Positions 1 through 64,000 of a stretch of 64,000 bases of DNA are shown here, piece after piece. The stretch spans positions 20,599 through 84,598 of the forward strand of contig JALGWI010000001.1 of assembly GCA_025774245.1 (NCBI GenBank), written 5' to 3'. Below the pieces are notes generated by a model. That model saw nothing but the letters and a program-made list of their open reading frames with translations, ran no database searches and was not told the DNA's origin. The position numbers were made by a program, and so were the translations under genes. Positions within the stretch are counted from its first letter, which is position 1; every line of letters begins with the position of its first letter. Origin of the DNA: a bacterium. Its GTDB lineage: Bacteria > Joyebacterota > Joyebacteria > Joyebacterales > Joyebacteraceae.

Positions 1-249
1 CCGGCCCCGCTCGTCCGCGCCCTCAGGCCATGGATCTGGATCTACCCGGAGATGTCCGCCGAGTGGGGCTGCCGCGGCACGGACTGCGCGCTCTGTGTGC
101 GAAGCTGTCCGGTGACCGCCATCGAGATGAAGGACGGCATCCCGCTCGTCGACCGGCGGGCCTGCGTGGAGTGCCTGTGCTGCCACGAGGTCTGCCCGGA
201 GCACGCGGTGCGGGTGCGCCTCTCGTGGCTCGCCCGGAGGTTCGCCTGA
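1..249 (+). CDS. 3' end of a gene truncated by the window start. The encoded C-terminus is a 2x[4Fe-4S] ferredoxin-type domain.
   Basis: Frame 1 is open from nt 1 to the TGA at 247-249. The translation ...GCRGTDCALCVRSCPVTAIE...RACVECLCCHEVCPEHAV carries two CxxCxxCxxxCP cluster motifs. Track ORF 52..249 is the tail of this frame. Confidence 0.5.
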   Translation, partial: PAPLVRALRPWIWIYPEMSAEWGCRGTDCALCVRSCPVTAIEMKDGIPLVDRRACVECLCCHEVCPEHAVRVRLSWLARRFA

Positions 250-314
250 CGAACGCCGAGCGGGACCCGGCGGCTCACCGCCGACCGCGCCCCGATCGCA
301 GGAAGGAAGACGGG

Positions 315-1238
315 TTGTCCGAAGAGAGGAAGATCACGTTCGCCCATCGCCTGGAGTACGCAGCGACCAGAGCCGCGCAGGGGGTGATCTGCGCGCTCCC
401 GGCGGGCGCGGCCAGAGAGCTCGGCGCGAGCCTCGGAGACGCCGCCTTCTCGCTCGGCATCAGGCGGAAGGTCGTGCTCGGACACCTCGAGAGGATCTTC
501 GGCGACGAGTACTCGGAGGCGGAGCTCGAGCGGATCGCCAGGGAGTCGTACAGGAACTTCGGCCGGCTGACCTTCGAGTTCGGGCGCTTCACGAGGCTCG
601 ACGAGCGGGCGATCGAGAGGACGATCACACTGACGGGCGCCGAGCATCTCCGGGATGCGCTCGACGGCGGTAAGGGCGCGATCCTCGTTGCCGGGCACTT
701 GGGAAACTGGGAGGTCGCCGCGACGCTCGCCGCGCAGGGCTACCCGGTCACCTTCCTCGTCGGCGAGCAGCACAACATCCTGGTCGATCGGCTCATGAAC
801 CGGCTCCGCACGCGGTTCGGCGCCAGGATCGTGCCGGTGACCGGAAGCCTCATGGGCATTCTCCGGGCCCTCCGCGGGAACCGGATCGTCGCCATGCTCT
901 CAGACCAGGACGCCGGGACGAACGGGATCTTCGTCGACTTCCTCGGCCTCCCGGCCTCGACGCCCTACGGACCCGGGCGCTTCGCGGCCCGGACGGGCGC
1001 GCCGCTCCTCCCCGGACTGGCCGTTCGCCACGGCCGCTCGAAGCACGAGCTCGTGATCTGCCCGCCTGTTGCCCCCCCGCCCGAGGGCACATCGCCCGAA
1101 GAGGCGGCTCAATCCTACACGCAGGGGTACACGGCGGCCTTCGAACGGTTCATTCGGGAGCGTCCGGAGCAGTACTTCTGGATGCACCGCCGGTGGAAGA
1201 CGCGGCCCCTCACGGAAACGACCGACGCCGGGCGGTAG
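315..1238 (+). CDS. Lipid A biosynthesis acyltransferase of the LpxL/HtrB (lysophospholipid acyltransferase) family
   Basis: Track ORF 30..1238. From L96 (TTG at 315, preceded by GGAAGGAAG) the protein reads like an LpxL-family acyltransferase (HLGNWE..., ...QYFWMHRRWK C-terminus typical of HtrB/LpxL). The upstream 30..314 part of the ORF overlaps the 3' end of the preceding gene and is R/P-rich. Confidence 0.6.
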   Translation: MSEERKITFAHRLEYAATRAAQGVICALPAGAARELGASLGDAAFSLGIRRKVVLGHLERIFGDEYSEAELERIARESYRNFGRLTFEFGRFTRLDERAIERTITLTGAEHLRDALDGGKGAILVAGHLGNWEVAATLAAQGYPVTFLVGEQHNILVDRLMNRLRTRFGARIVPVTGSLMGILRALRGNRIVAMLSDQDAGTNGIFVDFLGLPASTPYGPGRFAARTGAPLLPGLAVRHGRSKHELVICPPVAPPPEGTSPEEAAQSYTQGYTAAFERFIRERPEQYFWMHRRWKTRPLTETTDAGR

Positions 1239-1271
1239 CCCGGCGCCGGTGCCTCGAATCTGCTCGTCCTC

Positions 1272-1844
1272 CTACAGGAACACGCTGAACCCGGCACGGA
1301 GTCCGATCTGGTGCCCGGTGATGTCCTCCGCGAAGAGCCCGTTCATCTGGTGGTAGTAGTAGGCCTCGAAGTTGAGACAGGCGCTGTCGGTGAAGAACAC
1401 CCGGAGCCCACCGACGAGGGCCGGGAGAACCCACATCGTCTCGTACTCGGTGTCCTCGGAGTCGCTGGCGCTCGCGAGGCCGAGGCCGGCCCCGACGTAC
1501 GGCACCGTCGTACCGCCCCCGTTGAAGTGGTAGAGCACGCCGAACTGCGCGCCGTAGATCGTCTGGCTCCAGTCGCCCCAGAAGTCGTCGCTCGCATAGA
1601 TGATCGGCACGCCGAACGCGAGCTCCCAGTTGTCGGCGACGAAGTACCCGTAGCTCGGCATGAACTCGATCACGGTCTCGGCGGCCGTGTCGTCGTAGTC
1701 CTTGTGGGAGTACGAGGTCCGATCGAACGTGAACCTCCCGGACAGCTCGTGCGAGCCCTTGTCGAGCGGGCCCGACAGGGCGACCGACGAGGACAGGAGG
1801 ACCACCAGGACGGCCACGAACACGACCAGGAACGGTGCTCTCAT
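1272..1844 (-). CDS. Outer-membrane beta-barrel protein (small porin/OmpW-like) with an N-terminal signal peptide
   Basis: Within track ORF 1272..1922. Start at M27 (MRAPFLVVFVAVLVVLLSSSVALSG..., signal-peptide-like). GGAGG lies 6 nt upstream on the minus strand. The sequence has alternating aromatic/hydrophobic beta-strand character and ends ...GLRAGFSVFL. Confidence 0.6.
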   Translation of the reverse strand: MRAPFLVVFVAVLVVLLSSSVALSGPLDKGSHELSGRFTFDRTSYSHKDYDDTAAETVIEFMPSYGYFVADNWELAFGVPIIYASDDFWGDWSQTIYGAQFGVLYHFNGGGTTVPYVGAGLGLASASDSEDTEYETMWVLPALVGGLRVFFTDSACLNFEAYYYHQMNGLFAEDITGHQIGLRAGFSVFL

Positions 1845-2022
1845 CGTCTCCCTCCATTCTGCTCCGGCGTCGAAACAGGGGACAGGCCCCCGGAGCTCCG
1901 AGGGGCCCCGCCGCTCCGCCACCGAATGCCTGACCTACTCATGGGACGCACCACGGCGTCCCACTCCGATTGAGTCTTAGCGGAATGAAGGCAAGGAAGT
2001 GAAGGGAGAATGCGATGAGCGG

Positions 2023-2970
2023 TCATTCAGGACGGTCGCGCGCACCGGGCAGGATCGGCACCAACGAGAAGGGAGCCGCCTCGCGACGGCTCCCTTTCGA
2101 TGCTGCTCGTGCTGGAACGTGCCGTGGCCGGGCTAGCTCCCCCAGCCGACGTAGAGACCGAATCCCCACAGGGCGGAGCACGCCGTTCTGCATGGTGTAC
2201 TCGAAGGCCGGGTTGATCCAGACGCCGTTCTCGGCGCTGTTCTCGACGGTCGTGCGGGCCGTGATCTCCTCGTCCGCGTCTCCCCCGAAGTAGCCGTCAG
2301 CATCGAACCGGAGCTGCATCACCTCGCTGAGGTAGTACGTGTACCCCAGCATGAAGTGGACTTCGCTTCCCGGAGTGTACTTCTCCGTCCCGCGGGCGAC
2401 GTCCGTCTCATTCGCCATTCTGTACCGGTAGCCGAGCGAGCCGTAGAACATGCCGGGGCCCGCCGGGAAATCGGCCAGGAGCGCGACGTCGACGTCGTAC
2501 TGGCCCGACCCGGTGGGAAGATCGCCCGCATCCGGCTCGTTGTCGCCCAACGGGATCTTCACGCCGAGCTGGGCGGTGACCGCCGGCTCAGGCATGAACA
2601 TCCAGCGCGCGTAGGTCCAGAGATCGCCCAGGCTGGAGCCCGACACGTCATCGGCGCCGTCCTGCGAGTACGAGTCGCTGAGGTATCCGGGGATAGCGCC
2701 GAGCTCGAACTGGTCGTTGAAAGCGTAGTAGAGATCGATCGGCACCCAGATCCGGGTGCCGCTCCCGTTGTCCGCGAAGTCGTAGCTGCTGCCCTCGTGG
2801 TCGTACCCCTTGTCCGCCATGAAGTAGTAGAAGGTGGCGTCGAGGCCGAACGTGCCGGCCGCGTGAGTCGTCGCCGTGCGGCGCGTGTAGAGGACGTCGT
2901 ACGCGCTGGCGGGAGCCGCCAGGGCGACGATCAGCGCTATGGCCACCACAAACAGAATTCCGCGTCTCAT
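2023..2970 (-). CDS. Second outer-membrane beta-barrel protein, with signal peptide and a possible frameshift near the 3' end
   Basis: Within track ORF 2023..3534. Start at M189 (MRRGILFVVAIALIVALAAPASAYD, signal peptide) with GGAGG upstream on the minus strand. The body is Y/F/G/D-rich and beta-barrel-like. The last ~50 codons are Arg/Pro-rich low complexity, whereas the adjacent frame reads LWGFGLYVGWGS*, ending at 2134. Confidence 0.5.
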   Translation of the reverse strand: MRRGILFVVAIALIVALAAPASAYDVLYTRRTATTHAAGTFGLDATFYYFMADKGYDHEGSSYDFADNGSGTRIWVPIDLYYAFNDQFELGAIPGYLSDSYSQDGADDVSGSSLGDLWTYARWMFMPEPAVTAQLGVKIPLGDNEPDAGDLPTGSGQYDVDVALLADFPAGPGMFYGSLGYRYRMANETDVARGTEKYTPGSEVHFMLGYTYYLSEVMQLRFDADGYFGGDADEEITARTTVENSAENGVWINPAFEYTMQNGVLRPVGIRSLRRLGELARPRHVPARAASKGSRREAAPFSLVPILPGARDRPE

Positions 2971-3197
2971 TCGTGTGCCTCCTGGTTGGTTCATGTCTGC
3001 CATTCGAACATCCAACGTGAACCCCCGGCGGGGTTCGGGTCGGTTCTCGTCAGTGTTCACCTCCTTCTGGCTGGTCGGGGCCTCGCGCCCCATCTTCCCC
3101 AGAAATCCTCGGTTGTCTGGTGCGAGCCGCCCGACCCCTCCGGTCGGCACGCCCTGTTCGAGTCTCCTTTCCGTGCTCTCCGGCCAGAGCCGGATCT

Positions 3198-3488
3198 CTA
3201 CTGGAAACCTATCTGCTTCCCGGGCTGGTTCTCGCCTGCCGTGCTGATCTCTCCGTGCTTCTCCTCGTACCTCGCGATGTTCCCTTCGAGCGCCTTCAGG
3301 AGCGCCTTGGCGTTCTGCGGGGCCATGACGACCCTGGCGTGGACCCGGCTCTTCTTGGCGCCGGGCAGCACGCGGATGAAGTCGACGACGAACTCGGCGG
3401 GGGAGTGGGTGATGACGGCGAAGTTGGCGTAGATGCCTTCGGCCTCTTCGTCGCGAAGCTCGATGTTGATCTTCTTCTGCTCGGGCAT
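3198..3488 (-). CDS. Small DUF3467-like protein (96 aa)
   Basis: Within track ORF 3198..3863. Start at MPEQKKINIELRDEEAEGIYANFAVITHSPAEFVVDFIRVLPGAKK..., preceded by GGAGG on the minus strand. The 5' part of the ORF is read-through. Confidence 0.55.
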   Translation of the reverse strand: MPEQKKINIELRDEEAEGIYANFAVITHSPAEFVVDFIRVLPGAKKSRVHARVVMAPQNAKALLKALEGNIARYEEKHGEISTAGENQPGKQIGFQ

Positions 3489-4077
3489 ACGCTCCTCCGC
3501 TGCACCGGTCCGTCTCGCGCCCCGCCACAAGCAAGTCGGCGCAAACATATGAGCGGCCGGGAGGGTTGTCAAGTGAATATTGGGGCGGCGGTTAGCAAGC
3601 TTCGTGCCACCCGTCGGAAGCGGTGCAGTCGCGCCGCCGTCCGTGACGCAGTGTGTTCGCTCCGTTCGGGCGCTCGGACCGCCGCATCGGGAGCGCACGC
3701 TCGGGGCAGCTTCCCTCCCTCTCATCTCTCCAGCTCGCGCCCCGCTGGTTGACGTCCCGCGCCGGTTGTGCACGTGTTGGACTCGCTCGGAGATCGCAGG
3801 GTGTCGGGACGCGTGACCGTCACCGACGGACCGGCGCCTCGAGTGTGGTCGGACGCAACGCAAGCTCGATCGGCCCGCACGACGGAGGCCCGGGGGCCAC
3901 GCGCCGGGAAGCGACGAGCTATCAGCTTTGCTGCACTATTCGCTTGACAGGTTTCGGCGGAGATGATATTGTGGGCTTGAATGATTGACACATGGTAAGA
4001 ACTGTGGGATAGGACAACGCGGAACTTCTGAGATTATGCGGCTTTGTCGGTTGTCCGAGCTGTAGGCTGGAGGGGCT

Positions 4078-4941
4078 ATGGTTACGGAGCTGAAGAAGTT
4101 GGACACCTCCGGGACGACGACCGAGCTGGATCGGAGTGCTGTGATCCAGGTGTATGAAGACGTGTTCGCGAATCGCAGACGGAGGTTTCCGAACAACTTC
4201 TTCCGTGGCGAAGCCGGGCGCGTGCGCGCCGCGATCATCACGCGGTATCTCCTCGAGGACAAACTCGGGATCAGAGTCGAGGACATACCTCGGGCGATCC
4301 ACAAGAAGCTCTTCTATGAGAATGGTCTGACCTGGATGTTGGGAAGTTGTTTCGACTGGTCACCGTACAAAGCGATCGACAACGCGTACCCGGGTCGATT
4401 CCACAAGTGGCAGTTCAATGTCAAGGGTATGTGGCAGGGCCCCGACCGCTTCAAGCTCGCCGCCGAGGCGACCCGGTGGATGATCGAGACTGTCGAGGGC
4501 GTGCCGGTCGATGAGATTCCGCAGCGGATCTCGGCGACGACGTTTGGCAAGTACAACCTCCGCGGAATGCTGTCGGTCTGTTTCCGCGGTTCGTTCTTCC
4601 GCGCCATCGAGAACGCGTACCCGGGGAGATTCCATCCTTGGGAGTTCCGCAACGTGCCGAAGAACTTCTGGCAGGGCGACCAGGGCCTCGTGAACGCGCG
4701 CCGCGCAACGCGCTGGCTCTGCGAGGAGACGCTGGGTGTTGAGAAGGAGCGCGTCTTCCAGGACGTGACGTACCACCTGTTCCGCGAGCACGGACTGGGG
4801 GGGATGCTGACCGGCTGTTTCTCCGGATCGTCGATCCAGGCGCTCCACAACGCCTACCCGGATCTCATCGTGCCCAAGCATCCCAAGCGCAAGCCGAGGA
4901 AGAGAAGGACGATCGAACCTGTCAAGTTGACGGAGGCGTAG
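4078..4941 (+). CDS. Hypothetical protein built of three internal ~75-aa repeats with the motif ...GML..CF.GS...AI.NAYPGRFHPW.F, plus a Lys/Arg-rich C-terminal tail. Family unknown.
   Basis: Track ORF with GGAGGGG RBS and ATG start. The repeats are ENGLTWMLGSCFDWSPYKAIDNAYPGRFHKWQF / YNLRGMLSVCFRGSFFRAIENAYPGRFHPWEF / EHGLGGMLTGCFSGSSIQALHNAYPDLIVPKH. The gene sits in a visibly lower-GC island (~3.9-4.95 kb). Confidence 0.55.
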   Translation: MVTELKKLDTSGTTTELDRSAVIQVYEDVFANRRRRFPNNFFRGEAGRVRAAIITRYLLEDKLGIRVEDIPRAIHKKLFYENGLTWMLGSCFDWSPYKAIDNAYPGRFHKWQFNVKGMWQGPDRFKLAAEATRWMIETVEGVPVDEIPQRISATTFGKYNLRGMLSVCFRGSFFRAIENAYPGRFHPWEFRNVPKNFWQGDQGLVNARRATRWLCEETLGVEKERVFQDVTYHLFREHGLGGMLTGCFSGSSIQALHNAYPDLIVPKHPKRKPRKRRTIEPVKLTEA

Positions 4942-5137
4942 ACGGGGACGTCGCACTCTCGACCGAGCTTCCGACGATCATCCGCGGCCGGTTCGCAGCA
5001 GCGAGCCGGCCGCGTTTCGTGCTGTCCGGAGACCGCACGCCGGCGGTCGGCGGGAGCGCGCGCGGGCTTGACTCCCTCGGGGCCATCCTCTAGCATTCAC
5101 GTGCCCGCGGCTACGACGCTGCAACGGAGGTGCGAAC

Positions 5138-6148
5138 GTGGCGACGATCGAGCAGTCGAGACTCACGGAAATCGTCGGGAGGTTCCCCTCGCTCAGGGTA
5201 GCGATCCTGGGCGATCTGATGCTCGACCGGTACGTCTGGGGACAGGTCACCCGCATCTCGCCGGAGGCTCCGGTCCCGGTCGTTGAGGTCACGAGGGACA
5301 GCGTCCGGTTCGGCGGCGCGGCGAACGTTGCCGAGAATGTCGCTGCGCTCGGCGCGTCGGCGGCGCTCATCGGCGTGGTCGGCGAGGACGCCGCGGGGAA
5401 CCAGCTCGTGTCGCTCCTGGGAGAGAGGGGCGTCGACGTCGGCGGCGTCGTCCGGGTGCCCGGACGGCCGACGACGACCAAGACGAGGATCATCGCCCAC
5501 AATCAGCAGGTCGTGCGCGCCGACCGCGAGTCGACGGTCGACCTTCCGGAGGAGAACCGCGCGGCGGTCGTCGAGGCGCTCCGCGCGGCGCTCGAGACCG
5601 CCGATGCGCTCGTCGTCTCCGACTACGGAAAGGGCGTCATCACCGAGTCGACGCTCGCCGCTGCCGTCTCGGCGGCTCGGGACGGCGGGAAGATCGTCTG
5701 CGTCGACCCGAAGGAATCCCACTTCCTGAGTTACGTCGGCGTGACGGCGATCACGCCGAACCAGATCGAGGCGGGGAACGCGGCCGGCACGAGGATCACG
5801 GACGAGGCGTCGCTCGAGATGGTCGGTTGGGCGCTCCAGGAGCGGCTCGGTGCGGAGTGCGTTCTCATCACCCGGGGAGAGCACGGGATGGCCCTCTTCA
5901 TGAAGGGGGGAGATCTCGTCTATCTCCCGACGGTGGCGCGAGAGGTCTACGACGTCACCGGGGCCGGCGACACGGTCGTGAGCACGCTCGCGGTCGCGCT
6001 CGCCGCCGGCGCGACCATGGTGGAGGCGGCGATCGTCTCCAACCACGCTGCGGGCGTCGTGATCCGCGAGATCGGCACGGCCTCCGTCGTGCCCGAGGAG
6101 ATCGTGCGCTCGTTCGCGGAGGAGGGGGAGGACGCCGTTCATGGGTAG
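5138..6148 (+). CDS. hldA: D-glycero-beta-D-manno-heptose-7-phosphate kinase (RfaE domain I homolog, PfkB family)
   Basis: GTG start with GGAGG upstream. The N-terminal motif ILGDLMLDRYVWGQVTRISPEAPVPVV is the hallmark of RfaE domain I. A PfkB C-terminal GAGD motif is present (DVTGAGDTV). Confidence 0.75.
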   Translation: MATIEQSRLTEIVGRFPSLRVAILGDLMLDRYVWGQVTRISPEAPVPVVEVTRDSVRFGGAANVAENVAALGASAALIGVVGEDAAGNQLVSLLGERGVDVGGVVRVPGRPTTTKTRIIAHNQQVVRADRESTVDLPEENRAAVVEALRAALETADALVVSDYGKGVITESTLAAAVSAARDGGKIVCVDPKESHFLSYVGVTAITPNQIEAGNAAGTRITDEASLEMVGWALQERLGAECVLITRGEHGMALFMKGGDLVYLPTVAREVYDVTGAGDTVVSTLAVALAAGATMVEAAIVSNHAAGVVIREIGTASVVPEEIVRSFAEEGEDAVHG

Positions 6149-6626
6149 GATCGTGTCGCGGGAAGAGCTGGCGAACGACTGCGAGCGGGCCAGAACCATG
6201 GGTCTCACGGTCGTCTTCACGAACGGGTGTTTCGACATTCTCCATCGCGGCCACGTGCACTACCTCGCCAGGGCGAAGGAGCTGGGTGACGTCCTCGTCA
6301 TCGGGGTGAACACGGACCGCTCGGTGCGGGAACTCAAGGGGCCCGGCCGGCCGATCGTTCCGGAGGAGGACCGGGCGGCCGTCCTGGCCGCGCTGGCGGC
6401 GGTCGACCTCGTCTGCCTCTTCGACGAGCCGACGCCCTACGAGCTCGTCCAGGCCTGCCAGCCGGACGTGATCGTCAAGGGCGCGGGGTACACGCGCGAG
6501 ACGATCGTGGGGGCCGACATCGTCGAGGCCCGGGGCGGGAAGGTCGTCGCCGTCGAGGCCCTCGAAGGACGGTCGACGCGGTCGATCATCGAGAGGATCC
6601 GAGACGAAGGCCGCGGCCGGACGTGA
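6141..6626 (+). CDS. hldC: D-glycero-beta-D-manno-heptose-1-phosphate adenylyltransferase (RfaE domain II homolog, cytidylyltransferase fold)
   Basis: The ORF overlaps the kinase stop by 8 nt. The FTNGCFDILHRGHVHYL nucleotidyltransferase motif is present. Size ~160 aa. Confidence 0.75.
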   Translation: MGRIVSREELANDCERARTMGLTVVFTNGCFDILHRGHVHYLARAKELGDVLVIGVNTDRSVRELKGPGRPIVPEEDRAAVLAALAAVDLVCLFDEPTPYELVQACQPDVIVKGAGYTRETIVGADIVEARGGKVVAVEALEGRSTRSIIERIRDEGRGRT

Positions 6627-6931
6627 CCCGCGCTCGGTCGGGTCGACGCGGTCCGTGGTCCGCTCGCAGGCTTCGCCCACCCTGCGGTGCCTTTCCTGAT
6701 CAACTCCTCACTCTTTCGCTGGACTCGTTTGGCGGGATGAGTTATCATAGCTTTCTTGGCTGACTCGGGGCGGTGGTCGGAAACCGCCCGCACTCTTTGA
6801 TCCGGGGATCCCCCGCTGGGCAGCGCCCCCAGGCGCGTGATCACGGGGGCTCTCTTGCGCAGAGCCCGGACGAAACGGCGAGGTCCGTCCGGCTCGTCTG
6901 AATGCACCAGGTGGACTTCAAAGGAGGAGGG

Positions 6932-8242
6932 ATGCAGAGGCGACGTGTCGTGATCATGGGAGCGGCCGGGAGGGACTTCCACAACTTCAATCTCGTCTAC
7001 CGCGACCGCCAGTCGCACGAGGTCGTCGCCTTCACCGCGACGCAGATTCCGGACATCGCCGGAAGGGCGTACCCGGCTGAGCTCGCCGGCTCGCTCTACC
7101 CGCACGGCATCCCGATCCACCCCGAAGAAGATCTCCCCGCTCTCATCGCCGAGCACAAGATCGACGACGTCGTCTTCGCCTACAGCGACGTGCCGCACGA
7201 GTACGTGATGCACAAGGCTTCGCAGGTGAACGCTCTCGGGCCGCACTTCCTCCTGCTCGGCGCTGAGGAGACCATGGTGAAGTCGAAGCGGCCGGTCGTT
7301 TCGATCTGCGCCGTCCGGACCGGCTGCGGCAAGAGTCAGACGACGCGGAGCGTCGCGGAGATCCTCACCGGGCAGGGGAAGCGCGTGGTCGTCATCCGCC
7401 ACCCGATGCCGTACGGCGACCTCAGGGATCAGATCTGGCAGCGCTTCGGCGAGTACGACGACATGATCCGCGAGAAGTGCACGATCGAGGAGATGGAGGA
7501 GTACGAGCCGCACATCGCGCGCGGAAACGTCGTGTACGCGGGCGTCGACTACGAGCGCATCCTCGAGGAGGCGGAGAAGGAGGCCGACGTCGTTCTCTGG
7601 GACGGCGGGAACAACGACGCCTCTTTCTACGTTCCCGACCTCCTCATCGTCGTGGTGGACCCGCACCGCGTCGGCCACGAGCTCACGTACTACCCGGGCG
7701 AGCAGAACCTCAGGAGCGCCGACGTCGTCCTCATCAATAAGGAGGACACGGCCAGACTCGAAGACATCGAGCAGCTTCAGAAGAACATCGCTTCGGTCAA
7801 CCCGGACGCCGCGATCATCCATGCGCACTCGCCGGTCACCTTCGAGGAGAAGGTCGACCTCAAGGGCCTGAAGGTCCTCGTCGTCGAGGACGGCCCGACG
7901 CTGACCCACGGCGGCATGAAGATCGGCGCGGGCACCGTCGGGGCGCTCGCCGCCGGGGCCGTTCCGGTCGACGCGAGGGAGCACGCCACCGGGAAGATCG
8001 CGGAGATGTACGAGAAGTATCCGTCGATCGGTACGCTCCTCCCGGCCGCCGGCTACAGCCCGGAGCAGGTGGCCGACCTCGAGGCCACCATCAACGCCGT
8101 CGACTGCGACTACGTGATCATCGGCACGCCGATCGACCTCCGCAAGCTCATCGACATCAAGAAGCCGAGTGTGAGGGTAAGCTACGAGCTCGAGGTCGTC
8201 GGCGGCCCGAGTCTCGAGGACGTTCTTTCGGACGCGCTCTGA
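6932..8242 (+). CDS. Cyclic 2,3-diphosphoglycerate synthetase-like P-loop protein (cpgS family), by motif recollection
   Basis: Within track ORF 6902..8242. Start at M11 (ATG 6932, AGGAGG 6 nt upstream). N-terminus VIMGAAGRDFHNFN. Walker A CAVRTGCGKSQTTRSV. ~437 aa. Confidence 0.45.
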   Translation: MQRRRVVIMGAAGRDFHNFNLVYRDRQSHEVVAFTATQIPDIAGRAYPAELAGSLYPHGIPIHPEEDLPALIAEHKIDDVVFAYSDVPHEYVMHKASQVNALGPHFLLLGAEETMVKSKRPVVSICAVRTGCGKSQTTRSVAEILTGQGKRVVVIRHPMPYGDLRDQIWQRFGEYDDMIREKCTIEEMEEYEPHIARGNVVYAGVDYERILEEAEKEADVVLWDGGNNDASFYVPDLLIVVVDPHRVGHELTYYPGEQNLRSADVVLINKEDTARLEDIEQLQKNIASVNPDAAIIHAHSPVTFEEKVDLKGLKVLVVEDGPTLTHGGMKIGAGTVGALAAGAVPVDAREHATGKIAEMYEKYPSIGTLLPAAGYSPEQVADLEATINAVDCDYVIIGTPIDLRKLIDIKKPSVRVSYELEVVGGPSLEDVLSDAL

Positions 8243-8318
8243 TCGGGCACGCGCGGGCGGGAAGGCAGTGCCGCCGCCGGCGCAATCCCGACGCGCGCGA
8301 CCATCGAGGGAGGCGCCA

Positions 8319-9458
8319 TTGAAGATCCACGAGTATCAGGCGAAGGAGATCCTCATGCGCCACGGCGTCCCGATCCCGCGGTTCGAGATCGTGACGACGC
8401 CGGCGGACGCCAGGAAGGCGGCCGAGGACATCGGGAGGATGGTGGTCGTCAAGGCGCAGGTTCACGTCGGCGGGCGCGGGAAGGCCGGCGGCGTGAAGCT
8501 CGCCAAGACCGCGGATGAGGCCGAGGCTCACGCCTCGAACATCCTCGGAATGGACATCAAGGGCCTCACGGTCGAGAAGATCATGATCTCGGACGCCGTC
8601 GATATCGACCGGGAGTACTACATCGGGATGATCGTCGACCGCCAGACGAAGAAGCCCGTCTACATGGTGAGCGAGGCGGGCGGGATCGACATCGAGCAGG
8701 TCGCGAACGAGACCCCCGAGAAGATCCACAAGCTGGCCATCAACCCGGTGAAGGGCCTCTCCGCCGCCGACGCCTCGACCCTGGCCGCGAAGATCGAGTC
8801 GCGTCCCGAGGTGGCCGCGAAGGTCGCCGAGTTCATCACGAAGCTCTACGACGGCTTCATCGGGAGCGACGCGTCGCTGGCCGAGATCAACCCGCTCGTC
8901 GTCACGCCGGACGGGGAGGTGTGGGCCGTCGACGCCAAGATGAACATCGACGACAACGCGCTCTACCGCCACCCCGACATCGCCGAGATGCGCGATCCCG
9001 CGGGCGAGACCGACGAAGTGAGGAAGGCGAGGGAGATGGGGCTCTCCTACGTCAAGCTCGACGGCAACGTCGGGTGCCTCGTCAACGGCGCCGGGCTGGC
9101 GATGACCACGATGGACGTCATCCAGCACTACGGCGGCGCGCCGGCGAACTTCCTCGACATCGGCGGAAGCTCGAGTCCCGACAAGGTCGTCACCGCGCTC
9201 GAGATCATCACGTCCGACCCGAACGTCAGGTCGATCCTCATCAACATCTTCGGCGGGATCACGCGCTGCGACGACGTGGCCAGAGGCCTCGTGCAGGCGC
9301 TCGAGCAGACGTCGATCGAGATCCCGATCGTGGTGCGGCTGACCGGGACCAACGAGGACGAAGCCAGGAAGATCCTGGCCAAGCACCAGTTCGTCTCCGC
9401 CACCACGATGGACGAGGCGGTCGAGAAGGCTGTCGAGCTGGCGAAGCAGCCGGCGTAG
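8319..9458 (+). CDS. sucC: Succinyl-CoA synthetase (ADP-forming) beta subunit
   Basis: Within track ORF 8268..9458. TTG start at L18 ([12 protein letters not shown]...) with GAGGGAGG upstream. ATP-grasp and ligase-CoA motifs are present throughout. Confidence 0.85.
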
Positions 9459-9471
9459 CAAGGAGGCAGGC

Positions 9472-10344
9472 TTGAGCATCTTCGTCGACGAGAACACGCG
9501 CGTTTGCGTACAGGGGATGACCGGCCGCGACGGCGCGTTTCACACGAGGAGCATGGTCGAGTACGGGACGAAGGTCGTCGCGGGCGTGACGCCGGGCAAG
9601 GGCGGGCAGGAGATGGACGGGATCCCGGTCTTCAACACCCCGAAGGAGGCCGTCGACGCCACGGGGGCGAACGCCTCGATCCTCTTCGTTCCCGCGAAGT
9701 TCGCCGCCGGGGCCGTCATCGAGGCGGCCGAGGCGGGCGTCAAGGTCGTCGTCTGCGTGAGCGAGGGAATCCCGACGCTCGAGGTGTCGAAGATCTACCA
9801 GAGGCTCGGGGAACTCGGCACGCGGATGATCGGACCGAACTGCCCCGGGATCATCAGTCCCGGCAAGTGCAAGCTCGGGATCATGCCCGGCCGGATCCAC
9901 GAGCAGGGCGGGATCGGCGTCGTGTCGCGGAGCGGAACGCTGACCTACGAGGTCGTCGACCAGCTCGGGCGTCACGGGTTCGGGCAGTCGACCGTCATCG
10001 GCATCGGCGGCGATCCGATCATCGGCACGAGCTTCATCGACGCGCTCGACGCGTACGAGAAGGACCCCGAGACCGAGGCGGTCATTCTGATCGGAGAGAT
10101 CGGAGGGACCGACGAGGAGCAGGCGGCCGACTTCATCAAGGCGAACATGTCGAAGCCGGTTGTGAGCTTCATCGCGGGCCGCACGGCTCCTCCGGGCAAG
10201 CGCATGGGCCACGCCGGCGCCATCATCGCCGGCGGGAAGGGCACGGCGCAGGAGAAGATGGACGCGATGGCGGCGGCCGGCGTACCCGTGGCCGATCGTC
10301 CGAGCGAGCTTCCTGGTCTCATCAGAGCCGCGCTCGGGAGGTGA
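9472..10344 (+). CDS. sucD: Succinyl-CoA synthetase alpha subunit
   Basis: TTG start with AGGAGG upstream. Motifs GxTGxxG (VQGMTGRDG) and the catalytic-His region ([14 protein letters not shown]) are present. Confidence 0.85.
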
Positions 10345-10346
10345 GG

Positions 10347-10718
10347 ATGACGAAGCAGGGAACCGACGGGGCTACCGACAGGAAGTGGCGCTATCCCGAC
10401 AGGAGCGAGCACCCCGACGTCGAGATCTTCGTGTACGACAAGTGGTGCAAGGCCTGCGGCATCTGCTACGCGCTCTGCCCGGTCGGCGTCTTCGAGGCCG
10501 ACAAGGCCGGCTGCCCCGTGGTCGCGCATCCCGAGAAGTGTATCGCCTGCAACCTCTGTGAGATGCTCTGTCCGGACATGGCGATCACGGTCTACAAGGA
10601 GCGGAAGAAGGCCGCCGCGAAGGCGGAAGGCGCAGGCAAAGGATCGGCGGCGAAGGCCGCCGCCGACGCGGGCGCAGAAGGCAGCGACTCGAAGAAGGGC
10701 GGTGAGACGAGACCCTAG
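10347..10718 (+). CDS. 2-oxoacid:ferredoxin oxidoreductase delta subunit (2x[4Fe-4S] ferredoxin) with an Ala/Lys-rich C-terminal tail
   Basis: In the frame of track ORF 9504..10718. ATG at 10347 overlaps the sucD stop. Two CxxCxxCxxxCP motifs ([24 protein letters not shown]). Tail [26 protein letters not shown]. Confidence 0.7.
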
Positions 10719-10733
10719 GACGGGGTCGACGCC

Positions 10734-11885
10734 ATGGCCGGGAACAACAAGACCAGCAAGCAGGTCATTCAGGGGAACGAGGCCTGCGCTATCGGGGCTC
10801 TCGCGGCAGGAGTGACGTTCTTCGGCGGCTACCCGATCACGCCGTCCTCGGAGATCGCGGAGATCCTGTCGCAGACGCTCCCGCTCGTCGGGGGGCGTTT
10901 CATCCAGATGGAGGATGAGATCGCCTCGATCGCCTCGATCATCGGCGCCTCGCTCGCGGGAGCGAAGTCGATGACCGCCACGAGCGGTCCGGGCTTCTCA
11001 CTCATGCAGGAGAACCTGGGCTTCGCCGCGATCGCCGAGATCCCCTGCGTGATCGTGAACGTGCAGCGGGCCGGACCGTCCACGGGGCTTCCGACGCAGC
11101 CTGCCCAGGGTGACGTGCAGCAGACCCGCTGGGGGACGCACGGCGATCATTCGATCATCGCTCTCGCGCCGTCCACCGTCCTCGAGTGTTTCACGATGAC
11201 GATCGACTGCGTCAATCTGGCGGAGGCGTACAGGACGCCGACGGTCCTCCTCATGGACGAGGTCATCGGCCACATGCGCGAGACCGTCGTCCTGCCTCCA
11301 CGGAGCTCCTACAAGGTTGTCGAGCGCCGCACGCCCGATCCGGACACCACGGACTACTGCCCGTTCGAGTGCGACGGGACCGAGGTCGCTCCTCTGGGCG
11401 CCTTCGGCGGCGCCCACAGGTTCCACGTGACGGGCCTCACGCACGACCGGCACGGCTTCCCGACGATGGTCGGGGAGGAGGTCGACCGCAAGATCCGCTG
11501 GATCGTCGACAAGATCGAGGACAGGGCGGACGAGCTCGCCGACCTCGAGGAGTTCGAGACGGACGACGCCGACGTGCTCCTCTTCGCGTACGGATCAACG
11601 GCGAGGGTCGCGAAGTCCTCCGTTCGCGCGCTCAGGGAGCGGGGGGTCCGAGCCGGGATGATCCGCGCGAAGACGATCTGGCCATTCTCGCGGAAGCGCC
11701 TCAAGGAGCTCTCGGGAAGGCTCAAGCTCATCGTCGTGCCCGAGATGAACCTCGGGCAGCTCATCATCGAGGTCGAGCGGGCGATCGCAGGCACCGTTCC
11801 GGTGCGGCACCTGGGTCGCATCGACGGGCACCTGTTCGAGCCCGACGAGATCACCGAATTCGTCCTGCGGGAGGTGGGGAAATGA
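10734..11885 (+). CDS. 2-oxoacid:ferredoxin oxidoreductase alpha subunit (2-oxoglutarate specificity suggested only by the adjacent sucCD)
   Basis: Track ORF. N-terminal [33 protein letters not shown] is typical of KorA/PorA alpha subunits. Confidence 0.8.
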
Positions 11886-12784
11886 GCCAGGCCATCGAGA
11901 CGGCGCGGACCTACCTCCGACCGAGCAAGAAGCTCCCGACGGTCTGGTGCGGCGGCTGCGGCCTCGGCATCGTGATGAGCGCGATGATACGCGCCATCGC
12001 CCGCGTCGGGTGCGAGAAGAACGACGTGGCGGTGGTGTCGGGGATCGGCTGCACCGGCCGCCTTCCCACGTACGTCGATTTCAACACGCTCCACACCACG
12101 CACGGCCGCGCGCTCGCGTTCGCAACCGGCGTGAAGCTCGCCACCCCCTCGCTCACCGTCATCGCCGCGATGGGAGACGGCGACGCGCTCGCGATCGGCG
12201 GCAACCACTTCATCCACTCCTGCCGCCGGAACATCGACATGACGGCGATCGTCGCCAACAACTCGATCTACGGCATGACGGGGGGGCAGTACTCCCCGAC
12301 GACGCCACACGGGAAGAAGGGGACGACCGCCCCGTACGGCAACGTCGAGCACGCCTTCGACGTGGCGGCTCTGGCCGTCGGTGCGGGCGCGACCTTCGTG
12401 GCCCGGTCGTCGGTCTACCACGCCAGGGAGCTCGACAAGCTCATCGAGAGGGCGATTCGTCACAAGGGCTTCTCGGTCGTGGAGGCCGTGTCGAACTGCT
12501 ACACCAGCTACGGGAGGCTCAACAAGTACTCGTCTCCCGTCGACATGTTGAGATGGATGAAGGAGAGCTCGGTCACGGTCGGGGCGGCGGAGGAGATGGC
12601 GCCGGAAGAGCTCGAGGGGAAGTTCACGCGCGGCGTGATCACCGAGCGGGAGCTCCCGGAGTTCATCGAGTCCTACGACGGTCTGGCGAAGCGCCTGGCC
12701 TCTGATCCGGCAGCGATCGAACGGGTCAAGGGCATCATCCGGACGTTCGACGAGACGGCCGAGAGACTGAACGCAAAGGGGTAG
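11882..12784 (+). CDS. 2-oxoacid:ferredoxin oxidoreductase beta subunit (TPP-binding)
   Basis: In the frame of track ORF 11186..12784. ATG overlaps the alpha-subunit stop (ATGA). Motifs WCGGCGLG...GIGCTGR and the TPP motif GDGDALAIGGNHF. Confidence 0.8.
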   Translation: MSQAIETARTYLRPSKKLPTVWCGGCGLGIVMSAMIRAIARVGCEKNDVAVVSGIGCTGRLPTYVDFNTLHTTHGRALAFATGVKLATPSLTVIAAMGDGDALAIGGNHFIHSCRRNIDMTAIVANNSIYGMTGGQYSPTTPHGKKGTTAPYGNVEHAFDVAALAVGAGATFVARSSVYHARELDKLIERAIRHKGFSVVEAVSNCYTSYGRLNKYSSPVDMLRWMKESSVTVGAAEEMAPEELEGKFTRGVITERELPEFIESYDGLAKRLASDPAAIERVKGIIRTFDETAERLNAKG

Positions 12785-12881
12785 CGCGCCTGGTCATCGG
12801 CGGGACGGGCGGGACCGGCGGCTGTCCGGACACCGACCCCGGCCCGACGGCGCCGGGGCGCGCACGAGGTATCCAAAGCTC

Positions 12882-13439
12882 ATGAGCGAAACAAAGGGCA
12901 GGTACGAGATCCGCCTCTCGGGCGCCGGCGGCCAGGGACTGATGCTGGCCGGCAAGCTCCTCGCCGAGGCGGCGTCGGTCTACGACGGGAAGAACGCGGT
13001 GCAGACGCAGAGCTACGGTCCGGAGGCGCGAGGCGGGAAGAGCAAGACCGACGTCGTCATCTCCGACGGGGAGATCGATTACCCGAAGGCGACGAAGGTC
13101 AACGTGCTCCTCGCCATGAGCCAGCCGGCCCTCGACGAGTACATCGGCTCGCTCCAGCCGGGAGGCATGCTCGTGGTCGACTCCTACCTGGTGGAGGAGC
13201 CAGGACGGGACGACGCCATCGCCATCCCGTTCACGATGCTCGCCCTCGAGGAGTGCGGTCGGAAGCTCTTCGCGAACGTCGTGGCGCTCGGGGCCGTCGC
13301 CGAGTTGACGCAGGCCGTCACCTGGGACAGCCTCCGTTCCGCAGTCCTCGCGAGGGTGCCGAAGGGCACCGAGAAGATCAACGACAGCGCTCTCGACGTG
13401 GGGCGCCAGGCCGCGCGGCAGTTCCTCGAAGGGAAGTGA
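12882..13439 (+). CDS. 2-oxoacid:ferredoxin oxidoreductase gamma subunit
   Basis: Track ORF. YEIRLSGAGGQGLMLAGKLLAEAA is typical of OFOR gamma subunits. Confidence 0.75.
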   Translation: MSETKGRYEIRLSGAGGQGLMLAGKLLAEAASVYDGKNAVQTQSYGPEARGGKSKTDVVISDGEIDYPKATKVNVLLAMSQPALDEYIGSLQPGGMLVVDSYLVEEPGRDDAIAIPFTMLALEECGRKLFANVVALGAVAELTQAVTWDSLRSAVLARVPKGTEKINDSALDVGRQAARQFLEGK

Positions 13440-13440
13440 C

Positions 13441-13863
13441 ATGGAAACGACCTTCCTCATGATCAAGCCACGGGCCGTCGCCGACGGCCTGGTCGGCGAG
13501 ATCATCGCGGCGCTCGAGGACGGGGGCTTCGCCATCGCCGGCGTCGCATCGCGCCGACTCACCGTCGAGGAGGCGTCCGGCCTCTACGAGGCTCACGTGG
13601 GGAAGCCGTTCTTCGGGGCCCTCGTGGAGTTCATGACGTCGGGCGTCTCGATCGGCATCCTCCTGAACGCCCCGGACGCCATCGCGGCGCTCAGGAGGCT
13701 CGTGGGGGCGACCAAGCCGTCCGAGGCAGAGCCGGGCACGATCCGGGCGCGCTTCGGGAAGGACCTGCAACAGAACGCGGTTCACGCGTGCGACTCCGCC
13801 GAGAGGGTGGAGCGCGAATCGGGATTCTACTTCGGCGACTGCCCGAGGGCCGTCGTCGGTTGA
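13441..13863 (+). CDS. ndk: Nucleoside diphosphate kinase
   Basis: TFLMIKPRAV..., NAVHACDS active-site region. 140 aa. Confidence 0.85.
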   Translation: METTFLMIKPRAVADGLVGEIIAALEDGGFAIAGVASRRLTVEEASGLYEAHVGKPFFGALVEFMTSGVSIGILLNAPDAIAALRRLVGATKPSEAEPGTIRARFGKDLQQNAVHACDSAERVERESGFYFGDCPRAVVG

Positions 13864-13905
13864 CTGCCCGTCGAGCCGGGCGAACGAGCGGGTTCTGGAG
13901 TGGAG

Positions 13906-14397
13906 ATGGAGAAGACGGCTCTTCGTGGTGAAGACGCGGCGGACCGGCTCGCTGTCGTCGACGAGGTCGCGTCGAAGTACGCCGGCACGAAGGGCGCCCT
14001 GATTCCGATTCTGCAGAACGTCCAGTCGCGGATCGGATACCTCCCGACCGAGGTGATGGAACGGATCGGCGAGAAGGCCGGCGTCCCCGCCGCGCAGGTG
14101 TTCGGCGTCGCGAGCTTCTACTCGCAGTTCAGGCTCGAGCCCGTGGGCAGGTACGTCGTCAAGGTGTGCCACGGTACCGCCTGTCACGTTCAGGGAGCGG
14201 GAGCGATCACCGAGGCCGTCTGTTCGGAGCTCGGCGTCGAGGACGGCGAGACGACGGCCGACGGGAAGTTCACCGTCGAGTCGGTCGCCTGCATCGGCTG
14301 CTGCAGCCTGGCGCCGGTGATCATGATAGAAGAGAACTCGTTCGGGCGTCTGACGCCCGACGAGGCGCGCAGGATCGTGAGGGAGTACGGAGACTAG
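13906..14397 (+). CDS. NuoE/HoxE-family thioredoxin-like [2Fe-2S] subunit of an NAD(H)-linked oxidoreductase
   Basis: Track ORF 13900..14397. ATG at 13906 has better GGAG spacing. Motifs CHGTACHV ... CIGCCSLAPV (the four 2Fe-2S Cys ligands). Confidence 0.7.
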   Translation: MEKTALRGEDAADRLAVVDEVASKYAGTKGALIPILQNVQSRIGYLPTEVMERIGEKAGVPAAQVFGVASFYSQFRLEPVGRYVVKVCHGTACHVQGAGAITEAVCSELGVEDGETTADGKFTVESVACIGCCSLAPVIMIEENSFGRLTPDEARRIVREYGD

Positions 14398-14470
14398 CGC
14401 GGGGAGGAGCGCCGCGCGCCGTGCCGGCCCGGAGCCGGCGGGCGCGTGGCGCTTGCGCGAGGAGACCACG

Positions 14471-16258
14471 GTGGCGGATCGGGGCACTCAGATGACGGTC
14501 ACGGTCGGGCTCTCGAGCTGCGGCATCGCGGCGGGCGCCGCCGATGTGATGGCCGCCTTCGAGAGAGAGATCGAGAAGCGCGGCTTGGACGTCCGCCTGA
14601 GAAGAACCGGTTGCATCGGGATGTGCTACTCCGAGCCGATCGTCGATGTCGACGCGCCGGGAGCGGGGCGGCACACCTACGGCGGCATCACCGCGGACCA
14701 GGTCGAGCGCATCGTCGACGAGCACATCGCCGGCGGCGCGCCGGTCGACGAGTGGCTCGTGCGGGCGGAGGGAAGGGATCTCCCCGACGAGGCGTACTAC
14801 TCGCGGCAGGTGAGGCTCGTCCTCAGGAACGCCGGGATGATCGATCCCGAGTCGATCGACGAGTACATCGAAGCCGGAGGCTACGCGGCTCTCGAGAAGG
14901 CCGTCACGTCGATGAAGCCCGAGGAGGTCGTCAAGGAGATCACCGATTCGGGCCTCAGGGGACGCGGCGGGGCCGGGTTCCCGACCGGCGTGAAGTGGGA
15001 TCTCGCGAGGAAGCAGCCGGGCGGGAAGAAGTACGTCATCGTCAACGCCGACGAGGGCGATCCCGGCGCGTTCATGGACCGGAGCATCCTGGAGGGCGAT
15101 CCGCACTCCGTCCTCGAGGGTCTGGCGATAGCCGCCTACGCGATCGGGGCGGACGAGGGCTACTTCTACGTGCGGGCGGAGTACCCGCTCGCCGTGAAGC
15201 GCCTCGGCATCGCGATCACGGACGCGCGGGAGCGCGGGTACATCGGCGAGAACGTGTTCGGGAGCGGCTTCTCGCTCGACGTCTACATCAAGGAAGGCGC
15301 GGGCGCGTTCGTCTGCGGTGAGGAGACGGCGCTCATGGCGTCGATCGAGGGGCGACGGGGGATGCCCAGGATCCGTCCGCCCTACCCGGCCGCCGAGGGC
15401 CTCTGGAAGAAGCCGTCGAACATCAACAACGTCGAGACCTACGCGAACGTCGCCTGGATCATCTCGAACGGGGCCGAGGCCTACGCGAGCCACGGCACCG
15501 AGACCAGCAAGGGCACGAAGGTCTTCGCCCTGGCCGGCAAGATCGAGCGCGGCGGGCTCGTGGAGGTCCCGATGGGGATGACGCTCCGCGAGGTCATCGA
15601 CGAGGTCGGCGGAGGCGTACCCGGGGGCCACGACTTCAAGGCCGTGCAGCTCGGCGGCCCGTCCGGCGGCTGCATCCCGCGCGAGTTCATCGACATCGCG
15701 GTCGACTACGAGTCCGTGACGAAGACCGGCGCGATCATGGGATCGGGCGGGATGGTCGTCATGGACGACACGACCTGCATGGTCGACATCGCGCGTTTCT
15801 TCCTCAACTTCACCCAGGACGAGAGCTGCGGGAAGTGCACGTTCTGTCGCGTCGGCACGAAACGGATGCTCGAGGTGCTCGAGAGGATCTGCGGGGGGGA
15901 GGGGCGCGAGGGCGACATCGAGCTCCTCGAGGAGCTCGGAGAGCAGATCATCGCGTCGTCGCTCTGCGGACTGGGCCAGAGCGCCCCGAATCCCGTGGTG
16001 ACGACCCTCAAGTACTTCAGGGACGAGTACGAGGCGCACGTCAAGGAGAAGCGCTGCCCGGCGCACGCATGCAAGGCTCTCATCACCTACGGCATCGACG
16101 CGGAGAAGTGCACGGGTTGCACGCTCTGCACCAAGGTGTGTCCCACGGGCGCGATCGCAGGCGAGAAACGGGAGCTGCACACGATCGACCAGGACCTGTG
16201 CACGAAGTGCGACGCGTGCAGGCGGGCCTGCAAGTTCGACGCTGTCACCGTGGATTAG
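14471..16258 (+). CDS. NuoF/HoxF/HydB-family flavoprotein: NAD(H)- and FMN-binding, with an N-terminal thioredoxin-like domain and C-terminal 2x[4Fe-4S]
   Basis: Within track ORF 14453..16258. Candidate starts are GTG 14471 (GAGGAG 7 nt upstream) or ATG 14492. Motifs GRGGAGFPTGVKW (FMN/NADH), ESCGKCTFCRVG (N3 4Fe-4S), and C-terminal CTGCTLCTKVCP / CTKCDACRRAC. Confidence 0.75.
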   Translation: MADRGTQMTVTVGLSSCGIAAGAADVMAAFEREIEKRGLDVRLRRTGCIGMCYSEPIVDVDAPGAGRHTYGGITADQVERIVDEHIAGGAPVDEWLVRAEGRDLPDEAYYSRQVRLVLRNAGMIDPESIDEYIEAGGYAALEKAVTSMKPEEVVKEITDSGLRGRGGAGFPTGVKWDLARKQPGGKKYVIVNADEGDPGAFMDRSILEGDPHSVLEGLAIAAYAIGADEGYFYVRAEYPLAVKRLGIAITDARERGYIGENVFGSGFSLDVYIKEGAGAFVCGEETALMASIEGRRGMPRIRPPYPAAEGLWKKPSNINNVETYANVAWIISNGAEAYASHGTETSKGTKVFALAGKIERGGLVEVPMGMTLREVIDEVGGGVPGGHDFKAVQLGGPSGGCIPREFIDIAVDYESVTKTGAIMGSGGMVVMDDTTCMVDIARFFLNFTQDESCGKCTFCRVGTKRMLEVLERICGGEGREGDIELLEELGEQIIASSLCGLGQSAPNPVVTTLKYFRDEYEAHVKEKRCPAHACKALITYGIDAEKCTGCTLCTKVCPTGAIAGEKRELHTIDQDLCTKCDACRRACKFDAVTVD

Positions 16259-16335
16259 GATGTCCTCCAGTCGGCCCGGCGGGCGGATCGGCGTGATACC
16301 TGGGGGCGGGCACGAATCTGGGAAGAGGTTCTCAG

Positions 16336-19300
16336 TTGGCGCTCATCAAGATCTCCCTGAACGGTCGAGAGGTTGAGGTCGATGCGGCCTCGACGATCCT
16401 CGAGGCTGCGCGGCAGCACGGGATCGAGATCCCGACGCTCTGCGACGATCCGCAGCTCCCACCCTTCACGTCGTGCTGGATCTGCGCGGTCAAGCTCGAA
16501 GGAATGAAGAGGTACATCCCGTCGTGCGGCACGCGGGTGGCGCCCGGCATGAAGATCTGGACCGACACGGACGACGTCCGGGCCGTCAGGAAGATGGCTC
16601 TCGAGCTCCTTCTCTCGAACCACCGGGGCGACTGCGTGGCGCCGTGCAAGGCCGCGTGCCCGGCCGGCGTCGACGTCCAGGGATACATCGCGCTCATCTC
16701 CCAGGGGAAGTACCGGGAGGCGGCGAAGCTCGTCAAAGAGGTCAATCCGTTCCCGCTCTCGATCGGTCGCGTCTGCACGCGGCCCTGTGAGTCGGAGTGT
16801 CGCAGGAACGCCGTCGACGGTCCGGTCGGGATCGACTATCTCAAGCGCTTCGCGGCCGACTGGGACGCCGGCCACGACGACGCCTACGTCCCGACGACCG
16901 CCGCCTCGACCGGCCGCCGCGTGGCGATGGTCGGGGCCGGTCCGGGGAGCCTGACCGCCGCCTACTACCTCGCCCAGAAGGGGCACGAGGTGACGATCAT
17001 GGAGGCGCTCCCTGCGGCCGGCGGCATGCTCCGCTACGGCATCCCGGAGTACCGCCTTCCGAAGAAGACGCTCGACACGGAGATCGGTCTCATCACCACG
17101 CTCGGCGTGCGCGTCGAGTACAACAAGGCCCTCGGCCGCGACTTCAAGCTCGCCGACCTCTTCGCCGACGGGTACGACGCCGTCTTCCTCGGACTCGGGG
17201 CGATGGGGAGCCGGAAGATGAAGGTCCCCGGCGAGGAGCTCGAGGGCGTCTGGGCCGGGACGGAGTTCCTGAAGAAGATGGGACTCGGCGAGGACGTGGC
17301 GATCGGCAAGCACGTCGCCGTCATCGGCGGCGGCAACACGGCGGTCGACGCCGCGAGGACGAGCCTCCGGCTCGGCGCCGAGAAGGTGACGATCGTCTAC
17401 CGGAGGTCGCGCACCGAGATGCCCGCCTGGGACGTCGAGGTCGAGGCCGCGCTCGAGGAGGGCGTCGAGATGCACTTCCTCGCCGCCCCGACCAGGATCG
17501 AAGGCGAGGGCGCCTGCGAGAGGATGGAGTTCATCCGGATGGAACTCGGGGAACCCGACGAGAGCGGCCGCAGGCGGCCGGTTCCCGTCGAGGGCTCCGA
17601 GGCCATGCTCGAGGTCGACAACGTGATCGCGGCCATCGGGCAGGTACCCGACCTCTCCGCGATCCACGAGACCGTCGAGAGCGACCCGGAATCGCTCGAG
17701 GCCAAGCTCGAGCTCACGCGCTGGGGAACGATCGTGGCCGACGAGACGACCGGGGCCACCTCGGTCGAGCGCGTCTACTCCGGCGGCGACGTCGCCCGAG
17801 GAGCGGCGACCGCCATCGAGGCGATCGCCGACGGAGGCAAGGCCGCGGCGGCCATCCACAGTTACCTCACGGGCGAGACCGAGTACGTCCCGCCGTCCTA
17901 CTTCAACATCACGAAGGAACGATGGGACTCGTTCCCGGAGAGCCAGCTCGTCGGGATCGAGAGGAGCGAGCGCGAGCGGATGCCTGAGCTCGGGGTCGAG
18001 GAGAGGATCCGCATCTTCGAAGAGGTCGAGCTCGGGTACACCGAGGAGCAGGCCCGCAGGGAGGCGGCGCGCTGCCTCGAGTGCGGCTGCGTGGGAGCGT
18101 TCACGTGCCAGCTCCGCGAGTACGCCGCCGAGTACGGCGCCTCGTCCGACCGTTTCGGCGGCGAGGTCGTCGAGGATCCCGCCGACGAGCGCCATCCGTT
18201 CATCCGCCTCGAGCCCGAGAAGTGCATCCTGTGCGGGCGCTGCATCCGGATCTGCCAGGAGGTGGAGGGCGCGGCCGCGCTCGGTTTCTTCCGGAGGGGC
18301 TTCCAGACGCAGATGAAGCCGGCTCTCGAACAGGCGCTCGCGGGGACGACCTGCGAGTCGTGCGGGCAGTGCGTCACGAGCTGTCCGACCGCCGCCATCT
18401 CGGCCGTCGCCGACCTTCCGAAGCCCGGTCCGTGGGCCCTCGAGGCGACGCGGTCGACGTGCAGCTTCTGCGGGACGGGGTGCGCGATCGTGCTCCGTAC
18501 CGTGGAGGGCAGCCTGGCGACGATCGAGCCCGCCCCCGACGCGGGCATCAACGAGGGCAACCTCTGCGTCCGCGGACGGTTCGGGCATCTCGCGGCCGGG
18601 GAGAGGCTCGCTTCCCCGCTCGTGAAAAGGAACGGAAAGCCGGCCGCGGCCTCCTGGGACGACGCGGTCGGGCTCGTGTCGAAGCGCCTCATGGCGGTCG
18701 CCCGCGAGCACGGCCCCGGGGCCGTGGCGGTCTTCGGCTCGCCGGGGCTCACGAACGAGGAGGCCTACCGTCTCCAGCAGCTGGCCCGCGCCGGGCTCGG
18801 GACGCCGAACGTCGCGTCGTTCGGCCTCGCCCGCGAGTCGGCGGTCTTCGAGGCGCTCTCTCGCGCGTTCGGGCGCGCTGCTTCGACGGCGTCGTACGCC
18901 GACCTGAGATCGGCCGAGACGATCCTCCTCATCGACTCGGACATCGCCGAGGAGGAGACCGTCTCCGGGATCGCCATACGGAAGGCGGTCGCCGCCGGCG
19001 CGCGCCTCGTCGTGATCTCGCCCGACGAGACGAGGATGGCGAGGCTCGCCGACGTCTGGATCCGTGTCGGGCGCGCCGACGTCGGAAGCGTGCTGGCGGC
19101 GATGATCGAGCACGCCACCTCGAAGGGACTCGCCGGACCGGCGAGGGTGACGCAGGGCGTCGACAACCTGGAGGAGTTCAAGGCCGCGGTCGCGGCCATC
19201 TCCGAGGGCGGGAGGGTCGCCGAGGGCGAGCCCGTCGTGAAGGGCGGCGACACCACAGATGCGATCGTTGCGGCGGCCGAGGCCTACGCGTCGGCCTCGC

Positions 19301-20196
19301 GGGCCGTCCTGGTCGCGACGGGGACGGCGTTCGAGCCGGCGACCGCCGGCCGCGACGCCTCGCTCGCCGTCGGGCTTGCGGTCCTCTCGGGCCACGCCGA
19401 GGGCGGAGGATCGGGGATCCTCTTCCTCAGGGCCCGGGCAAACGGGCAGGGTCTGACCGACGCGGGTCTCGACCCGCGCTTCCTGCCCGGTCACGCCCCC
19501 GCGACCTCCGCCGATGCCCGCGCGCGCGTCGGGAAGCTCCACGGGGCGCCGGTACCGGCGCCTTCTGTCGGCGACGCCGCCGCGCTGTTTGCAGCCATCG
19601 AAGACGGGAGCGTCCGCGCGGCCCTCGTGGTCGGGGAGGATCCGGTGGCCGGAGCGGACGACCCGGACCGGGTCCGCCGCGTCCTCGGGAAGCTCGACTT
19701 CCTGGCCGTCCTCGACGTCGGGGAGACGGAGACGACGCCACTCGCGGCCGCCGTCCTGCCGCTCGCCTCGCTCGGCGAGCGGGCCGGGACGTTCACGAAC
19801 AGCGAGCGGCGAGTGCAGCGCGTGGGCGGGCCCCTCGCGCCGCCCTCGGGTCGCACGAACCTCGAGGTGCTCGGCGCCCTGGCCGTAGGCCTGGGACTCG
19901 GGACGGTCGAGACCGACGCGATCGCGGTGGCGAAGGAGGCCGGCGCTGCCTGGAACGGCACAGGCAACGCCGGAGGCAGTGCGGCCGACGGCTTCCGCTG
20001 GGGGGGCGAGACCCTCTACCCGGACCGCTTCGCGACCGGAACCGGGCGCGCGGACCTCTCGGTCCCGGAGCCTCGCACGCCTGCCGTCGTGTTCGATCCC
20101 CGCTGGGCCGATCCTCTGGAGGGCCGGCTCTCCCATTACGCCGAGGACGCCGGGCTCCCGCCGCACGTCGTCGCGCGCGGGGGAGATCGACCTTGA
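16336..20196 (+). CDS. Large multidomain Fe-S flavoprotein: N-terminal [2Fe-2S] ferredoxin, GltD/NfnB-like FAD/NAD(P)H oxidoreductase, 2x[4Fe-4S], and a NuoG/formate-dehydrogenase-like molybdopterin-oxidoreductase domain that appears to lack a catalytic Cys/Sec
   Basis: Track ORF (1286 aa). 2Fe-2S: TLCDDPQLPPFTSCWICAV...SCGTR. GltD-like: GRRVAMVGAGPGSLTAAYYLA...HVAVIGGGNTAVDAA. 4Fe-4S: CILCGRCIRIC, CESCGQCVTSCP. MopB-type: CSFCGTGCAIV...C. I saw no hydrogenase H-cluster motifs and no Sec/Cys in the FdhA active-site position. Confidence 0.65.
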   Translation: MALIKISLNGREVEVDAASTILEAARQHGIEIPTLCDDPQLPPFTSCWICAVKLEGMKRYIPSCGTRVAPGMKIWTDTDDVRAVRKMALELLLSNHRGDCVAPCKAACPAGVDVQGYIALISQGKYREAAKLVKEVNPFPLSIGRVCTRPCESECRRNAVDGPVGIDYLKRFAADWDAGHDDAYVPTTAASTGRRVAMVGAGPGSLTAAYYLAQKGHEVTIMEALPAAGGMLRYGIPEYRLPKKTLDTEIGLITTLGVRVEYNKALGRDFKLADLFADGYDAVFLGLGAMGSRKMKVPGEELEGVWAGTEFLKKMGLGEDVAIGKHVAVIGGGNTAVDAARTSLRLGAEKVTIVYRRSRTEMPAWDVEVEAALEEGVEMHFLAAPTRIEGEGACERMEFIRMELGEPDESGRRRPVPVEGSEAMLEVDNVIAAIGQVPDLSAIHETVESDPESLEAKLELTRWGTIVADETTGATSVERVYSGGDVARGAATAIEAIADGGKAAAAIHSYLTGETEYVPPSYFNITKERWDSFPESQLVGIERSERERMPELGVEERIRIFEEVELGYTEEQARREAARCLECGCVGAFTCQLREYAAEYGASSDRFGGEVVEDPADERHPFIRLEPEKCILCGRCIRICQEVEGAAALGFFRRGFQTQMKPALEQALAGTTCESCGQCVTSCPTAAISAVADLPKPGPWALEATRSTCSFCGTGCAIVLRTVEGSLATIEPAPDAGINEGNLCVRGRFGHLAAGERLASPLVKRNGKPAAASWDDAVGLVSKRLMAVAREHGPGAVAVFGSPGLTNEEAYRLQQLARAGLGTPNVASFGLARESAVFEALSRAFGRAASTASYADLRSAETILLIDSDIAEEETVSGIAIRKAVAAGARLVVISPDETRMARLADVWIRVGRADVGSVLAAMIEHATSKGLAGPARVTQGVDNLEEFKAAVAAISEGGRVAEGEPVVKGGDTTDAIVAAAEAYASASRAVLVATGTAFEPATAGRDASLAVGLAVLSGHAEGGGSGILFLRARANGQGLTDAGLDPRFLPGHAPATSADARARVGKLHGAPVPAPSVGDAAALFAAIEDGSVRAALVVGEDPVAGADDPDRVRRVLGKLDFLAVLDVGETETTPLAAAVLPLASLGERAGTFTNSERRVQRVGGPLAPPSGRTNLEVLGALAVGLGLGTVETDAIAVAKEAGAAWNGTGNAGGSAADGFRWGGETLYPDRFATGTGRADLSVPEPRTPAVVFDPRWADPLEGRLSHYAEDAGLPPHVVARGGDRP

Positions 20197-20307
20197 CTTG
20201 GGGCCCATCCGTTTCTACCATGATGCTCATCCTTCGAGCCTTGGGCAGGGACCCCGGCGGGGGTCTCTGCGGACCAGGAGCCACACGTTAGAACCGTCGG
20301 AGGCACT

Positions 20308-20496
20308 ATGGCAGTTCCCAAGAAGAAGACGTCGAAGGCGAGGGGGAGAAAGCGAAGGACGCACAAGAAAGCGGTTCGTCCCTCATTTTCTGCCTGCCCT
20401 TCGTGCGGCGAGCCCAAGCTCTCGCACCGCGTCTGCCCGCACTGCGGAACGTACAACGGGCGCGAGATCGTGAGCGGGGAGAAGGAGAAGGAATAG
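20308..20496 (+). CDS. rpmF: 50S ribosomal protein L32
   Basis: [21 protein letters not shown]...[25 protein letters not shown]. 62 aa. Confidence 0.85.
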
Positions 20497-20497
20497 C

Positions 20498-21532
20498 GTG
20501 CCGGGTGTCCCGGGAAGCCGCCAGGCAGGCGGCGCCGATGAGACCACGAAGCCGGTTCGGATCGCGGTGGACGCGATGGGGGGGGATAACGCGCCGGCCG
20601 TCGAGGTGGAGGGGGCACTGGCCGCTGCGCGGGCGTCCGGCGGGCGGGTCGATGTCGTCCTGGTCGGGCGGACCGACCTGATCGAGGAGGAGCTCAGGAA
20701 GCACGACCGCGATGGAGTCGGCGTCTCCGTCGTCCACGCGGACGAGGTGATCGGGATGGGCGAGTCCCCCGCGAACGCCGTGCGGAGGAAGCGCAACTCC
20801 TCGATCGTCGTGGCGACCGGGCTTCACAGACAGGGCGAGGTCGACGGGCTCGTCAGCGCCGGCAACACCGGAGCCGCCGTGGCGTCGGCACTTCTCGGGC
20901 TCGGGATGCTCTCGAGCGTCCGGCGCCCGGCCATCGCGAGCCTCTTCCCGACCGTGGAGGAGCCCTCGCTCGTTCTCGACGTCGGCGCCAGCATCGACAG
21001 CCGCCCGAGCGACCTTCTCGAGTTCGCGTTGATGGGCGACGCCTTTGTGCAGTACGTGATGGGCCGCGAGAAGCCGCGCGTGGCCCTCATGAACATCGGC
21101 GAGGAGAGCACCAAGGGGAGCGAGCTCACGCAGGAGGCTTACCGCCTCCTCTCCGAGAGCCCGCTCAACTTCATCGGGAACGTCGAGGGCAGGAGCTTCC
21201 TGCGGGGCCGCGCCGACGTGGTCGTCTGCGACGGGTTCGTCGGGAACGTCATGCTCAAGCTCACCGAGGGCGTCATCGACATCATCACGAGCGTCCTCAG
21301 GGACGGTGGAGACAGAGACGGCCTCGCCGCCCTGAAGAGGGAGTTCGACTACGCGGAGTACGGCGGCGCTCCCCTTCTCGGGGTCAACGGCGTCGTCATC
21401 ATCGCTCACGGGAGTTCCTCGGCGAAGGCGATCATGAACGCCGTCAAGGTGGCGGCACGCTTCGTCGATACGGATCTCGACGAGAAGATCGTGAGCCGAC
21501 TCAAGGAGACAGCGACCCAGAATGGCCGATAG
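20498..21532 (+). CDS. plsX: Phosphate acyltransferase PlsX
   Basis: GTG start 2 nt after the rpmF stop. Motifs IAVDAMGGDNAP, SAGNTGA, CDGFVGNVMLK. Confidence 0.85.
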   Translation: MPGVPGSRQAGGADETTKPVRIAVDAMGGDNAPAVEVEGALAAARASGGRVDVVLVGRTDLIEEELRKHDRDGVGVSVVHADEVIGMGESPANAVRRKRNSSIVVATGLHRQGEVDGLVSAGNTGAAVASALLGLGMLSSVRRPAIASLFPTVEEPSLVLDVGASIDSRPSDLLEFALMGDAFVQYVMGREKPRVALMNIGEESTKGSELTQEAYRLLSESPLNFIGNVEGRSFLRGRADVVVCDGFVGNVMLKLTEGVIDIITSVLRDGGDRDGLAALKREFDYAEYGGAPLLGVNGVVIIAHGSSSAKAIMNAVKVAARFVDTDLDEKIVSRLKETATQNGR

Positions 21533-22514
21533 CAAGAAGACAGCCTACATCGCGGGGCTCGGCATGGCCGTTCCTCCGAAGGTGGTGACGAACGACGACT
21601 TCTCGAAGTTCCTCGACACCACGGACGAGTGGATCACGCAGATGACCGGGATCAAGGAACGTCGATACATCGACGAGAACACGGCGACTTCGGACCTCGC
21701 CACGGAGGCGGCCAGGAAGGCGCTTGCGAGCGCGGGCGTCGATCCCGGAGAGATCGACATCATCATCATCGCCACCGCGACCCCGGACACGCTCTTCCCG
21801 ACGACGGCGTGCCTCGTGCAGCACGCGATCGGCGCGAAGAACGCGTTCGCCTACGACGTGGCCGCCGCCTGTAGCGGCTTCATCTTCGCCCTCGTGCAGG
21901 CGCTGCAGTTCATCGTGGCGGGCACCGTCGAGACCGCCCTCGTCATCGGCGCGGAGACCCTGACGACGGTCGCGGACATGACCGACAGGAACACGTGCGT
22001 CCTGTTCGGGGACGGCGCCGGCGCGGTCGTCGTCAAGGGCTGCGATCCTCCCCGCGGGATCATCGACCACTACCTCCGTTGCGACGGGTCCTTGAGCGAG
22101 TACATCAAGCTCCCGGGCGGCGGTTCGAGGAGGCCCCCGTCCCACGAGACCGTGAACGAGCGGCTCCACTACATCAAGATGCAGGGGCGCAAGGTCTACG
22201 TGAACGCCGTCAAGGAGATGGGCGACGCGGTCGTCACGGTCCTCGAGAGGCAGGGGCTCACGGGAGACGACCTCGACCTCCTGTTCCCGCACCAGGCGAA
22301 CATCCGCATCATCCAGGCCGTCGCCGAGCGGGCCGGCTTGCCGATGGAGAAGGTCTACGTCAACATCCAGAAGTACGGCAACACCTCCGCGGCCTCGATT
22401 CCTCTCGCGCTCGCGGAAGCGGCGGAGGAGGGCAGGCTCAAGGAGGGGATGCTCATCGCGATGGTCGCCTTCGGCTCCGGATTCACGTGGGGATCGGCGC
22501 TCATGCGCTGGTAG
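21522..22514 (+). CDS. fabH: 3-oxoacyl-ACP synthase III
   Basis: AAACSGFIF active-site Cys region and the conserved HQAN and GNTSAAS motifs. Confidence 0.85.
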   Translation: MADSKKTAYIAGLGMAVPPKVVTNDDFSKFLDTTDEWITQMTGIKERRYIDENTATSDLATEAARKALASAGVDPGEIDIIIIATATPDTLFPTTACLVQHAIGAKNAFAYDVAAACSGFIFALVQALQFIVAGTVETALVIGAETLTTVADMTDRNTCVLFGDGAGAVVVKGCDPPRGIIDHYLRCDGSLSEYIKLPGGGSRRPPSHETVNERLHYIKMQGRKVYVNAVKEMGDAVVTVLERQGLTGDDLDLLFPHQANIRIIQAVAERAGLPMEKVYVNIQKYGNTSAASIPLALAEAAEEGRLKEGMLIAMVAFGSGFTWGSALMRW

Positions 22515-22567
22515 CACCCGGGGCGGCTCCCGGATCACGGGGCCGCCGCCACGAAAGGTCTCCCGCC

Positions 22568-23506
22568 ATGGAACGGATAGCGTTCCTCTTCCCGGGACAG
22601 GGCTCGCAGGCCGTGGGCATGGCCGAGGATCTCTACGAGAACTCGGGCAGCGTCCGCGAGATCTACGAGCGCGCCTCCGAGGCGATCGACCTCGACCTCG
22701 CGAGCCTCACGTTCGACGGCCCGGAGGAGGAGCTCAAGAAGACGGTCAACACCCAGCCGGCGCTCCTTGTGGCGAGTGTCGCCGCCCACACGCTCCTCGT
22801 CGAGCGGGGCGTCGAGCCCTGGGCCGCGGCCGGCCACAGCCTCGGCGAGTACAGCGCGCTCGTGGCGGCGAAGAGCCTGACCCTCGAGGACGCCGTCCGC
22901 GCGGTCCGCGAGCGTGGCAGGCTGATGTACGAAGCAGGCCTCGAGCGCCCCGGCACGATGGCCGCCGTGATCGGCCTGACGGAAGATCAGATCGAGCCGA
23001 TCGTCAAAGAGGCCGCCCTGGACGGAGTCGTCCAGATTGCGAACCTCAACGCCCCGACCCAGATCGTGATCTCGGGAGAGGTCGCGGCCGTGAAGCGCGC
23101 GATGGATCTCGCGGCGACCGGCGGGGCGAGGCGCGTGATCCAGCTGAACGTCAGCGGCGCATTCCACTCGGAGCTCCTGGAATCGGCGCGCCGGGGGCTC
23201 GCCGAGCTCCTCGACCGCACGACCTTCGAGCAGCCGCAGTGCTTCTTCGTCTCGAACGTCACGGGCACGGCGATCGAAGACCCGGAGGAGATCCGCCGGA
23301 GGCTCGCGCAGCAGATCGTCAAACCTGTTCGCTGGGCCGACTGCATGCGGGCCCTCGTGAACCGCAAGGCCTCGCTCATGGTCGAGGTCGGCCCGGGCAA
23401 CGTGCTCCGCGGCCTCATGAGGAAGATCGAGCCCGAGGTGAGAGCAGTGAGCGCCGGGCGGATCGGCGACATCGACAAGCTTCCGGCCGCGATAGCGGCC
23501 GGCTGA
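22568..23506 (+). CDS. fabD: Malonyl-CoA:ACP transacylase
   Basis: In the frame of track ORF 21995..23506. Start at M192 (MERIAFLFPGQGSQAVGM). GHSLGEYSAL active-site Ser motif. Confidence 0.85.
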   Translation: MERIAFLFPGQGSQAVGMAEDLYENSGSVREIYERASEAIDLDLASLTFDGPEEELKKTVNTQPALLVASVAAHTLLVERGVEPWAAAGHSLGEYSALVAAKSLTLEDAVRAVRERGRLMYEAGLERPGTMAAVIGLTEDQIEPIVKEAALDGVVQIANLNAPTQIVISGEVAAVKRAMDLAATGGARRVIQLNVSGAFHSELLESARRGLAELLDRTTFEQPQCFFVSNVTGTAIEDPEEIRRRLAQQIVKPVRWADCMRALVNRKASLMVEVGPGNVLRGLMRKIEPEVRAVSAGRIGDIDKLPAAIAAG

Positions 23507-23546
23507 GCGGTGCTCGTCCGAGCGCGAAGGAGGAAGGGGAGGAGCG

Positions 23547-24287
23547 ATGACCCTCGAAGGGAGAAAGGCCGTCGTCACCGGCGGCGGTCAGGGGATCGGA
23601 AAGGCGATCGCCCTCAAACTCGCTTCGCTCGGCGCGGCCGTCGCCGCGGTCGACATCAACAAGAAGGGCGCGAAGGAGGTCGCACACGAGATCGCCGAGT
23701 CCGGTGGAGCGGCTTTCGCCTATCGGCTCGACGTGTCCGACGCGGAAGAGGCGACCGAGGTCATGAAGTCCGCGGCCGAGGATCTCGGCGGGATCGATGT
23801 CTTGGTGAATAACGCGGGCGTCACGCGCGACAACCTCATCATCAGAATGTCCCCGGCCGACTGGGATCACGTGCTCCAGGTGAACCTCACCGGCGCCTTC
23901 AACTGCATCCGGGCCGTGGCGCGGGGCATGATGAGCCAGAGGTACGGGAGGATCGTCAACATCTCCTCGATCATCGGTCAGGTGGGGAACATCGGCCAGG
24001 CGAACTACGCGGCCTCGAAGGCGGGGCTCATCGCCCTTACGAAGACCGTGGCGAGGGAGCTCGGACCGCGCGGCATCACGGCGAACGCCGTCGCGCCGGG
24101 CTTCATCGAGACGGCGATGACGGAGTCACTCTCGGAGAAGGTGAAGGAGGAGTTCGCCGCGAAGATCCTCTTGAGGAGGCTCGGAACGCCCGAGGACGTC
24201 GCGAATCTGGTTGCGTTCCTCGCGTCGGATGAGGGAAACTACATAACCGGTCAAACGATCAACATTGATGGAGGGATGGTCTGGTAG
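23547..24287 (+). CDS. fabG: 3-oxoacyl-ACP reductase
   Basis: SDR motifs TGGGQGIGKAIA, NNAG, YAASKAG. 246 aa. Confidence 0.85.
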   Translation: MTLEGRKAVVTGGGQGIGKAIALKLASLGAAVAAVDINKKGAKEVAHEIAESGGAAFAYRLDVSDAEEATEVMKSAAEDLGGIDVLVNNAGVTRDNLIIRMSPADWDHVLQVNLTGAFNCIRAVARGMMSQRYGRIVNISSIIGQVGNIGQANYAASKAGLIALTKTVARELGPRGITANAVAPGFIETAMTESLSEKVKEEFAAKILLRRLGTPEDVANLVAFLASDEGNYITGQTINIDGGMVW

Positions 24288-24335
24288 CGTTTTGGCCGTC
24301 CCGGGTGCAGGAGAGAGCGAGGGGGAGAACCTCAC

Positions 24336-24584
24336 ATGGCAGACGTGACAGAGAAGGTGAGACAGGTCATAGCGGAGAAGCTCCAGATCGACGCCGGGCA
24401 GGTGACGATTGAGGCGTCGATCGTCGAGGACCTCGGGGCGGACTCGCTCGAGCAGGCCGACATTCTCTTCTCTCTCGAGGACGAGTTCGGCATCACGGCG
24501 GACGACACCGACGAGGCGGAAGGCCTCAAGACCGTCGGCGACATCGTGACCTACCTCGAGAAGAAGGTGGAGGCCGCTTCGTAG
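24336..24584 (+). CDS. acpP: Acyl carrier protein
   Basis: [21 protein letters not shown] (phosphopantetheine Ser in the DSL motif). 82 aa. Confidence 0.85.
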
Positions 24585-24750
24585 CACACAGGTTGGGGCG
24601 GCCGGGGTCCCGCGACGATGTCGGGCCCGCGGCCGCCCTCATTCGATTCCCCGACGGGCCCACGGGCGCGGCCGGCGGCGGCCGCGGCATCGAACAGGGC
24701 GCGTGCGGGGAAGGTCCTCCCACGAAGGGAAGGGCCAGGAGAGGGCAGGA

Positions 24751-25992
24751 ATGTCTCGGAGAGTGGTGGTCACCGGCATGGGGGCAGTGAGTCCCCTCGG
24801 AATGAGTGTAGAGAGCACCTGGGAGTCCCTCCTGGCCGGCAAGAGCGGCGCCGGTCCCGTCCGGGCGTTCGACGCGTCCGGTTTCCTCGTGCGCATCGCG
24901 TGCGAGGTGAAGGGCTTCGACGTCGAGGCCTTCATGGACAAGAGGGACGCCAGGAAGATGGACCTCTGCACGCAGTACGCGGTGGCCGCTGGAACGATGG
25001 CCTGGAAGGACGCCGGTTTCGACGGGGGAGGTTTCGATCCCGAAGCGACCGGTGTGATCGTCGGATCCGGAGTAGGGGGGATCCAGACCTTTGGGACCCA
25101 GCATTCGATTCTCATGGAGAAAGGGCCGCGTCGCGTCAGCCCGTTCTTCATCCCGATGATGATCGCGGACATGCCGTCGGGTGCGATCTCGATCAAGCTC
25201 GGACTCAAGGGGCCGAACTTCGCCACGGTCTCCGCCTGCGCGTCGGGCGCTCACGCGATCGGCGTGGCGTTCCGCGCGATCGCGCGCGGCGACGCCGACG
25301 TCGTCGTGAGCGGCGGAGCCGAAGCCGCCGTCTGTCCGATCGCCCTTGCGGGATTCGCCAACATGAAGGCGATCTCCACGAGGAACGACGACCCCGAGAA
25401 GGCATCGAGGCCGTTCGACGCGGACCGTGACGGCTTCGTGCTGGGCGAGGGAGCCGGCATCGTTGTGCTCGAGGAGCTCGAGCGCGCGAAGGCCCGCGGC
25501 GCGCGGGTACACGCGGAGGTCGTCGGCTACGCGGCGACCGCCGACGCGCACCATATCACGGCGCCTGCGCCCGACGGCGAGGGCGGCGCGAGGGCGATGG
25601 CGACGGCGATCGCCGACGCCGGGATCGCTCCCGAAGACATCCAGTACGTCAACGCGCACGGCACGTCGACCCCCCTGAACGACAAGTTCGAGACCGCCGC
25701 ACTGAAGACGGTCTTTGGCGACCACGTTGCGAAGCTGGCCGTTTCGTCGACGAAGTCGATGACCGGTCACCTCCTCGGCGCGGCCGGCGGTGTCGAGTTC
25801 ATCTTCACCGCCCTCGCCACCAGGGAATCCGTGATCCCGCCGACGATCAACTACGAGACGCCGGATCCTGAGTGCGATCTCGACTACGTTCCCAACCAGG
25901 CCAGGGAAGCGAATGTCACCTTCGCGCTGACGAACTCGTTCGGTTTCGGAGGGCACAACGCAGTTCTTGCCGTCCGCCGGTTCGAGGAGTAG
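24751..25992 (+). CDS. fabF: 3-oxoacyl-ACP synthase II
   Basis: In track ORF 24703..25992. Start at M17 ([17 protein letters not shown]). [10 protein letters not shown] active-site Cys, [19 protein letters not shown] motifs. Confidence 0.85.
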
Positions 25993-26005
25993 CGACGACG
26001 CGCCC

Positions 26006-26860
26006 ATGGCCAAAACCAATCGTCTGATTCAGCGACTCAAAGCGCTCAGGAAGCGCGACTCCGGCATTCCGCGGGAGAGGCAGCGATCGCTTCGGCGGCT
26101 CTGCGATCTCCTTGGCGTCCGGTTTCTCGATCTGCGTCTGTTGAACCAGGCGCTCATGCACCGTTCGTACGTGCATGACGTCGCCCTGGACAGGGGCGAG
26201 TCGAACGAGCGGATGGAGTTTCTGGGCGATGCGGTCCTGGGACTCCTCGTCAACGAGCACCTCTACGCGCGCTTCGAGCAGAGGCAGGAGGGGAGGCTCA
26301 CTAAGATCAAGTCGCTCGTCGTGAGCGAGCCGATCCTCATGAAGAGGGCGGAGGAGATCTCGCTCGGCGACTACATCCTGCTCTCGGAGAACGAGCGGCT
26401 CTCCGGCGGCGCGATGAGGGCCTCGATCCTGTCGGACGCCTTCGAAGCCGTGATCGGCGCGATCTATCTCGACTCGGGACTGCTGGCCGCCCGCGGGTTC
26501 GTCGAGAGGCACCTGCTTCTGGGCATCGACGAGCTGCTCGAGATCGACGAGTACAAGAACTACAAGAGCATGGTCCAGGAACACGCCCAGAAGAAGATGG
26601 GGTCGAGACCCCGGTACCGCGTCGTCTCCGCCAAGGGTCCCGAGCACGAGCGGACCTTCTTCGTCGAGCTCCGGCTCGGCGGTCGCGCCCTCGGGCGGGG
26701 CGAAGGGAAGAACAAGAAAGAAGCCGAGCAGCTGGCGGCGAGGAACGCCCTTGCGAAGCTCGGCCTGCTGGCTGAGAACAACGGCCGACGCCGGTCCAGG
26801 TCGCGGCGCTCCCGCCGCGGGCGGCGCCCGCGCCAAAGGAAGAAGGGGGGCGCGAAATGA
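26006..26860 (+). CDS. rnc: Ribonuclease III with a long Arg-rich C-terminal extension
   Basis: In track ORF 25967..26860. Start at M14. Motifs ERMEFLGDAVL (RNase III signature) and a dsRBD, followed by a ...RRRSRSRRSRRGRRPRQRKKGGAK tail. Confidence 0.8.
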   Translation: MAKTNRLIQRLKALRKRDSGIPRERQRSLRRLCDLLGVRFLDLRLLNQALMHRSYVHDVALDRGESNERMEFLGDAVLGLLVNEHLYARFEQRQEGRLTKIKSLVVSEPILMKRAEEISLGDYILLSENERLSGGAMRASILSDAFEAVIGAIYLDSGLLAARGFVERHLLLGIDELLEIDEYKNYKSMVQEHAQKKMGSRPRYRVVSAKGPEHERTFFVELRLGGRALGRGEGKNKKEAEQLAARNALAKLGLLAENNGRRRSRSRRSRRGRRPRQRKKGGAK

Positions 26861-28056
26861 GCTCGACCCTCACCGAGAAGGAAGCCGCGGGCTCGCGGCT
26901 GACCGAAGAGCAGCAGATGTTGAAGGAGCTCTGCGCGCAGATCGCCCGCGAGAAGATCCTCCCCGTCCGCGCCGAGTACGACGAGACCGGCGACTTCCCG
27001 TGGGACGTCGTCAAGGTCATGGCCGACTCGGACATCTACGGGGTCTACATCCCGGAGGAGTACGGCGGGTTCGGGGGCGGCGTCACCGAGATGTGCATCG
27101 CCACCGAGGAGCTGTCGAAGGTCTGCGGCGGGATCGCGCTCGCCTTCGCCGCCTCGGCGCTCGGCGCCTACCCGATCCTCCTCTTTGGGAACGACGAGCA
27201 GAAGGCGAAGTACCTGCCGCCGATCGCTGCGGGCGAGAAGCTCGCAGCCTTCGGGCTCACCGAGGCGAACGCGGGGAGCGACGCCGGCGCCATCGAGACC
27301 AGGGCGGAGCTTCAGGGGGACGAGTACGTCCTGAACGGCACGAAGCAGTGGATCACGAACGGCGGCGAGGCCGAGATCTACACCGTGATCGCGCGCACGA
27401 AGAAGGGGACCGGCATCCGCGGCATCTCGGCGTTCATCGTCGAGAAAGGAACCCCCGGGTTCGACTTCGGCAAGAAGGAGAACAAGATGGGGATCCGCGG
27501 GTCGGCGACCCGCGAGTTGATCTTCCAGGACGTCCACGTGCCGAAGGAGAACCTGCTCGGTCGCGAGGGCATGGGGTTCATAGTCGCGATGCGCACCTTC
27601 GACAAATCGCGGCCCGGCGTTGCGGCGCAGGCGCTCGGCATCGCCGAGGGCGCCTTCGACGAGGCCGTGAAGTACGCGCGGCACCGCGAGCAGTTCGGGC
27701 AGCCGGTCGCGTCGTTCCAGGGGCTCCAGTTCATGCTGGCCGACATGGCGACCCAGATCGAGGCGGCCCGGGCGCTCGTCTACGAGGCGGCGAGGATGGT
27801 CGACTCGGGCGAGAAGGACATCGGCAAGATCTCGGCGATGGCCAAGGTCTTCGCCTCCGACGTGGCCATGAAGGTCACGACCGACGCCGTGCAGGTCATG
27901 GGCGGTTACGGCTACATGAAGGAGTACCCCGTCGAGAAGATGATGCGCGACGCGAAGATCACCCAGATCTACGAGGGCACGAACCAGATCCAGCGCTCGA
28001 TCATCGCCTCGTCGATCATCAAGGAGAGCGCCGCGAAGGAGAAGAGGGGGAAGTAG
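26857..28056 (+). CDS. Acyl-CoA dehydrogenase (short-chain/butyryl-CoA dehydrogenase-like)
   Basis: ATG overlaps the rnc stop (ATGA). FGLTEANAGSDAG, QWITNGG, and the catalytic region YEGTNQIQRSIIA. Confidence 0.8.
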   Translation: MSSTLTEKEAAGSRLTEEQQMLKELCAQIAREKILPVRAEYDETGDFPWDVVKVMADSDIYGVYIPEEYGGFGGGVTEMCIATEELSKVCGGIALAFAASALGAYPILLFGNDEQKAKYLPPIAAGEKLAAFGLTEANAGSDAGAIETRAELQGDEYVLNGTKQWITNGGEAEIYTVIARTKKGTGIRGISAFIVEKGTPGFDFGKKENKMGIRGSATRELIFQDVHVPKENLLGREGMGFIVAMRTFDKSRPGVAAQALGIAEGAFDEAVKYARHREQFGQPVASFQGLQFMLADMATQIEAARALVYEAARMVDSGEKDIGKISAMAKVFASDVAMKVTTDAVQVMGGYGYMKEYPVEKMMRDAKITQIYEGTNQIQRSIIASSIIKESAAKEKRGK

Positions 28057-28137
28057 CGGCGGGGAGTCGCCGGCCCTCGACCGCCGCGCTGCCCGGCGCG
28101 GCGGCCCGAGGCGCCCCCTTCACTCACGGACGGACGC

Positions 28138-28929
28138 ATGAAGATCGTCGTTCTCATCAAACAGGTTCCCGACACCACCGACGTCCGGATCGATCCGGAG
28201 ACGAACACCCTCGTCCGCGAGGGTGTTCCGTCGATCGTGAACCCGTTCGACATGTACGCGATCGAGGAGGCGCTCAAGATCCGCGAGGAGGCGGGCGACG
28301 GGACGGTGACGATCATGTCGATGGGACCGCCGCAGGTCGAAACCTCCCTCAGGGAGGCGATCGCGCTCGGTGCCGACGACGCGATCCTCCTGTCGGACCG
28401 CGCGTTCGCGGGCTCCGACACCTGGTCGACCTCGTACACGCTCGCGGCCGGGATCCGGAAGCTCGGCGTCCCCGACGTCATCCTCTGCGGCAAGCAGGCG
28501 ATCGACGGCGACACGGCGCAGGTCGGGCCGGGCGTCGCGCAGTTCCTCGACGTGCCCCAGGTCACCTGCGTGAAGAAGCTCGAGATCGCCGACGGGAAGG
28601 CCCGGGCGGAGCGCATGCTGGAGGACGGGCACGACGTCCTCACGGTGTCGCTCCCGGCCGTCTTCACCGTCGTGAAGGAGCTCAACGAGCCCAGGCTTCC
28701 CTCACTCAAGGGGAAGATGAAGGCAAAGAAGGCGGAGATCACGGTGTGGGGACAGGACGACCTCGAGGTCGATCCTGCCGAGCTGGGGCTCGACGGGTCG
28801 CCCACGCGGGTCATCCGGATCTTCGCGCCGGAGCCGCGCGCATCCGGCACCGTCTTCGAGGGCGAGATCGACGAGACCGTCGAGTCGCTGGCGAAAGAGC
28901 TCGTCTCGATCCTGACGGGCGAGGCGTAA
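28138..28929 (+). CDS. etfB: Electron transfer flavoprotein beta subunit
   Basis: MKIVVLIKQVPDT...VNPFD, typical EtfB. 263 aa. Confidence 0.8.
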   Translation: MKIVVLIKQVPDTTDVRIDPETNTLVREGVPSIVNPFDMYAIEEALKIREEAGDGTVTIMSMGPPQVETSLREAIALGADDAILLSDRAFAGSDTWSTSYTLAAGIRKLGVPDVILCGKQAIDGDTAQVGPGVAQFLDVPQVTCVKKLEIADGKARAERMLEDGHDVLTVSLPAVFTVVKELNEPRLPSLKGKMKAKKAEITVWGQDDLEVDPAELGLDGSPTRVIRIFAPEPRASGTVFEGEIDETVESLAKELVSILTGEA

Positions 28930-28987
28930 GAGGGCCGGGCACCGGGGCAGGCCCCACGGCGGGCCCCATCGGCCAGGGAGTGCGGCG

Positions 28988-30184
28988 TTGAGCAGTATCG
29001 AGGTCATCAGGGACCGCTGCGTCGGCTGCGAGCTCTGCATCAAGGCCTGTCTCTACGACGCCATCGAGATGCAGGACGGCATCGCCGTCATCAAGGACAA
29101 CTGCACGCTCTGCGGCGCGTGCGTCGAGCCGTGCAAGTTCGACGCGATCATCCTGAGACACGAGGCCGTGCACGAGCGCGCGCCGATCGGCGACTTCCGG
29201 GGTGTCTGGGTCGTGGCCGAGCAGCGCGGCGGCGAGATGCACGGCGTCTCGTACGAGCTTCTCGGCAAGGGGAGGGAGCTCGCCGACACGCTCGGAACGA
29301 CGCTCGGGGCCATCCTGATCGGCAGCGGCGTCGAGGACCTCGCTCCCGACCTCATCGCGCACGGCGCCGACACGGTCTACGTGGCCGACGATCCCGCGCT
29401 TACGCACTACCTCGACGAGCCCTACGCGGCCGTCGTCGCCTCGCTCATCGACGAGCACAAGCCCGAGATTGTTCTCACCGGCGCGACGTCGACCGGGAGG
29501 TCGCTCATTCCGCGGGTCGCGATCTCGGTGCGCTCGGGGCTCACGGCCGACTGCACCGGCCTCGCGATCGACGACGAGAAGGGTCTCCTGCTCCAGACGC
29601 GCCCCGCGTTCGGCGGAAACATCATGGCCACGATCGTCTGCCCGGACCACCGTCCCCAGATGGCGACGGTGCGGCACAAAGTCATGACGGCGCTCGAGCC
29701 CGACGCCACCCGGAAGGGCGAGGTCGTGAAGAAGACCGTCACCGCAGACCTCCTCGCGTCGCGTTCGGCGTTCGTCGAGTTCGTGAAGGACCTCACGCAG
29801 ACCGTGAACATCGCCGAGGCCGACATCATCGTCTCCGGCGGCCGCGGCCTCGGGGGGCCCGAGAACTTCAAGGTCGTGGAGGAGCTCGCCGAGACGCTCG
29901 GCGGCGCCGTCGGGGCGTCGCGCGCGGCGGTCGACGCGGGGTGGATTCCGTACTCGCACCAGGTGGGTCAGACCGGCAAGACCGTCCAGCCGAAGCTCTA
30001 CGTCGCCTGCGGCATCTCGGGCGCCGTGCAGCACCTCGCAGGCATGCAGTCCTCCAAGTGCATCGTCGCCGTGAACAAGGACCCCGACGCGCCGATCTTC
30101 AAGGCCGCGACCTTCGGGATCGTCGGCGACGTCTTCGAAGTGCTCCCCGCGCTCAAGAAGAGGCTCGAGAAGGAACTCGGGTAG
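28988..30184 (+). CDS. etfA: Electron transfer flavoprotein alpha subunit with an N-terminal 2x[4Fe-4S] ferredoxin domain
   Basis: TTG start. N-terminal CVGCELCIKAC...CTLCGACVEPC, then an EtfA FAD-binding core (SGGRGLG...AVGASRAAVDAGW). Confidence 0.8.
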   Translation: MSSIEVIRDRCVGCELCIKACLYDAIEMQDGIAVIKDNCTLCGACVEPCKFDAIILRHEAVHERAPIGDFRGVWVVAEQRGGEMHGVSYELLGKGRELADTLGTTLGAILIGSGVEDLAPDLIAHGADTVYVADDPALTHYLDEPYAAVVASLIDEHKPEIVLTGATSTGRSLIPRVAISVRSGLTADCTGLAIDDEKGLLLQTRPAFGGNIMATIVCPDHRPQMATVRHKVMTALEPDATRKGEVVKKTVTADLLASRSAFVEFVKDLTQTVNIAEADIIVSGGRGLGGPENFKVVEELAETLGGAVGASRAAVDAGWIPYSHQVGQTGKTVQPKLYVACGISGAVQHLAGMQSSKCIVAVNKDPDAPIFKAATFGIVGDVFEVLPALKKRLEKELG

Positions 30185-30337
30185 CCCACACGACAATCGG
30201 GTCGAGATCCCCCGGGCACCCGGTGTCCCGCCGGAGGAGAAGGGCCTCGCCGGAGACACGAGCATCCTCCCGCCGTGGGCGCTATCAATCGAGGATCTTC
30301 CACAAGACTGGCTTCAGCGCCTCCATCGTGTATGCAG

Positions 30338-30366
30338 TTGACATCAAAGTCTGCACGCAGTATACT
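30338..30366 (+). promoter_or_regulatory. Near-consensus sigma70 promoter (TTGACA, 17-nt spacer, TATACT) about 120 nt upstream of the first beta-helix gene
   Basis: Read directly: gcagTTGACAtcaaagtctgcacgcagTATACTatcg. It sits in a 300-nt lower-GC intergenic region. Confidence 0.5.
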
Positions 30367-30489
30367 ATCGTCCAATTCGACTGCAACCCAATCACGAAGC
30401 TCCCTGCCAGGGAGCGTGTCTGCGCGCGGCAGCACTACCTCACGTGAGCCCCTCGCTGCGACGCAGTGCGTCCGAAACCGGAGGTGGAG

Positions 30490-33156
30490 ATGAGACCGCT
30501 CGCGACCATGCTCCTCGTTCTGGCGCTTGCTGTGGGTGCGAACGCCGGCCAGAACCCCGACATCAACATCTTCATCGAGTTCAACAACGGCGAGAACCGG
30601 ATCGATCCCGCAGTGAACGATCTGATCTCGGCCTACGTCTGCTTCGAGAACTTCGGCGACGGGGGCGGGATGACCGGAGCCGAGTTCCGGTTCAACAGGA
30701 CGTTTGGCGGGATGAAGCTCGGCGAGACGAACCTCCTCGGTGGCATCGAGCTGGGCGATCCGGAGACAGGCGACGGGTGGTCAATCACGGCCCCGTCCTG
30801 CGTGTTCCCGGACCCTGGAGGAGTCGTGGTCGCGGCGAAGGTGGACTACATCTTCCTGGGACCCGCCGGCATCATCGAGATCCTGCCTCATGCCCTGAAC
30901 GGGGCGAACGTCAACGACTGCTTCGCCGCCATCGACACGTGGTGCGTCCGGCTCGATCCGTCGGGGCACGGTGGGGTGTGGATGGATCCCCCGCCCGGGG
31001 ACTGCCCGTCGACCGACCCCAATCCGCACCGCTTCGACGTGCCGGCCGAGTACGAGACGATCCAGGCAGCCATCGACGCGGCGGCCCCCATGGACACGGT
31101 GTACGTGGCAGCTGGTACGTACGCGACATCGACGAACGGGGAGGTGTTCCCGATCGCGCTCGCAGACAGTGTTCTGGTGATGAGCGCGTCCGGTGCCGAG
31201 TCGACGATCGTGGACGCCGAGGATCAGGCATCGGTCTTCCATGGGGGGAACACGATTCTACGGGGTCTCCTCCAGGGCTTCACGATCACCTGGGGACTGG
31301 CGGACAACGGAGGCGGCATCCACCTCGACGACGTCGGCAGCCACGTCGCCGACTTCCTCGTCGAGGACTGCATCTTCTCTGAGAACCGTGCATGGTACCA
31401 CGGCGGAGGAGCATACATGTTCCAGTCCCGGGTCGTCTTTTCGGATTGCGCGTTCGTCAACAACGAGGCTCTCTTCGAATCGGGCGGCGGCGCGTACGCG
31501 TGGTCCGATGTCGCCTCGGAACGCTCGCTCTTCGGAGGCTGCACGTTCACCGGGAATGAGGCAGGTTTCTCCGGAGGCGCTGGGGCATCCCAAGGGGATG
31601 GGGCGTTTCCGTTTGTGGGGTGCACGTTTGTCGGAAACAGCGCCGAGGGGGAAGGCGGAGCGCTGCAGATCCCGAGCTCGGTGAGCTCTTGTATCTTCAT
31701 CGGCAACTTCGCTGGCTTCGGCGGGGCGTTGCACCATGCAGGCTGGGTGCGGGATTCGGTCTTCTGGGGCAACTGGGCCGAGTTTGGCGGGGCGATCCGC
31801 AACGCGTCCTCCGTCGAGAACTGCACGTTCGTGGGAAACGACCCCAGCGCCATCGACACCTCGAGTGGGGCCGAGGTGGTCCTCGTGGACAGCTCGCTGG
31901 TGGCGTTCAACACGGGGGGACCGGCGATCCCGTGTACCTTCGGGCCCGCGACGCTCACCGGCTGCAACGTGTACGGTAACGCTGGGGGCGACTGGGTGGG
32001 GTGCATAGCCGACCAGTACTGGTCGAGCGGGAACATATCCTTCGACCCTCTGTTCTGTGATGAGGAGGGCGGCGACTTCACGCTCTGCGAGAGTTCCCCG
32101 TGCGCGGCGGACAACAACCAGTACGGGGGGCGGATCGGCGCGCTGGGCGTGGGCTGCTCCGGGTGCGGGATCACGTCGATCCTGAACGTCCTCGACGTCC
32201 CGAATGACCAGGGCCGGTTCGCGCGTGTCAGCTGGGGGAGATCCCGCTTCGACGGCCCGGGGATGTTCGATCAGATCACGGGGTACGAGCTTCACCGCCG
32301 ACAGGACGCCCGCGCGCCGCGAGCGCCCCGCGGCCCGGCCGAGCCTCGCATGTCTGCGAGCGCGGAAGGCTCGCTGCGCATCGGCGGATGGGACTACGTC
32401 GCGACCATACCGGCGCACGGGGACTCGCTCTACCAGTACGTTTCTCCGACACTCTGCGACTCGACGGCCGAGTTCGGCATCTGCTGGTCCGTCTTCCTCG
32501 TGCGAGCGGCCACGGAGGATCAGCTTCTCTTCTTCGACTCGCCACCGGACAGCGGGTACTCGGTCGACAACCTGGCGCCCGAGGCTCCAGCCAATCTGAT
32601 GGCGGAAGGTGGGGTTGATGTCGTCGCGCTCTCGTGGGATCCGAACGAAGAGGAGGACCTCGACTACTACGCCGTCTACCGAGATACGGTCGAGAACTTC
32701 GTCCCGACCGAGCCCATCGGCTACACGACGGACGAGCTGTTCGAGGACGCGAACCCTCCGGTGGCGCCGGAGCTGTGGTACCGGGTGACGGCCTTCGACT
32801 TCAGCGGGAACGAGAGCGAGCCGTCGGCCTCGGCAGGCGCGACGGCGACGGGCGTCGAGGCCGAACCTCTCCCGACCACGCTCGTCCTCCACGGTAACTT
32901 CCCCAACCCCTTCAATCCGTCGACGGAGATCGTGTTCGGACTCCCGGCCGCGACCTCCGTGACGATCACCGTCTATGACGTCAGCGGGCGCGCGGTCAGG
33001 CGACTTCTCAAGGACGCGCGCACGGAAGCCGGCTCGCACACGGTGCGGTGGGACGGCCGTGACGACGCAGGACGGATCGTCCCCTCCGGCGTCTACGTCT
33101 ACACGCTCGTCGTCGAAGAGGAGACGCTCAGGCGTCGGATGCTCTTGCTCAAGTAA
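30490..33156 (+). CDS. Secreted right-handed parallel beta-helix repeat protein (889 aa) with an Fn3-like domain and a Por/T9SS-type C-terminal sorting domain
   Basis: In track ORF 30466..33156. Start at M9 (MRPLATMLLVLALAVGANA, signal peptide; GGAGGTGGAG RBS). PbH1-type entry motif EYETIQAAIDAAAPMDTVYVAAGTYATSTNGE. C-terminus LVLHGNFPNPFNPSTEIVFGLPAATSVTITVYDVSGRAV...GVYVYTL matches the TIGR04183-like Por secretion tail. Confidence 0.75.
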   Translation: MRPLATMLLVLALAVGANAGQNPDINIFIEFNNGENRIDPAVNDLISAYVCFENFGDGGGMTGAEFRFNRTFGGMKLGETNLLGGIELGDPETGDGWSITAPSCVFPDPGGVVVAAKVDYIFLGPAGIIEILPHALNGANVNDCFAAIDTWCVRLDPSGHGGVWMDPPPGDCPSTDPNPHRFDVPAEYETIQAAIDAAAPMDTVYVAAGTYATSTNGEVFPIALADSVLVMSASGAESTIVDAEDQASVFHGGNTILRGLLQGFTITWGLADNGGGIHLDDVGSHVADFLVEDCIFSENRAWYHGGGAYMFQSRVVFSDCAFVNNEALFESGGGAYAWSDVASERSLFGGCTFTGNEAGFSGGAGASQGDGAFPFVGCTFVGNSAEGEGGALQIPSSVSSCIFIGNFAGFGGALHHAGWVRDSVFWGNWAEFGGAIRNASSVENCTFVGNDPSAIDTSSGAEVVLVDSSLVAFNTGGPAIPCTFGPATLTGCNVYGNAGGDWVGCIADQYWSSGNISFDPLFCDEEGGDFTLCESSPCAADNNQYGGRIGALGVGCSGCGITSILNVLDVPNDQGRFARVSWGRSRFDGPGMFDQITGYELHRRQDARAPRAPRGPAEPRMSASAEGSLRIGGWDYVATIPAHGDSLYQYVSPTLCDSTAEFGICWSVFLVRAATEDQLLFFDSPPDSGYSVDNLAPEAPANLMAEGGVDVVALSWDPNEEEDLDYYAVYRDTVENFVPTEPIGYTTDELFEDANPPVAPELWYRVTAFDFSGNESEPSASAGATATGVEAEPLPTTLVLHGNFPNPFNPSTEIVFGLPAATSVTITVYDVSGRAVRRLLKDARTEAGSHTVRWDGRDDAGRIVPSGVYVYTLVVEEETLRRRMLLLK

Positions 33157-33248
33157 CGGGCACTGCGCCCGGATGGATGGGCCTCGCGCGGGCGAGGCGA
33201 GCGCGGGATAGCGGCCGCGCCCTGGACACCAGACGGAGGAAACGGACG

Positions 33249-36200
33249 ATGAGACGACTGCTGCTCGCGCTGCTCGCGATGTTCGTGGCTGTCGGCGTGA
33301 TCCAGGCCGGCCAGAATCCCGACATCAACATCTTCATCGAGTTCGACAACGGCGAGAACCGAATCGACCCGGTGACCAACCAGTTCTTCTCGGCCTACGT
33401 CTGCTTCGAGAACTTCGGTCCCGGCGGGGGGATGACCGCCGCCGAGTTCCGGTTCAACAGGACCTTCGGCGGGTTGAAGCTCGGCGAGACGAACCTCCTC
33501 GGTGGCATCGACCTGGGCGATCCGGAGACGGGAGACGGCTGGACGATCTCCGCTCCGTCCTGCGTGTTCCCAGACGCCGGAGGAGTCGTGGTCGCGGCAA
33601 AAGTGGACTACCTCTTCCAGGGACCCGCTGGCATCATCGAGGTTCTGCCTCATGCCCTGAGCGGGGCGAACGTCAACGACTGCTTCGCCGCCGTCGACAC
33701 GTGGTGCGTGCGGCTCGATCCGCCCGGACACGGAGGCGTGTGGACGGATCCCCCGCCCGGGGACTGCGAATCGACCGATCCGAACCCGCACCGCTTCGAC
33801 GTCCCTTCCGAGTACGCGACGATCCAGGCAGCCATCAACGCGGCAGCCATCGGGGACACCGTGTACGTGGCAGCCGGCACCTACGCGACGTCGACGAACG
33901 GCGAGACCTTCCCGATCATGCTCCGCGAGGGACAGACGGTGATGAGCGAGTCGGGAGCCCTGTCGACGACCGTTGACGCCGAGGGACAGAACACGGTCCT
34001 CGAAGCGATGACCCTGACCTCGCCCGTTCTGCTCAAGGGCTTCAGGATCACCGGGGGAGCCGCGATGATACGAGGCGGCGGCCTCAAGTGCGAGGCGGTC
34101 GACGCACTCACGGTCGAGAACTGCATGTTCAATTCGAACAGCTCGCCCACCGAGGGGGGTGGAGTCTACGTCAGCAGCAGCCCGGTCGCGTTTCGCGACT
34201 GCGCGATCTCCTACAACGACAGCTACAATGGTGCCGGTGTGTACTCTTGGAGCACCTCGGGAGCGGACATGCCGAGCTTCGAGGACTGCACGTTCTTCGA
34301 CAACACGGCAGTAGGGGACGGCGCCGCGGCCAAACTCGACGGCTTCGCGTTTCCGTCCTTCGACGGGTGCACCTTCGCAGGAAACAGCGCTGGCGGGAAC
34401 GGCGGAGCGCTGCATCAACCGGGCGACGTGATCGACTGCGTGTTCTGGGCGAACACCGCAGTCGAGGGTGGTGCCGTGTACGACGCCTGGTTCATTGACA
34501 GATGTCTGTTCTGGGAGAACGAGGCCACGCTGACGGGCGGGGCCGTGGTGGGCGGCTACCAGCTGAACCGGAGCACCTTCGTGGGCAACATCCCGAACGT
34601 CCTCTTCTGCAACGGCGACGACGTGGCCATGTACAGTGACATCCTCGCGTTCAACGGGGGCGAGCCGATCGTGCCTCCCGGCGGCAGCGCCACGCTCTCC
34701 TGCAGCGACGTGTACGGTAACGCCGCCGGCGATTGGGTCGGGTGCATCGCCGGTCAGCTCGGCGTGAGCGGGAACATCTCCCAGAATCCTCTCTTTTGTG
34801 ACGCGGAGGTTGGCGACTTCTATCTCTGTGCCGACTCGCCGTGCGCGGAGGAGAACAACCCCACGTGCCTGCAGATCGGCTTCTACGGCGTCGGCTGCGC
34901 GGGCTGCTGGACAGGCCCTGTCCATGAGGTCCCCGGCGAGTACGCGACGATCCAGGCGGCGATCGACGCAGCGGCGCCGGGCGACACGGTGCTCGTCGCC
35001 GCCGGCACCTACGCTACCTCCACGAACGGCGAGTCGTTCCCGATCACGCTCCGCGAGGGACAGACGGTGATGAGCGAGTCGGGAGCCCTGTCGACGATCG
35101 TGGATGCCGAGGGGCAGGCCACAGTACTCGAAGCGCTGTACCTGACGTCGCCTGTTCTGCTCAATGGCTTCAAGATCACCGGGGGAAACGCGATGTTGCG
35201 CGGAGGCGGCCTCAGATGCGAGTCGGTCGAAGCGCTCACGGTCCTGAACTGCGCGTTCGACTCGAATAGCTCGCCCACCGAGGGCGGTGGAGTTTACGTC
35301 TCAGGCAGCCCGGTCGGGTTTCATAACTGCTCGATCACCTTCAACGAGAGCGGCGATGGTGGCGGTGTAAGCTGCTGGAGCAGCGCAGTCTGGGAGGTGC
35401 CGAGCTTCGAAGACTGCACAATCTCCTACAACACGGCTGCAGGGGACGGCGGAGCGGCGAAGCTCAACGGCTTCGAGTTTCCGTCTTTCGAGGGATGCAC
35501 CTTCGCGTGGAACACTGCCGGCGGGAACGGCGGAGCGCTGTACGAACCGGGCGACGTGATCGACTGCGTGTTCTGGGGGAACGCGGCAATCGAGGGGGGC
35601 GCGGTGTACGACGCCTCGTTCGTGGACAGGTGCCTCTTCCGGGAGAACGTGGGGCTCGCAACAGGCGGCGCTGTGGTCGGCGGCTTCCAGTTGAACCGGA
35701 GCACCTTCGTGGGCAACAGCCCGAACGTCCTCGACTGCAACGGCGACGACGTGGCCATGTACAGCGACATCGTGGCGTTCAACGAGGGCGAACCCATCGT
35801 GGATAGCGGCGGAAGTGCGACACTGGCCTGCTGCGACGTGTTCGGGAACGCCGCAGGTGACTGGGTGGGAAGCATATCGGGCCAGAATGGAGTGACCGGG
35901 AACATCTCCCTGAACCCCCTCTTCTGCGATGCAGAGATCGGTGACTTCGAGCTCTGTGCAGACTCTCCGTGTGCGGAGGAGAACAACCCCGTGTGCCTGC
36001 AGATCGGCGTCTACGGTGGTGGATGCGCCGAATGCTGGTTCGGGCCGGTGCACGAGGTCCCTGCCGAGTACGCGACGATCCAGGCGGCGATCGACGCGGC
36101 GGCGCCGGGCGACACAGTACTGGTCGCGGCGGGGACCTACGCGACGTCGACGAACGGCGAGTCGTTCCCGATCACCTTGCGGGACGGCGTACTCGTGATG

Positions 36201-38156
36201 AGCGAGTCGGGAGCCCCGTCGACGATCGTGGATGCCGAAGACCAGGACACGGTCTTCCGGGCGGAGGGCCCGGCCTCGCCAGAGCTTCTGCAGGGCTTCA
36301 CGATCATGAGAGGAAGCGGGGCAATCGAGGGTGGCGGGATCTTCTGCGCTCTCGTCGAGGGGTTCACGATCGAGGACTGCACCTTCTCCGACAACGAGGC
36401 GCTCCTGCGGGGAGGCGGAGCGTACCTCAACTACAGCCCCGTCAGCTTCCGTGGCTGCACGTTTACCGGCAACAGTGCTGTCCTGGAGGATGGCGGCGGC
36501 GTGTATGTATGGGCCGACATCTCCGGAACGGCGCCGGACTTCGAGGACTGTTCGTTTCTGGGGAACACCAGCGGAAACGACGGTGGTGCGGCATGTACCA
36601 TCGGGGCCACAGCCTCCTGGTTCGTTCGGTGCACCTTCCTGGGGAACAGCGCCGACCGCAACGGCGGGGCCGTGGACCTGGCAAACAACGTGCGTGACTG
36701 CGTGTTCGCTCTGAACACGGCGGAGTATGGGGGGGCGCTCTACAACCCCACGACTGTGCACGGCTGCGTCTTCTGGGCGAACTCGGCGACATTGGGCGGG
36801 GCGGTAACCAGTGCCTTCTCGGTGTCCCAGTGTACCTTCGTGGGCAACAGCCCGAACGCCATCGACTGCGGCGGGGATGACACGGACATAGAGAACACCA
36901 TCGTGGCGTTCAACTTCGGTGGTGAGCCGATCGTGTGCTCCGGCGGCAACCCGACGCTCATCTGCTGCGACGTGTACGGCAACGCCGGCCCCGACTGGGG
37001 CGAGTGCACATCCGGCCAGTACGGAGTCAACGGGAACATCTCCGTCGACCCGCTGTTCTGCGACCACGAGAACGGCGACTTTACGCTGTGCGTGGGCTCA
37101 TCGTGTGCCGAGGGGAACAACCCCGGGTGCGGCCAGATCGGTGCTCTCGGTGTCGACTGCGACGACTGCGGGGACGCCACGATCCTGAGCGTCATCGACG
37201 TCCCGGACGACCAGGGGAGATTCGCGAGGGTCAGGTGGGCGAAGTCGCCCTTGGACACTCCCGGCAATCTCCTCGCCATCACCGGGTACGAGCTGCACCG
37301 CCGTCAGGACGGCCGAGCGCGCGACTCCGAAGAGCTGGCGGCGTCCACTCCGGTGGCGCCTCCGGCGGGATCCCCGCGGATGGACGGGTGGGACTACGTC
37401 ACCATGATCCCGGCGCACGGAGACTCCGTCTACCAGTACGTCTCTCCGACGCTCTGCGACTCGACGGCCGAGTCCGGAATCTGCTGGTCGGTCTTCCTCG
37501 TGAGGTCGGCGACCGATGATCCCTTCCTCTACTTCGATTCCCCGCCCGACAGCGGGTACTCGGTCGACAACCTCGCGCCTGAGGCTCCGACCAGTCTGAT
37601 GGCGGATGGCGACGTCGGTGTCGTCGCGCTCGTGTGGGATCCGAACGAGGAAGAGGATCTCGACTACTACGCGGTCTACCGCGATACCGTCGAGGACTTC
37701 GTGCCGAGCGAGCCGATCGGCTTCACGACGGACGAGCTGTTCGAGGACACCGATCTGCCCGCGGTCCCGGAGCTGTGGTATCGCGTGACGGCCTTCGACT
37801 TCAGCGGGAACGAGAGCGAACCGTCGGCATCGGCGGCCGCGACGGCGACGGGCGTCGAGGCCGAACCTGTCCCGACCGCGTTGGTGCTCAATGGCAACTT
37901 CCCCAACCCCTTCAATCCGTCGACGGAGATCGGGTTCGGACTCCCGACGGCGACCTCCGTGACACTCACCATCTATGGCGTCAGCGGCCGGGTGGTCAGG
38001 CGGCTCGTCACGGGCTCTCGCATGGAGGCCGGCACTCACGCGGTGCGCTGGGACGGCCGCGACGATGCCGGACGGGTCGTTCCCTCGGGTGTCTACGTCT
38101 ACACCCTCGTCGCCGACGAGGAGACACTCCGGCGTCGGATGCTCCTGCTGAAGTAG
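33249..38156 (+). CDS. Paralogous secreted parallel beta-helix protein (1636 aa) with three tandem ~370-aa beta-helix modules, an Fn3-like domain and a Por/T9SS-type C-terminal sorting domain
   Basis: In track ORF 33177..38156. Start at M25 (MRRLLLALLAMFVAVGVIQA). The N-terminal and C-terminal ~200-300 aa are near-identical to gene 30490..33156, also at DNA level. Three modules each begin VP.EYATIQAAI.AAA.GDTV.VAAGTYATSTNGE.FPI and end in a 4-Cys cap. Confidence 0.75.
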   Translation: MRRLLLALLAMFVAVGVIQAGQNPDINIFIEFDNGENRIDPVTNQFFSAYVCFENFGPGGGMTAAEFRFNRTFGGLKLGETNLLGGIDLGDPETGDGWTISAPSCVFPDAGGVVVAAKVDYLFQGPAGIIEVLPHALSGANVNDCFAAVDTWCVRLDPPGHGGVWTDPPPGDCESTDPNPHRFDVPSEYATIQAAINAAAIGDTVYVAAGTYATSTNGETFPIMLREGQTVMSESGALSTTVDAEGQNTVLEAMTLTSPVLLKGFRITGGAAMIRGGGLKCEAVDALTVENCMFNSNSSPTEGGGVYVSSSPVAFRDCAISYNDSYNGAGVYSWSTSGADMPSFEDCTFFDNTAVGDGAAAKLDGFAFPSFDGCTFAGNSAGGNGGALHQPGDVIDCVFWANTAVEGGAVYDAWFIDRCLFWENEATLTGGAVVGGYQLNRSTFVGNIPNVLFCNGDDVAMYSDILAFNGGEPIVPPGGSATLSCSDVYGNAAGDWVGCIAGQLGVSGNISQNPLFCDAEVGDFYLCADSPCAEENNPTCLQIGFYGVGCAGCWTGPVHEVPGEYATIQAAIDAAAPGDTVLVAAGTYATSTNGESFPITLREGQTVMSESGALSTIVDAEGQATVLEALYLTSPVLLNGFKITGGNAMLRGGGLRCESVEALTVLNCAFDSNSSPTEGGGVYVSGSPVGFHNCSITFNESGDGGGVSCWSSAVWEVPSFEDCTISYNTAAGDGGAAKLNGFEFPSFEGCTFAWNTAGGNGGALYEPGDVIDCVFWGNAAIEGGAVYDASFVDRCLFRENVGLATGGAVVGGFQLNRSTFVGNSPNVLDCNGDDVAMYSDIVAFNEGEPIVDSGGSATLACCDVFGNAAGDWVGSISGQNGVTGNISLNPLFCDAEIGDFELCADSPCAEENNPVCLQIGVYGGGCAECWFGPVHEVPAEYATIQAAIDAAAPGDTVLVAAGTYATSTNGESFPITLRDGVLVMSESGAPSTIVDAEDQDTVFRAEGPASPELLQGFTIMRGSGAIEGGGIFCALVEGFTIEDCTFSDNEALLRGGGAYLNYSPVSFRGCTFTGNSAVLEDGGGVYVWADISGTAPDFEDCSFLGNTSGNDGGAACTIGATASWFVRCTFLGNSADRNGGAVDLANNVRDCVFALNTAEYGGALYNPTTVHGCVFWANSATLGGAVTSAFSVSQCTFVGNSPNAIDCGGDDTDIENTIVAFNFGGEPIVCSGGNPTLICCDVYGNAGPDWGECTSGQYGVNGNISVDPLFCDHENGDFTLCVGSSCAEGNNPGCGQIGALGVDCDDCGDATILSVIDVPDDQGRFARVRWAKSPLDTPGNLLAITGYELHRRQDGRARDSEELAASTPVAPPAGSPRMDGWDYVTMIPAHGDSVYQYVSPTLCDSTAESGICWSVFLVRSATDDPFLYFDSPPDSGYSVDNLAPEAPTSLMADGDVGVVALVWDPNEEEDLDYYAVYRDTVEDFVPSEPIGFTTDELFEDTDLPAVPELWYRVTAFDFSGNESEPSASAAATATGVEAEPVPTALVLNGNFPNPFNPSTEIGFGLPTATSVTLTIYGVSGRVVRRLVTGSRMEAGTHAVRWDGRDDAGRVVPSGVYVYTLVADEETLRRRMLLLK
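33811..37170 (+). repeat. Three tandem direct repeats of ~1.13 kb (units starting ~33811, ~34938, ~36074) inside the beta-helix gene
   Basis: Long runs are nearly identical between units, e.g. 34938-35100 versus 36074-36240 (gagtacgcgacgatccaggcggcgatcgacgc...gtgatgagcgagtcgggagcc...cgacgatcgtggatgccga). Confidence 0.7.
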
Positions 38157-38183
38157 CGGCGCCGCTCGAGCAGATCATACGAA

Positions 38184-38222
38184 GAGGCCCCCGGCCATGT
38201 TCGCCGGGGGCTTCTCTCGTTC
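38184..38222 (+). terminator. Intrinsic-terminator-like hairpin between two convergent genes
   Basis: GAGGCCCCCGGC - catgttc - GCCGGGGGCTTC (about a 12-bp stem) followed by tctcgttctc. It lies 28 nt after the stop at 38156. Confidence 0.4.
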
Positions 38223-38261
38223 TCGGTCGTGTGGCTGGACTCTCGGCCGCGCTCGCCACCG

Positions 38262-39563
38262 CTACTGCGCCAGCTCCGCCCGGAGTCTCGAAAGCCTCTC
38301 CTGGACCAGCCGGTCCATCTCCTCGATTCCCGATGGAAGCGCGGGCCAGGGCTTGCGCGCCGGAACCGTCGCGTACTCGGGAGGGAACCTGTCCAGGTGC
38401 TCGTGCGGCATCATCTCGACCAGAAGACGTCCGTCCATGTCGGTCGGGATCGGCGCTCCGACGAGAGCGAGGAGCGTCGGGGCGAAGTCGATCGTCGCGG
38501 GCCGAAAAGGCGTGTGGCTCCTCTCGAGCCCCTGCCCCCTCACGACGAGGACGCCGGGAGGCCCGTTCACGTGGCCGCCGGAGTATCCGGGGAGGTCGAA
38601 GACCGGGTGGGTGCCGTACGTCGAGCAGACGACGAAGATCGTGTTGTCGTCCGCGAGCCGCAGGAACCTCTCCACGGTCTCGTCGACAAACGCGTAGTAG
38701 TTCGGGAGCACGTCCTCGTAGCGGGCGAACGACGCCGGCAGGTCGTGGAAGAGCTCGGGCGAAGCCGGGGCGATGAAGCGATGCCCGACGGCGTCGAGTC
38801 CGCCGAGGTAGACGAACGAGAGCTGCGGCTCCTCCTCGGCGATGAGCCTCGCCGCCAGATCGGCGACGACCGAGTCTGCGAGGTAGCTCCACCGGGCCGC
38901 CAGGACGTGGTCGAACCACCTCCGGTCGACCGGCAGTGACGGATCGAGGATCTTCTCTCCGAACCCGGCGGCGTATCGCGAGAGGTTCGCGTCCACGACT
39001 CTGGCGATCCGGGCCGCGAGCGCGTCCGAGGCGGTCTCTCCGGCTCCCGAGCCGAAGAGCGCCGGCGCGAGGGACGCTTCGTGCGCGCCGCTCGCGGGCG
39101 AATAGGGCGCCACGACCGTCGGCGCGTCGGGGCCGACCGGCCACGCGCCGGGCCAGCCGACCGCGATGGTCCTGACCCCCGCGTCGGCCGCGATCCTCGC
39201 GACCTCGGGCACCGCTCCGAAGAGCCTCGGGTCGTCGCCCTCCAGTCTCTCCCGCTCGGCGTCGGTCGGGGGGCGGCCGCTCGCGAATCGCGTCCACCCG
39301 ACGTGCGGGAGCACCGGGCGGTCCGCGACGACCTCTCCCGTCATCCCCGCCCGGAGGAGCCGCTCCAGTGCCGGGAGCTTGCCCTGCTCGATGTACCTCC
39401 CGACGAGGAACCAGTCGAGTCCGTCGACCGCGACCACCATGACCCTGACCTCGGTGTCGGGAGCCTCCGTGACCTCGCCTGCCGGCCGCCACACGATGGC
39501 GAAGGCGAGGAACGCAAGTGCGATGGCGAGAAGGACCGCGAGAGTCGTGCGCCTTGTCTTCAT
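38262..39563 (-). CDS. Alkaline-phosphatase-superfamily protein (type I phosphodiesterase / nucleotide pyrophosphatase-like) with an N-terminal membrane anchor or signal
   Basis: Track ORF. MKTRRTTLAVLLAIALAFLAFAIVW, then VMVVAVDGLDW (AlkP-core metal-binding Asp region) ... GGLDAVGHRF ... GGHVNG. Confidence 0.6.
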   Translation of the reverse strand: MKTRRTTLAVLLAIALAFLAFAIVWRPAGEVTEAPDTEVRVMVVAVDGLDWFLVGRYIEQGKLPALERLLRAGMTGEVVADRPVLPHVGWTRFASGRPPTDAERERLEGDDPRLFGAVPEVARIAADAGVRTIAVGWPGAWPVGPDAPTVVAPYSPASGAHEASLAPALFGSGAGETASDALAARIARVVDANLSRYAAGFGEKILDPSLPVDRRWFDHVLAARWSYLADSVVADLAARLIAEEEPQLSFVYLGGLDAVGHRFIAPASPELFHDLPASFARYEDVLPNYYAFVDETVERFLRLADDNTIFVVCSTYGTHPVFDLPGYSGGHVNGPPGVLVVRGQGLERSHTPFRPATIDFAPTLLALVGAPIPTDMDGRLLVEMMPHEHLDRFPPEYATVPARKPWPALPSGIEEMDRLVQERLSRLRAELAQ

Positions 39564-39625
39564 GAGCTGTTTCTCCCAGGCTTTGTTTCTTGCCGAGTGT
39601 AGCTAGTGGTAGTAGACTCAATAGC

Positions 39626-42520
<2,895 letters not shown>

Positions 42521-42601
42521 CGACGGGCGCCCGCCACCATTCCTGACTGAGCCCTCAGATCTGCAGGAGCTTCCTGCCGCCGCGGCGCGTGGAGGAGTAC
42601 G

Positions 42602-43354
42602 ATGAAGGGGAATGGGGGCTCGGCTTCGAGGTTCCGCCCGGGCGACTTCGACACCTGGGCCGAGTACTACGCGCACTACCAGCGCGAGCTCGCGAACCGG
42701 TTCCTGATTCCGTTCCTCGAGAGCCACGGTGTCTCCGTTGACGGAGTGGCGGTGCTCGACATCGGCTGCGGCGACGGTGGGTGCACGACGGCCTTCGCGG
42801 AGCGGGCGGATCGGTGCGTCGGTGTCGACGTCGGCGACTTCCCCTGGGAGAACACCCCGAAGCTCGAGTTTCTGAAGGGCGACATCCTCGATCCGACCGT
42901 CGCGGCCCCGCTCGCCGGACGCTTCGATCTCGTGCTCCTCCGCGACGTCATCGAGCACATCGAAGACAAGGCGAAGCTCCTCGAGCACGTCTCGGCCGCG
43001 ATGAGGGGCGAGGGGAACGTGCTCGTGACCTTCCCGCCGTACTACTCGGCGTTCGGAGCTCACCAGCAGGTCGAGCTCCGCGGGTCGCGGCTCCGCTACG
43101 TTCCCTACATGCACGGGCACCCGGACCTCGCGCACGTCGCCAGGACGAGGATGACGATCGGGGGGTTCGAACGGCTGGTGAAGAAGGGCGGGATGCGGAT
43201 CCGCGCTCGCGCTCTCTATCTTCTCCGGCCCTCGTTCGAACTCCGCTACGGTCTGCCAACGGTCCGTTTCGCCCTGCCCTGGCTCGCGGGCGCCCGCGAG
43301 GTCCTCTCCACCGGAGCGTACTACCTCCTGGAGGACGGAGGGCGTAGCGAGTGA
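42602..43354 (+). CDS. Class I SAM-dependent methyltransferase
   Basis: GGAGGAG RBS. VLDIGCGDGGCT (motif I), LVLLRDVIEHI (motif II/III region). Confidence 0.6.
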   Translation: MKGNGGSASRFRPGDFDTWAEYYAHYQRELANRFLIPFLESHGVSVDGVAVLDIGCGDGGCTTAFAERADRCVGVDVGDFPWENTPKLEFLKGDILDPTVAAPLAGRFDLVLLRDVIEHIEDKAKLLEHVSAAMRGEGNVLVTFPPYYSAFGAHQQVELRGSRLRYVPYMHGHPDLAHVARTRMTIGGFERLVKKGGMRIRARALYLLRPSFELRYGLPTVRFALPWLAGAREVLSTGAYYLLEDGGRSE

Positions 43355-43536
43355 GTGGCCCGGCCGGCCGGAACGCCGCGAAGCACCAGCCTCCGGGCCA
43401 GAAACGGCTTGACCCTCCGCGTTGCGCCGCCTAGTATCGGAGGATATGTTCAGCCGCCCCCAGGGCGCATCCGTGGTGGCACGTCCACGAACGACGGTCC
43501 CGCGACGACTCGACGAGACGACTCGGGGAGAGGACG

Positions 43537-44679
43537 GTGATCGCGACGATCGTTGCCGAACGGAGAACCGCGCTCTACGAGCAGCACGTGGCTGCCGGCG
43601 CCAGGATGGTCGACTTCTTCGGCTGGGCGATGCCCATCTACTATCGGGGCATCGTCGCCGAGCACGACCGCGTCCGAGCCACGGCGGGCATCTTCGACGT
43701 CTCGCACATGGGGCAGCTCGTGCTGCGTGGCGCCGACGCGCTCGCGGCGGTCGAGCGGGTGACGACCAACCGCGTCGCGTCGCTCAGGGAGGGGCGCGTC
43801 CAGTACTCGATCATGTGCTACGAGCACGGCGGAATCGTCGACGACGCTCTCGTCTATAACCTCGGAGACCGGTACATGCTCGTGGTCAACGCGTCGAACT
43901 GCGACAAGGACCTCGAGTGGATCCGGTCGAACATCTCCGGCGACGTGACGCTCGAGGATCACTCCGACCACACCCAGCTGGTCGCGATCCAGGGACCGGC
44001 GGCGGAGGCGGTGCTCGGGCGGATCGTCGACGTGGACCTCTCGTCGGTCGCGTACGCCCAGTCGCTCCAGCTCGACGTCCTCGGGAAGAGGACGCTCGTC
44101 TCCCGTACCGGATACACCGGCGAGGACGGCTTCGAGATCTACGGCGCCAACGATCACGCCGGACCGGTGTGGGACGCGCTCCTGGAGGAAGGGGCCGCGT
44201 GGGAGGTCGAGCCGATCGGTCTCGGGGCGCGGGACACGTTGCGGCTCGAGATGGGCTACCATCTCTACGGCCAGGACATCGACGAGACGAGGACACCCGT
44301 GGAGGCCGGGCTCTCGTGGGTCGTCAAGACCGACAAGGGCGGTTTCATCGGCCGCGACGCGATCCTCGAGCGGAAGAAGAAGGGGGCGCGCGAGCGCCTC
44401 ACCGGGTTCGAGCTCGAGGGGCGCGGCATCCCGCGGCAGGGACATCGCATCCTCGTCGACGGCGAGGACGCGGGCGTCGTCACGAGCGGGACGTACTCGC
44501 CGAGCCTCGGCAGGGGCATCGGCCTCGGCTACGTGAAGACGGAGAGCGTCAAGGCGGGCGGCGGGAAGATCGGCGTGGGCGCGGAGCTTGCGATCGAGAT
44601 CCGTGGACGCGCGATCCCTGCGAAGACCGTGAGGCCCCCCTTCTATCGGGAAGGGACCGTCCGCAGCAGGAAGGCATAG
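43537..44679 (+). CDS. gcvT: Glycine cleavage system T protein (aminomethyltransferase)
   Basis: GTG start. RTALYEQHVAAGARMVDFFGWAMPIYY is typical of the GcvT N-terminus. 380 aa. Confidence 0.85.
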   Translation: MIATIVAERRTALYEQHVAAGARMVDFFGWAMPIYYRGIVAEHDRVRATAGIFDVSHMGQLVLRGADALAAVERVTTNRVASLREGRVQYSIMCYEHGGIVDDALVYNLGDRYMLVVNASNCDKDLEWIRSNISGDVTLEDHSDHTQLVAIQGPAAEAVLGRIVDVDLSSVAYAQSLQLDVLGKRTLVSRTGYTGEDGFEIYGANDHAGPVWDALLEEGAAWEVEPIGLGARDTLRLEMGYHLYGQDIDETRTPVEAGLSWVVKTDKGGFIGRDAILERKKKGARERLTGFELEGRGIPRQGHRILVDGEDAGVVTSGTYSPSLGRGIGLGYVKTESVKAGGGKIGVGAELAIEIRGRAIPAKTVRPPFYREGTVRSRKA

Positions 44680-44767
44680 GACACAGGCACAGAGGGGCAC
44701 GGACCGGCATCGGGCCGCCCGCGACGGGAGCGGGAGCGAGACGCGGTCCACCGACAGGAGAGCGAGG

Positions 44768-45151
44768 TTGACGATGGGCAACGGGGACCTCAGGTACACC
44801 GACACGCACGAGTGGCTGAACATCGAGGATGGCGAGGTGACGATCGGCCTCACGGAGTACGCGCAGGGCGAGCTCGGGGACATCGTCTTCATCGAGCTGC
44901 CGGAGGTCGGTCGGGCGGTCGAGACCGGAGACGTTCTGACGACCGTCGAGTCGGTGAAGAGCGTCAGCGAGATCTACGCGCCGGTCGCCGGCGAGATCAC
45001 GGGAGCGAACGAGGCGCTCGACGCGGATCCGGGACTCATCAACACCGACGCGGAGGGCGAGGGGTGGATCTTGAAGATGATGCTCGCCCCCGACGCCGAC
45101 CTGTCGGCCTTCATGACCGCTGAGGATTACAAGGCGCACACGAAGGGGTAG
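44768..45151 (+). CDS. gcvH: Glycine cleavage system H protein
   Basis: YTDTHEWL...ESVKSVSEIYAPV (lipoyl-Lys motif). 127 aa. Confidence 0.85.
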   Translation: MTMGNGDLRYTDTHEWLNIEDGEVTIGLTEYAQGELGDIVFIELPEVGRAVETGDVLTTVESVKSVSEIYAPVAGEITGANEALDADPGLINTDAEGEGWILKMMLAPDADLSAFMTAEDYKAHTKG

Positions 45152-45153
45152 CG

Positions 45154-46509
45154 GTGCCGTACGTTCCGAACACCGACCGCGACCGACGCGCGATGCTCGA
45201 CACGATCGGCGCGGCGTCCGTGGATGAGCTCTTCGCCGACGTTCCGGCCGAGCTCAGAACGTCGGGGGATCTCGACGTTCCGGGCCCCCTCTCGGAGCTC
45301 GAGCTCCTGCGGCACATGCGGAAGCTCGCCTCCGCGAACAGGACGACCGACGACGTCGTGTCGTTCCTGGGCGGGGGCGTCTACGACACCGTCGTGCCGT
45401 CGGCCGTTCGGCACATCACCGGCTTGCCTCACTTCTACACCGCCTACACCCCCTACCAGGCGGAGGCGAGCCAGGGGACGCTCCAGAGCATCTACGAGTT
45501 CCAGTCGCTCATCGCGCGGCTGACGGGCCTCCCCGTCGCGAACGCGTCGATGTACGACGGCGCGTCTGCGGCCGCGGAGGCGTGCGTGGCGGCGCTCGCC
45601 GTCACGAGGAAGAGGAAGATCCTGCTCTCGGCGACGACGAACCCGGCCCTGAGGGCGGTCACGAAGACGTACCTGGGCGCGTCGGGCGCCGAGGTCGTCG
45701 AGCTTCCCTCGCGCGACGGCGTGACTGACGTCGACGTGCTCGGCGACGCCCTCGGGGACGCCGCGGCCGTGGTCGTCCAGCACCCGAACTTCTTCGGGCT
45801 GCTCGAACCGGTCGCCGAGATCGGAGAGCGCGTCTCGGAGTCGAGTGCGCTCCTTGTCTCGTCGGTCGATCCGATCTCCCTCGCGCTCCTGGCACCCCCG
45901 TCCGCGTACGGCGCCGAGATTGCGGTCGGCGAGGGGCAGTGCCTCGGGGCGCCGGTCGCCTTCGGCGGCCCGCTCCTGGGTTTCATGGCGACGACGCGGA
46001 AGCACGTCCGGCGGCTCCCCGGCAGGATCATCGGCGGGGCGACCGACGACGAGGGCCGGCGCGGCTACATCATGACGCTCCAGACGCGCGAGCAGCACAT
46101 CCGTCGTGAGAAGGCCACGTCGAACATCTGCACGAACCAGGGCCTCGTTGCCCTCGGGGCGACGGTCTATCTCTCGCTCCTCGGGAAGGCGGGCTTGAGA
46201 GAGCTGGCCGTCCAGCTCGCCTCGAAGGCGCGCTACGCAGCCGACGCGCTCTCGCACGTGCGGGGCGTCAAGCTCCGCTTCGACGGTCCCTTCTTCCGGG
46301 AGTTCGTGGTCGAGCTTCCGTTCGACGCGGCGCGCACGAAGTGCGAACTCTCGAAGATCGCAATCTGGCCCGGCATCAACTGCGGCTGCTACTACGACGA
46401 CATGAAGAACTGCCTCCTCGTGACCGTCTCCGAACGGCACACGAGGGAGGACATCGATACGCTGGCCTCGGCTCTCGAGGCCATCATCGCTACCGGAGGA
46501 ACGGCGTGA
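45154..46509 (+). CDS. gcvPA: Glycine dehydrogenase (decarboxylating) subunit 1
   Basis: GTG start 2 nt after the gcvH stop. YVPNTDRDRRAMLDTIG...YTPYQAEASQGTLQ is typical of GcvPA. Confidence 0.85.
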   Translation: MPYVPNTDRDRRAMLDTIGAASVDELFADVPAELRTSGDLDVPGPLSELELLRHMRKLASANRTTDDVVSFLGGGVYDTVVPSAVRHITGLPHFYTAYTPYQAEASQGTLQSIYEFQSLIARLTGLPVANASMYDGASAAAEACVAALAVTRKRKILLSATTNPALRAVTKTYLGASGAEVVELPSRDGVTDVDVLGDALGDAAAVVVQHPNFFGLLEPVAEIGERVSESSALLVSSVDPISLALLAPPSAYGAEIAVGEGQCLGAPVAFGGPLLGFMATTRKHVRRLPGRIIGGATDDEGRRGYIMTLQTREQHIRREKATSNICTNQGLVALGATVYLSLLGKAGLRELAVQLASKARYAADALSHVRGVKLRFDGPFFREFVVELPFDAARTKCELSKIAIWPGINCGCYYDDMKNCLLVTVSERHTREDIDTLASALEAIIATGGTA

Positions 46510-48074
46510 GCACGGCGACCGAGAGGGAGAGAGGCGCCGGGAACGGGCGAGGCGCGGGCAGCGGGCGAGGCGCCGGCAACGGGCGGGACGCCGCGGGCCC
46601 GAACGAGAGGGTGCTCGAGCCGACGATCTTCGAGCTCTCCTCGCCGGGCCGGACGGGACATCGCCTGCCGCCGCTCGACGTCCCCGAGATCGACCTTGGG
46701 GCCGCGTTCGGTACCGCGCTCCGCGAGGCTCCCCCCGAGCTTCCCGAGCTCTCCGAGCCCGAGGTCGTCCGGCACTTCACCCGTCTCGCCGAGATGAACC
46801 ACCACGTCGACCGGGCGATCTACCCTCTCGGATCGTGCACGATGAAGTACAACCCGAAGATCAACGAGGACGTGGCGGCGCTGCCCGGCCTCGCCGGCGT
46901 TCACCCCGAGGCCGAGGGGGAGTACGCGCAGGGCTCGATCGCGCTCCTCCACCACCTCGGACGCCTCCTCTGCGAGATCTCGGGCATGGACGCCGTGAGC
47001 CTCCAGCCGCCGGCGGGAGCCTCGGGCGAGCTCGCAGGGATGCTGATCGTCCGCGCCTACCACTCCGATCGCGGCAACCCCAGGAGCAGGGTCATCGTCC
47101 CGGACTCGGCGCACGGCACGAACCCGGCGAGCGTAGCGCTCGCGGGATACGAGGCCATCGAGATCGCCTCCGGCCCCGACGGGCGGATCGACGTCGACGC
47201 CCTGCGGGCCGCCGTCGACGACGAGACCGCGGCCGTCATGATCACGAACCCGAACACGCTCGGCGTCTTCGAGACGAGGATCCACGAGATCGTCGACGTG
47301 GTCCACGCCGCCGGCGGCCTCGTCTACCTCGACGGCGCGAACCTGAACGCGTCGCTCGGGGTCGTTCGGCCGGGCGACGAGGGGTTCGACATCATGCACT
47401 TCAACCTGCACAAGACGTTCTCGGCGCCGCACGGCGGCGGCGGCCCGGGGTCGGGGCCGGTCGGCGTGATGGCGCACCTGGCCCAGTACCTCCCGTATCC
47501 GGTCGCCGCGCGCGACGAGACGAAGGCCGAGGGATACGAGTACTACATGGACTACGACCGGCCGAAGTCGATCGGCAGGGTGCACGCGGCGTACGGCAAC
47601 TTTCTCGTCGCGGTGAAGGCGTACGCGTACATCCTGACGCTCGGGCCGGCGGGGTTGAGGAGGGTCGCGGAGAACGCGGTCCTCAACGCGAACTACCTCC
47701 AGAAGCTCCTCGCGCCGCACTACGACCTCCCGTACGGGGGATACTGCCAGCACGAGTTCGTGCTCTCGGCGTCGAGGCAGAAGGAGGAGAGCGGGGTCAC
47801 GGCGCTCGACATCGCGAAGCGGCTCCTCGACTACGGGCTTCACGCCCCGACGATCTACTTCCCGCTCATCGTGAAGGAAGCGCTCATGATCGAGCCGACC
47901 GAGACGGAGAGCAGGGAGTCGCTCGACCGCTTCGCCGACGTCATGCTCGCGATCGCGCGCGAGAGCCGGGAGAGCCCCGAACTCGTGACCGGCGCGCCGA
48001 CGACGACACCGGTCGGCCGCCTGGACGAGGCGCGGGCGGCCAAGGACCTGGACGTGGCCTGGGAGAACGACTGA
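46506..48074 (+). CDS. gcvPB: Glycine dehydrogenase (decarboxylating) subunit 2 (PLP-binding), with an unusual Gly/Arg-rich N-terminal extension unless the start is at 46611
   Basis: In track ORF 46341..48074. GTG 46506 overlaps the gcvPA stop (GTGA) and has GGAGG 7 nt upstream. An alternative GTG at 46611 would give the canonical MLEPTIFELSSPGR start. PLP-Lys region HFNLHKTFSAPHGGGGPG. Confidence 0.8.
   Translation: MSTATERERGAGNGRGAGSGRGAGNGRDAAGPNERVLEPTIFELSSPGRTGHRLPPLDVPEIDLGAAFGTALREAPPELPELSEPEVVRHFTRLAEMNHHVDRAIYPLGSCTMKYNPKINEDVAALPGLAGVHPEAEGEYAQGSIALLHHLGRLLCEISGMDAVSLQPPAGASGELAGMLIVRAYHSDRGNPRSRVIVPDSAHGTNPASVALAGYEAIEIASGPDGRIDVDALRAAVDDETAAVMITNPNTLGVFETRIHEIVDVVHAAGGLVYLDGANLNASLGVVRPGDEGFDIMHFNLHKTFSAPHGGGGPGSGPVGVMAHLAQYLPYPVAARDETKAEGYEYYMDYDRPKSIGRVHAAYGNFLVAVKAYAYILTLGPAGLRRVAENAVLNANYLQKLLAPHYDLPYGGYCQHEFVLSASRQKEESGVTALDIAKRLLDYGLHAPTIYFPLIVKEALMIEPTETESRESLDRFADVMLAIARESRESPELVTGAPTTTPVGRLDEARAAKDLDVAWEND
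46533..46590 (+). repeat. Three imperfect 18-19-nt tandem repeats (gcgccgg[g/c]aacgggcgag-like) encoding GAGNGR-GAGSGR-GAGNGR at the 5' end of gcvPB
   Basis: Read directly: ggcgccgggaacgggcgag gcgcgggcagcgggcgag gcgccggcaacgggcggga. Confidence 0.55.
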
Positions 48075-48107
48075 CGCGTGGAGAGCCTGACGTGGAGGGC
48101 CTGGCCG

Positions 48108-48551
48108 ATGCTGCGGAGCCCGGTGAGGGCGGCCGTGGCGATCGTGTTCCTGGGGCTCGTCGGGTGGACGCTCCAGACGCTGTTCCACACGGGGTTCTTC
48201 ACGATCGTGGCGGTTCTCCTCCTGTGGAGCCAGGTGGCGGTCTTCTTCCTGCCGACGAAGTACACGCTGACGAGCGAGACCGTGACGGTGAAGGGGATCG
48301 TCAGCAAGAAGGAGAAGGACTGGGACGAGTTCCGGAGCTACTACACGGATCCCAACGGCCTCCTGCTCTCGCCCTTCGTTGAGCGCTCGAGGCTCGAGAA
48401 GTTCCGGGGGGTGTCGCTCCAGTTCCACGGCAACCGGGACGAGGTGATCTCGTTCGTCGAGACGATCATGCGACCCCGTCTCAGGGGGGACACCGATGTG
48501 GGCGATGCGGGACAAGGGGCGCGCGGAGGCGAAGCGGGACGAGCACCGTGA
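48108..48551 (+). CDS. Small membrane protein with two N-terminal TM helices and a bacterial PH-like (YdbT/DUF304-like) domain
   Basis: In track ORF 48078..48551. ATG at 48108 has GGAGGG 9 nt upstream. MLRSPVRAAVAIVFLGLVGW...FFTIVAVLLLWSQVAVFFLPTKYTLTSETVTVKG. The C-terminal ~25 aa are Gly/Arg-rich. Confidence 0.45.
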   Translation: MLRSPVRAAVAIVFLGLVGWTLQTLFHTGFFTIVAVLLLWSQVAVFFLPTKYTLTSETVTVKGIVSKKEKDWDEFRSYYTDPNGLLLSPFVERSRLEKFRGVSLQFHGNRDEVISFVETIMRPRLRGDTDVGDAGQGARGGEAGRAP

Positions 48552-48867
48552 GGTGATGGACCGCTTCGCCCAGAGGGTCATCGATTGGAGGATGACAGCC
48601 GTCGCGATCATGTTCCTCGAGTCGACGAAACCGTTGTCGTTTCTCGGGAACCAGGCCCTCATTTTCTTTCAGCCGATCGTGCAGTCGATCTTCAACTTCA
48701 AGAGCTACGACGAGGTGGCCGAGATCCTCGAGGACAGGGAGAACATCGAGTATCTGTTGTGCAAGATAGAAGCACTGGAAGCAGAGCGGCGTGATGCCGA
48801 GCGGGACGGGAAGCGGAAGAAGAGGGAAGAAAAGCTCGCCGCGAAGAGACTGAAGGAAGGATCCTGA
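48496..48867 (+). CDS. Small hypothetical membrane protein with a charged coiled C-terminus. The start is uncertain (48496, 48553 or 48556).
   Basis: Track ORF. Hydrophobic core VAIMFLESTKPLSFLGNQALIFFQPIVQSIF, then KIEALEAERRDAERDGKRKKREEKLAAKR. It overlaps the previous gene by 56 nt if 48496 is used. Confidence 0.35.
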   Translation: MWAMRDKGRAEAKRDEHREVMDRFAQRVIDWRMTAVAIMFLESTKPLSFLGNQALIFFQPIVQSIFNFKSYDEVAEILEDRENIEYLLCKIEALEAERRDAERDGKRKKREEKLAAKRLKEGS

Positions 48868-50669
48868 TGAGTGAGAACGGGAAGGTCAAGGCCATCGTCG
48901 CGACGGACTGTGGCAGCACGACGACGAAGGCGATCCTCATCAAGCTTGTCGATGGGGAGTATCGGCTGATCGTCCGGGGCGAGGCTCCGACGACGGTCGA
49001 GTCGCCGTTCGAGGACGTGACGCGAGGCGTGCTGAACGCGATCAGGGAGGTGGAGGAGCTCTCGGGTCACGAGATCCTCGACGGCGAGACGATCATCCAT
49101 CCGAACGACGGCAACCGTGGCGTCGATCTCTATCTCTCGACGTCGAGCGCGGGCGGCGGACTCCAGATGATGGTGGCAGGTGTCGTCATGAGCATGACGG
49201 CCGAGAGCGCCGAGCGCGCCGCCCTCGGCGCCGGCGCGATCGTCATGGACGCGCTGGCCTCGAACGACGGGCGGCTCGCGCACGAGAAGATCGAGCGGAT
49301 CAGGCATCTCCGGCCAGACATGATCCTCCTCTCCGGGGGGATCGACGGCGGGACGATCACGCACGTGGTGGAGCTCGGCCAGGTCATCTCCGCGGCCGAT
49401 CCCAAGCCGCGCCTCGGGATCGGGTACAACCTGCCGATCATCTACGCCGGGAACGTGGAAGCCCGCGGCGAGGTCGAGGCCCTCTTGGGCGACAAGACCG
49501 CGCTGTCCCTCGTGGACAACCTGCGGCCGGTCCTCGAGCGGGAGAACCTCGGTCCCGCGAGGGACATGATCCACGACCTCTTCATGGAACACGTCATGGC
49601 GCAGGCGCCGGGCTACAACAAGCTCATGAGCTGGACCGACGCTCCGATCATGCCGACGCCGGGCGCGGTCGGCTCGATCATCGAGACGATCGCGGACCGG
49701 CAGGGGATCGAGGTCGTCGGCGTCGACATCGGCGGCGCCACGACCGACATCTTCTCGGTCTTCCAGAACACGTTCAACCGGACCGTCTCCGCGAACCTCG
49801 GCATGAGCTACTCGGTATCGAACGTCCTCGCCGAGGCCGGGATCGAGAACGTGATGCGCTGGGTCCCGTTCGAGCTTCCCGAGCTCGGTGTCCGGAACCG
49901 CATCAAGAACAAGATGATCAGGCCGACGACCGTCCCACAGGCGCTCGACGACCTCAAGCTCGAGCAGGCGATCGCGCGCGAGGCGCTGCGGCTCGCGTTC
50001 GAGCAGCACAAGTCGTTCGCCGTCGGTCTCAAAGGCGTCCAGCAGGAGAGGACGATCTCCGACGCGTTCAGCCAGTCGGCGTCGGGCGAGACGCTCGTCG
50101 ACATGATGGACCTCGACCTCCTCGTCGGGTCCGGGGGCGTGCTCTCGCACGCTCCGAGGAGGCAGCAGGCGGCGATGATGCTCATCGACGGCTTCCTCCC
50201 CGAGGGCGTGACGCGGCTCGCGGTCGACTCGATCTTCATGATGCCGCAGCTCGGCGTCCTGGCGGAGGTGCACGAGAAGGCCGCGACCGAGGTCTTCGAG
50301 AAGGACTGTCTCATCCACCTCGGCACGCTCGTGGCGCCGGTGGGAACGACGCAGGAGGGGAAGCCCTGCATCAAGCTCGAGGCCTCGCTTCCCGACGGCA
50401 CGTCGATCGACGAGGACATCCCCTTCGGCGAGATGAGGGTCTACCCGCTGGGTGTGGGGGAGACCGTCGACGTCAAGCTCACACCGGCCCGCGGCTTCGA
50501 CGCCGGCGCCGGCGCCGGGAAGGTCATGGAGGCGACGCTCGCAGGCGGGGTCGTGGGGCTCATGGTCGACGCGCGGGGAAGGCCCTTCGCTCTCCCGGTC
50601 GACGCGAGCCAGCGGGTCGCGAAGCTCAGCAGATGGGCGAAGGCGTTCGACGCCTACCCGGAAACGTAG
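48867..50669 (+). CDS. GlmL/MutL-like (methylaspartate-mutase-accessory-type) ASKHA-fold ATPase protein, 600 aa
   Basis: ATG overlaps the previous stop by 1 nt. Phosphate-1 motif AIVATDCGSTTTKAILI and phosphate-2 motif VVGVDIGGATTDIFSV, as in the GlmL/MutL family. Confidence 0.45.
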   Translation: MSENGKVKAIVATDCGSTTTKAILIKLVDGEYRLIVRGEAPTTVESPFEDVTRGVLNAIREVEELSGHEILDGETIIHPNDGNRGVDLYLSTSSAGGGLQMMVAGVVMSMTAESAERAALGAGAIVMDALASNDGRLAHEKIERIRHLRPDMILLSGGIDGGTITHVVELGQVISAADPKPRLGIGYNLPIIYAGNVEARGEVEALLGDKTALSLVDNLRPVLERENLGPARDMIHDLFMEHVMAQAPGYNKLMSWTDAPIMPTPGAVGSIIETIADRQGIEVVGVDIGGATTDIFSVFQNTFNRTVSANLGMSYSVSNVLAEAGIENVMRWVPFELPELGVRNRIKNKMIRPTTVPQALDDLKLEQAIAREALRLAFEQHKSFAVGLKGVQQERTISDAFSQSASGETLVDMMDLDLLVGSGGVLSHAPRRQQAAMMLIDGFLPEGVTRLAVDSIFMMPQLGVLAEVHEKAATEVFEKDCLIHLGTLVAPVGTTQEGKPCIKLEASLPDGTSIDEDIPFGEMRVYPLGVGETVDVKLTPARGFDAGAGAGKVMEATLAGGVVGLMVDARGRPFALPVDASQRVAKLSRWAKAFDAYPET

Positions 50670-50760
50670 CCCTTGAGGCGCGGCCGGCGCAGACGGAGTC
50701 CGCCGCCGGGAGCCGCGCGGGTATCGGTTACGATCACACTGAGTTCCAGGAGCAGAAGCA

Positions 50761-51888
50761 ATGGCACACGCATACACACCAGGCCTGAGGGTCGCGGAAC
50801 TGACGGTGCTCAGGAAGGAGCGCCGCCTCCCGATCAAGGGAGATGTTCTCGTCGACGTGGGCGACGCCGTGACCTCGGACACCGTCGTCGCGAGGACACA
50901 CCTCCCGGGGAACGTCCAGCTCGTGAACGTGGCGAGCAAGCTGGGCCTTCCGCCGGAGGACCTGCCGACCGTCATGGTGAAGAAGGAAGGCGACCCGGTC
51001 GAGAAGGGCGAGCCGATCGCCACGACGAAGGGGTTCTTCGGGCTCTTCAAGTCGAACGTCCCGTCGCCGTGCGCGGGCTCGCTCGAGAACATCTCGACGG
51101 TGACCGGACAGGTCATCCTCCGCGAGCCGCCGTCCCCCATCGAGATCGACGCGTACGTCGACGGTCAGGTCGTCGAGGTCTTCGAGGCGGAGGGGGTCGC
51201 GATCGAAACCGTCGGGACGTTCATCCAGGGCATCTTCGGCGTCGGCGGTGAGCGGACCGGCGAGATCAGGGTGGCCGTCGCGAATCCCGGGGAGGTCCTC
51301 GACGCGTCGAAGCTCGACGATTCGATGAAGGGCCAGGTGGTCATCGGCGGCTCGCACGTCACGTGGGACGGGCTCCAGAAGGCGATGAAGATCGGAGCGT
51401 CCGGCGTCGTCGTCGGCGGGTTCGACGACCCCGATCTCAAACGCCTTCTCGGGAAGGACCTGGGCGTCGCGATCACCGGGCAGGAGGACGTCGCGACCAC
51501 GCTCATCCTGACGGAGGGCTTCGGTGAGATGGCCATGGCCCACGGGACGTTCGATCTCCTGAAGAAGCGCGAGGGGCGGAAGGCGTCGATCAACGGCGCG
51601 ACCCAGATTCGCGCGGGCGTCATGAGGCCCGAGATCGTGGTGCCGATCACCGAGGAGCGGGAGAGCGTCCGGGAGGAGGCCGCGAGCGAGGCGACCGGCC
51701 TCGAGATCGGAAGCGCGATCCGCGCTATCCGCGAGCCGTACTTCGGGAGGCTCGGCGAGGTCACCGAGCTTCCGAACGAGCTCCGGAAGATGGAGTCGGA
51801 GTCGATGGTCCGCGTGCTCCAGGTGCGCTTCGAGGACGGCTCGGAGGCGCTCCTGCCGAGGGCCAACGTCGAGATGATCGAGCACTGA
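50761..51888 (+). CDS. Hypothetical protein (375 aa), possibly with a hybrid-barrel N-terminal region. No family recognised.
   Basis: Track ORF with AGGAG 9 nt upstream. Gly- and Val-rich (KGDVLVDVGDAV..., GQVVIGGSHVTWDG, GASGVVVGGFDDPD). Co-directional with and 91 nt downstream of the GlmL-like gene. Confidence 0.4.
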   Translation: MAHAYTPGLRVAELTVLRKERRLPIKGDVLVDVGDAVTSDTVVARTHLPGNVQLVNVASKLGLPPEDLPTVMVKKEGDPVEKGEPIATTKGFFGLFKSNVPSPCAGSLENISTVTGQVILREPPSPIEIDAYVDGQVVEVFEAEGVAIETVGTFIQGIFGVGGERTGEIRVAVANPGEVLDASKLDDSMKGQVVIGGSHVTWDGLQKAMKIGASGVVVGGFDDPDLKRLLGKDLGVAITGQEDVATTLILTEGFGEMAMAHGTFDLLKKREGRKASINGATQIRAGVMRPEIVVPITEERESVREEAASEATGLEIGSAIRAIREPYFGRLGEVTELPNELRKMESESMVRVLQVRFEDGSEALLPRANVEMIEH

Positions 51889-52009
51889 ACCGGTCCGCCC
51901 GGTCCCCGGCGCGCCGCAGGAGCCGGGGGCGGAGGAGCGCCGGAGATTTCGGCTTTCGCGAGCCGCCTGCGTGTCCGGGCGCTGAGGGAAGGGCGCGGGG
52001 ACATTTGGC

Positions 52010-52038
52010 TTGACAGGCGCCTGGCCGTCTGGTAACTT
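52010..52038 (+). promoter_or_regulatory. Candidate sigma70-type promoter upstream of the membrane cassette (TTGACA, 17-nt spacer, TAACTT)
   Basis: Read directly: ggcTTGACAggcgcctggccgtctggTAACTTtttt, about 70 nt upstream of the ATG at 52110. Confidence 0.3.
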
Positions 52039-52109
52039 TTTTCCACTTTCCGGACCGTCTCGAGGGGGCAGGCTGCCGCCTGTACACCGGACCGTGAGGG
52101 GAGAGTTGG

Positions 52110-53348
52110 ATGCGGCGTGACAGAGGGCGCTCGATGAGGGCGCGCACACCAGCAGGGTTCGTCGTCGGCGTCTTGTCGATCTCGGCCCTGTTCTTGTGTT
52201 CGGCCGCGCTCGCGCAGGAGGAGATCGAGGCCGCGCCGGCCGACAGCCTCCCGCCTCTCTCGCCCCCGACGTCGGTGATGATCTCGGACACCCCGAACGA
52301 CCGCGGGTTCTCGATCAACGTCACCTGGGCGCTCTCCAGCGACGACGAGGCCGGGAGGGTGACGTCGTACCGGATCTACAGGACGTCGGATCCGGACACC
52401 GGCTTCGCGTTCGCCGGGCGGGTCTCGCCGGGGGACACCGAGTACCGCGACGGCGATGCGCCCGAGGGAGAGCTCGTCTACTACCGCGTCTCCGCTACCG
52501 ACGACGTCGGCGCAGAGTCGCCGTCCGAGACCTCGGCCCCGACTCAGGCCGTACCGCAGTGGTTCAACAAGGAACGCATCAACGTCCTGATCGCCGTGTT
52601 CATCTTCGTCGCGGCGATCGTCTACTTCGTGGTGTCGGCGCGCCGGGGGAAGGACCTCTTCATCAGACGCCTCGCGGGGCTCGACGAGGTCGACAACGCG
52701 GTCGGTCGCGCCACCGAGATGGGCAAGCCGATCCTCTACATCTCGGGCCTCTCGACAGTCTCCGACGTCGCGACGATCGCGGCGATCAACATCCTGGGCG
52801 AGGTCGCGAAGAAGACAGCCGAGTACAACACCCGGCTCATCGTGCCTTGCGCCGACCCCATCGTCATGGCCGTCGAGCAGGAGGTCGTCAAGGAGGCGTA
52901 CGCCAAGGTCGGAAGGCCCGACTCCTACAACGAGGACGACGTCTTCTACCTGACGAGGAGCCAGTTCGCGTACGTCGCGGGCGTGAACGGCATCATGGTG
53001 CGTCAGCGACCCGCGACGATCCTCTACATGGGCATGTTCTTCGCCGAGTCGCTCGTTCTCGCCGAGACCGGCGCCTCGGTCGGAGCGATCCAGATCGCGG
53101 GGACCGACGCCGTGACGCAGCTTCCGTTCTTCATCACGGCGTGCGACTACACGCTGATCGGCGAAGAGCTCTACGCGGCGAGCGCCTACCTCTCTCGCGA
53201 GCCCGTTCTCCTGGGCGGTCTCAAGGGACAGGACACGCTCAAGATGGTGATCGCGATCACCATCATTCTGACGACCATCGTGGCGACGCTCGTCGCGGTG
53301 AACGCGATCGGGGCCGATTTCATGACGCCGCTTCTGATCACGCAGTAG
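52110..53348 (+). CDS. Cassette 1, protein A: signal peptide, Fn3-like ectodomain, TM helix, ~250-aa conserved domain (paralogous to protein C), C-terminal TM helix. Family unknown.
   Basis: GAGGGGAG RBS. VVGVLSISALFLCSAALAQ. Fn3-like INVTWALSSDDEAGRVTSYRIYRT...EYRDGDAPEGELVYYRVSATDDVGAES. TM INVLIAVFIFVAAIVYFVV. Domain RATEMGKPILYISG...LLGGLKG. TM MVIAITIILTTIVATLVAV. Confidence 0.6.
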   Translation: MRRDRGRSMRARTPAGFVVGVLSISALFLCSAALAQEEIEAAPADSLPPLSPPTSVMISDTPNDRGFSINVTWALSSDDEAGRVTSYRIYRTSDPDTGFAFAGRVSPGDTEYRDGDAPEGELVYYRVSATDDVGAESPSETSAPTQAVPQWFNKERINVLIAVFIFVAAIVYFVVSARRGKDLFIRRLAGLDEVDNAVGRATEMGKPILYISGLSTVSDVATIAAINILGEVAKKTAEYNTRLIVPCADPIVMAVEQEVVKEAYAKVGRPDSYNEDDVFYLTRSQFAYVAGVNGIMVRQRPATILYMGMFFAESLVLAETGASVGAIQIAGTDAVTQLPFFITACDYTLIGEELYAASAYLSREPVLLGGLKGQDTLKMVIAITIILTTIVATLVAVNAIGADFMTPLLITQ

Positions 53349-53408
53349 CGGCAGGGGGAGGATCCCGCGCGTCCGCGCGGGCAAGCCGAAGGTCCGAGGG
53401 GTCAGAGG

Positions 53409-54041
53409 ATGTTGCGTCGAAGGCTACCGCTGCTGCTGTGCTTCATCGCCGGTCTCTTCATGGCGGTCCAGTACTACGTCCCCCACCACTCGGTGCAGAG
53501 TGCCTACGAGACGTTGCTGCTCTGGCTCCAGACGCTTCTCGCCTTCGCGTTCCTCCTCGGGACCGTGAGTCTGATCCGGGTCCACTACCACAAGATCAGG
53601 AACAAGGCTGCCGACCGCGGGTTCAGCCTCGTGATGTTTGCGGGGCTCTTCGCCATGCTCGGTCTCGGCTTCTTCCACCCGTCGCACCACGCGCCGGGGT
53701 CGCCGTTCAACCTGATGTTCCTGAACGTCCAGGTGCCGATCGAGGCGACGATGTTCTCGCTCCTGGCGTTCTACGTTGCCTCGGCCGCCTTTCGCGCCTT
53801 CCGCGCGAGGACGCTCGAGGCGACGCTGCTGCTCGTCGCGGCAGCGATCGTGATGCTCGGGCGTGTCCCGATCGGGGAGATGATCTCGAGCACGATCCCC
53901 GAGGCCACCCGCTGGATCCTCGAGGTGCCGAACCTCGCCGCGAAGCGTGGGATCATGATCGGCGTCGGCCTCGGCATGATGGCGACGTCGCTCAAGATCA
54001 TCCTCGGCATCGAGCGCGCGTGGATGGGCGGAGGCGACTAG
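53409..54041 (+). CDS. Cassette 1, protein B: polytopic membrane protein (~5 predicted TM helices). Family unknown.
   Basis: GAGG RBS. Hydrophobic segments LLLCFIAGLFMAV, LLLWLQTLLAFAFLLGTV, FSLVMFAGLFAMLGLGFF, TMFSLLAFYVASAAF, LLLVAAAIVMLG, IMIGVGLGMMATSL. Confidence 0.55.
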   Translation: MLRRRLPLLLCFIAGLFMAVQYYVPHHSVQSAYETLLLWLQTLLAFAFLLGTVSLIRVHYHKIRNKAADRGFSLVMFAGLFAMLGLGFFHPSHHAPGSPFNLMFLNVQVPIEATMFSLLAFYVASAAFRAFRARTLEATLLLVAAAIVMLGRVPIGEMISSTIPEATRWILEVPNLAAKRGIMIGVGLGMMATSLKIILGIERAWMGGGD

Positions 54042-54086
54042 ACGTCGTCTCTACGTGGGCGCGGACGGCCGCGCCCGGAGGCACTG

Positions 54087-54944
54087 ATGGCTTCATCGAT
54101 GACCCGGTTCTTCGAGAGGTTCCTCAAGATCGACAGGCGCTGGATCTTCCTCGCGATTGCCATCGCGGTGGTCATCCCGTTCTTCGCGCCTCTCGGTCTC
54201 CCCGTCGACGTGACGCCACCTGTTCAGCGCCTCTACGACGCGGTCGACGAACTCGAGGCGGGAGGAGCTCCTCTCCTTCTCTCGATCGACTACACGCCGG
54301 CGACGTCTCCCGAGCTCGAGCCGATGTCGACGGCAATCCTGCGCCACGTGTTCGAGAAGGGCGTCCGGGTCATCGTGATGACGCTTCACCCGGCCGGCTA
54401 CGGCATGGCCGAGAGCGCGATCCTCAGGGCGGCGGAGGAGGCGGGGGCCGAGTACGGCGAGGACCTCGTGTACCTCGGCTTCCAGCCGGGCACGTCCGCG
54501 GTGATCCTGGGCCTCGGCGTCAACATCACGAACGTCTTCCCCGAGGACGCATACGGGACGCCGCTCTCAGAGATTCCCCTGATGGAGGGGATCCGGAACT
54601 ACGACGACATCCCTCTCCTCATCTCGCTGGCCGGGTGGTCGGCGTCGGAGGCGTGGGTCTACTTTGCGCACCAGCCCTACGGACAGAGGGTCGGCGGCGG
54701 TGTGACGGCGGTCATGGCAACCGATCTCTACCCGTACCTCGATTCGGGCCAGCTCGTTGGTCTTCTGGGCGGGATGCGTGGTGCGGCGGAGTACGAGGTG
54801 CTCATCGGGCGGCCCGGCTCCGGAGCACGGGGCATGGACTCGCAATCGGTGATTCACCTGATCATCATTCTTTTGATCGTGCTTGGGAACGTCGCCTATT
54901 TCGCGACGAGAAGGCAGCGGAAGCTGGCGGGAGAAGGAACCTAG
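54087..54944 (+). CDS. Cassette 1, protein C: N-terminal TM helix, ~230-aa domain homologous to the C-terminal domain of protein A, C-terminal TM helix. Family unknown.
   Basis: GGAGG RBS. WIFLAIAIAVVIPFFAPLG ... LLGGMRGAAEYEVL ... VIHLIIILLIVLGNVAYFATRRQRK. Confidence 0.55.
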   Translation: MASSMTRFFERFLKIDRRWIFLAIAIAVVIPFFAPLGLPVDVTPPVQRLYDAVDELEAGGAPLLLSIDYTPATSPELEPMSTAILRHVFEKGVRVIVMTLHPAGYGMAESAILRAAEEAGAEYGEDLVYLGFQPGTSAVILGLGVNITNVFPEDAYGTPLSEIPLMEGIRNYDDIPLLISLAGWSASEAWVYFAHQPYGQRVGGGVTAVMATDLYPYLDSGQLVGLLGGMRGAAEYEVLIGRPGSGARGMDSQSVIHLIIILLIVLGNVAYFATRRQRKLAGEGT

Positions 54945-55005
54945 ACTCGGGACCCCGGGGCCTCTGGACCCGGGTGCCCGCGGGCCTGACCTCGCGGAGG
55001 CAGAC

Positions 55006-55869
55006 ATGGAGTTCTCCACCCTCATCTGGACGACTATCGGGGTCATCCTGACGCTCTGCGTCTACAGCTTCCTGTACAAGGACAACCCGTTCTACAAGTT
55101 CGCCGAACACCTGGTCGTCGGCGCGTCGGCCGGCTACTACCTCGTCATCTACTACTACAACTTCATCGACCCGAACGTCGTGCGTCCGGTCTTCCAGCTC
55201 GAGCACGGTGGCCAGGCCATCGCGCTCGGCGGCTTCGAGTGGTGGATGGCGCTCATCCCCGGTCTCCTCGGCCTCCTTCTCTACGCGCGGTTCTTCCCCA
55301 AGATCGCGTGGGTAGGACGCTGGCCGCTCGGCATCTACGTCGGCGGTTACGCCGGTCTCGGCATCTCGCCGGTGATGCAGGCGCGCGTCATCGATCAGAT
55401 GCGGGCCGCTTCGTCGCCCCTGGCCTCGATCGTCGGGCCGGGCGAGGTGGTCGATCCGTTCGCCGCGGTGACGAACACCGCACTCGGCTTCGTCATCTTC
55501 GCCGTGATGACCTATTTCCTCCTCGCGAAGCGGCACCTCGGCTCCAGGGGAATCGCCGCGATGATCGGGGTGATCGCCGCCTCGGCCGTCGTCGGCTACG
55601 GTGGCTATGTGGTGCTGACGGCGTTGTCGGCTGCGAACGTCGTGTCGACGACGAGCATCCTCCTGGTCGTCGGGCTCCTCGGTACCCTCGCGTACTTCTT
55701 CTTCTCTCTGAGGCACACGGGCCTCCTGGGCGGGCTCGCCCGGATCGGCATCGTGTTCCTCATGGTGGGATTCGGCGCCTCATTCGGCTACACGGTCATG
55801 TCGAGAATCTCGCTCCTGATCGGCAGGGTGGGTTTCCTCATCGACTGGATCGGGATGTTCTCCTCGTAG
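55006..55869 (+). CDS. Cassette 1, protein D: polytopic membrane protein (~7 predicted TM helices). Family unknown.
   Basis: In track ORF 54883..55869. ATG 55006 with GGAGG 5 nt upstream. LIWTTIGVILTLCVYSFLYKDNPFYKF...GFGASFGYTVMSRISLLIGR. Confidence 0.55.
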   Translation: MEFSTLIWTTIGVILTLCVYSFLYKDNPFYKFAEHLVVGASAGYYLVIYYYNFIDPNVVRPVFQLEHGGQAIALGGFEWWMALIPGLLGLLLYARFFPKIAWVGRWPLGIYVGGYAGLGISPVMQARVIDQMRAASSPLASIVGPGEVVDPFAAVTNTALGFVIFAVMTYFLLAKRHLGSRGIAAMIGVIAASAVVGYGGYVVLTALSAANVVSTTSILLVVGLLGTLAYFFFSLRHTGLLGGLARIGIVFLMVGFGASFGYTVMSRISLLIGRVGFLIDWIGMFSS

Positions 55870-55949
55870 GCCGGTGGACCTGATGGACAGACCGCCGCCC
55901 GCGGGGCGGCCGAGGGGAGCGAAGAACGCCCCCTCTTTTCTCGTCACGG

Positions 55950-57182
55950 ATGCGCGGTTCGATGATGAGAGCATCTCTTGCAGTTCTCTCCATACTCGTG
56001 CTCTCCCTCACGTTCGGCTGGGCGTGGGCCCAGGACGAACTCGTGCTTGAGGGCGTTGAGCCCGCGTTGTCCGACACCCTTCCGCCAGATCTGATCCCGC
56101 CAGCGCCTGCCGCCGGCCTCACTGCCGTCGACTACGTCGACAACAACGACTCCGGAAACAAGATCGACCTCTCCTGGACGACCTCGCCGGACGACGGCGA
56201 CGGAGCGGCCGACGTCACCGGCTACCAGGTCTGGAGGTCGGAGACGGCCGCCGGGCCGGGAGACACGCTCGCGTTCGTCGCGGCGGGGCAGGCCGGCTAT
56301 CTCGACGAGACCGCTGAGCCCGGCACGCCCTACTACTACAGCGTCACCGCCTTCGACGGCACGAACCACTCCGACGCCGTCTCCTTCGGCCCCGTCGCGG
56401 GCGCCCGCAACTGGTTCACCGCCACGCGCGCCGCCGTCCTCGTGCTCGTGTCGGTCTTCTTCGGCCTGGTCCTCGTCTTCACGCAGCTCGCGGAGCGGGG
56501 CGCCAAGCTCTTCGTGCGCCGCATTCCCGGCCTGAACGCGATCGAGGAGGCCGTCGGACGCGCCACCGAGATGGGCAGGCCGGTCCTCTACGTTCCCGGC
56601 ATCGGCGAGATCGACAACATCATGACGATCGCGTCTCTGACGATCCTCTCGCACGTGGCGAAGATCACGGCGCGCTACGAGACGCCGCTCATCGTCCCCA
56701 CCGCGCGGGCGGTCGTTATGTCGGCGGCCGAGGAGGTCGTCAAGGAGGCCTACGCGGAAGTGGGGAAGCCGGACGCGTACAACCGCGACAACATCCGGTA
56801 CCTCTCGGACGCGCAGTTCGCCTTCGCCGGGGCCGTGAACGGCATCATGCTCAGGGAGAAGCCGGCAGCGAACCTGTATCTCGGCGCGTTCTGGGCCGAG
56901 TCGCTCCTCCTGGCGGAGACCGGATTCGAGGCCGGGGCGATCCAGGTCGCCGGGACCGCGATGGTCTCGCAGCTCCCGTTCTTCGTGACGGCGTGCGACT
57001 ACACACTCCTCGGAGAGGAGCTCTACGCCGCGAGCGCGTACCTCTCGCGCGAGCCCAAGCTCCTCGGCGGGCTCAAGGGCTCCGACTGGATGAAGGTCGT
57101 CACGATCGTCCTCATCGCGGCCGGCATCATCATGAACCTCGTGGGCGCGGACGCGTTCGTCGAGTGGTTCCACACGAGCTAG
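55950..57182 (+). CDS. Cassette 2, protein A' (paralog of 52110..53348): signal peptide, Fn3-like ectodomain, TM, conserved domain, C-terminal TM
   Basis: SLAVLSILVLSLTFGWAWAQ. IDLSWTTSPDDGDGAADVTGYQVWRSE...PYYYSVTAFDGTNHSD. RATEMGRPVLYVPG...LPFFVTACDYTLLGEELYAASAYLSREPKLLGGLKG. Confidence 0.6.
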   Translation: MRGSMMRASLAVLSILVLSLTFGWAWAQDELVLEGVEPALSDTLPPDLIPPAPAAGLTAVDYVDNNDSGNKIDLSWTTSPDDGDGAADVTGYQVWRSETAAGPGDTLAFVAAGQAGYLDETAEPGTPYYYSVTAFDGTNHSDAVSFGPVAGARNWFTATRAAVLVLVSVFFGLVLVFTQLAERGAKLFVRRIPGLNAIEEAVGRATEMGRPVLYVPGIGEIDNIMTIASLTILSHVAKITARYETPLIVPTARAVVMSAAEEVVKEAYAEVGKPDAYNRDNIRYLSDAQFAFAGAVNGIMLREKPAANLYLGAFWAESLLLAETGFEAGAIQVAGTAMVSQLPFFVTACDYTLLGEELYAASAYLSREPKLLGGLKGSDWMKVVTIVLIAAGIIMNLVGADAFVEWFHTS

Positions 57183-57194
57183 CGGAGTGACCCT

Positions 57195-57869
57195 GTGAGA
57201 AGAGAGATCCCGATAGCGATCACGTTTCTGATCGGCATCTTCATGATCGTCGACTTCTTCGTCCCGCACACGGCCGTGACCACGGCCGCGGACGAGATCA
57301 AGCAGTGGGGGATCATCGTGATCGCCGCCTCGATCCTGCTCGGGATCGGGAACCTCGTCAGGGTCCACTCGAAGAACATCGCCAGGAAGAACAGAGGGTG
57401 GGGCTACAGCATCATCACGCTCGCGGTCATGGCGGTGATGCTCTTCCTCGGCCTGTGGCCCGGAGCGCACCTGGGCCCGAACGAGGCGATCGGGACCGTG
57501 TCGGAGGGAACGCCCTTCAACTGGATGTTCATTCACATGCAGGTGCCGCTCCAGAGCACGATGTTCTCGCTCCTGGCCTTCTTCATCGCGTCGGCCGCGT
57601 ATCGCGCGTTTCGCCTGCGCTCCGCGGAGTCGAGTCTCCTGCTCATTGCCGCGATCATCGTCATGCTCGGTCGCGTTCCCCTTGGGGCGTACCTCACGAG
57701 GAACCTGCCGGAGCACGCGCAGCTCCCGTGGATCACGGAGACGATCATGGCCTATCCGAACATGGCGGCGTTTCGGGGGATCCTCATGGGCGCCGCGCTC
57801 GGCGTGATGGCGATGGGTCTTCGTATCATCCTCGGGATCGAGCGATCGTATCTGGGCGGAGAGAAATAG
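57195..57869 (+). CDS. Cassette 2, protein B' (paralog of 53409..54041)
   Basis: GTG start. TMFSLLAFFIASAAYRAFR ... LRIILGIERSYLGG versus B TMFSLLAFYVASAAFRAFR ... LKIILGIERAWMGG. Confidence 0.55.
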   Translation: MRREIPIAITFLIGIFMIVDFFVPHTAVTTAADEIKQWGIIVIAASILLGIGNLVRVHSKNIARKNRGWGYSIITLAVMAVMLFLGLWPGAHLGPNEAIGTVSEGTPFNWMFIHMQVPLQSTMFSLLAFFIASAAYRAFRLRSAESSLLLIAAIIVMLGRVPLGAYLTRNLPEHAQLPWITETIMAYPNMAAFRGILMGAALGVMAMGLRIILGIERSYLGGEK

Positions 57870-57885
57870 GGGGGAAGCGGAGCGG

Positions 57886-58740
57886 ATGGCGAAGGGATTC
57901 GACATACGGAGCATCGACCGCAGGATCATCTTCGTGCTGATCTTCGTGGCGGTCGCGATCCCGCTCATCAAGCCCCTCGGGCTCCCGGTCGGTGTCTCGC
58001 CGCCCGTCCAGTCGCTCTACGACGCCGTCGACGCGCTGCCGCCGGGGACGATCGTCATGCTGGGTGGCGACTACAGCCCCGACACGGTTGCCGAACTCCA
58101 GCCGATGGCGATCGCGTTCCTGCGCCACGCCTTCAGGAACGACCTTCGGGTCGTGATCACGTGCCTCTGGCCGGCCTCGCCGCCGCTCGTCGAGGCCGCG
58201 CTGGCGCCGCTCGTGGATGAGTTCGACAAGGAGTACGGGGTCGACTACGTGAACCTGGGGTACATGACCGGCGGTCCCGTGACGATCCTGGGCATGGGCA
58301 ACAGCATCCCGGGCACGTTCCCTCGGGACTACTACGGCACGCCGGTCGCAGAGATCCCACTCATGCGGGAGGTCGACAACCTCGACGACATCGAGCTCGT
58401 GATGGAGGTGTCTGCCGGCACCCCGGGCACGCGGGAGTGGGTGCAGCAGGCCGTGAGCAGGTTCAGCGTCACCCTCGGGGCCGGCACGACGGCCGTCGGC
58501 GCGCCGAATTTCTATCCGTACATATCGAGCGGGCAGCTGGTCGGGCTCCTCGGAGGACTCAAGGGCGCCGCCGAGTACGAGATCCTCGTGGGTGCCCCGG
58601 CGGACGCGGTGAAGGGCATGGACGCCCAGTCGATCGTGCACGCTCTCATCGTCTTCTTCATCCTGTTCGGGAACGTGGTCTACTTCGTGAGCGGGCGTCC
58701 TTCGGCAGGCTCGCTGACGGCATCGAGGGGTGAGCGATGA
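57886..58740 (+). CDS. Cassette 2, protein C' (paralog of 54087..54944)
   Basis: GGAGCGG RBS. IIFVLIFVAVAIPLIKPLGLPV ... LVGLLGGLKGAAEYEILVG ... IVHALIVFFILFGNVVYF. Confidence 0.55.
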   Translation: MAKGFDIRSIDRRIIFVLIFVAVAIPLIKPLGLPVGVSPPVQSLYDAVDALPPGTIVMLGGDYSPDTVAELQPMAIAFLRHAFRNDLRVVITCLWPASPPLVEAALAPLVDEFDKEYGVDYVNLGYMTGGPVTILGMGNSIPGTFPRDYYGTPVAEIPLMREVDNLDDIELVMEVSAGTPGTREWVQQAVSRFSVTLGAGTTAVGAPNFYPYISSGQLVGLLGGLKGAAEYEILVGAPADAVKGMDAQSIVHALIVFFILFGNVVYFVSGRPSAGSLTASRGER

Positions 58741-59423
58741 GCAGCTGGGTGGAGCAGTTCTTCGGTGGCGGGGCCGGGACGTCGGCGGCGATGTTCTGGG
58801 GCACGTGGGTCGCCGCGCTCCTCACGCTCTGCATCTACAGCTTTCTGTACAGGGACAACCCGCTCTACAAGTTCGCGGAGAGCCTCTTCGTCGGGATCGG
58901 CGCCGCGTACTGGCTCGCGATCCTCTACCACAACACCCTCAAGCCGAAGCTCTTCGTCGCGCTCTTTCCGGGTGACTCGGGCGAGCCGGTCCTCTGGTAC
59001 CGCATTTTCCCGGGCATCCTCGCGGTCTTCATGCTCCTCAGGTTCTACCCGAAGATCTCCTGGCTCTCGCGCTGGTCCCTCGCGTTCATCGTGGGGATGT
59101 ACGCGGCCGTCAACCTGACGGGATTCGCGCAGGCGGACTTCGTCGAGCAGATCTACGCGACGATGAGGACCCCGCTGGTCGGCGGGGGAGCCCTCTTGTT
59201 CATCCTGAACCTGTCCGCGATCATCGGCGTCGTCTCGGTTCTGATCTACTTCTTCTTCTCGAAAGAGCACAAGGGCCCCATCGGCGCCGTGGCCAAGGTC
59301 GGGATCTGGTTCCTCATGGTGGCCTTCGGGGCGTCTTTTGGATACACGGTGATGGGGCGCGTCTCCCTCCTGATCGGGAGAATGACGTTCCTCCTCAGGG
59401 ACTGGCTGCACGTTATCGACTAG
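58737..59423 (+). CDS. Cassette 2, protein D' (paralog of 55006..55869, shorter)
   Basis: ATG overlaps the C' stop (ATGA). LTLCIYSFLYRDNPLYKFAESL ... AFGASFGYTVMGRVSLLIGR. Confidence 0.55.
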   Translation: MSSWVEQFFGGGAGTSAAMFWGTWVAALLTLCIYSFLYRDNPLYKFAESLFVGIGAAYWLAILYHNTLKPKLFVALFPGDSGEPVLWYRIFPGILAVFMLLRFYPKISWLSRWSLAFIVGMYAAVNLTGFAQADFVEQIYATMRTPLVGGGALLFILNLSAIIGVVSVLIYFFFSKEHKGPIGAVAKVGIWFLMVAFGASFGYTVMGRVSLLIGRMTFLLRDWLHVID

Positions 59424-59550
59424 CCCCGCCCGGTTCCCGGGGCTTCTGCCGCCCGACTGCGAGCCCCCCGCACCATTCGCGACCACCGATTCGTTCCGTG
59501 GGCGAGCGCGCCCGCGCGGATGCGGCCGTCTGATCATCGGAGATCGAAGA

Positions 59551-60357
59551 GTGACATCCTGGCGCTTCCTCGACACGGGGGCGCGCGACGGCGCGACCAA
59601 CATGGCGATCGACGAGGCGCTCCTCCTGGGAGTCCAGCGGGGGAGCTCTCGGCCGACGGTGCGCGTCTACGCGTGGGACCCGCCGACGGTGTCGACCGGC
59701 CACTCGCAGCGCGCGGAGGACGAGCTCGACCTTGCGGCCTGCGGGCGGGCGGGCGTCGGGGTCGTGCGGCGGCCGACCGGCGGACGCGCGGTGCTGCACG
59801 CCGGCGAGCTTACCTACTCGGTGACGGGCCCCTCGTGTGTCCCGCCGCTCGGGGGGACCATCATGGAGTCGTACCGCGCCGTGGCGCTCGGGCTGATCGC
59901 GGCCCTCCGGTCCTTAGGCGTCGACGCCGAGTTCGAGCGCGTGGCCACGGAGGCGCGGGGGAGGGAGGGCGGCGCGAGCCCGCCGTGCTTCGTGAGCGCC
60001 GGCCGCTTCGAGATCGTGGTCGGCGGGCGCAAGCTCGTGGGGAGCGCGCAGAGACGCGCCGAGGGAGCAGTGCTGCAACACGGCTCGCTCCTCCTCGACG
60101 GCACGCACGCCGGGCTCGCCGACCTCGTGCACGCGCGCAACGAGCGGGAGCGAGCCGTGTTACGGCGCTCCCTCGAATCGAAGACGACCGACCTCTCGAC
60201 CATCCTGGGTCGCGGCGTCGCGTTCGACGAGATCGCTCCGGCGATCAGGGGCGGATTCGGGGAAGCGTGGGGCATCGAACTGGCTGAGGGGCCGCTCACC
60301 GAACCCGAGATGGAGGAGGCCCAGCACCTTGCAACTGGCTATGAGCTGGTCGCTTAG
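59551..60357 (+). CDS. Lipoate-protein ligase / octanoyltransferase family protein (BPL/LPL catalytic domain)
   Basis: GTG start. WRFLDTGARDGATNMAIDEALL, RRPTGGRAVLH, and the substrate-binding Lys region in ...GRKLVGSAQRR. Confidence 0.6.
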   Translation: MTSWRFLDTGARDGATNMAIDEALLLGVQRGSSRPTVRVYAWDPPTVSTGHSQRAEDELDLAACGRAGVGVVRRPTGGRAVLHAGELTYSVTGPSCVPPLGGTIMESYRAVALGLIAALRSLGVDAEFERVATEARGREGGASPPCFVSAGRFEIVVGGRKLVGSAQRRAEGAVLQHGSLLLDGTHAGLADLVHARNERERAVLRRSLESKTTDLSTILGRGVAFDEIAPAIRGGFGEAWGIELAEGPLTEPEMEEAQHLATGYELVA

Positions 60358-60373
60358 ACGCGGCAGAAAGCAG

Positions 60374-60402
60374 TTGACAGTCCTTGCGCAGCGGTGTAGC
60401 AT
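60374..60402 (+). promoter_or_regulatory. Candidate sigma70-type promoter (TTGACA, 17 nt, TAGCAT) ~100 nt upstream of the TonB-dependent receptor gene
   Basis: Read directly: cagTTGACAgtccttgcgcagcggtgTAGCATgcc. Confidence 0.3.
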
Positions 60403-60499
60403 GCCAAGTAGAGGAGACGAGCGACCGGTCCTCGCCTATTCCCCGGGCGAAGCAGCGTGTATCTGTGTGCCGGACAACCCCCGAGGAGATGATGAGAGA

Positions 60500-63244
60500 A
60501 TGAGACTACCGAGACCGAAGTCCCGGGAGAACGGACTCGCATGTGTGCTTCTCGCGTGCATTCTCGTGACGCTCATGGCCTCGGTCCCCGCGTTTGGGCA
60601 GGGGACGGGCAAGATCACGGGGGTTGTGTCCGACGGCGACACGGGGGGCCCCCTCGCGTGGGGCAACGTGTCCGTCGTGGGGACGCCCTACGGCGCCACG
60701 ACGAACCAGGCGGGCGAGTACGTCATCGACTTCGTGCCCGTGGGTACGTATGTCGTGCAGGCGTCGTTCATGGGTTACACGGCGCAGAGGGTGGCGGACG
60801 TGGCGGTGACGCAGGATCGCTCGACCGAGGTCAACTTCGTGCTCCCCAGTGAGATTCTGGAGGCTGAGGAGGTGGTCGTCGAGGCTCTGCGGCCGATTAT
60901 CGACACCGAGGCCACCGCAACGCGCAGGCAGATGGACAGCGAAGAGGTCAAGGTCCGGCCGATCAACACCATCGAGGAGGCGATCGCGACGCAGCCGGGC
61001 GTCGTCCTGCACGAGGGCGAGATCCACGTGCGAGGCGGCCGAGCCGGCGAGGTCAAGATGTACGTCGACGGCGTGGCCATCAGCAACAACGCGACCGGCA
61101 CTGGCGGCCTCGAGGTCAGCCTCTCCTCGCTGTCCGAGTTCGAGCTCCTCTCGGGTGGATTCGACGCCGAGTACGGCAACGTGCAGTCGGGCGTCATCAA
61201 CCTCCAGACGAGAGAGGGCGGCAGGAAATTCTCGGGCGAGGTCAGGTACCTGACCGACGACTTCGGAGCGCCCGAGAAGACCTACGACAACTTCGACAAC
61301 CTGAGGTTCGGCATGGGCGGTCCGCTCTTCACCGAGAAGCTCCGTTACTACGTCTCCGGCGAGGGGCGCTTCAGCGACACCTACCTCAAGACGAGCGAGG
61401 TCAGGCCGCGGACCGAGCACGAGATCCTCGGGTTCAGCGTCACGGCTCGCGAGCGCCAGGCCGCCCTCGTCTCCGGCCAGGGCAAGATCTCTTACTTCCT
61501 GACGCCCACGAGGAAGCTCACCGGCGAGTATCTGATGTCGCAGACCAGGTCCGACTACTACGACCACCGCTACTCGCGCCTGGGCTACTGGTCGCGCGAG
61601 TACGAGGATTGGTCGCACGTGGCGCTCGACACGACCTACGCGGCGTACAACGCGGCCGAGCACACGCCCGAGACGGTCACCGAGTTCACGCAGACGAAGT
61701 TCTCGTGGCGGGACGCCGTGAGCCCCACGACGTTCTACACGCTGCGGGTGGCCTGGTTCAGCTCCGACCAGACGTTCCAGCTCAACGAGGATCCGAACAG
61801 GTACTGGTGGGAGGCCTACGTCGCCGGCGCGCGCTTCACCGACCCCGACTCGAACGGCAACCTGAACCCCGAGCCGGGATACTACAGGGTCTGGGGAGAC
61901 CTGCTCGGGTGGACCCATCAGGTCAGCAAGGCGACGACGATCAAGGCCGACCTCACGAACCAGAGCAGCGCGACGCACCAGCTCAAGAGCGGCTTCGAGA
62001 TCGTGTACAACGAGCTCGACGTCACCGAGTTGTCCCTGGGGAGTCTCATCCCGAGCGCGAGCGACACGCTCGTGGATGGCTACAAGTTCTTCGACTGGGA
62101 CAGGGCGCTCAACACTGACGAGCGCAACTTGCACAACATCTACAACGGCTTCCCCGCGAATGGCGCCATCTACCTGCAGGACAGGATGCGATACGAGGGG
62201 ATGATCGTGAGGGCGGGCCTGAGGCTCGACTGGTCCGATCCGGGCCCGGCCTCGGGCGTCGGCGAGTACCAGATCTGGCGTGAGAGGATGAAGGCGGTCC
62301 TCTCGCCGAGGCTCGGCATCGCTCACCCGATCTCCGACCGGGACGCGCTCCACTTCCACTACGGCAGGTTCTACCAGATGCCGCACCTCACCGCCTACTA
62401 CGAGGCGGGGGAGGATCTCGAGAACGCGGCCGCCGGCCGGGTGATCGGTTACTCCGGCCTCGAGCCCGAGGTCACGACGTCGTACCAGTTCGGCGCGGAG
62501 CACCAGTTCTCCCAGAACCTGGCGATGGACGTGACCGGGTTCTACAAGGACATCTTCGGGCTCCTCGCGACGGAGACGTTCAGAAGAGGGCCGACCGAGG
62601 GCACGGTCTATCCATACGTGAACAAGGACTACGCGTCCGTGAGGGGGGTCGAGTTCAAGCTCACGAAGCGGTTCTCGAATTACTTCTCGGGCAACTTCAG
62701 CTACACCTGGCTCCACGCGACCGGCGTATCGTCCGACCCGAATCAGGGTGCCCAGGCCGACCAGGACGACGCGATCAAGCGTGAGCCTCTGAAGGAGATC
62801 CCGCTCGACTGGGACGAGCGGCACACCGTGACCGGGTTCCTCTTCTTCAGCGATCCGGGGAACTGGGAGGTCACGTTTGACTATAACTACGGCAGCGGGT
62901 CGCCCTACACCCCTCAGTTCCTGGGGCAGAAGGTCATCATCCCCGAGACCGTGAACTCCGGGAGGCTGCCGTCGCACCAGGTGCTGAACATGCGGGGCAC
63001 CAAGAAGTACAAGCTGTACGGTCAGGAGTTCAGGCTGTTTTTCGAGGCACTGAACGTCTTCGACAAGAGGAACGTCGTCCGTCTCGGCGCCTACGGAGCG
63101 GAGTACTACACCGAGGCGGGAGACCCGGGCGGGGGCTTCGTGGAGGTCGACCAGGAGGGCCGTGAGTATCTCCAGCCGCTTCGTGATCCGTCGTCCTACG
63201 CGGAGGGCCTCACCATCAGAATCGGCGTCGCCATCGATTGGTAG
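60500..63244 (+). CDS. TonB-dependent outer-membrane receptor with an N-terminal carboxypeptidase-regulatory-like domain (SusC/RagA-like architecture)
   Basis: In track ORF 60329..63244. Start at M58 (MRLPRPKSRENGLACVLLACILVTLMASVPAFGQ; GAGGAG upstream). GKITGVVSDGDTGGPLAWGNVSVVGTPYGATTNQAGEYVI (CarbopepD_reg-like). Plug motifs ...IEEAIATQPGVVL...VRGGRAGEVKMYVDGV. C-terminus ...EGLTIRIGVAIDW. Confidence 0.8.
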   Translation: MRLPRPKSRENGLACVLLACILVTLMASVPAFGQGTGKITGVVSDGDTGGPLAWGNVSVVGTPYGATTNQAGEYVIDFVPVGTYVVQASFMGYTAQRVADVAVTQDRSTEVNFVLPSEILEAEEVVVEALRPIIDTEATATRRQMDSEEVKVRPINTIEEAIATQPGVVLHEGEIHVRGGRAGEVKMYVDGVAISNNATGTGGLEVSLSSLSEFELLSGGFDAEYGNVQSGVINLQTREGGRKFSGEVRYLTDDFGAPEKTYDNFDNLRFGMGGPLFTEKLRYYVSGEGRFSDTYLKTSEVRPRTEHEILGFSVTARERQAALVSGQGKISYFLTPTRKLTGEYLMSQTRSDYYDHRYSRLGYWSREYEDWSHVALDTTYAAYNAAEHTPETVTEFTQTKFSWRDAVSPTTFYTLRVAWFSSDQTFQLNEDPNRYWWEAYVAGARFTDPDSNGNLNPEPGYYRVWGDLLGWTHQVSKATTIKADLTNQSSATHQLKSGFEIVYNELDVTELSLGSLIPSASDTLVDGYKFFDWDRALNTDERNLHNIYNGFPANGAIYLQDRMRYEGMIVRAGLRLDWSDPGPASGVGEYQIWRERMKAVLSPRLGIAHPISDRDALHFHYGRFYQMPHLTAYYEAGEDLENAAAGRVIGYSGLEPEVTTSYQFGAEHQFSQNLAMDVTGFYKDIFGLLATETFRRGPTEGTVYPYVNKDYASVRGVEFKLTKRFSNYFSGNFSYTWLHATGVSSDPNQGAQADQDDAIKREPLKEIPLDWDERHTVTGFLFFSDPGNWEVTFDYNYGSGSPYTPQFLGQKVIIPETVNSGRLPSHQVLNMRGTKKYKLYGQEFRLFFEALNVFDKRNVVRLGAYGAEYYTEAGDPGGGFVEVDQEGREYLQPLRDPSSYAEGLTIRIGVAIDW

Positions 63245-63375
63245 CCGGTGCCATGAAGCCAGGGGGAGCGGGCGCATCGCCCGAGCGCCCGCCGTCATGA
63301 ACTTCCACGAGGCATCGACGCCGGGGTGACGACGTCAAAGACCATGTACCAGCAGTGTCCGCACGGAGGTAGTGG

Positions 63376-64000
63376 ATGACACTTGGCAGCACGGGGCGAA
63401 GGGCAGGTGGCGCTCCCGGACGGGCGGAGCGCTTTCTAGCAGGAACGACCCTCACGTTGCTCGTCGGCCTGTTTCTGGTGTCGGCCGTGGAGGTCGCGCC
63501 GGCGAGGATGGATCCGTCCGATCGCGGTCTGAACGAGCAGGCCCAGGCGGTGCATAACTCGCGCGTCTATCAGTTCTACGGCTGGTACCACAGCGTCGGC
63601 CAGCTTCTCCTGCACGTGTCGAACCTCGGCTACTTCGGGGACTGGGACGCGGACCTGACGGCGCCTTCGGCCGAGTGGCCGGCGGGGAGCGGGCACGAGT
63701 ACCTGTACGCGGGTGGAATCTGGGTCGGCGGGATCGTGCTCAATCCCGTCACGGGGTTGCAGGACACGCTCGTCTCGGCCGCCGTCTACCAGCAGGAGTT
63801 CCGCCCTAATCCCGACGACCTCCTCGACACGATCTTCGAGACGTGGGAGGGCGCGGCCAACAGCATCCGGCTCGGTGACGACGACAACGACTGCGGCCCA
63901 CCCCACGTCCCCGATCCGCACAATCCGTTCGAGTGGTTCGACGAGGATCCGTTCGACGGCGTCGACAACGACGACGACGGGCTGACCGACGAGGACTACG
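63376..64000 (+). CDS. 5' part of a gene running out of the window: secreted hypothetical protein with a C-proximal Asp-rich calcium-binding-like motif
   Basis: Not in the ORF track because there is no stop before the window end. I translated nt 63376-64000 by hand: ATG with GGAGG 6 nt upstream, no in-frame stop. MTLGSTGRRAGGAPGRAERFLAGTTLTLLVGLFLVSAVEVAPA... ending ...DGVDNDDDGLTDEDY. Confidence 0.45.
   Translation, partial: MTLGSTGRRAGGAPGRAERFLAGTTLTLLVGLFLVSAVEVAPARMDPSDRGLNEQAQAVHNSRVYQFYGWYHSVGQLLLHVSNLGYFGDWDADLTAPSAEWPAGSGHEYLYAGGIWVGGIVLNPVTGLQDTLVSAAVYQQEFRPNPDDLLDTIFETWEGAANSIRLGDDDNDCGPPHVPDPHNPFEWFDEDPFDGVDNDDDGLTDEDY

Follow-up and report, generated by a model that had tools for sequence, protein, structure and literature searches.

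Three adjacent genes occupy positions 13,906 to 20,196 on the + strand of the window, by which we mean the whole stretch of 64,000 nucleotides analysed in this study. From open reading frames and Pfam domains, the first is NuoE/HydC-like, the second NuoF/HydB-like and the third a large NuoG-like fusion; we call them nfnC (stnA), nfnB (stnB) and nfnA (stnC). All are real genes, with coding-type GC3 values of 0.86-0.93 across the three.

Upstream, sucC (8268-9458, +) and sucD (9472-10344, +) encode succinyl-CoA synthetase, with the Pfam domains ATP-grasp_2, Ligase_CoA and CoA_binding. Next comes korDABG (10347..13439, +), a four-subunit 2-oxoacid:ferredoxin oxidoreductase recognised by POR_N, PFOR_II, TPP_enzyme_C and POR. 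Its genes, all on the + strand, are korD (10347-10718, with two CxxCxxCxxxCP motifs), korA (10734-11885), korB (11882-12784, sharing an ATGA overlap with korA) and korG (12882-13439). The ndk gene (13441..13863, +; PF00334, E 8e-43) follows directly on korG and is separated from nfnC, further downstream, by 42 nt. Downstream of nfnCBA we found rpmF-plsX-fab genes, with an acyl-CoA dehydrogenase gene and EtfBA about 7 kb away. The initial annotation was therefore right to place three co-directional genes behind a ferredoxin-dependent 2-oxoacid oxidoreductase and in Bcd/Etf surroundings. Short gaps and the lack of terminator-like sites suggest that kor and nfn may be co-transcribed, but the terminator scan itself was no better than chance. 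The order sucCD-korDABG-ndk-nfnCBA-rpmF-plsX is held in 22 related MAG species, where sucCD and ndk are likewise syntenic, and its conservation up to nfnCBA is a modestly new observation. In distant relatives, the C-B-A cassette is found again between unrelated neighbours, and it is therefore self-contained. The sucCD-kor-ndk-nfn cluster includes no extra unassigned gene, no fdhD or moa/mob genes, and no FNR-like NfnA/NfnS small-subunit gene.

nfnC (13906..14397, +) begins at ATG 13906 with GGAG in front, the list of open reading frames starting it instead at GTG 13900. Its product has one Pfam domain only, the thioredoxin-like 2Fe-2S domain PF01257 (E 8e-52), in agreement with the NuoE-like 2Fe-2S protein proposed earlier. 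A gating [2Fe-2S] site is predicted at C-x4-C ... C-x3-C (VCHGTACH ... ACIGCCSLAP). Its top hits in the PDB are NfnC 9n5u_C (E 1e-52), HydC 8a6t_C, NfnC 9bov_C from Caldicellulosiruptor saccharolyticus (Csac; E 2e-50) and StnA 8oh5_A, with E values of about 1e-50 to 1e-52 against the small-subunit chains of NfnABC/StnABC.

nfnB (14492..16258, +) encodes the FMN/NAD(H) subunit. Other possible starts lie upstream at TTG 14453 and GTG 14471, and ATG 14492 is the likely one because the solved homologues align from Met14 on. Pfam orders the protein as a weak N-terminal PF01257-like segment, Complex1_51K, SLBB, NADH_4Fe-4S and a 2x[4Fe-4S] Fer4 domain. Both Pfam and the solved homologues bear out the N-terminal thioredoxin-like and C-terminal ferredoxin domains that had been noticed around its NuoF/HydB-like core. 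It matches Csac NfnB 9bov_B (E 7e-266, 65.4% identity) and StnB 8oh5_B (E 3e-257, 63.1% identity) over its full length. From end to end, we could recognise the thioredoxin-like domain, a Gly-rich FMN loop, the B1 [4Fe-4S] site, a Cys/His linker and the C-terminal 2x[4Fe-4S] ferredoxin-reduction domain. The linker is a Zn site in solved homologues. Besides the thioredoxin-like domain, the linker and the C-terminal 2x[4Fe-4S], the marks of the bifurcating type (PMC10482914) include GLRGRGGAGFPTG and NADEGDPGAF. Moreover, every cluster Cys common to 9bov_B and 8oh5_B is retained (C23/54/58, C459/462/465/505, C535/540, C553/556/559/563 and C583/586/589/593). The N-terminal B5 site is a [2Fe-2S] cluster in the S. 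ovata (Sov) enzyme and Zn in that of Csac, and its three Cys are common to all, including nfnB.

Architecture of the large subunit

nfnA (16336..20196, +) encodes 1286 residues, which Pfam, NCBIfam and PDB matches describe as an NADP(H) input module in a NuoG/FdhA-like scaffold. It starts at TTG 16336, with GGGAAGAGG upstream. The Pfam domains are Fer2_4 (residues 4-78), the first half alone of NADH-G_4Fe-4S_3 (85-100), Fer4_20 (100-178), Pyr_redox_2 (195-500), Fer4_Nqo3 (621-687), Molybdop_Fe4S4 (704-751) and Molybdopterin (757-1171). These coordinates uphold the order that had been read from motifs, namely 2Fe-2S, GltD-type FAD/NADPH, NuoG-type clusters and a formate dehydrogenase (FDH)-like domain. 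The fusion had been called permuted, however, and it is not: the N-terminus is of NuoG/HydA type, and its His/Cys motif is interrupted by an inserted GltD module. Nor is this order new, as the word unusual had implied, since it is already published as the defining architecture of StnC/NfnA.

The HydA/NuoG-type [2Fe-2S] domain (C36, C47, C50, C64) covers residues 1-99 (16336..16632, +; PF13510). The split motif H96-x3-C100-x3-C104-x3-C108-P opens at its end, with H96 invariant in 118 homologues, and continues into the inserted GltD/NfnL-like module and linker (residues 100-575; 16633..18060, +; PF14691, PF07992). This module has two [4Fe-4S] sites (C100/104/108 and C147/151/155, with K170), R240, an FAD fold (GAGPGS) and an NADP(H) fold with GGGNTA at 331-336 and YRRS at 355-358. 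K170, R240, GGGNTA and YRR are all invariant in the 118 homologues. The FAD fingerprint of the window clade is GxGxxS as against GxGxxG, and the motif of the second dinucleotide fold, GxGxxA of NADP(H) type, is named in PMC7483475. Residues 576-700 (18061..18435, +; PF22117) complete the split motif with C580-x2-C583-x-C585-x5-C591 and also hold the NuoG-type 2x[4Fe-4S] (C630/633/636/640 and C673/676/679/683).

In the PDB, nfnA matches Csac NfnA 9bov_A (E 5e-255), StnC 8oh5_C (E 4e-227) and T. sibiricus NfnA 9n5u_A (E 8e-187). Identity to Csac NfnA and StnC is 43-47% across the first ~880 residues (47% over 884 columns with 9bov_A), and both alignments start at residue 1 with every motif Cys paired. 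All 28 predicted cluster ligands, that is, 26 Cys plus His96 and Lys170, are present for one [2Fe-2S] and six [4Fe-4S] clusters, and each of the 26 Cys pairs with a Cys in both NfnA and StnC. Four other Cys common to NfnA and StnC (C114, C295, C398 and C671) are absent from nfnA of the window. StnC K170 and R239, which matter by mutation, correspond to K170 and R240 of nfnA; in StnC, the former is a "strictly conserved" ligand of the FAD-proximal [4Fe-4S] cluster and the latter lies near the FAD. Mutation of StnC Cys114, near cluster C7, halves the activity in S. ovata, and its authors call the position not strictly conserved. The window nfnA has Val114 there, all 118 close homologues have V or I, and NfnA of T. 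sibiricus, an active enzyme, also has Val. Hence, Cys114 does not define the family.

The remainder of nfnA is FDH-like. Domains I-III span residues 701-1190 (18436..19905, +; PF04879, PF00384) and are modelled by AlphaFold with a pLDDT of 89.9. The CSFCGTGC...C [4Fe-4S] motif pointed out previously is kept (C709/C712/C716/C744). Alignment to FDH structures revealed no Mo/W ligand at the catalytic position, as had been suspected: where T. kivui FdhF (7qv7_S) has Cys-His and 9t1s_L has Sec(X)-His, nfnA has Arg833-Glu834 (codons 18832..18837, +). The intact Mo-ligand Cys/Sec by which the initial annotation would have given way to an ordinary FDH is thus absent. The Arg833 column is hypervariable, its six commonest residues (G/V/R/L/A/E, no Cys) accounting for 104 of 118 homologues. 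In addition, the FDH motifs DHCARL[C/U]H, GSNTxExHP and DPR read ASFGLARE, DSDIAEEET and SPD in nfnA. The GSNTxExHP and DPR motifs touch the pterin in the formate dehydrogenase family. An active-site Arg of FDHs is retained as Arg1032, within LRARANGQG at the place of (V/L)RGQNNVQG, and is Arg in 103 of 118 homologues; by itself, it is insufficient for FDH activity. Pfam detected no PF01568 (Molydop_binding) in nfnA at E <= 0.01 and, in line with the initial annotation, no [FeFe]-hydrogenase H-cluster domain among the matches.

The protein stops where the beta-barrel cap (domain IV) of FDH/NuoG would start, and the alignment to 7bkb_D reaches no further than the point where the last domain of that protein begins. 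Its final segment is a poorly conserved tail (residues 1191-1286 and the stop codon; 19906..20196, +), whose identity is 34% within the near clade but 10% within the far clade; NfnA of S. ovata is reported to have a long C-terminal region in place of the beta-barrel. Near-clade identity is 33-57% in the FDH-like half versus 75-80% in the redox-active part, so the former evolves faster. In Foldseek, the FDH-like half gives TMq values of 0.76-0.83 to FDHs, 0.6-0.66 to NuoG, 0.77 to Csac NfnA and 0.74 to StnC.

Assignment to the StnABC/NfnABC family

Each subunit finds its top PDB match, at full length, in its NfnABC/StnABC counterpart chain. Altogether, the sequences make it very probable that the three genes encode a heterotrimeric electron-bifurcating transhydrogenase of the Stn/NfnABC type (Type 1 "Nfn-Bfu"). 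Val114, the GxGxxS fingerprint and the closeness of the FDH-like domain to true FDHs count against this. By homology, the enzyme would catalyse the reversible reaction 2 NADPH + NAD+ + Fd(ox) <-> 2 NADP+ + NADH + Fd(red). Purification of the Sporomusa-type Nfn (StnABC), also termed NfnABC or Nfn-Bfu, dates from 2020 and cryo-EM structures from 2023 and 2025, and coupling of NADH, NADPH and ferredoxin is the activity of the characterised complexes (PMC7483475, PMC10482914, PMC11829005, PMC12018979). The earlier guess of a possibly bifurcating Nfn-like/NuoEFG-like hybrid that couples these three carriers is thus right, though not new, as the homologous complexes are characterised for it. Judged from its sequence, the nfnCBA set is an ordinary member of this family, which balances NADPH against NADH plus ferredoxin. 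Its host, an uncultured marine sediment bacterium represented by a Candidatus Joyebacterota-type MAG, is modestly new.

The gene order of S. ovata (8oh5/8oh9; PMC7483475, PMC10482914) is that of the window. StnC also shares the domain order of nfnA, with split HxxxCxxxCxxxCP and CxxCxCx5C motifs flanking the GltD insertion (PMC10482914), and its FDH-like domain likewise lacks the Mo ligand and the cap. On the other hand, nfnA is 114 residues longer (1286 vs 1172) at about 43% identity, and it differs in Val at Cys114, the GxGxxS motif and an FDH-like domain nearer to true FDHs. The neighbours are kor, suc and ndk rather than metVF (methylene-THF reductase), and the host, uncultured and from the FCB group, is not a Firmicute acetogen. 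NfnABC of C. saccharolyticus (9bov/9bp5; PMC11829005) is the best overall match, with an equal cluster complement by sequence, although in another host and gene context. The enzyme of Thermococcus sibiricus (9n5u/9n5v; PMC12018979, PMC9304861) has the same reaction module and provides the best small-subunit match. Its large subunit (963 residues) has a truncated FDH-like part and one cluster fewer, whereas the window nfnA has the full C-terminal half of bacterial type.

More distant systems share parts of this layout. HydABC has a homologous BC core (HydB, E 1e-188 to 1e-233; HydC, E 1e-35 to 1e-50), and its A subunit shares the N-terminal 2Fe-2S/NuoG-type cluster scaffold. In nfnA, however, a GltD FAD/NADPH module replaces the catalytic input; the match to HydA chains is confined to residues about 580-697, and the missing H-cluster domain rules against an [FeFe]-hydrogenase. 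FdsABG/FdhF and NuoEFG of complex I are homologous throughout, and the fold of the C-terminal half is that of FDH/NuoG. Yet both lack the GltD insertion, neither FdsB nor NuoF has the C-terminal ferredoxin domain present in nfnB, and FDHs have the Sec/Cys-His pair, intact pterin motifs and cap that are missing from nfnA. A respiratory NuoEFG module was rejected, given the different architecture and neighbours that are kor/suc/ndk and rpmF/plsX/fab, not nuoA-N. Classical NfnAB/NfnSL performs the same overall reaction, and the GltD-like module resembles NfnB of T. maritima (4ylf_B, E 7e-106) and NfnL of P. furiosus (5jca_L, E 3e-93). In that enzyme the FAD bifurcates and the proximal cluster has a Glu ligand, while in the Stn type the FMN/B1/C1 site bifurcates instead. 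The cluster holds no gene for the FNR-like partner and nfnA has Lys170 at the Glu position, which rules against the classical type.

Proposed electron flow and competing readings

The steps of the proposed mechanism are borrowed from the solved homologues. Hydride would pass between NADP(H) and the FAD that the inserted GltD-like module contributes to the large subunit. From there, single electrons would travel via the proximal [4Fe-4S] cluster, which has Lys170 as a ligand, and along the NuoG-type cluster chain to the FMN in the NuoF-like subunit. Together with two clusters, the neighbouring B1 [4Fe-4S] and the mobile [2Fe-2S] that belongs to the NuoE-like subunit, this FMN would form the bifurcation site. 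In the high-potential branch, NAD+ would be reduced at the FMN. In the low-potential branch, the swinging NuoE-like domain would deliver electrons to the C-terminal 2x[4Fe-4S] of the NuoF-like subunit, the presumed ferredoxin docking place. The FDH-like half would be a cofactor-less scaffold for assembly or oligomerisation, keeping an off-pathway [4Fe-4S] cluster.

A non-bifurcating diaphorase or reductase, in which NADPH reduces an external acceptor via the Fe-S chain, is very unlikely. The first-reported roles of homologues do point that way, since Nso is the NADPH:sulfur oxidoreductase of Thermococcus litoralis and SfrAB the NADPH:Fe(III)/ferredoxin oxidoreductase of Geobacter. Without the other two subunits, StnC can oxidise NADPH, with viologens, flavins and ferricyanide as acceptors, and Kremp et al. 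point to 40.6% identity of NsoC to StnC and to a likeness of its two halves to SfrB and SfrA (PMC7483475). The NCBIfam model PRK12814, which is GltD-small-subunit-like, covers residues 1-645 of nfnA. But the window encodes a complete BfuB/BfuC bifurcation core with 63-65% identity to proven bifurcating enzymes, and SfrAB has no NuoE/NuoF partners. Moreover, Kremp et al. suggest that Nso itself might be an Nfn-type, NADH-dependent Fd(red):NADP+ enzyme (PMC7483475), and the related T. sibiricus enzyme was demonstrated to be a genuine Nfn-Bfu (PMC9304861).

Slightly less probable still is that the trio is not free-standing and serves, through the FDH-like domain, as an electron input/output module dedicated to a partner, be it the kor neighbour or an unlinked subunit. 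Synteny that is strict across 22 species and takes in korDABG, sucCD and ndk, a domain closer to true FDHs than that of StnC, and the additional subunits of Type 2/3 Bfu enzymes (PMC9304861) would fit. The solved homologues, however, are complete as ABC heterotrimers with off-pathway FDH-like clusters, the cassettes of distant relatives have unrelated neighbours, the cluster offers no unassigned gene, and a link between OFOR and Nfn needs no more than soluble ferredoxin.

Least credible by far is a formate dehydrogenase of Fdh-Bfu/FdsABG type, linked to NAD(P) and perhaps bifurcating, which several source annotations name ("formate dehydrogenase major subunit", "molybdopterin-dependent oxidoreductase"): PF00384, PF04879, Arg1032 and the likeness to real FDHs (25-28% identity, TMq about 0.8) are outweighed by Arg833-Glu834, the replaced active-site and pterin-contact motifs, the missing cap, a cluster devoid of fdhD and moa/mob, a StnC counterpart domain described as catalytically inactive (PMC10482914), and a Csac NfnABC with only Fe and Zn by ICP-MS. 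That the large subunit is routinely mislabelled in this way is itself modestly new.

Possible metabolic role

For a bifurcating transhydrogenase of the Stn/NfnABC type, the position of nfn behind kor, sucCD and ndk and ahead of rpmF-plsX-fab suggests a confurcating role, in which Fd(red) from 2-oxoacid oxidation and NADH would yield NADPH for biosynthesis. The opposite direction, NADPH-driven formation of Fd(red) for reductive carboxylation, is thermodynamically just as possible. A stronger proposal, which we consider unlikely, is that the Joyebacterota/Eisenbacteria-related Nfn-Bfu is a hard-wired operon partner of OFOR, sucCD and Ndk, through NADPH-driven Fd(red) or docking by the FDH-like domain. 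If so, the bifurcating direction might feed low-potential ferredoxin to the reductive carboxylation of succinyl-CoA, a CO2 fixation step of the reverse-TCA type. Alternatively, the unusually FDH-like C-terminal domain might keep a ligand-binding or docking role toward its OFOR partner. On its own, this domain scores 229 bits against FDH 7qv7_S versus 150 and 136 bits against the NfnA and StnC domains, at 25-28% identity to true FDHs, and may thus have had another history than its counterparts in the Firmicute enzymes.

Genes and family assignment of nfnCBA

The small, B and large subunits of the complex are encoded by three co-directional genes on the forward strand, with a coding-type composition and a GC3 of 0.86-0.93. 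nfnC (13906-14397) starts with an ATG behind GGAG and codes for a 163-aa protein with a single thioredoxin-like [2Fe-2S] domain (PF01257, E 8e-52), classified as NuoE/HoxE-type by NCBIfam. nfnB lies in an ORF spanning 14453-16258, of which ATG 14492 is the likely start because the alignments of its homologues begin at Met14. According to Pfam, its NuoF-like product comprises a weak N-terminal thioredoxin-like segment, the Complex1_51K, SLBB and NADH_4Fe-4S domains, and a C-terminal 2x[4Fe-4S] ferredoxin domain. Finally, nfnA (16336-20196) has a TTG start behind GGGAAGAGG and encodes 1286 aa. The Pfam scan of this protein detected Fer2_4 (residues 4-78), the first 16 positions of NADH-G_4Fe-4S_3 (85-100), Fer4_20 (100-178), Pyr_redox_2 (195-500), Fer4_Nqo3 (621-687), Molybdop_Fe4S4 (704-751) and Molybdopterin (757-1171), and neither a Molydop_binding cap nor a hydrogenase H-cluster domain. 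The ORF and Pfam data recovered, in place, every element of the initial annotation, which had described a NuoE-like protein, a NuoF-like protein and a 2Fe-2S/GltD/NuoG-like fusion.

In a sequence search of the PDB, the top three matches of NfnA share its entire architecture and align from residue 1. These are NfnA of the Caldicellulosiruptor saccharolyticus NfnABC complex (9bov_A, 1178 aa, E 5e-255), StnC of Sporomusa ovata StnABC (8oh5_C, 1172 aa, E 4e-227) and an archaeal NfnA (9n5u_A, 963 aa, E 8e-187). NfnB matches NfnB and StnB end to end (E 7e-266 and 3e-257), with identities of 65.4% and 63.1% computed from the same PDB-search alignments, and NfnC matches NfnC, HydC and StnA with E values of about 1e-50. 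StnC has been described as a NuoG-like protein with an inserted GltD/NfnB-like FAD-NADPH module, an N-terminal hydrogenase-type [2Fe-2S] domain and a 'catalytically inactive' FdhF-like domain at the C terminus (PMC10482914; PMC7483475). The Stn enzyme catalyzes the reaction 2 NADPH + NAD+ + Fd(ox) <-> 2 NADP+ + NADH + Fd(red) (PMC7483475). Coupling of NADH, NADPH and ferredoxin, possibly by bifurcation, had been proposed initially; this was correct, and the published description of StnC uses the same terms. Judged by these alignments, nfnCBA is very probably a new, uncharacterized member, in an uncultured phylum, of a known and structurally solved enzyme family, the bifurcating transhydrogenases termed StnABC, NfnABC or Nfn-Bfu, and it raises no new mechanistic question. 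Other identities were rejected. The lack of an H-cluster domain discards an [FeFe]-hydrogenase of the HydABC kind, and classical NfnAB, complex I and the small subunit of glutamate synthase each fail a defining feature.

Gene neighborhood and probable link to 2-oxoacid oxidation

A protein identical to NfnA is also encoded on JALGVS010000001.1 (assembly GCA_025774585.1). The nearest species-level relatives, at 72% identity, are found in MAGs from the Guaymas Basin, the Bohai Sea and cold-seep sediments that belong to Candidatus Joyebacterota according to Gong et al. (2022); more distant relatives carry the labels Candidatus Eisenbacteria or Effluviviaceae. Across 22 related species, the order cobW-like GTPase-sucC-sucD-korD-korA-korB-korG-ndk-nfnC-nfnB-nfnA-rpmF-plsX-fabH-fabD-fabG is kept. 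Gaps within the kor-ndk-nfn stretch measure 0-95 nt, and we infer that these genes form an operon. No terminator-like site was found between the genes, a scan that is uninformative alone, as such sites were no commoner than in shuffled sequences. Three promoter-like matches were also found, which are weak evidence in a non-model phylum. Between sucD and korA, a spurious ORF of 404 aa conceals in its final part a gene for a small ferredoxin-type delta subunit, korD/porD-like (10347-10718, +; 123 aa, two CxxCxxCxxxCP motifs). Therefore, the upstream 2-oxoacid:ferredoxin oxidoreductase (OFOR) is of the four-subunit D-A-B-G type. korB starts at 11882 and overlaps korA through an ATGA.

On the 3' side, rpmF (20308-20496, +), coding for the 62-aa ribosomal protein L32, is located between nfnA and plsX, which places the classical rpmF-plsX-fabHDG-acpP-fabF cluster directly behind nfnA. 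A sigma-70-like match, TTGACT-17-TACCAT, lies at 20193-20221, on the nfnA stop codon. Further downstream we found fabF, rnc and the Bcd/Etf neighbors already reported in the initial annotation, namely genes for an acyl-CoA dehydrogenase, EtfB and EtfA (26857-30184, +). EtfA carries an N-terminal 2x[4Fe-4S] ferredoxin domain, and these genes possibly represent a second ferredoxin-linked flavoprotein system in the window, perhaps of the bifurcating type.

The gene context suggests that the complex probably reoxidizes the ferredoxin reduced by the adjoining OFOR and, together with NADH, generates NADPH for biosynthesis; operation in the reverse direction in the host is possible. A dedicated physical partnership with the OFOR is also possible, given the conserved operon, but unnecessary. 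In distant homologues the same C-B-A cassette is found amid unrelated genes; therefore, the three genes are self-contained and the OFOR linkage is specific to the lineage of the window. In addition, our gene scan, which reached about 57 kb and took in most of the 64-kb window, detected no hydrogenase, formate dehydrogenase (FDH) or other terminal catalytic partner. Such a partner is not expected for an Nfn-Bfu enzyme.

Other genes of the region were also noticeable. A 446-aa protein encoded at 6902-8242 (+) shows only a partial CobW/HypB/UreG GTPase match, and in those related loci that extend far enough its gene is conserved directly before sucC; the protein may act as a metallochaperone for the cluster. 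Two very large proteins of 902 and 1697 aa (30448-38156, +) contain beta-helix/PMP/DUF1565 repeats, each with a terminal FlgD_ig-like domain, which suggests that they are secreted or exposed at the cell surface. Finally, two paralogous cassettes at 52098-59423 (+) each open with a DUF6754 protein (52098-53348 and 55884-57182). In a scan that extended to 57182, no Pfam match was obtained for the three ORFs behind the first cassette.

Cofactor sites and the FDH-like half of NfnA

Residue-level comparison of NfnA with its solved counterparts relied on HMMER alignments, which reach about residue 880-915; the C-terminal half was compared through separate alignments to true FDHs and by structural comparison. 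All 26 cysteines of NfnA assigned to clusters (C36/47/50/64, C100/104/108, C147/151/155, C580/583/585/591, C630/633/636/640, C673/676/679/683 and C709/712/716/744) align with a cysteine in both C. saccharolyticus NfnA and StnC. With Lys170 and His96, the latter a putative ligand from its HxxxC motif, they add up to 28, as many ligands as the solved structures need for their single [2Fe-2S] and six [4Fe-4S] clusters. In StnC, K170 is a 'strictly conserved' cluster ligand, essential by mutagenesis (PMC10482914). This residue corresponds to K170 in our protein, and R239 of StnC to R240. H96, K170, R240, the GGGNTA of the NADP(H) fold and YRR are invariant among 118 full-length homologues (43-100% identity). 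Two differences were observed. C114 of StnC, already called non-conserved by its authors (PMC10482914), is a valine in NfnA, as it is in the active archaeal enzyme, and V or I in 118/118 homologues. Moreover, the FAD fingerprint of the NfnA clade is GxGxxS, which we count as a deviation. NfnB retains every cysteine of the B1 cluster, of the linker site (which binds Zn in the solved structures), of clusters B3 and B4 and of the N-terminal site with three Cys. The FMN loop is also kept, as is the NADEGDPGAF loop that has been discussed for StnB (PMC10482914). Altogether, the sequence shows that nfnCBA carries the full cofactor-binding complement of Nfn-Bfu enzymes and lacks an FDH or hydrogenase active site.

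By analogy with the solved homologues, NADP(H) would react at the FAD of the GltD module, a flavin that does not bifurcate, and electrons would then travel one by one through the clusters of the large subunit until they reach the FMN of the B subunit. This FMN, B1 and the [2Fe-2S] cluster of the small subunit would form the bifurcation site. NAD(H) would react at the FMN, and the mobile [2Fe-2S] domain would hand low-potential electrons over to the ferredoxin-like domain at the C terminus of the B subunit, the presumed ferredoxin site. A simple NADPH diaphorase, similar to Nso or SfrAB, is unlikely because the bifurcating BC core is intact and highly conserved.

Queried alone, residues 690-1286 of NfnA align with true FDH catalytic subunits. 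However, a true FDH is excluded, as the ligand, motif and cap tests all failed. Arg833-Glu834 stand in place of the Cys-His pair in Thermoanaerobacter kivui FdhF (7qv7_S) and of the Sec-His pair in an F420-dependent FDH (9t1s_L), and the FDH motifs DHCARL[C/U]H, GSNTxExHP and DPR read ASFGLARE, DSDIAEEET and SPD. The Mo-ligand position is conserved in 0/118 full-length homologues, and the six commonest residues in the Sec/Cys column are G/V/R/L/A/E, which indicates a lack of constraint. NfnA terminates where the FDH/NuoG beta-barrel cap would start. A frameshifted cap hidden in the 300-nt gap 3' of nfnA was rejected, as this gap encodes L32 and PF01568 is absent in 118/118 homologues.

The AlphaFold model of the FDH-like half, a confident one (pLDDT 89.9, pTM 0.92), superposes on FDHs and Nap with a TMq of about 0.8; for the corresponding region of C. 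saccharolyticus NfnA and StnC the values are 0.77 and 0.74. The C-terminal tail is mostly of high confidence in the model; that of the S. ovata protein is reported as disordered. Within the near clade, the FDH-like half changes markedly faster than the redox-active part (33-57% versus 75-80% identity). This fits the published conclusion that this domain of StnC is an off-pathway scaffold needed for assembly (PMC10482914). The FDH-like half (18403-20193, +) scores 229 bits against 7qv7_S, versus 150 and 136 for the equivalent domains of C. saccharolyticus NfnA and StnC. Hence, the domain has been eroded less than its Firmicute counterparts, or its history is partly separate. Its domain-III motifs (GEDP and TFTNSERRVQRV) are well kept, and the active-site and domain-II motifs are lost. 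A delta-proteobacterial MAG (CAWEUH010000031.1; positions 9992-12070 of locus L023) contains a homologous nfnC-nfnB-nfnA cassette in which the large subunit is about 690 aa long. It stops behind the NuoG-type clusters, and the FDH-like half is missing altogether. In contrast, deletion of this domain in S. ovata StnC was reported to prevent assembly.

Distribution and annotation

A paper from 2022 described bacterial Nfn-Bfu enzymes as 'mainly Firmicutes' (PMC9304861), and nfnCBA widens the known distribution beyond Firmicutes, Synergistetes and Euryarchaeota (PMC9304861; PMC7483475). In acetogens, Stn and Nfn have been reported to be almost mutually exclusive. In the genome papers searched on the host lineage (Joyebacterota, Effluviviacota and FCB phyla), no mention of Nfn, a transhydrogenase or a 2-oxoglutarate oxidoreductase was found. 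Our scan of the genome collection, with peptide patterns from the window protein, retrieved the close clade and a few partial matches, and not S. ovata or C. saccharolyticus. The identity as Stn/NfnABC provides Candidatus Joyebacterota and its relatives with a defined connection among their pools of ferredoxin, NADH and NADPH. Moreover, the conserved association with an operon for a ferredoxin-dependent 2-oxoacid oxidoreductase offers a modest hypothesis of how the hosts dispose of or generate reduced ferredoxin. What is new is modest: the taxonomic extension, the conserved OFOR operon link, the less-eroded FDH-like domain and a widespread misannotation. The practical value lies in annotation and metabolic reconstruction. 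Public annotations name the NfnA homologues 'formate dehydrogenase major subunit', 'molybdopterin-dependent oxidoreductase' or 'NAD(P)-binding protein'. Misannotation of the large subunit as a formate dehydrogenase is widespread, affecting many metagenomic homologues, and such labels could wrongly introduce formate metabolism into models of uncultured sediment bacteria.

Follow-up and report, generated by a model that had tools for sequence, protein, structure and literature searches.

Two neighboring, co-oriented genes, g1 and g2, encode large, probably surface-located proteins of one common plan in the 64-kb stretch of DNA analyzed here (the window), which comes from an uncultured Eisenbacteria-like bacterium. 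Each protein consists of a signal peptide, a 160-aa N-terminal domain (N-domain), beta-helix modules of 376-385 aa each (one in g1, three in g2), two Fn3-like sandwiches (MidA and MidB) and a T9SS type A tail. The termini of the two genes share a more recent ancestry than their modules. With moderate confidence the two proteins are read as T9SS-displayed, fibrillar-adhesin-like surface proteins of different lengths, in which module number changes by recombination and the termini are kept alike by conversion or swapping. The arrangement is real, but ordinary within a protein family that is widespread and little studied.

JGI gene calls agreed with both ORFs, that of g2 being P0248, and Shine-Dalgarno sequences (GGAGGTGGAG and GGAGG) were located upstream of both ATGs. 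An earlier interpretation made without database searches (the sequence-only reading) had described two giant proteins. The genes are where it placed them and the proteins are large rather than giant. It had also called the termini near-identical at the DNA level, which was overstated. The N-domains share 87% amino acid and 88% nucleotide identity, and the C-regions 77 and 81%, respectively. The stretches quoted as almost base-identical (30541-30600 against 33304-33360, and 32890-32940 against 37880-37920) are similar, at 92% identity, and the longest exact run between the g1 and g2 termini is 37 nt. No further copies of any of the five domains were found elsewhere in the window, and an Rfam scan of the whole window gave no RNA family. 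Two minus-strand ORFs with high GC3 that run antisense within g2 (33881-34150 and 36740-37282) were rejected as frame artefacts of a high-GC gene. The coordinates of all features are given in Table 1.

Table 1. Features of the g1-g2 region, with positions in the window.
Feature	Position	Strand	Basis
Promoter-like TTGACA-17-TATACT upstream of g1	30338-30366	+	11/12 consensus matches; consensus match only
g1, 888 aa	30490-33156	+	ORF and SD-ATG, JGI gene call, domain map
g1 signal peptide MRPLATMLLVLALAVGANA	30490-30546	+	Read from sequence
g1 N-domain, cohesin-like fold	30547-31026	+	
g1 module: DUF1565-type entry cap, PMP-type coils, Cys-rich exit cap	31027-32181	+	Pfam Beta_helix 42.5 bits, DUF1565; aligned with g2 modules
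g1 MidA, Fn3-like sandwich with disordered insert	32182-32565	+	AF2 strands, tandem FnIII Foldseek matches
g1 MidB, Fn3 domain	32566-32880	+	Profile against PDB
g1 T9SS type A / FlgD-Ig-like C-terminal domain and stop	32881-33156	+	TIGR04183 35.5 bits; PF13860 44.1 bits
g2, 1635 aa, g1 plan with three modules	33249-38156	+	ORF and SD-ATG, JGI gene call
g2 signal peptide MRRLLLALLAMFVAVGVIQ-A	33249-33305	+	Read from sequence
g2 N-domain, cohesin-like fold	33306-33788	+	87% aa identity to g1 N-domain, same alignment
g2 module M1	33789-34916	+	1128-nt unit; 78% aa and 81% nt identity to M2
g2 module M2	34917-36044	+	Passes POMP_repeat TIGR01376, 27.6 bits (cut-off 15)
g2 module M3	36045-37184	+	55-57% aa identity to M1 and M2
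g2 MidA, Fn3-like domain	37185-37565	+	Local HMM match, alignment
g2 MidB, Fn3 domain	37566-37880	+	Local HMM match, alignment, PDB profile
g2 T9SS type A / FlgD-Ig-like C-terminal domain and stop	37881-38156	+	TIGR04183 29.0 bits, scanned alone
Terminator-like GC-rich hairpin, then U-rich tract	38179-38222	+	Folding energy

The promoter-like site was the sole such site in 30100-38400, where shuffled sequences averaged 0.6. An invertible promoter was considered and rejected, the flanking inverted repeat being only 10 nt, which is at chance level. The region of the terminator-like hairpin (38160-38235) had a folding energy of -47.5 kcal/mol (z = -6.5) and lies between the convergent g2 and phosphodiesterase genes. 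No comparable structure was found in the g1-g2 spacer (z = -1.1). The genes are tandem paralogues and probably form one operon, since a single promoter-like site precedes g1, their spacer has no terminator-like site and the strong hairpin comes only after g2.

The three tandem repeats of about 1.13 kb reported earlier in g2 were recovered by a repeat search and BLAST with a periodicity of 1128 nt, and g1 carries one such unit. Tandem Repeats Finder missed this period because its longest period is 500. M3 has 66-67% nucleotide identity to M1 or M2, and the g1 module 60-64% to any g2 module. In place of the long identical runs that the sequence-only reading saw in the g2 units, the longest exact run is 50 nt (M1/M2). 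Each module is complete, with a DUF1565-type entry cap, about nine PMP-type coils (C-x-F-x-x-N / GGA) and a Cys-rich exit cap. The entry motif noted before was found as EY[AE]TIQAAI[DN]AAA, with a single occurrence in g1 and three in g2. The exit cap had been described as a four-Cys cap; the PLFCD cap has the same distribution over the two genes, with five invariant Cys after PLF. More Cys are stacked inside the helix, giving 14-20 per module. Between the caps the invariant columns of the five aligned modules contained only G, N, F, C, A, V, T, I and P, and no invariant charged residue was found. The right-handed beta-helix proposed earlier was borne out by Pfam Beta_helix, DUF1565 and PMP repeat models, all matched above their cut-offs (PF13229, 42.5 bits in g1; PF07602, 76.6 bits, in three stretches of g2; PF02415, 50.3 bits; TIGR01376, 50 bits). 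Matches to PF22842 (Pel9A-like_beta_helix) are on record as precomputed Pfam annotation only.

A Sec-type signal peptide was read in both proteins, with predicted cleavage between MRPLATMLLVLALAVGANA and GQ in g1 and between MRRLLLALLAMFVAVGVIQA and GQ in g2. By eye, that of g1 has a basic n-region, a hydrophobic core and A-x-A preceding GQNPD. The context of the cleavage site is kept in 17 homologues. The N-domain that follows had been left without an identity by the sequence-only reading, and its cohesin-like fold is an addition of this analysis. A cohesin fold was found for it, at Foldseek E-values of only about 2e-3. No family was found for the N-domain in Pfam and NCBIfam, and no Pfam model matched at E<=1, Cohesin (PF00963) included. 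Its profile had no relative and no cohesin match among PDB sequences. A dockerin motif search of the window and 80 related loci found none; the pattern works, having detected the dockerins of P0058, P0107, P0108 and P0114. A literature search on Latescibacteria with cohesin and dockerin found no papers. The N-domain is carried by about 200 sequence clusters, most of them secreted stand-alone proteins of about 190 aa, and it also occurs with other passengers. The ~190-aa proteins end in a conserved PVE..sWGxIKALYR tail, and the same tail ends unrelated proteins too.

Two beta-sandwiches lie between the helix and the tail, where one Fn3-like domain had been described; they are Fn3-like by fold and profile only. 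No Pfam fn3 match was obtained at E<=1. The MidB profile matched PDB entries for the Fn3 domains of BDI_3064 (1e-7) and chitinase A1 (1e-3), and a fold search matched the whole C-region to FnIII tandems at E about 1e-9. MidA has no model in Pfam or NCBIfam and gave no Pfam match at E<=1; in the AF2 model of g1 MidA, residues 43-64 have low pLDDT. The sorting domain proposed earlier was corroborated, as both isolated tails passed the TIGR04183 cut-off of 23 bits. In whole-protein scans g1 scored 29.6 bits and g2 21.8, under the cut-off. Both tails also passed Pfam FlgD_ig, and that of g1 scored 44.1 bits against 24.7 for Por_Secre_tail. The AF2 model of the tail has seven strands in an Ig-like beta-sandwich, with pLDDT of about 87-93 over most of the tail. 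The tail profile matched FlgD Ig-like domains and the C-terminal domains of PorU and PorZ. The end of the tail, GVYVYTLV...RRRMLLLK, agrees with the usual ending of T9SS tails. No T9SS machinery (PorK/L/M/N, Sov, PorU, PorV) was found among the scanned genes of the window, and a literature search on Eisenbacteria and type IX secretion found no papers.

The Fn3-Fn3-tail cassette was found at at least 594 loci in FCB-type candidate phyla, with module numbers from 0 to 4, in keeping with the variable module number suggested before, and with other passengers too. In one locus (L030) two such genes likewise stand in tandem, with 3 and 2 modules. The cluster representative of g1 is a 41-aa fragment; hence g1 itself was absent from the first homologue search. 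The FCB-like lineage proposed earlier agrees with UvrA, which is 84% identical to that of named Candidatus Eisenbacteria MAGs and 63-65% identical to those of KSB1, Calditrichaeota and Zixibacteria. The host is diderm, since the window encodes a lipid A acyltransferase, heptose synthesis genes, an outer-membrane beta-barrel protein and a TonB-dependent receptor.

The three-module array could in principle have arisen as an assembly expansion or chimera. One assembly (L082) breaks 84 nt before the M1/M2 junction, and a related MAG contig (L001) starts within its gene. The risk of repeat collapse, raised with the original description, was dispelled by two further metagenome assemblies from separate samples (L081 and L083). 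These are collinear with the window without gaps, at 99.98 and 99.94% identity, have at most one SNP in g1 and g2 together and give the same three-module structure. The units moreover differ by 19-34% and have no exact run above 50 nt in common, and an artefact is extremely improbable. Trees were compared by segment (custom NJ bootstrap, one tree per segment). g1 and g2 grouped together at both termini (bootstrap 98% for the N-domain and 100% for the C-region), but in the module tree g1 grouped with L001 (99%). Divergence between g1 and g2 at four-fold sites was 0.24 in the N-domain and 0.36 in the C-region, against 0.55 between the g1 module and M3 (Fisher p = 4e-5 and 0.002); synonymous sites are near saturation (GC3 around 0.85-0.9), so the divergence ages are rough. 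These results uphold the duplication and exchange claimed earlier, the discordant segment trees supporting gene conversion or module swapping. Stronger purifying selection could also have kept the termini alike by itself, with no conversion or exchange of modules. The dN/dS values are lowest at the termini (0.19 and 0.25, against 0.26-0.71 in the modules) and both terminal cassettes are conserved across phyla. This explanation is nevertheless quite unlikely, as four-fold sites too are less diverged in the termini, and protein-level selection alone does not account for topologies that conflict at 98-100% bootstrap.

The g1 and g2 proteins most likely end up on the cell surface, by analogy with the T9SS cargo of Bacteroidota. 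After Sec export the C-terminal tail would direct them through the type IX secretion system, and a PorU-type sortase would remove the tail and join the protein to the outer membrane via its C-terminus, as in Bacteroidota. In that position the Fn3 pair would serve as spacer and the rigid beta-helix modules as stalk, with the N-domain forming the distal tip. The two proteins would carry much the same tip, g1 on a short stalk and g2 on a long one, in the manner of fibrillar adhesins. Module number would shift through unequal recombination between modules, and gene conversion or module swapping would keep the termini alike while the exposed modules diverge. An adhesin-like rather than enzymatic role is preferred because of the PMP-repeat matches and the lack of an invariant charged residue between the caps.

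Secreted or surface-bound polysaccharide-active enzymes, of the pectate/alginate lyase or epimerase type of beta-helix and docked by the cohesin-like domain into a cellulosome-like complex, are an unlikely alternative to this adhesin-like role. The precomputed Pel9A-like matches, a weak DUF5123 match and weak profile matches to AlgE4 epimerase and a PL6 alginate lyase point in that direction, as does the fold of the N-domain; scaffoldin-like proteins with cohesin and a T9SS tail, inferred in Cloacimonadota (PMC8542988), offer a precedent. The PDB matches are, however, limited to the N-terminal entry cap, the five aligned modules have no invariant charged residue between the caps, dN/dS is higher in the modules than in the termini, and the dockerin search of the window and 80 loci was negative. 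It is very unlikely that the proteins are non-adhesive structural parts of a surface layer or sheath. A rigid, repetitive beta-helix with Fn3 domains and a T9SS tail would suit such a part, and Tannerella has T9SS-exported S-layer proteins (PMC8869499). Against this, no sign of lattice-forming domains was seen and the distal cohesin-like domain suggests binding. A further idea, rather improbable, is that the cohesin-like N-domain defines an unrecognized surface-assembly system in Eisenbacteria-like bacteria. The WGxIKALYR tail would be a new C-terminal sorting or strand-donor tag, and g1 and g2 would be T9SS-anchored stalks of two lengths presenting one domain, which would bind partners or polymerize with the small tailed proteins.

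We know of no experimental work on the cell surface of Eisenbacteria and neighboring candidate phyla. The pair gives a clean, assembly-verified example of the dominant surface-protein design in these groups and draws attention to the cohesin-like N-domain and MidA, for which databases have no model. It documents how such families diversify, with recombination probably keeping the termini alike as module number and sequence drift. The discordant segment trees and the spread of the cassette are new here; current understanding of T9SS cargo and beta-helix adhesins is not overturned.

FCB candidate phyla and Planctomycetota have direct homologues of both proteins, which are multi-module beta-helix proteins with 25-58% identity, 1-4 modules and in many cases the Fn3-Fn3-tail cassette. 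Their annotation is right-handed parallel beta-helix repeat protein or choice-of-anchor Q protein. The cohesin-like N-domain of g1 and g2 is present in just a few of them (P0002-P0004, P0006 and P0008-P0010). To our knowledge none has been characterized. The chlamydial Pmp adhesins also have a beta-helix of GGA and FxxN repeats, and PF02415 and TIGR01376 matched g1/g2 above cut-offs. Pmps, however, are autotransporters with a C-terminal beta-barrel. No autotransporter family was found in g1 or g2 by Pfam and NCBIfam scans, and their C-terminus is the Fn3-Fn3-T9SS tail. Each g1/g2 helix is also separately capped, and such modules stand in tandem in g2. Compared with cellulosome cohesins and the Cloacimonadota scaffoldin-like protein (PMC8542988), the N-domain has 8-15% identity and lacks a Pfam Cohesin match. 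It is present as a single copy at the tip rather than as tandem cohesins, without dockerins nearby, and most members of its family are the stand-alone WGxIKALYR-tailed proteins.

Like the T9SS type A cargo of Bacteroidota (gingipains, surface adhesins), g1 and g2 combine a Sec signal peptide with a C-terminal Ig-like sorting domain that passes TIGR04183 and is similar to the domain at the C-terminus of PorU and PorZ. As putative cargo they differ in their Eisenbacteria-like host and in a tail that fits FlgD_ig better than Por_Secre_tail. Fibrillar adhesins (PMC8286594, PMC9210967) are anchored to the surface at one end and carry a distinct domain at the other, with repeated domains as the stalk. 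In g1 and g2 the stalk would consist of complete beta-helix modules in place of small Ig-like repeats and adhesion is putative, but the predicted layout is the same, with an anchor signal, a beta-helix stalk (repeated in g2) and a distinct distal domain.

Genes g1 and g2 belong, as new members, to a widespread family that has yet to be characterised, encoding beta-helix proteins with T9SS tails that are probably displayed on the cell surface. The two ORFs have the same orientation and are separated by a spacer of 92 nt. g1 starts at the ATG at 30490 and g2 at the ATG at 33249, preceded by the Shine-Dalgarno sequences GGAGGTGGAG and GGAGG, respectively. The JGI gene calls (888 and 1635 aa) agree with these starts. 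A two-gene operon is likely, since a promoter-like site lies 5' of g1, no terminator-like site was found in the spacer and g2 is followed by a strong hairpin and a U-rich tract (-47.5 kcal/mol, z = -6.5). The surrounding genes are housekeeping, with plsX, fabH, fabG, fabF, rnc, an acyl-CoA dehydrogenase gene and etfBA upstream and a convergent phosphodiesterase gene, uvrA and glycine-cleavage genes downstream.

Features of g1 and g2. Domains were mapped with local HMMs built on the two proteins; residues are numbered along the longest ORFs, whose starts precede the true ATG by 8 codons in g1 and by 24 in g2. The promoter-like site is in window coordinates.
Feature	g1	g2	Detail
Promoter-like site	30338-30366		TTGACA-17-TATACT, 11/12 consensus matches
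Signal peptide	aa 9-27	aa 25-43	
N-domain	aa 28-187	aa 44-204	
Beta-helix module(s)	aa 188-572	aa 205-580, 581-956, 957-1336	
MidA	aa 573-700	aa 1337-1463	
MidB	aa 701-805	aa 1464-1568	
C-terminal tail	aa 806-896	aa 1569-1659	

The sequence-only reading had proposed three tandem repeats of about 1.13 kb in g2, a four-Cys cap present as one copy in g1 and three in g2, and termini near-identical at the DNA level. A repeat search of the window DNA found a 1128-nt unit spacing three times in g2 and one unit in g1. g1 has a single entry motif and a single PLFCD cap and g2 has three of each, the cap count being as proposed. The N-domains were 87% identical in amino acids (88% nt) and the C-regions, comprising MidA, MidB and tail, 77% (81% nt). 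The first two g2 modules, M1 and M2, shared 78% (81% nt), while the third, M3, shared 55-57% (66-67% nt) with either, and the g1 module 48-55% (60-64% nt) with any g2 module. The two pairs of stretches described as almost base-identical were 92% identical, and no exact run in common was longer than 50 nt anywhere, against the long identical runs described for the g2 units. The repeat structure is therefore real but "near-identical" was an overstatement. The interpretation of the locus was otherwise largely correct.

Repeats of over 1 kb had also been flagged as at risk of collapse in short-read assemblies. The window UvrA is 100% identical to one protein present in four JGI metagenome assemblies. 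Contigs from two of these (L081 and L083) were collinear with the window across g1 and g2 without gaps, at 99.98% and 99.94% identity and with zero and one SNP in the genes. Collapse is unlikely as the g2 units are 19-34% diverged, and the feature is real and assembly-verified. The third contig, L082, begins at window 34833; this is 84 nt short of the M1/M2 junction and fits a contig break caused by the repeats. The fourth, L084, has its start beyond the downstream end of g2. Genes of this family thus hold the ends of two independent short-read contigs, L082 and L001 (MAG Meg19_46_Bin_182), the latter about 8 codons into its gene at the border of signal peptide and N-domain; paralogue similarity is suggested to fragment assemblies without collapsing them. 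L082 lacks 109 nt inside gcvT (window 44423-44531), where the gene call is split, and L084 lacks about 36 nt in gcvP (window about 45248-45272), which shortens the product by 12 aa. Both gaps could be indel variation in the population or mistakes of assembly.

The closest named UvrA relatives were from Candidatus Eisenbacteria MAGs (84% identity), followed by KSB1, Calditrichaeota and Zixibacteria (63-65%). Eiseniibacteriota is among the candidate phyla in the NCBI listing. The phylum is usually placed in the FCB superphylum, in agreement with the FCB-like lineage first proposed. The host is diderm, since the window encodes a lipid A acyltransferase, heptose synthesis, an outer-membrane beta-barrel protein and a TonB-dependent receptor. 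No T9SS machinery genes were found within the 64-kb window.

Other loci in the window included two paralogous DUF6754 proteins (52110-53348 and 55950-57182; E = 1e-121 and 1e-116). The three ORFs between them (53409-55869) had no Pfam or NCBIfam match, and the region looks like a duplicated cluster. A 1286-aa fusion (16336-20196, +) carries 2Fe-2S, GltD-like pyridine-nucleotide oxidoreductase, Nqo3-like ferredoxin and molybdopterin oxidoreductase domains and adjoins a NuoF-like flavoprotein gene (14453-16258, +). The pair resembles an NAD(P)H-linked formate dehydrogenase or electron-bifurcating module.

Beta-helix modules in both genes were borne out by matches to Pfam Beta_helix, DUF1565 (three stretches in g2) and Chlam_PMP and to NCBIfam POMP_repeat. 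Each module is one complete capped beta-helix, with an N-cap (EYATIQAAIDAAAPGDTV.VAAGTY), about nine coils with a C-x-F-x-x-N and GGA pattern, and a Cys-rich exit cap (NIS..PLFCD...GDF.LC..SPCA..NNP...G.GC..C). JGI precomputed hits include Pel9A-like_beta_helix. When five modules were aligned, the positions that never varied between the caps held G, N, F, C, A, V, T, I and P alone, and every invariant charged residue lay in a cap. The module profile matched solved structures weakly and through the entry cap only (AlgE4, E = 0.002). These two results favour, but do not prove, a structural or adhesive helix rather than an enzyme.

The AF2 model of the C-region (pLDDT 78) is made of three beta-sandwiches, the MidA one interrupted by a disordered insert. 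Foldseek matched it to FnIII tandems at about 1e-9 and also to the PorU chain. The MidB profile matches Fn3 domains. The proposed Fn3-like region is supported by fold and by profile only, with two domains in place of one; neither MidA nor MidB matched Pfam or NCBIfam. MidA (window 32182-32565 and 37185-37565) is Fn3-like with conserved DVPNDQG, PTLCDST and DSGYSVDNLAP motifs. The tail profile hit FlgD Ig-like domains as well as the PorU and PorZ C-terminal domains. Scanned alone, both tails passed FlgD_ig and TIGR04183 (35.5 and 29.0 bits for g1 and g2, cut-off 23), in support of the predicted Por sorting domain.

The MidA-MidB-tail cassette had at least 594 matching stretches in GTDB species representatives, from Eisenbacteria, Krumholzibacteriia, Calditrichota, KSB1, Latescibacterota, Gemmatimonadota and Ignavibacteria, among others. 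It is very common in FCB-type candidate phyla, on many different passengers. Module number varies as suggested, from 0 to 4 in the best 80 of these loci. One tandem pair (L030) has 3 and 2 modules, with its shared C-terminal part 57% identical and the remaining modules 33-38% identical. Modular shuffling was equally evident in protein-database homologues. The 90%-identity cluster of g1 (window 30490-33153) is represented by a 41-aa ENA fragment, P0391, so g1 was missing from the hits of a homologue search made with it, a quirk to bear in mind before calling any protein absent from the database.

L001 is syntenic with the window downstream (75-80% nt identity), its sequence lacking the upstream side; its gene has a single module and the contig begins inside the signal peptide. 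NJ bootstrap trees disagreed between segments. g1 and g2 paired in the N-domain (98%) and C-region (100%) trees, while in the module tree the g1 module paired with that of L001 (99%) and M1 with M2 (100%). Four-fold-site divergence at conserved residues, near saturation at the GC3 of these genes, agreed. Between g1 and g2 it was 0.24 for the N-domain and 0.36 for the C-region (either vs L001 0.44-0.49 and 0.44-0.50), both significantly below the module value of 0.55 for g1 vs M3 (Fisher p = 4e-5 and 0.002; either vs L001 0.45-0.48). The termini of g1 and g2 are therefore more recently related than their modules, either by gene conversion at the termini or by swapping of modules. This is clear sequence evidence of recombination between the paralogues, as the duplication and exchange proposed earlier would predict. 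M1 and M2 differ by 0.37, dating their duplication, with synonymous sites near saturation, only roughly to the last common ancestor of the C-regions.

The cohesin-like N-domain is rare. When 1.84 billion cluster representatives were searched exhaustively by HMM, only 197 relatives came up, mostly stand-alone secreted proteins of about 190 aa ending PVE..sWGxIKALYR, together with a few large T9SS-tailed proteins. Among the matches listed, 104/143 relatives end in this motif and a stop codon. Places with this tail, none of them in the window, are proteins P0121-P0126 and most of P0251-P0389, and sites on related contigs L015 (1-1080 and 6768-7367), L003 (near 3490), L028 (near 14697, minus strand) and L045 (near 19005 and 11180). 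The tail also ends ORFs of related genomes without an N-domain match. It matched no NCBIfam model and could be a tag for sorting or strand donation that has gone unrecognised. Neither the window nor 80 related loci contained a dockerin motif. A scaffoldin-like protein with cohesin and a T9SS tail has been inferred in Cloacimonadota (PMC8542988).

By analogy with export and anchoring in Bacteroidota, the g1 and g2 proteins would cross the inner membrane by Sec and fold in the periplasm, where the Cys-rich caps would acquire disulfides. The tail would direct them through the T9SS and be cut off, leaving the protein anchored by its C-terminus to the outer membrane. The Fn3 pair would then be proximal, the beta-helix modules a rigid stalk and the cohesin-like domain the distal tip, with nearly the same tip on a short (g1) and a long (g2) stalk. 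This putative layout is like that of fibrillar adhesins, which consist of an anchor, a stalk and a distal adhesive domain (PMC8286594 and PMC9210967).

Follow-up and report, generated by a model that had tools for sequence, protein, structure and literature searches.

Several described envelope machines resemble the locus reported here, each in a different way. LptB2FGC, MlaFEDB, FtsEX and LolCDE work on components of the envelope, not on solutes, and the locus shares with them a compact operon, polytopic subunits, an input module on the cytoplasmic side, and a bitopic subunit whose domain is predicted to be periplasmic. TolQRA-Pal, ExbBD-TonB and GldLM sit in the inner membrane and span the periplasm with an arm, for which our locus has a putative equivalent. 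RNF and Na+-NQR (RnfA/E, RnfG, RnfC/NqrA) offer a third likeness, i.e., two polytopic subunits of ~200–230 aa, a bitopic one with a ~200-aa periplasmic domain, and a linked protein that here carries a weak RnfC_N-type barrel signal. Two family entries also apply: Pfam DUF6754 (PF20539), which covers only one domain of one subunit and has no function assigned, and the GlmL/MutL family of actin-fold ATPases.

The DNA analysed (the window) is a 64,000-nt stretch of a bacterial genome (GCA_025774245.1), and in it a four-gene cassette occurs twice in tandem, as A-B-C-D and A'-B'-C'-D', preceded by two genes which we call G and N. The features are as follows.

48867..50669, + strand: G, GlmL/MutL-family actin-fold (ASKHA) ATPase, 600 aa (PF13941, E 2.6e-126, 422 bits)
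50761..51888, + strand: N, highly conserved soluble protein, 375 aa, directly upstream of A
52110..53348, + strand: A (cassette 1), 412 aa
A residues ~1-35: signal peptide
52257-52559, + strand: Fn3 ectodomain of A (residues ~50-150)
52569-52643, + strand: TM helix of A (residues 154-178)
52554-53297, + strand: DUF6754 of A (residues 149-396), then a C-terminal TM helix
53409..54041, + strand: B (cassette 1), 210 aa
54087..54944, + strand: C (cassette 1), 285 aa
55006..55869, + strand: D (cassette 1), 287 aa (also 287 aa in the public gene call)
55950..57182, + strand: A' (cassette 2), 410 aa
57195..57869, + strand: B' (cassette 2), 224 aa, GTG start (also 224 aa in the public gene call)
57886..58740, + strand: C' (cassette 2), 284 aa, its stop codon overlapping the D' start (ATGA)
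58737..59423, + strand: D' (cassette 2), 228 aa

An ORF check of the window bears out the eight plus-strand ORFs (52110-59423) described in an earlier note, and the ATGA overlap of C' and D' which it reported can be read directly from the sequence. Its upper limit of 60 nt for the gaps does not hold between C and D (61 nt) or between D and A' (80 nt). Public gene calls for the same sequence agree with our lengths of B, C, D, B', C' and D', but put A at 404 aa (8 codons fewer) and begin A' at some other start; D has an alternative TTG start at 54883. The two cassettes are paralogous, as the note had proposed, but its estimate of 50–60% identity was too high: BLASTP gives 47% for A/A', 45% for B/B', 49% for C/C' and 35% for D/D'. 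DNA identity between the cassettes is 65–77%, in patches, with a repeat period of ~3.8 kb. Judged by this divergence at both levels, the tandem cassettes are an old duplication, as the note had said, and an assembly artefact is excluded.

The array lies between gcvPA/gcvPB upstream and lplA downstream. The lipoate ligase and TonB-dependent-receptor-like gene previously placed downstream are both there. Of two giant T9SS surface proteins claimed for the window, one is indeed T9SS-cargo-like (33177-38156), while the other ORF (16336-20196) is a multidomain oxidoreductase.

The cassette is conserved as a unit. All 85 related loci first surveyed have the gene order A-B-C-D, in 1, 2 or 3 tandem cassettes, with single-cassette loci being common, so the genes are co-conserved and the outcome that would have refuted the earlier proposal did not occur. 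These loci come from at least eight named phyla, and the cassette is conserved in at least ten, most of them uncultured: cassettes occur in Eisenbacteria, WOR-3, Zixibacteria, Stahlbacteria, Cloacimonadota, Edwardsbacteria, Ignavibacteria, Poribacteria, TA06 and Coatesbacteria. The genes of one cassette are separated by median gaps of 7, 8 and 4 nt, with overlap at about a third of the junctions, and the median gap between cassettes is 85 nt. The pairwise divergence of the four proteins is correlated (r 0.81–0.88 overall), as is that between paralogous cassettes of one array (r 0.88–0.96). On this comparative evidence, the four genes are translationally coupled and co-evolving. Co-divergence of this strength (r 0.81–0.96) makes an obligate hetero-oligomer very likely, and we infer that the products of A-B-C-D, integral-membrane proteins without relationship to one another, very probably form one inner-membrane complex. 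The support is indirect (synteny, translational coupling and co-divergence), with no contact predicted or measured.

The eight proteins had been described as membrane proteins of no recognisable family, which is true of B, C and D but not of A. Both A and A' are full-length members of DUF6754 (E 4.5e-121 and 7.6e-116) and carry its associated Fn3, scoring for DUF6754 403.3 bits (profile positions 3-250 of 257) and 386.2 bits, respectively, against a cut-off of 27. Pfam, modelling and sequence analysis agree with the architecture first proposed for A (signal peptide, Fn3-like ectodomain, TM helix, domain, TM helix), and A' has the same layout, with a weak fn3 Pfam match. The Fn3 domain of A is confidently modelled and meets the membership test of a beta-sandwich fold plus a profile match. 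DUF6754 is the most conserved part of A, with cross-phylum identity of at least 50%. Nearly all of the 44 residues that are invariant among 38 A sequences fall inside it, including R186, R200, E203, E313, E319, D346, E352 and E353. It is C-terminal in every case, whereas the N-terminal arm varies from 66 to 1074 aa and is built from scaffold-type modules only (Fn3, HEAT, BamB-like propeller); even variants with a 1341-aa HEAT-repeat ectodomain still have B, C and D downstream. DUF6754 is probably the functionally central part and is inferred to be on the cytoplasmic face, an inference which rests on the K/R distribution across the family (positive-inside rule) alone.

B is polytopic with ~6 hydrophobic segments, rather than the ~5 TM helices first counted, and has a conserved motif (ATMFxLLAFxxASAAxRAFRAR). 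D is also polytopic and has ~60 more hydrophobic residues than D', for which 7–8 helices are predicted. B and D have no internal repeat, and no relationship between the two was detected; both have small-residue and aromatic motifs and few buried charges. C has the TM-domain-TM layout previously assigned to it: an N-in TM helix, a ~216-aa domain and a C-terminal TM helix, followed by a basic tail. Its domain appears to be alpha/beta from the sequence pattern, without a model, and is predicted to be periplasmic, again by the positive-inside rule alone. There is no match for B, C or D in Pfam, NCBIfam, PADLOC or the PDB. Membership of B and D in a characterised transporter or stator family was sought with profiles and structures and not found. 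However, the two AlphaFold models are only moderately confident (pTM 0.43 and 0.36), not strong enough to assign a fold, so the absence of a known fold is not proven. The weaker of the two is D' (pLDDT 70.8), for which no PDB chain was matched by a model of this limited quality, and in the AF2 model of A the most conserved stretch (residues 290-348) has a pLDDT below 50.

The GlmL-like gene upstream was correctly identified, but it is more than the mere neighbour it had been taken for, since G and N are recurrently linked to the cassette across phyla. G is a full-length PF13941 match with intact ASKHA phosphate-binding motifs (DCGSTTTK and DIGGATTD, invariant in 14 sequences). It differs from described family members in having a ~120-aa C-terminal extension with its own conserved motif and in scoring below three NCBIfam equivalog cut-offs, the first two by a wide margin (GlmL 225 against 475, Or-4 218 against 600, TIGR01319 163 against 204). 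No mutase genes were found in any locus inspected, and there is no B12-dependent mutase beside G here. We therefore rejected the possibility that G is GlmL, i.e., a methylaspartate-mutase accessory protein. The barrel signal in N (RnfC_N or biotin-lipoyl-like) is sub-threshold (RnfC_N E 0.0023, 18.4 bits against 25.6).

In A-centred loci, G adjoins the array in 16 of 86 and N in 15 of 86 (window included), and this adjacency spans Eisenbacteria, Zixibacteria and Ignavibacteria, sometimes from the opposite strand. Among N-centred metagenome loci, 32 of the 66 that were informative have an adjacent ABCD array (median gap 33 nt), which in 23 of the 32 starts no more than 600 nt downstream of N; G is paired with N in metagenome loci. 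In loci without an array, G-N can stand upstream of a full TolQ-TolR-TolA-like-TolB-Pal-CpoB cluster or of a gene that is weakly PorV-like, an envelope context. It also occurs beside glycine-cleavage genes without an array, so its link to the array is not exclusive. Linkage is found in only ~20–50% of loci, depending on the anchor gene of the survey, and arrays in WOR-3 and Poribacteria have housekeeping neighbours, so G-N may be optional or unrelated. From these gene neighbourhoods, we consider it probable that G is an accessory module of the cassette.

Comparison with known systems was mostly a matter of exclusion, using Pfam and NCBIfam searches together with Pfam scans of ~130 family members (including 41 B and 41 D). 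The earlier note had found no Walker, ABC, MFS, RND, ExbB/ExbD, MotA/B or T9SS signatures, and our searches agree. No match to ABC_tran or any other P-loop family was found in A–D, G or N with Pfam or NCBIfam, and the B and D families gave only scattered sub-threshold matches (e.g., ABC2_membrane_3 in 2/41, FtsX in 1/41). An ABC transporter, including those with ABC-2, FtsX/MacB, MlaE or LptF/G permeases, was therefore rejected, as there is no ATPase, no Walker or signature motif and no permease signal. The cassette further differs from the ABC mechanotransmission complexes in having its putative cytoplasmic domain built into a membrane subunit (A), and its sole linked NTPase is an actin-fold protein which is present in part of the loci only. 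RNF and Na+-NQR were rejected because Pfam gave no Rnf-Nqr, FMN_bind or NQRA match in the window proteins or the family scans, and B, C and D have no invariant cysteine or flavinylation motif; Fe-S and NADH-binding domains are also absent. The T9SS/gliding core (GldKLMN, PorKLMN) was rejected as well, with no match for the eight proteins in Pfam or NCBIfam or in the family-wide Pfam scans. The cassette is neither a mobile element nor a defence system: PADLOC anti-phage models gave no match, and no relatives were found in 2.9 million viral contigs or 72,556 plasmids.

What the complex does is less certain. Our preferred reading, which we hold only tentatively, is an envelope-directed transducer or transporter complex that is sometimes coupled to the G ATPase; its mechanism is inferred, with neither an experiment nor a confident structure behind it. 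Alternatively, the cassette could be a multi-subunit solute transporter, secondary-active or with an unknown coupling, in which B/D would be a 12-TM core, C a tethered binding domain and A a regulatory or gating subunit, with different substrates for different cassettes and G-N as unrelated metabolic neighbours. We think this unlikely. In its favour, the layout of two ~6-TM subunits with a tethered domain in the periplasm is similar to that of TRAP, TTT or ABC importers, and tandem amplification, repeated and accompanied by divergence, is what transporter paralogs typically show. Some neighbours also have an amino-acid-catabolism flavour (gcvPA/gcvPB and lplA here, DAO-type and Fer2_BFD oxidoreductases in related loci L001 and L004), G-N is not near about half of the arrays, and the many invariant acidic residues of the A and C domains could bind a cationic substrate. 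However, no transporter family was matched, B and D lack the internal repeat or mutual relationship that is common in transporter cores, Fn3, HEAT and propeller scaffolds forming ectodomains of up to ~1070 aa would be unusual for a solute transporter, C, with a TM helix fixing it at either end, differs from mobile binding proteins, and the window has no riboswitch.

An ion-driven energiser like TolQRA, ExbBD-TonB or GldLM, with B/D conducting ions and motion passing to the outer envelope via the A arm and C, would suit an arm whose length ranges from ~70 to ~1070 aa, the kind of variation that an element reaching across the envelope should show, and the host phyla are diderm. The same G-N pair precedes either ABCD arrays or a Tol-Pal operon in different lineages, which suggests analogous roles. 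We nevertheless regard this as improbable, and a MotA/TolQ/ExbB-type stator was rejected: with profiles for TolQ and TolR that were made from sequences of related loci, hhalign probabilities were below 1% (at most 0.4%) for B and D against TolQ and for C against TolR (positive control 100%), no MotA_ExbB or ExbD Pfam signal was found in the ~130 family members, and the TM helices of C and A have no invariant Asp/Glu, although a TM aspartate is the hallmark of MotB, ExbD and TolR. The cassette also has four distinct subunits rather than two or three, its arm is N-terminal in A, and its most conserved part is predicted to be cytoplasmic, not in the membrane. Somewhat harder to believe is a membrane-bound enzyme complex that makes or modifies a lipid or polymer of the envelope, with BcsA-BcsB logic, where DUF6754 would be catalytic, B/D the translocation path, and C and the Fn3 arm would handle the product in the periplasm. 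DUF6754 conservation is enzyme-like (invariant D, E, R, Q, T and G residues number in the dozens), the motifs and scarce buried charges of B/D are compatible with it, and Fn3 is common in polysaccharide-handling proteins. But at no threshold did a catalytic family (glycosyltransferase, acyltransferase or any other) give a signal, no sugar-nucleotide or lipid-synthesis genes recur beside the arrays, and the fold of DUF6754 is unresolved. Finally, the four genes might be no functional unit at all, merely inherited synteny or spurious ORFs, since GC-rich DNA (65–69% here) yields many long spurious ORFs. This is effectively refuted and has almost no chance of being right: purifying selection is clear among the thousands of homologs of each ORF, the order is invariant in the 85 loci and kept across at least eight phyla while flanking genes change, start and stop codons overlap, divergence is correlated, and public gene calls agree.

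For the envelope-directed complex, we envisage a membrane core of B and D (~6 TM helices each), with A and C each anchored by two TM helices that bracket a ~200-aa globular domain. The Fn3-based arm of A, exported by its signal peptide, would reach into the periplasm, with a length and composition that vary between lineages. An event at the invariant, putatively cytoplasmic DUF6754 face might then be passed through the B/D core to the periplasmic domain of C and the arm of A, with the effect of moving, handing over or holding a component of the envelope and not a small solute; we prefer envelope cargo by inference from the scaffold character of the ectodomains. In the many lineages in which G-N immediately precedes the cassette, the present one included, G could provide ATP-driven input or regulation via N and DUF6754. 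This logic would be akin to the mechanotransmission of LptB2FGC, MlaFEDB and FtsEX, without an ABC ATPase.

The core domain of A is already catalogued as DUF6754, though uncharacterised. The literature searched holds no description of its partners B, C and D, of the four-gene cassette with its constant order, of the tandem amplification or of the G-N linkage. The earlier suggestion of an undescribed four-subunit envelope membrane complex is thus supported by synteny, co-divergence and the lack of family matches, with its function inferred. Because single-cassette loci are common, the two cassettes would not be obligate partners of each other, and tandem cassettes may instead be independent variants of one machine, differing in cargo or partner.

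The window contains a widespread, strictly co-conserved and co-evolving cassette of four membrane proteins. Its domains are predicted to lie on both faces of the inner membrane, one subunit has a variable exported arm, the cassette has been amplified in tandem repeatedly, and it is linked recurrently, not universally, to an actin-fold ATPase and a partner protein. This supports the earlier note, which had read the locus as a good candidate for an undescribed envelope membrane system; its function is still to be established.

All eight plus-strand ORFs (A to D and the tandem copies A′ to D′, 52110–59423) were found where that note had placed them. Public gene calls of the same DNA agree in length for six of the eight, with A eight codons shorter (404 aa) and A′ beginning at some other start. 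The ATGA overlap of the C′ stop and D′ start is present, and the gaps, described as 60 nt or less, exceed that between C and D (61 nt) and between D and A′ (80 nt). Paralog identity had been put at ~50–60%, which is too high: BLASTP gives 47% for A/A′, 45% for B/B′, 49% for C/C′ and 35% for D/D′, and DNA identity between the cassettes is confined to patches (65–77%, ~3.8 kb apart). Because the proteins are only 35–49% identical and the DNA likeness is so patchy, we agree that the duplication is old and no assembly artefact. D (55006–55869) has ~60 hydrophobic residues, roughly two TM helices, more than D′ (58737–59423) and than most of its family; comparably long D proteins occur in four surveyed loci (L027, L035, L061 and L062).

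A promoter had been proposed at 52010, in the spacer between A and the preceding gene N (375 aa, 50761–51888, plus strand). Its TTGACA is perfect and its −10 (TAACTT, 17 nt downstream) is poor, and such sites are as numerous as chance predicts. The same TTGACA overlaps a hairpin and T-run (52010–52040) that scores as terminator-like. Since promoter-like and terminator-like counts are both at chance level, co-transcription of N and A is not decided. No Rfam family, riboswitch or other known RNA, was found within the window. Two giant T9SS-type surface proteins had also been claimed elsewhere in the window, and one is confirmed while the other is a fusion enzyme:

16336–20196: fusion oxidoreductase, 1286 aa, with Fer2_4, Fer4_20, Pyr_redox_2, Nqo3-type Fer4 and Molybdopterin domains; not a surface protein of this type
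33177–38156: giant T9SS-cargo-like surface protein, 1659 aa, with Chlamydia-PMP repeats, DUF1565, DUF5123 and a C-terminal FlgD_ig

Homologs of A form more than 8000 clusters at 90% identity, the closest annotated as Candidatus Eisenbacteria, which is thus the likely phylum of origin, and those of D′ form ~7900; these counts (at least ~7,900 each) cover only A and D′, the subunits searched. Scanning a single genome for each GTDB species gave at least 593 matching stretches. The hosts among the matches listed are Eisenbacteria, WOR-3, Zixibacteria, Stahlbacteria, Cloacimonadota, Edwardsbacteria, Ignavibacteria and Poribacteria, and protein matches add TA06, Coatesbacteria, Latescibacteria and others. 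The host range is ten or more phyla, dominant in sediments, groundwater, soils, sponges and digesters. There is no cultured host among the named matches, all of which are MAGs, and the cassette was not found on viral contigs or plasmids.

The earlier note would have been refuted if the four genes were not co-conserved in other genomes. When HMMs are used to place the families in the window and in 85 related loci, they always stand in the order A-B-C-D on one strand, and the exceptions to the plain pattern are occasional extra A, C or D matches. About 50 loci have one cassette (some cut by contig ends), ~21 have two and ~14 have three. Median gaps are 7, 8 and 4 nt inside cassettes and 85 nt between them, and about a third of B–C and C–D junctions overlap. 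Across 92 complete cassettes the pairwise divergences of the four proteins are correlated (r 0.81–0.88 overall, 0.88–0.96 for paralogous cassettes inside one array), so tightly that cassettes can be inferred to duplicate and diverge as units. This behaviour, the fixed order, the tight or overlapping spacing and the correlated divergence are strong indirect evidence that the four proteins form an obligate complex. Natural gene fusions, a possible clue to subunit contacts, were not found in the surveyed loci.

Cassette copies show no clean pattern of positional orthology; the duplications have been repeated and differ in age. For example, the A copies of WOR-3 locus L040 are 70–81% identical over DUF6754 (Pfam PF20539, the predicted cytoplasmic domain of A), and the window's A is nearer to copies from other phyla (63–64%) than to its own A′ (54%). 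Because single-cassette loci are common, we take the window's two cassettes to be functional variants and not obligate partners.

The earlier note recognised no family in any of the four proteins, which remains true of B, C and D and not of A, where Pfam identifies DUF6754. Pfam, NCBIfam and PADLOC searches of the cassette-block proteins match only DUF6754, a weak Fn3 and MutL. B, C and D have no Pfam or NCBIfam match, the cassette-1 copies match no PADLOC defence system, and no family recurs when Pfam is run on every alignment member (41 B, 48 C and 41 D; E ≤ 1). PDB profile searches return nothing for DUF6754, B, C or D, and Fn3 is the sole match in PDB sequence and profile searches with A, B, C, D, N and G (the ATPase). 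A literature search found DUF6754 or PF13941 in no paper and no description of a comparable system. By every test available here, the cassette appears to fall outside all characterised systems.

The subunits also seem unrelated to one another: no paralogy was detected (A/C, B/D, isolated soluble domains, or N against the A and C domains), nor were internal repeats in B or D. The only hhalign profile–profile signal between any two subunits joins the first TM helix of A (52569–52643) to the second of C (54840–54925; E 0.017), both of which read ...(V/A)YF...RR..K on cytoplasmic entry. This likeness is probably compositional, and could mark equivalent packing sites.

Topology was predicted from family-averaged hydropathy and K/R distribution. 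A is predicted to begin with a signal peptide and an Fn3 that lies outside, then to have a TM helix followed by a strongly basic stretch, a ~200-aa domain inside and a C-terminal TM helix; C would start inside and have a TM helix, a ~216-aa domain outside, a second TM helix and a basic tail inside. B is predicted to have ~6 TM helices and D ~5–6, to which the D of cassette 1 adds about two. A has 44 residues that do not vary among 38 diverse sequences (including R186, R200, E203, E313, E319, Q328, T332, D346, E352 and E353), and nearly all lie inside DUF6754, so the most conserved element of the system is cytoplasmic. DUF6754 keeps ~50% identity or more across phyla. B is marked by the small-residue/aromatic motif ASAAxRAFRAR and D by FGASFGYTVM, and invariant buried charges are almost absent from both. 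AlphaFold2 models the Fn3 domain and TM helices of A confidently and its conserved DUF6754 core at pLDDT <50; D′ reaches pTM 0.36.

The exported, N-terminal arm of A is the variable part. Searching 1.84 billion representatives exhaustively with the A profile gave 1933 proteins at E ≤ 1e-30 (~1,900 representatives at 50% identity), some of them giant Fn3-only proteins. Among the best 150 of these 1933, 138 have DUF6754, always C-terminal, preceded by 66 to 1074 aa. About 90% keep one family-type Fn3 beside the membrane, with the invariant signature D-x-P-N-D-x-G...W, which may be a metal- or ligand-binding site. In the window's A, this Fn3 spans residues 50–150 (52257–52559) and the signature residues are D60, D64, G66 and W73; the acidic signature recurs repeatedly in the long-ectodomain proteins P0292, P0306 and P0330. 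Long arms gain extra Fn3 domains, HEAT repeats or a BamB-like propeller and in no case a catalytic domain, and their additions mostly have no Pfam match (54/60). Even a form of A that is 1341 aa long, with HEAT repeats and a lipoprotein-type signal peptide, has B, C and D downstream.

Genes flanking the arrays vary by phylum and are mostly housekeeping, e.g., aroK/aroB in Poribacteria, a MazG-like gene in WOR-3, PPDK and recA. Apart from G–N, candidate conserved neighbours proved to be such lineage-specific genes. G (a GlmL/MutL-like actin-fold, or ASKHA, ATPase; 48867–50669, plus strand) adjoins the array in 16 and N in 15 of 86 A-centred loci, window included; these are in Eisenbacteria, Zixibacteria and Ignavibacteria, sometimes with G/N on the opposite strand. 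An N profile (N is 55% identical across phyla) found 80 metagenome loci, 66 of them informative. Of the 55 loci with enough upstream sequence, 39 have G immediately before N, making the two a stable pair. An ABCD array is adjacent in 32 of the 66, and in 23 of the 32 it starts within 600 nt downstream of N (median 33 nt).

Where there is no array, G–N is followed by either a complete Tol-Pal cluster or a weakly PorV-like gene and accA. In L101, L108, L135, L142, L143 and L155, a complete Tol-Pal operon comes immediately after G–N (TolQ, TolR, a TonB_2-type TolA-like gene, TolB, an OmpA-type Pal and a TPR CpoB). No G can be recognised upstream of N in L118, L126, L127, L128, L138, L149 and L162; six of these seven have, within ~4 nt downstream of N, the gene for a tentatively PorV-like protein of 294 aa (weak signal, E 0.0023) and then accA, and in L127 a tentative PorV-like gene is further downstream. 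A DUF4388 gene also occurs in L118, L149 and L162.

Some G–N loci have glycine-cleavage P-protein genes or a DAO-type oxidoreductase upstream. In the window, G-N-(ABCD)x2 lies between gcvPA (45154–46509)/gcvPB (46341–48074) and lplA (59551–60357); gcvP precedes G–N in array-less loci L115, L117, L129 and L153, and the oxidoreductase is beside G–N in L101, L108, L135 and L143 and beside arrays in L001 and L004. This link to glycine/amino-acid catabolism recurs without explanation.

The ASKHA phosphate-binding motifs of G, DCGSTTTK and DIGGATTD, are invariant in 14 sequences. G scores well below the NCBIfam equivalog cut-offs (GlmL, Or-4), and no B12-dependent mutase is near it. It extends ~120 aa past the MutL domain and there carries a conserved motif, RGRPF...RVxKLxxWxxALxxYP (RGRPFxLP...RVxKLxxWxxALxxYP in fuller form; residues 569–600, kept in ~65 sequences), which, from sequence alone, resembles an amphipathic helix for docking or membrane targeting. 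The one signal in N is a sub-threshold match to an RnfC_N/lipoyl-like barrel, and no PDB relative was found.

We tentatively favour, at rather less than even confidence, an envelope-directed transducer or transporter. The invariant cytoplasmic face of DUF6754 would receive an input, from G–N where present, and the B/D core would couple it to the periplasmic domain of C and the arm of A. A new multi-subunit solute transporter, with B and D predicted to be polytopic, is less likely. The cassette differs from ABC systems in having no ATPase, Walker motifs or permease family signal. An ion-driven energiser resembling Tol/Exb is improbable. G–N can stand beside genuine Tol-Pal operons, but hhalign gives <1% probability against the TolQ/TolR of related loci (control 100%), and the cassette lacks the invariant TM acidic residue of Mot/Tol/Exb stators; it also differs from RNF/NQR in having no family match and no conserved cysteines.

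That the proteins form a membrane-bound envelope-biosynthetic enzyme complex is quite improbable. The cassette proteins do not match the T9SS core. That there is no functional unit at all is hardly credible given the fixed order and correlated divergence. A bolder reading, speculative and unlikely, is that ABCD with G–N is a new class of envelope machine, in which an ASKHA ATPase, and not an ABC, AAA+ or ion-motive engine, would drive or gate the four-subunit complex in the inner membrane. Its role in Eisenbacteria, Zixibacteria, Ignavibacteria and related phyla would parallel that of Tol-Pal (for example tethering of the outer membrane, constriction or the handing over of cargo), with tandem paralogs giving different periplasmic arms.

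The cassette is not confined to one genome: A and D′ each have thousands of homolog clusters, and the hosts span ten or more phyla. Because the complex is so widespread and so constrained, its task in these hosts is probably a core one, in the envelope or in transport, yet family databases lack three of the four subunits and no study has dealt with any of them. Should the link to the actin-fold ATPase hold, bacterial envelope machines would gain a new principle of energy coupling. If the cassette is only a new transporter family, it would still allow tens of thousands of proteins now called hypothetical in uncultured lineages to be annotated, and it would provide a marker operon for FCB-related phyla.
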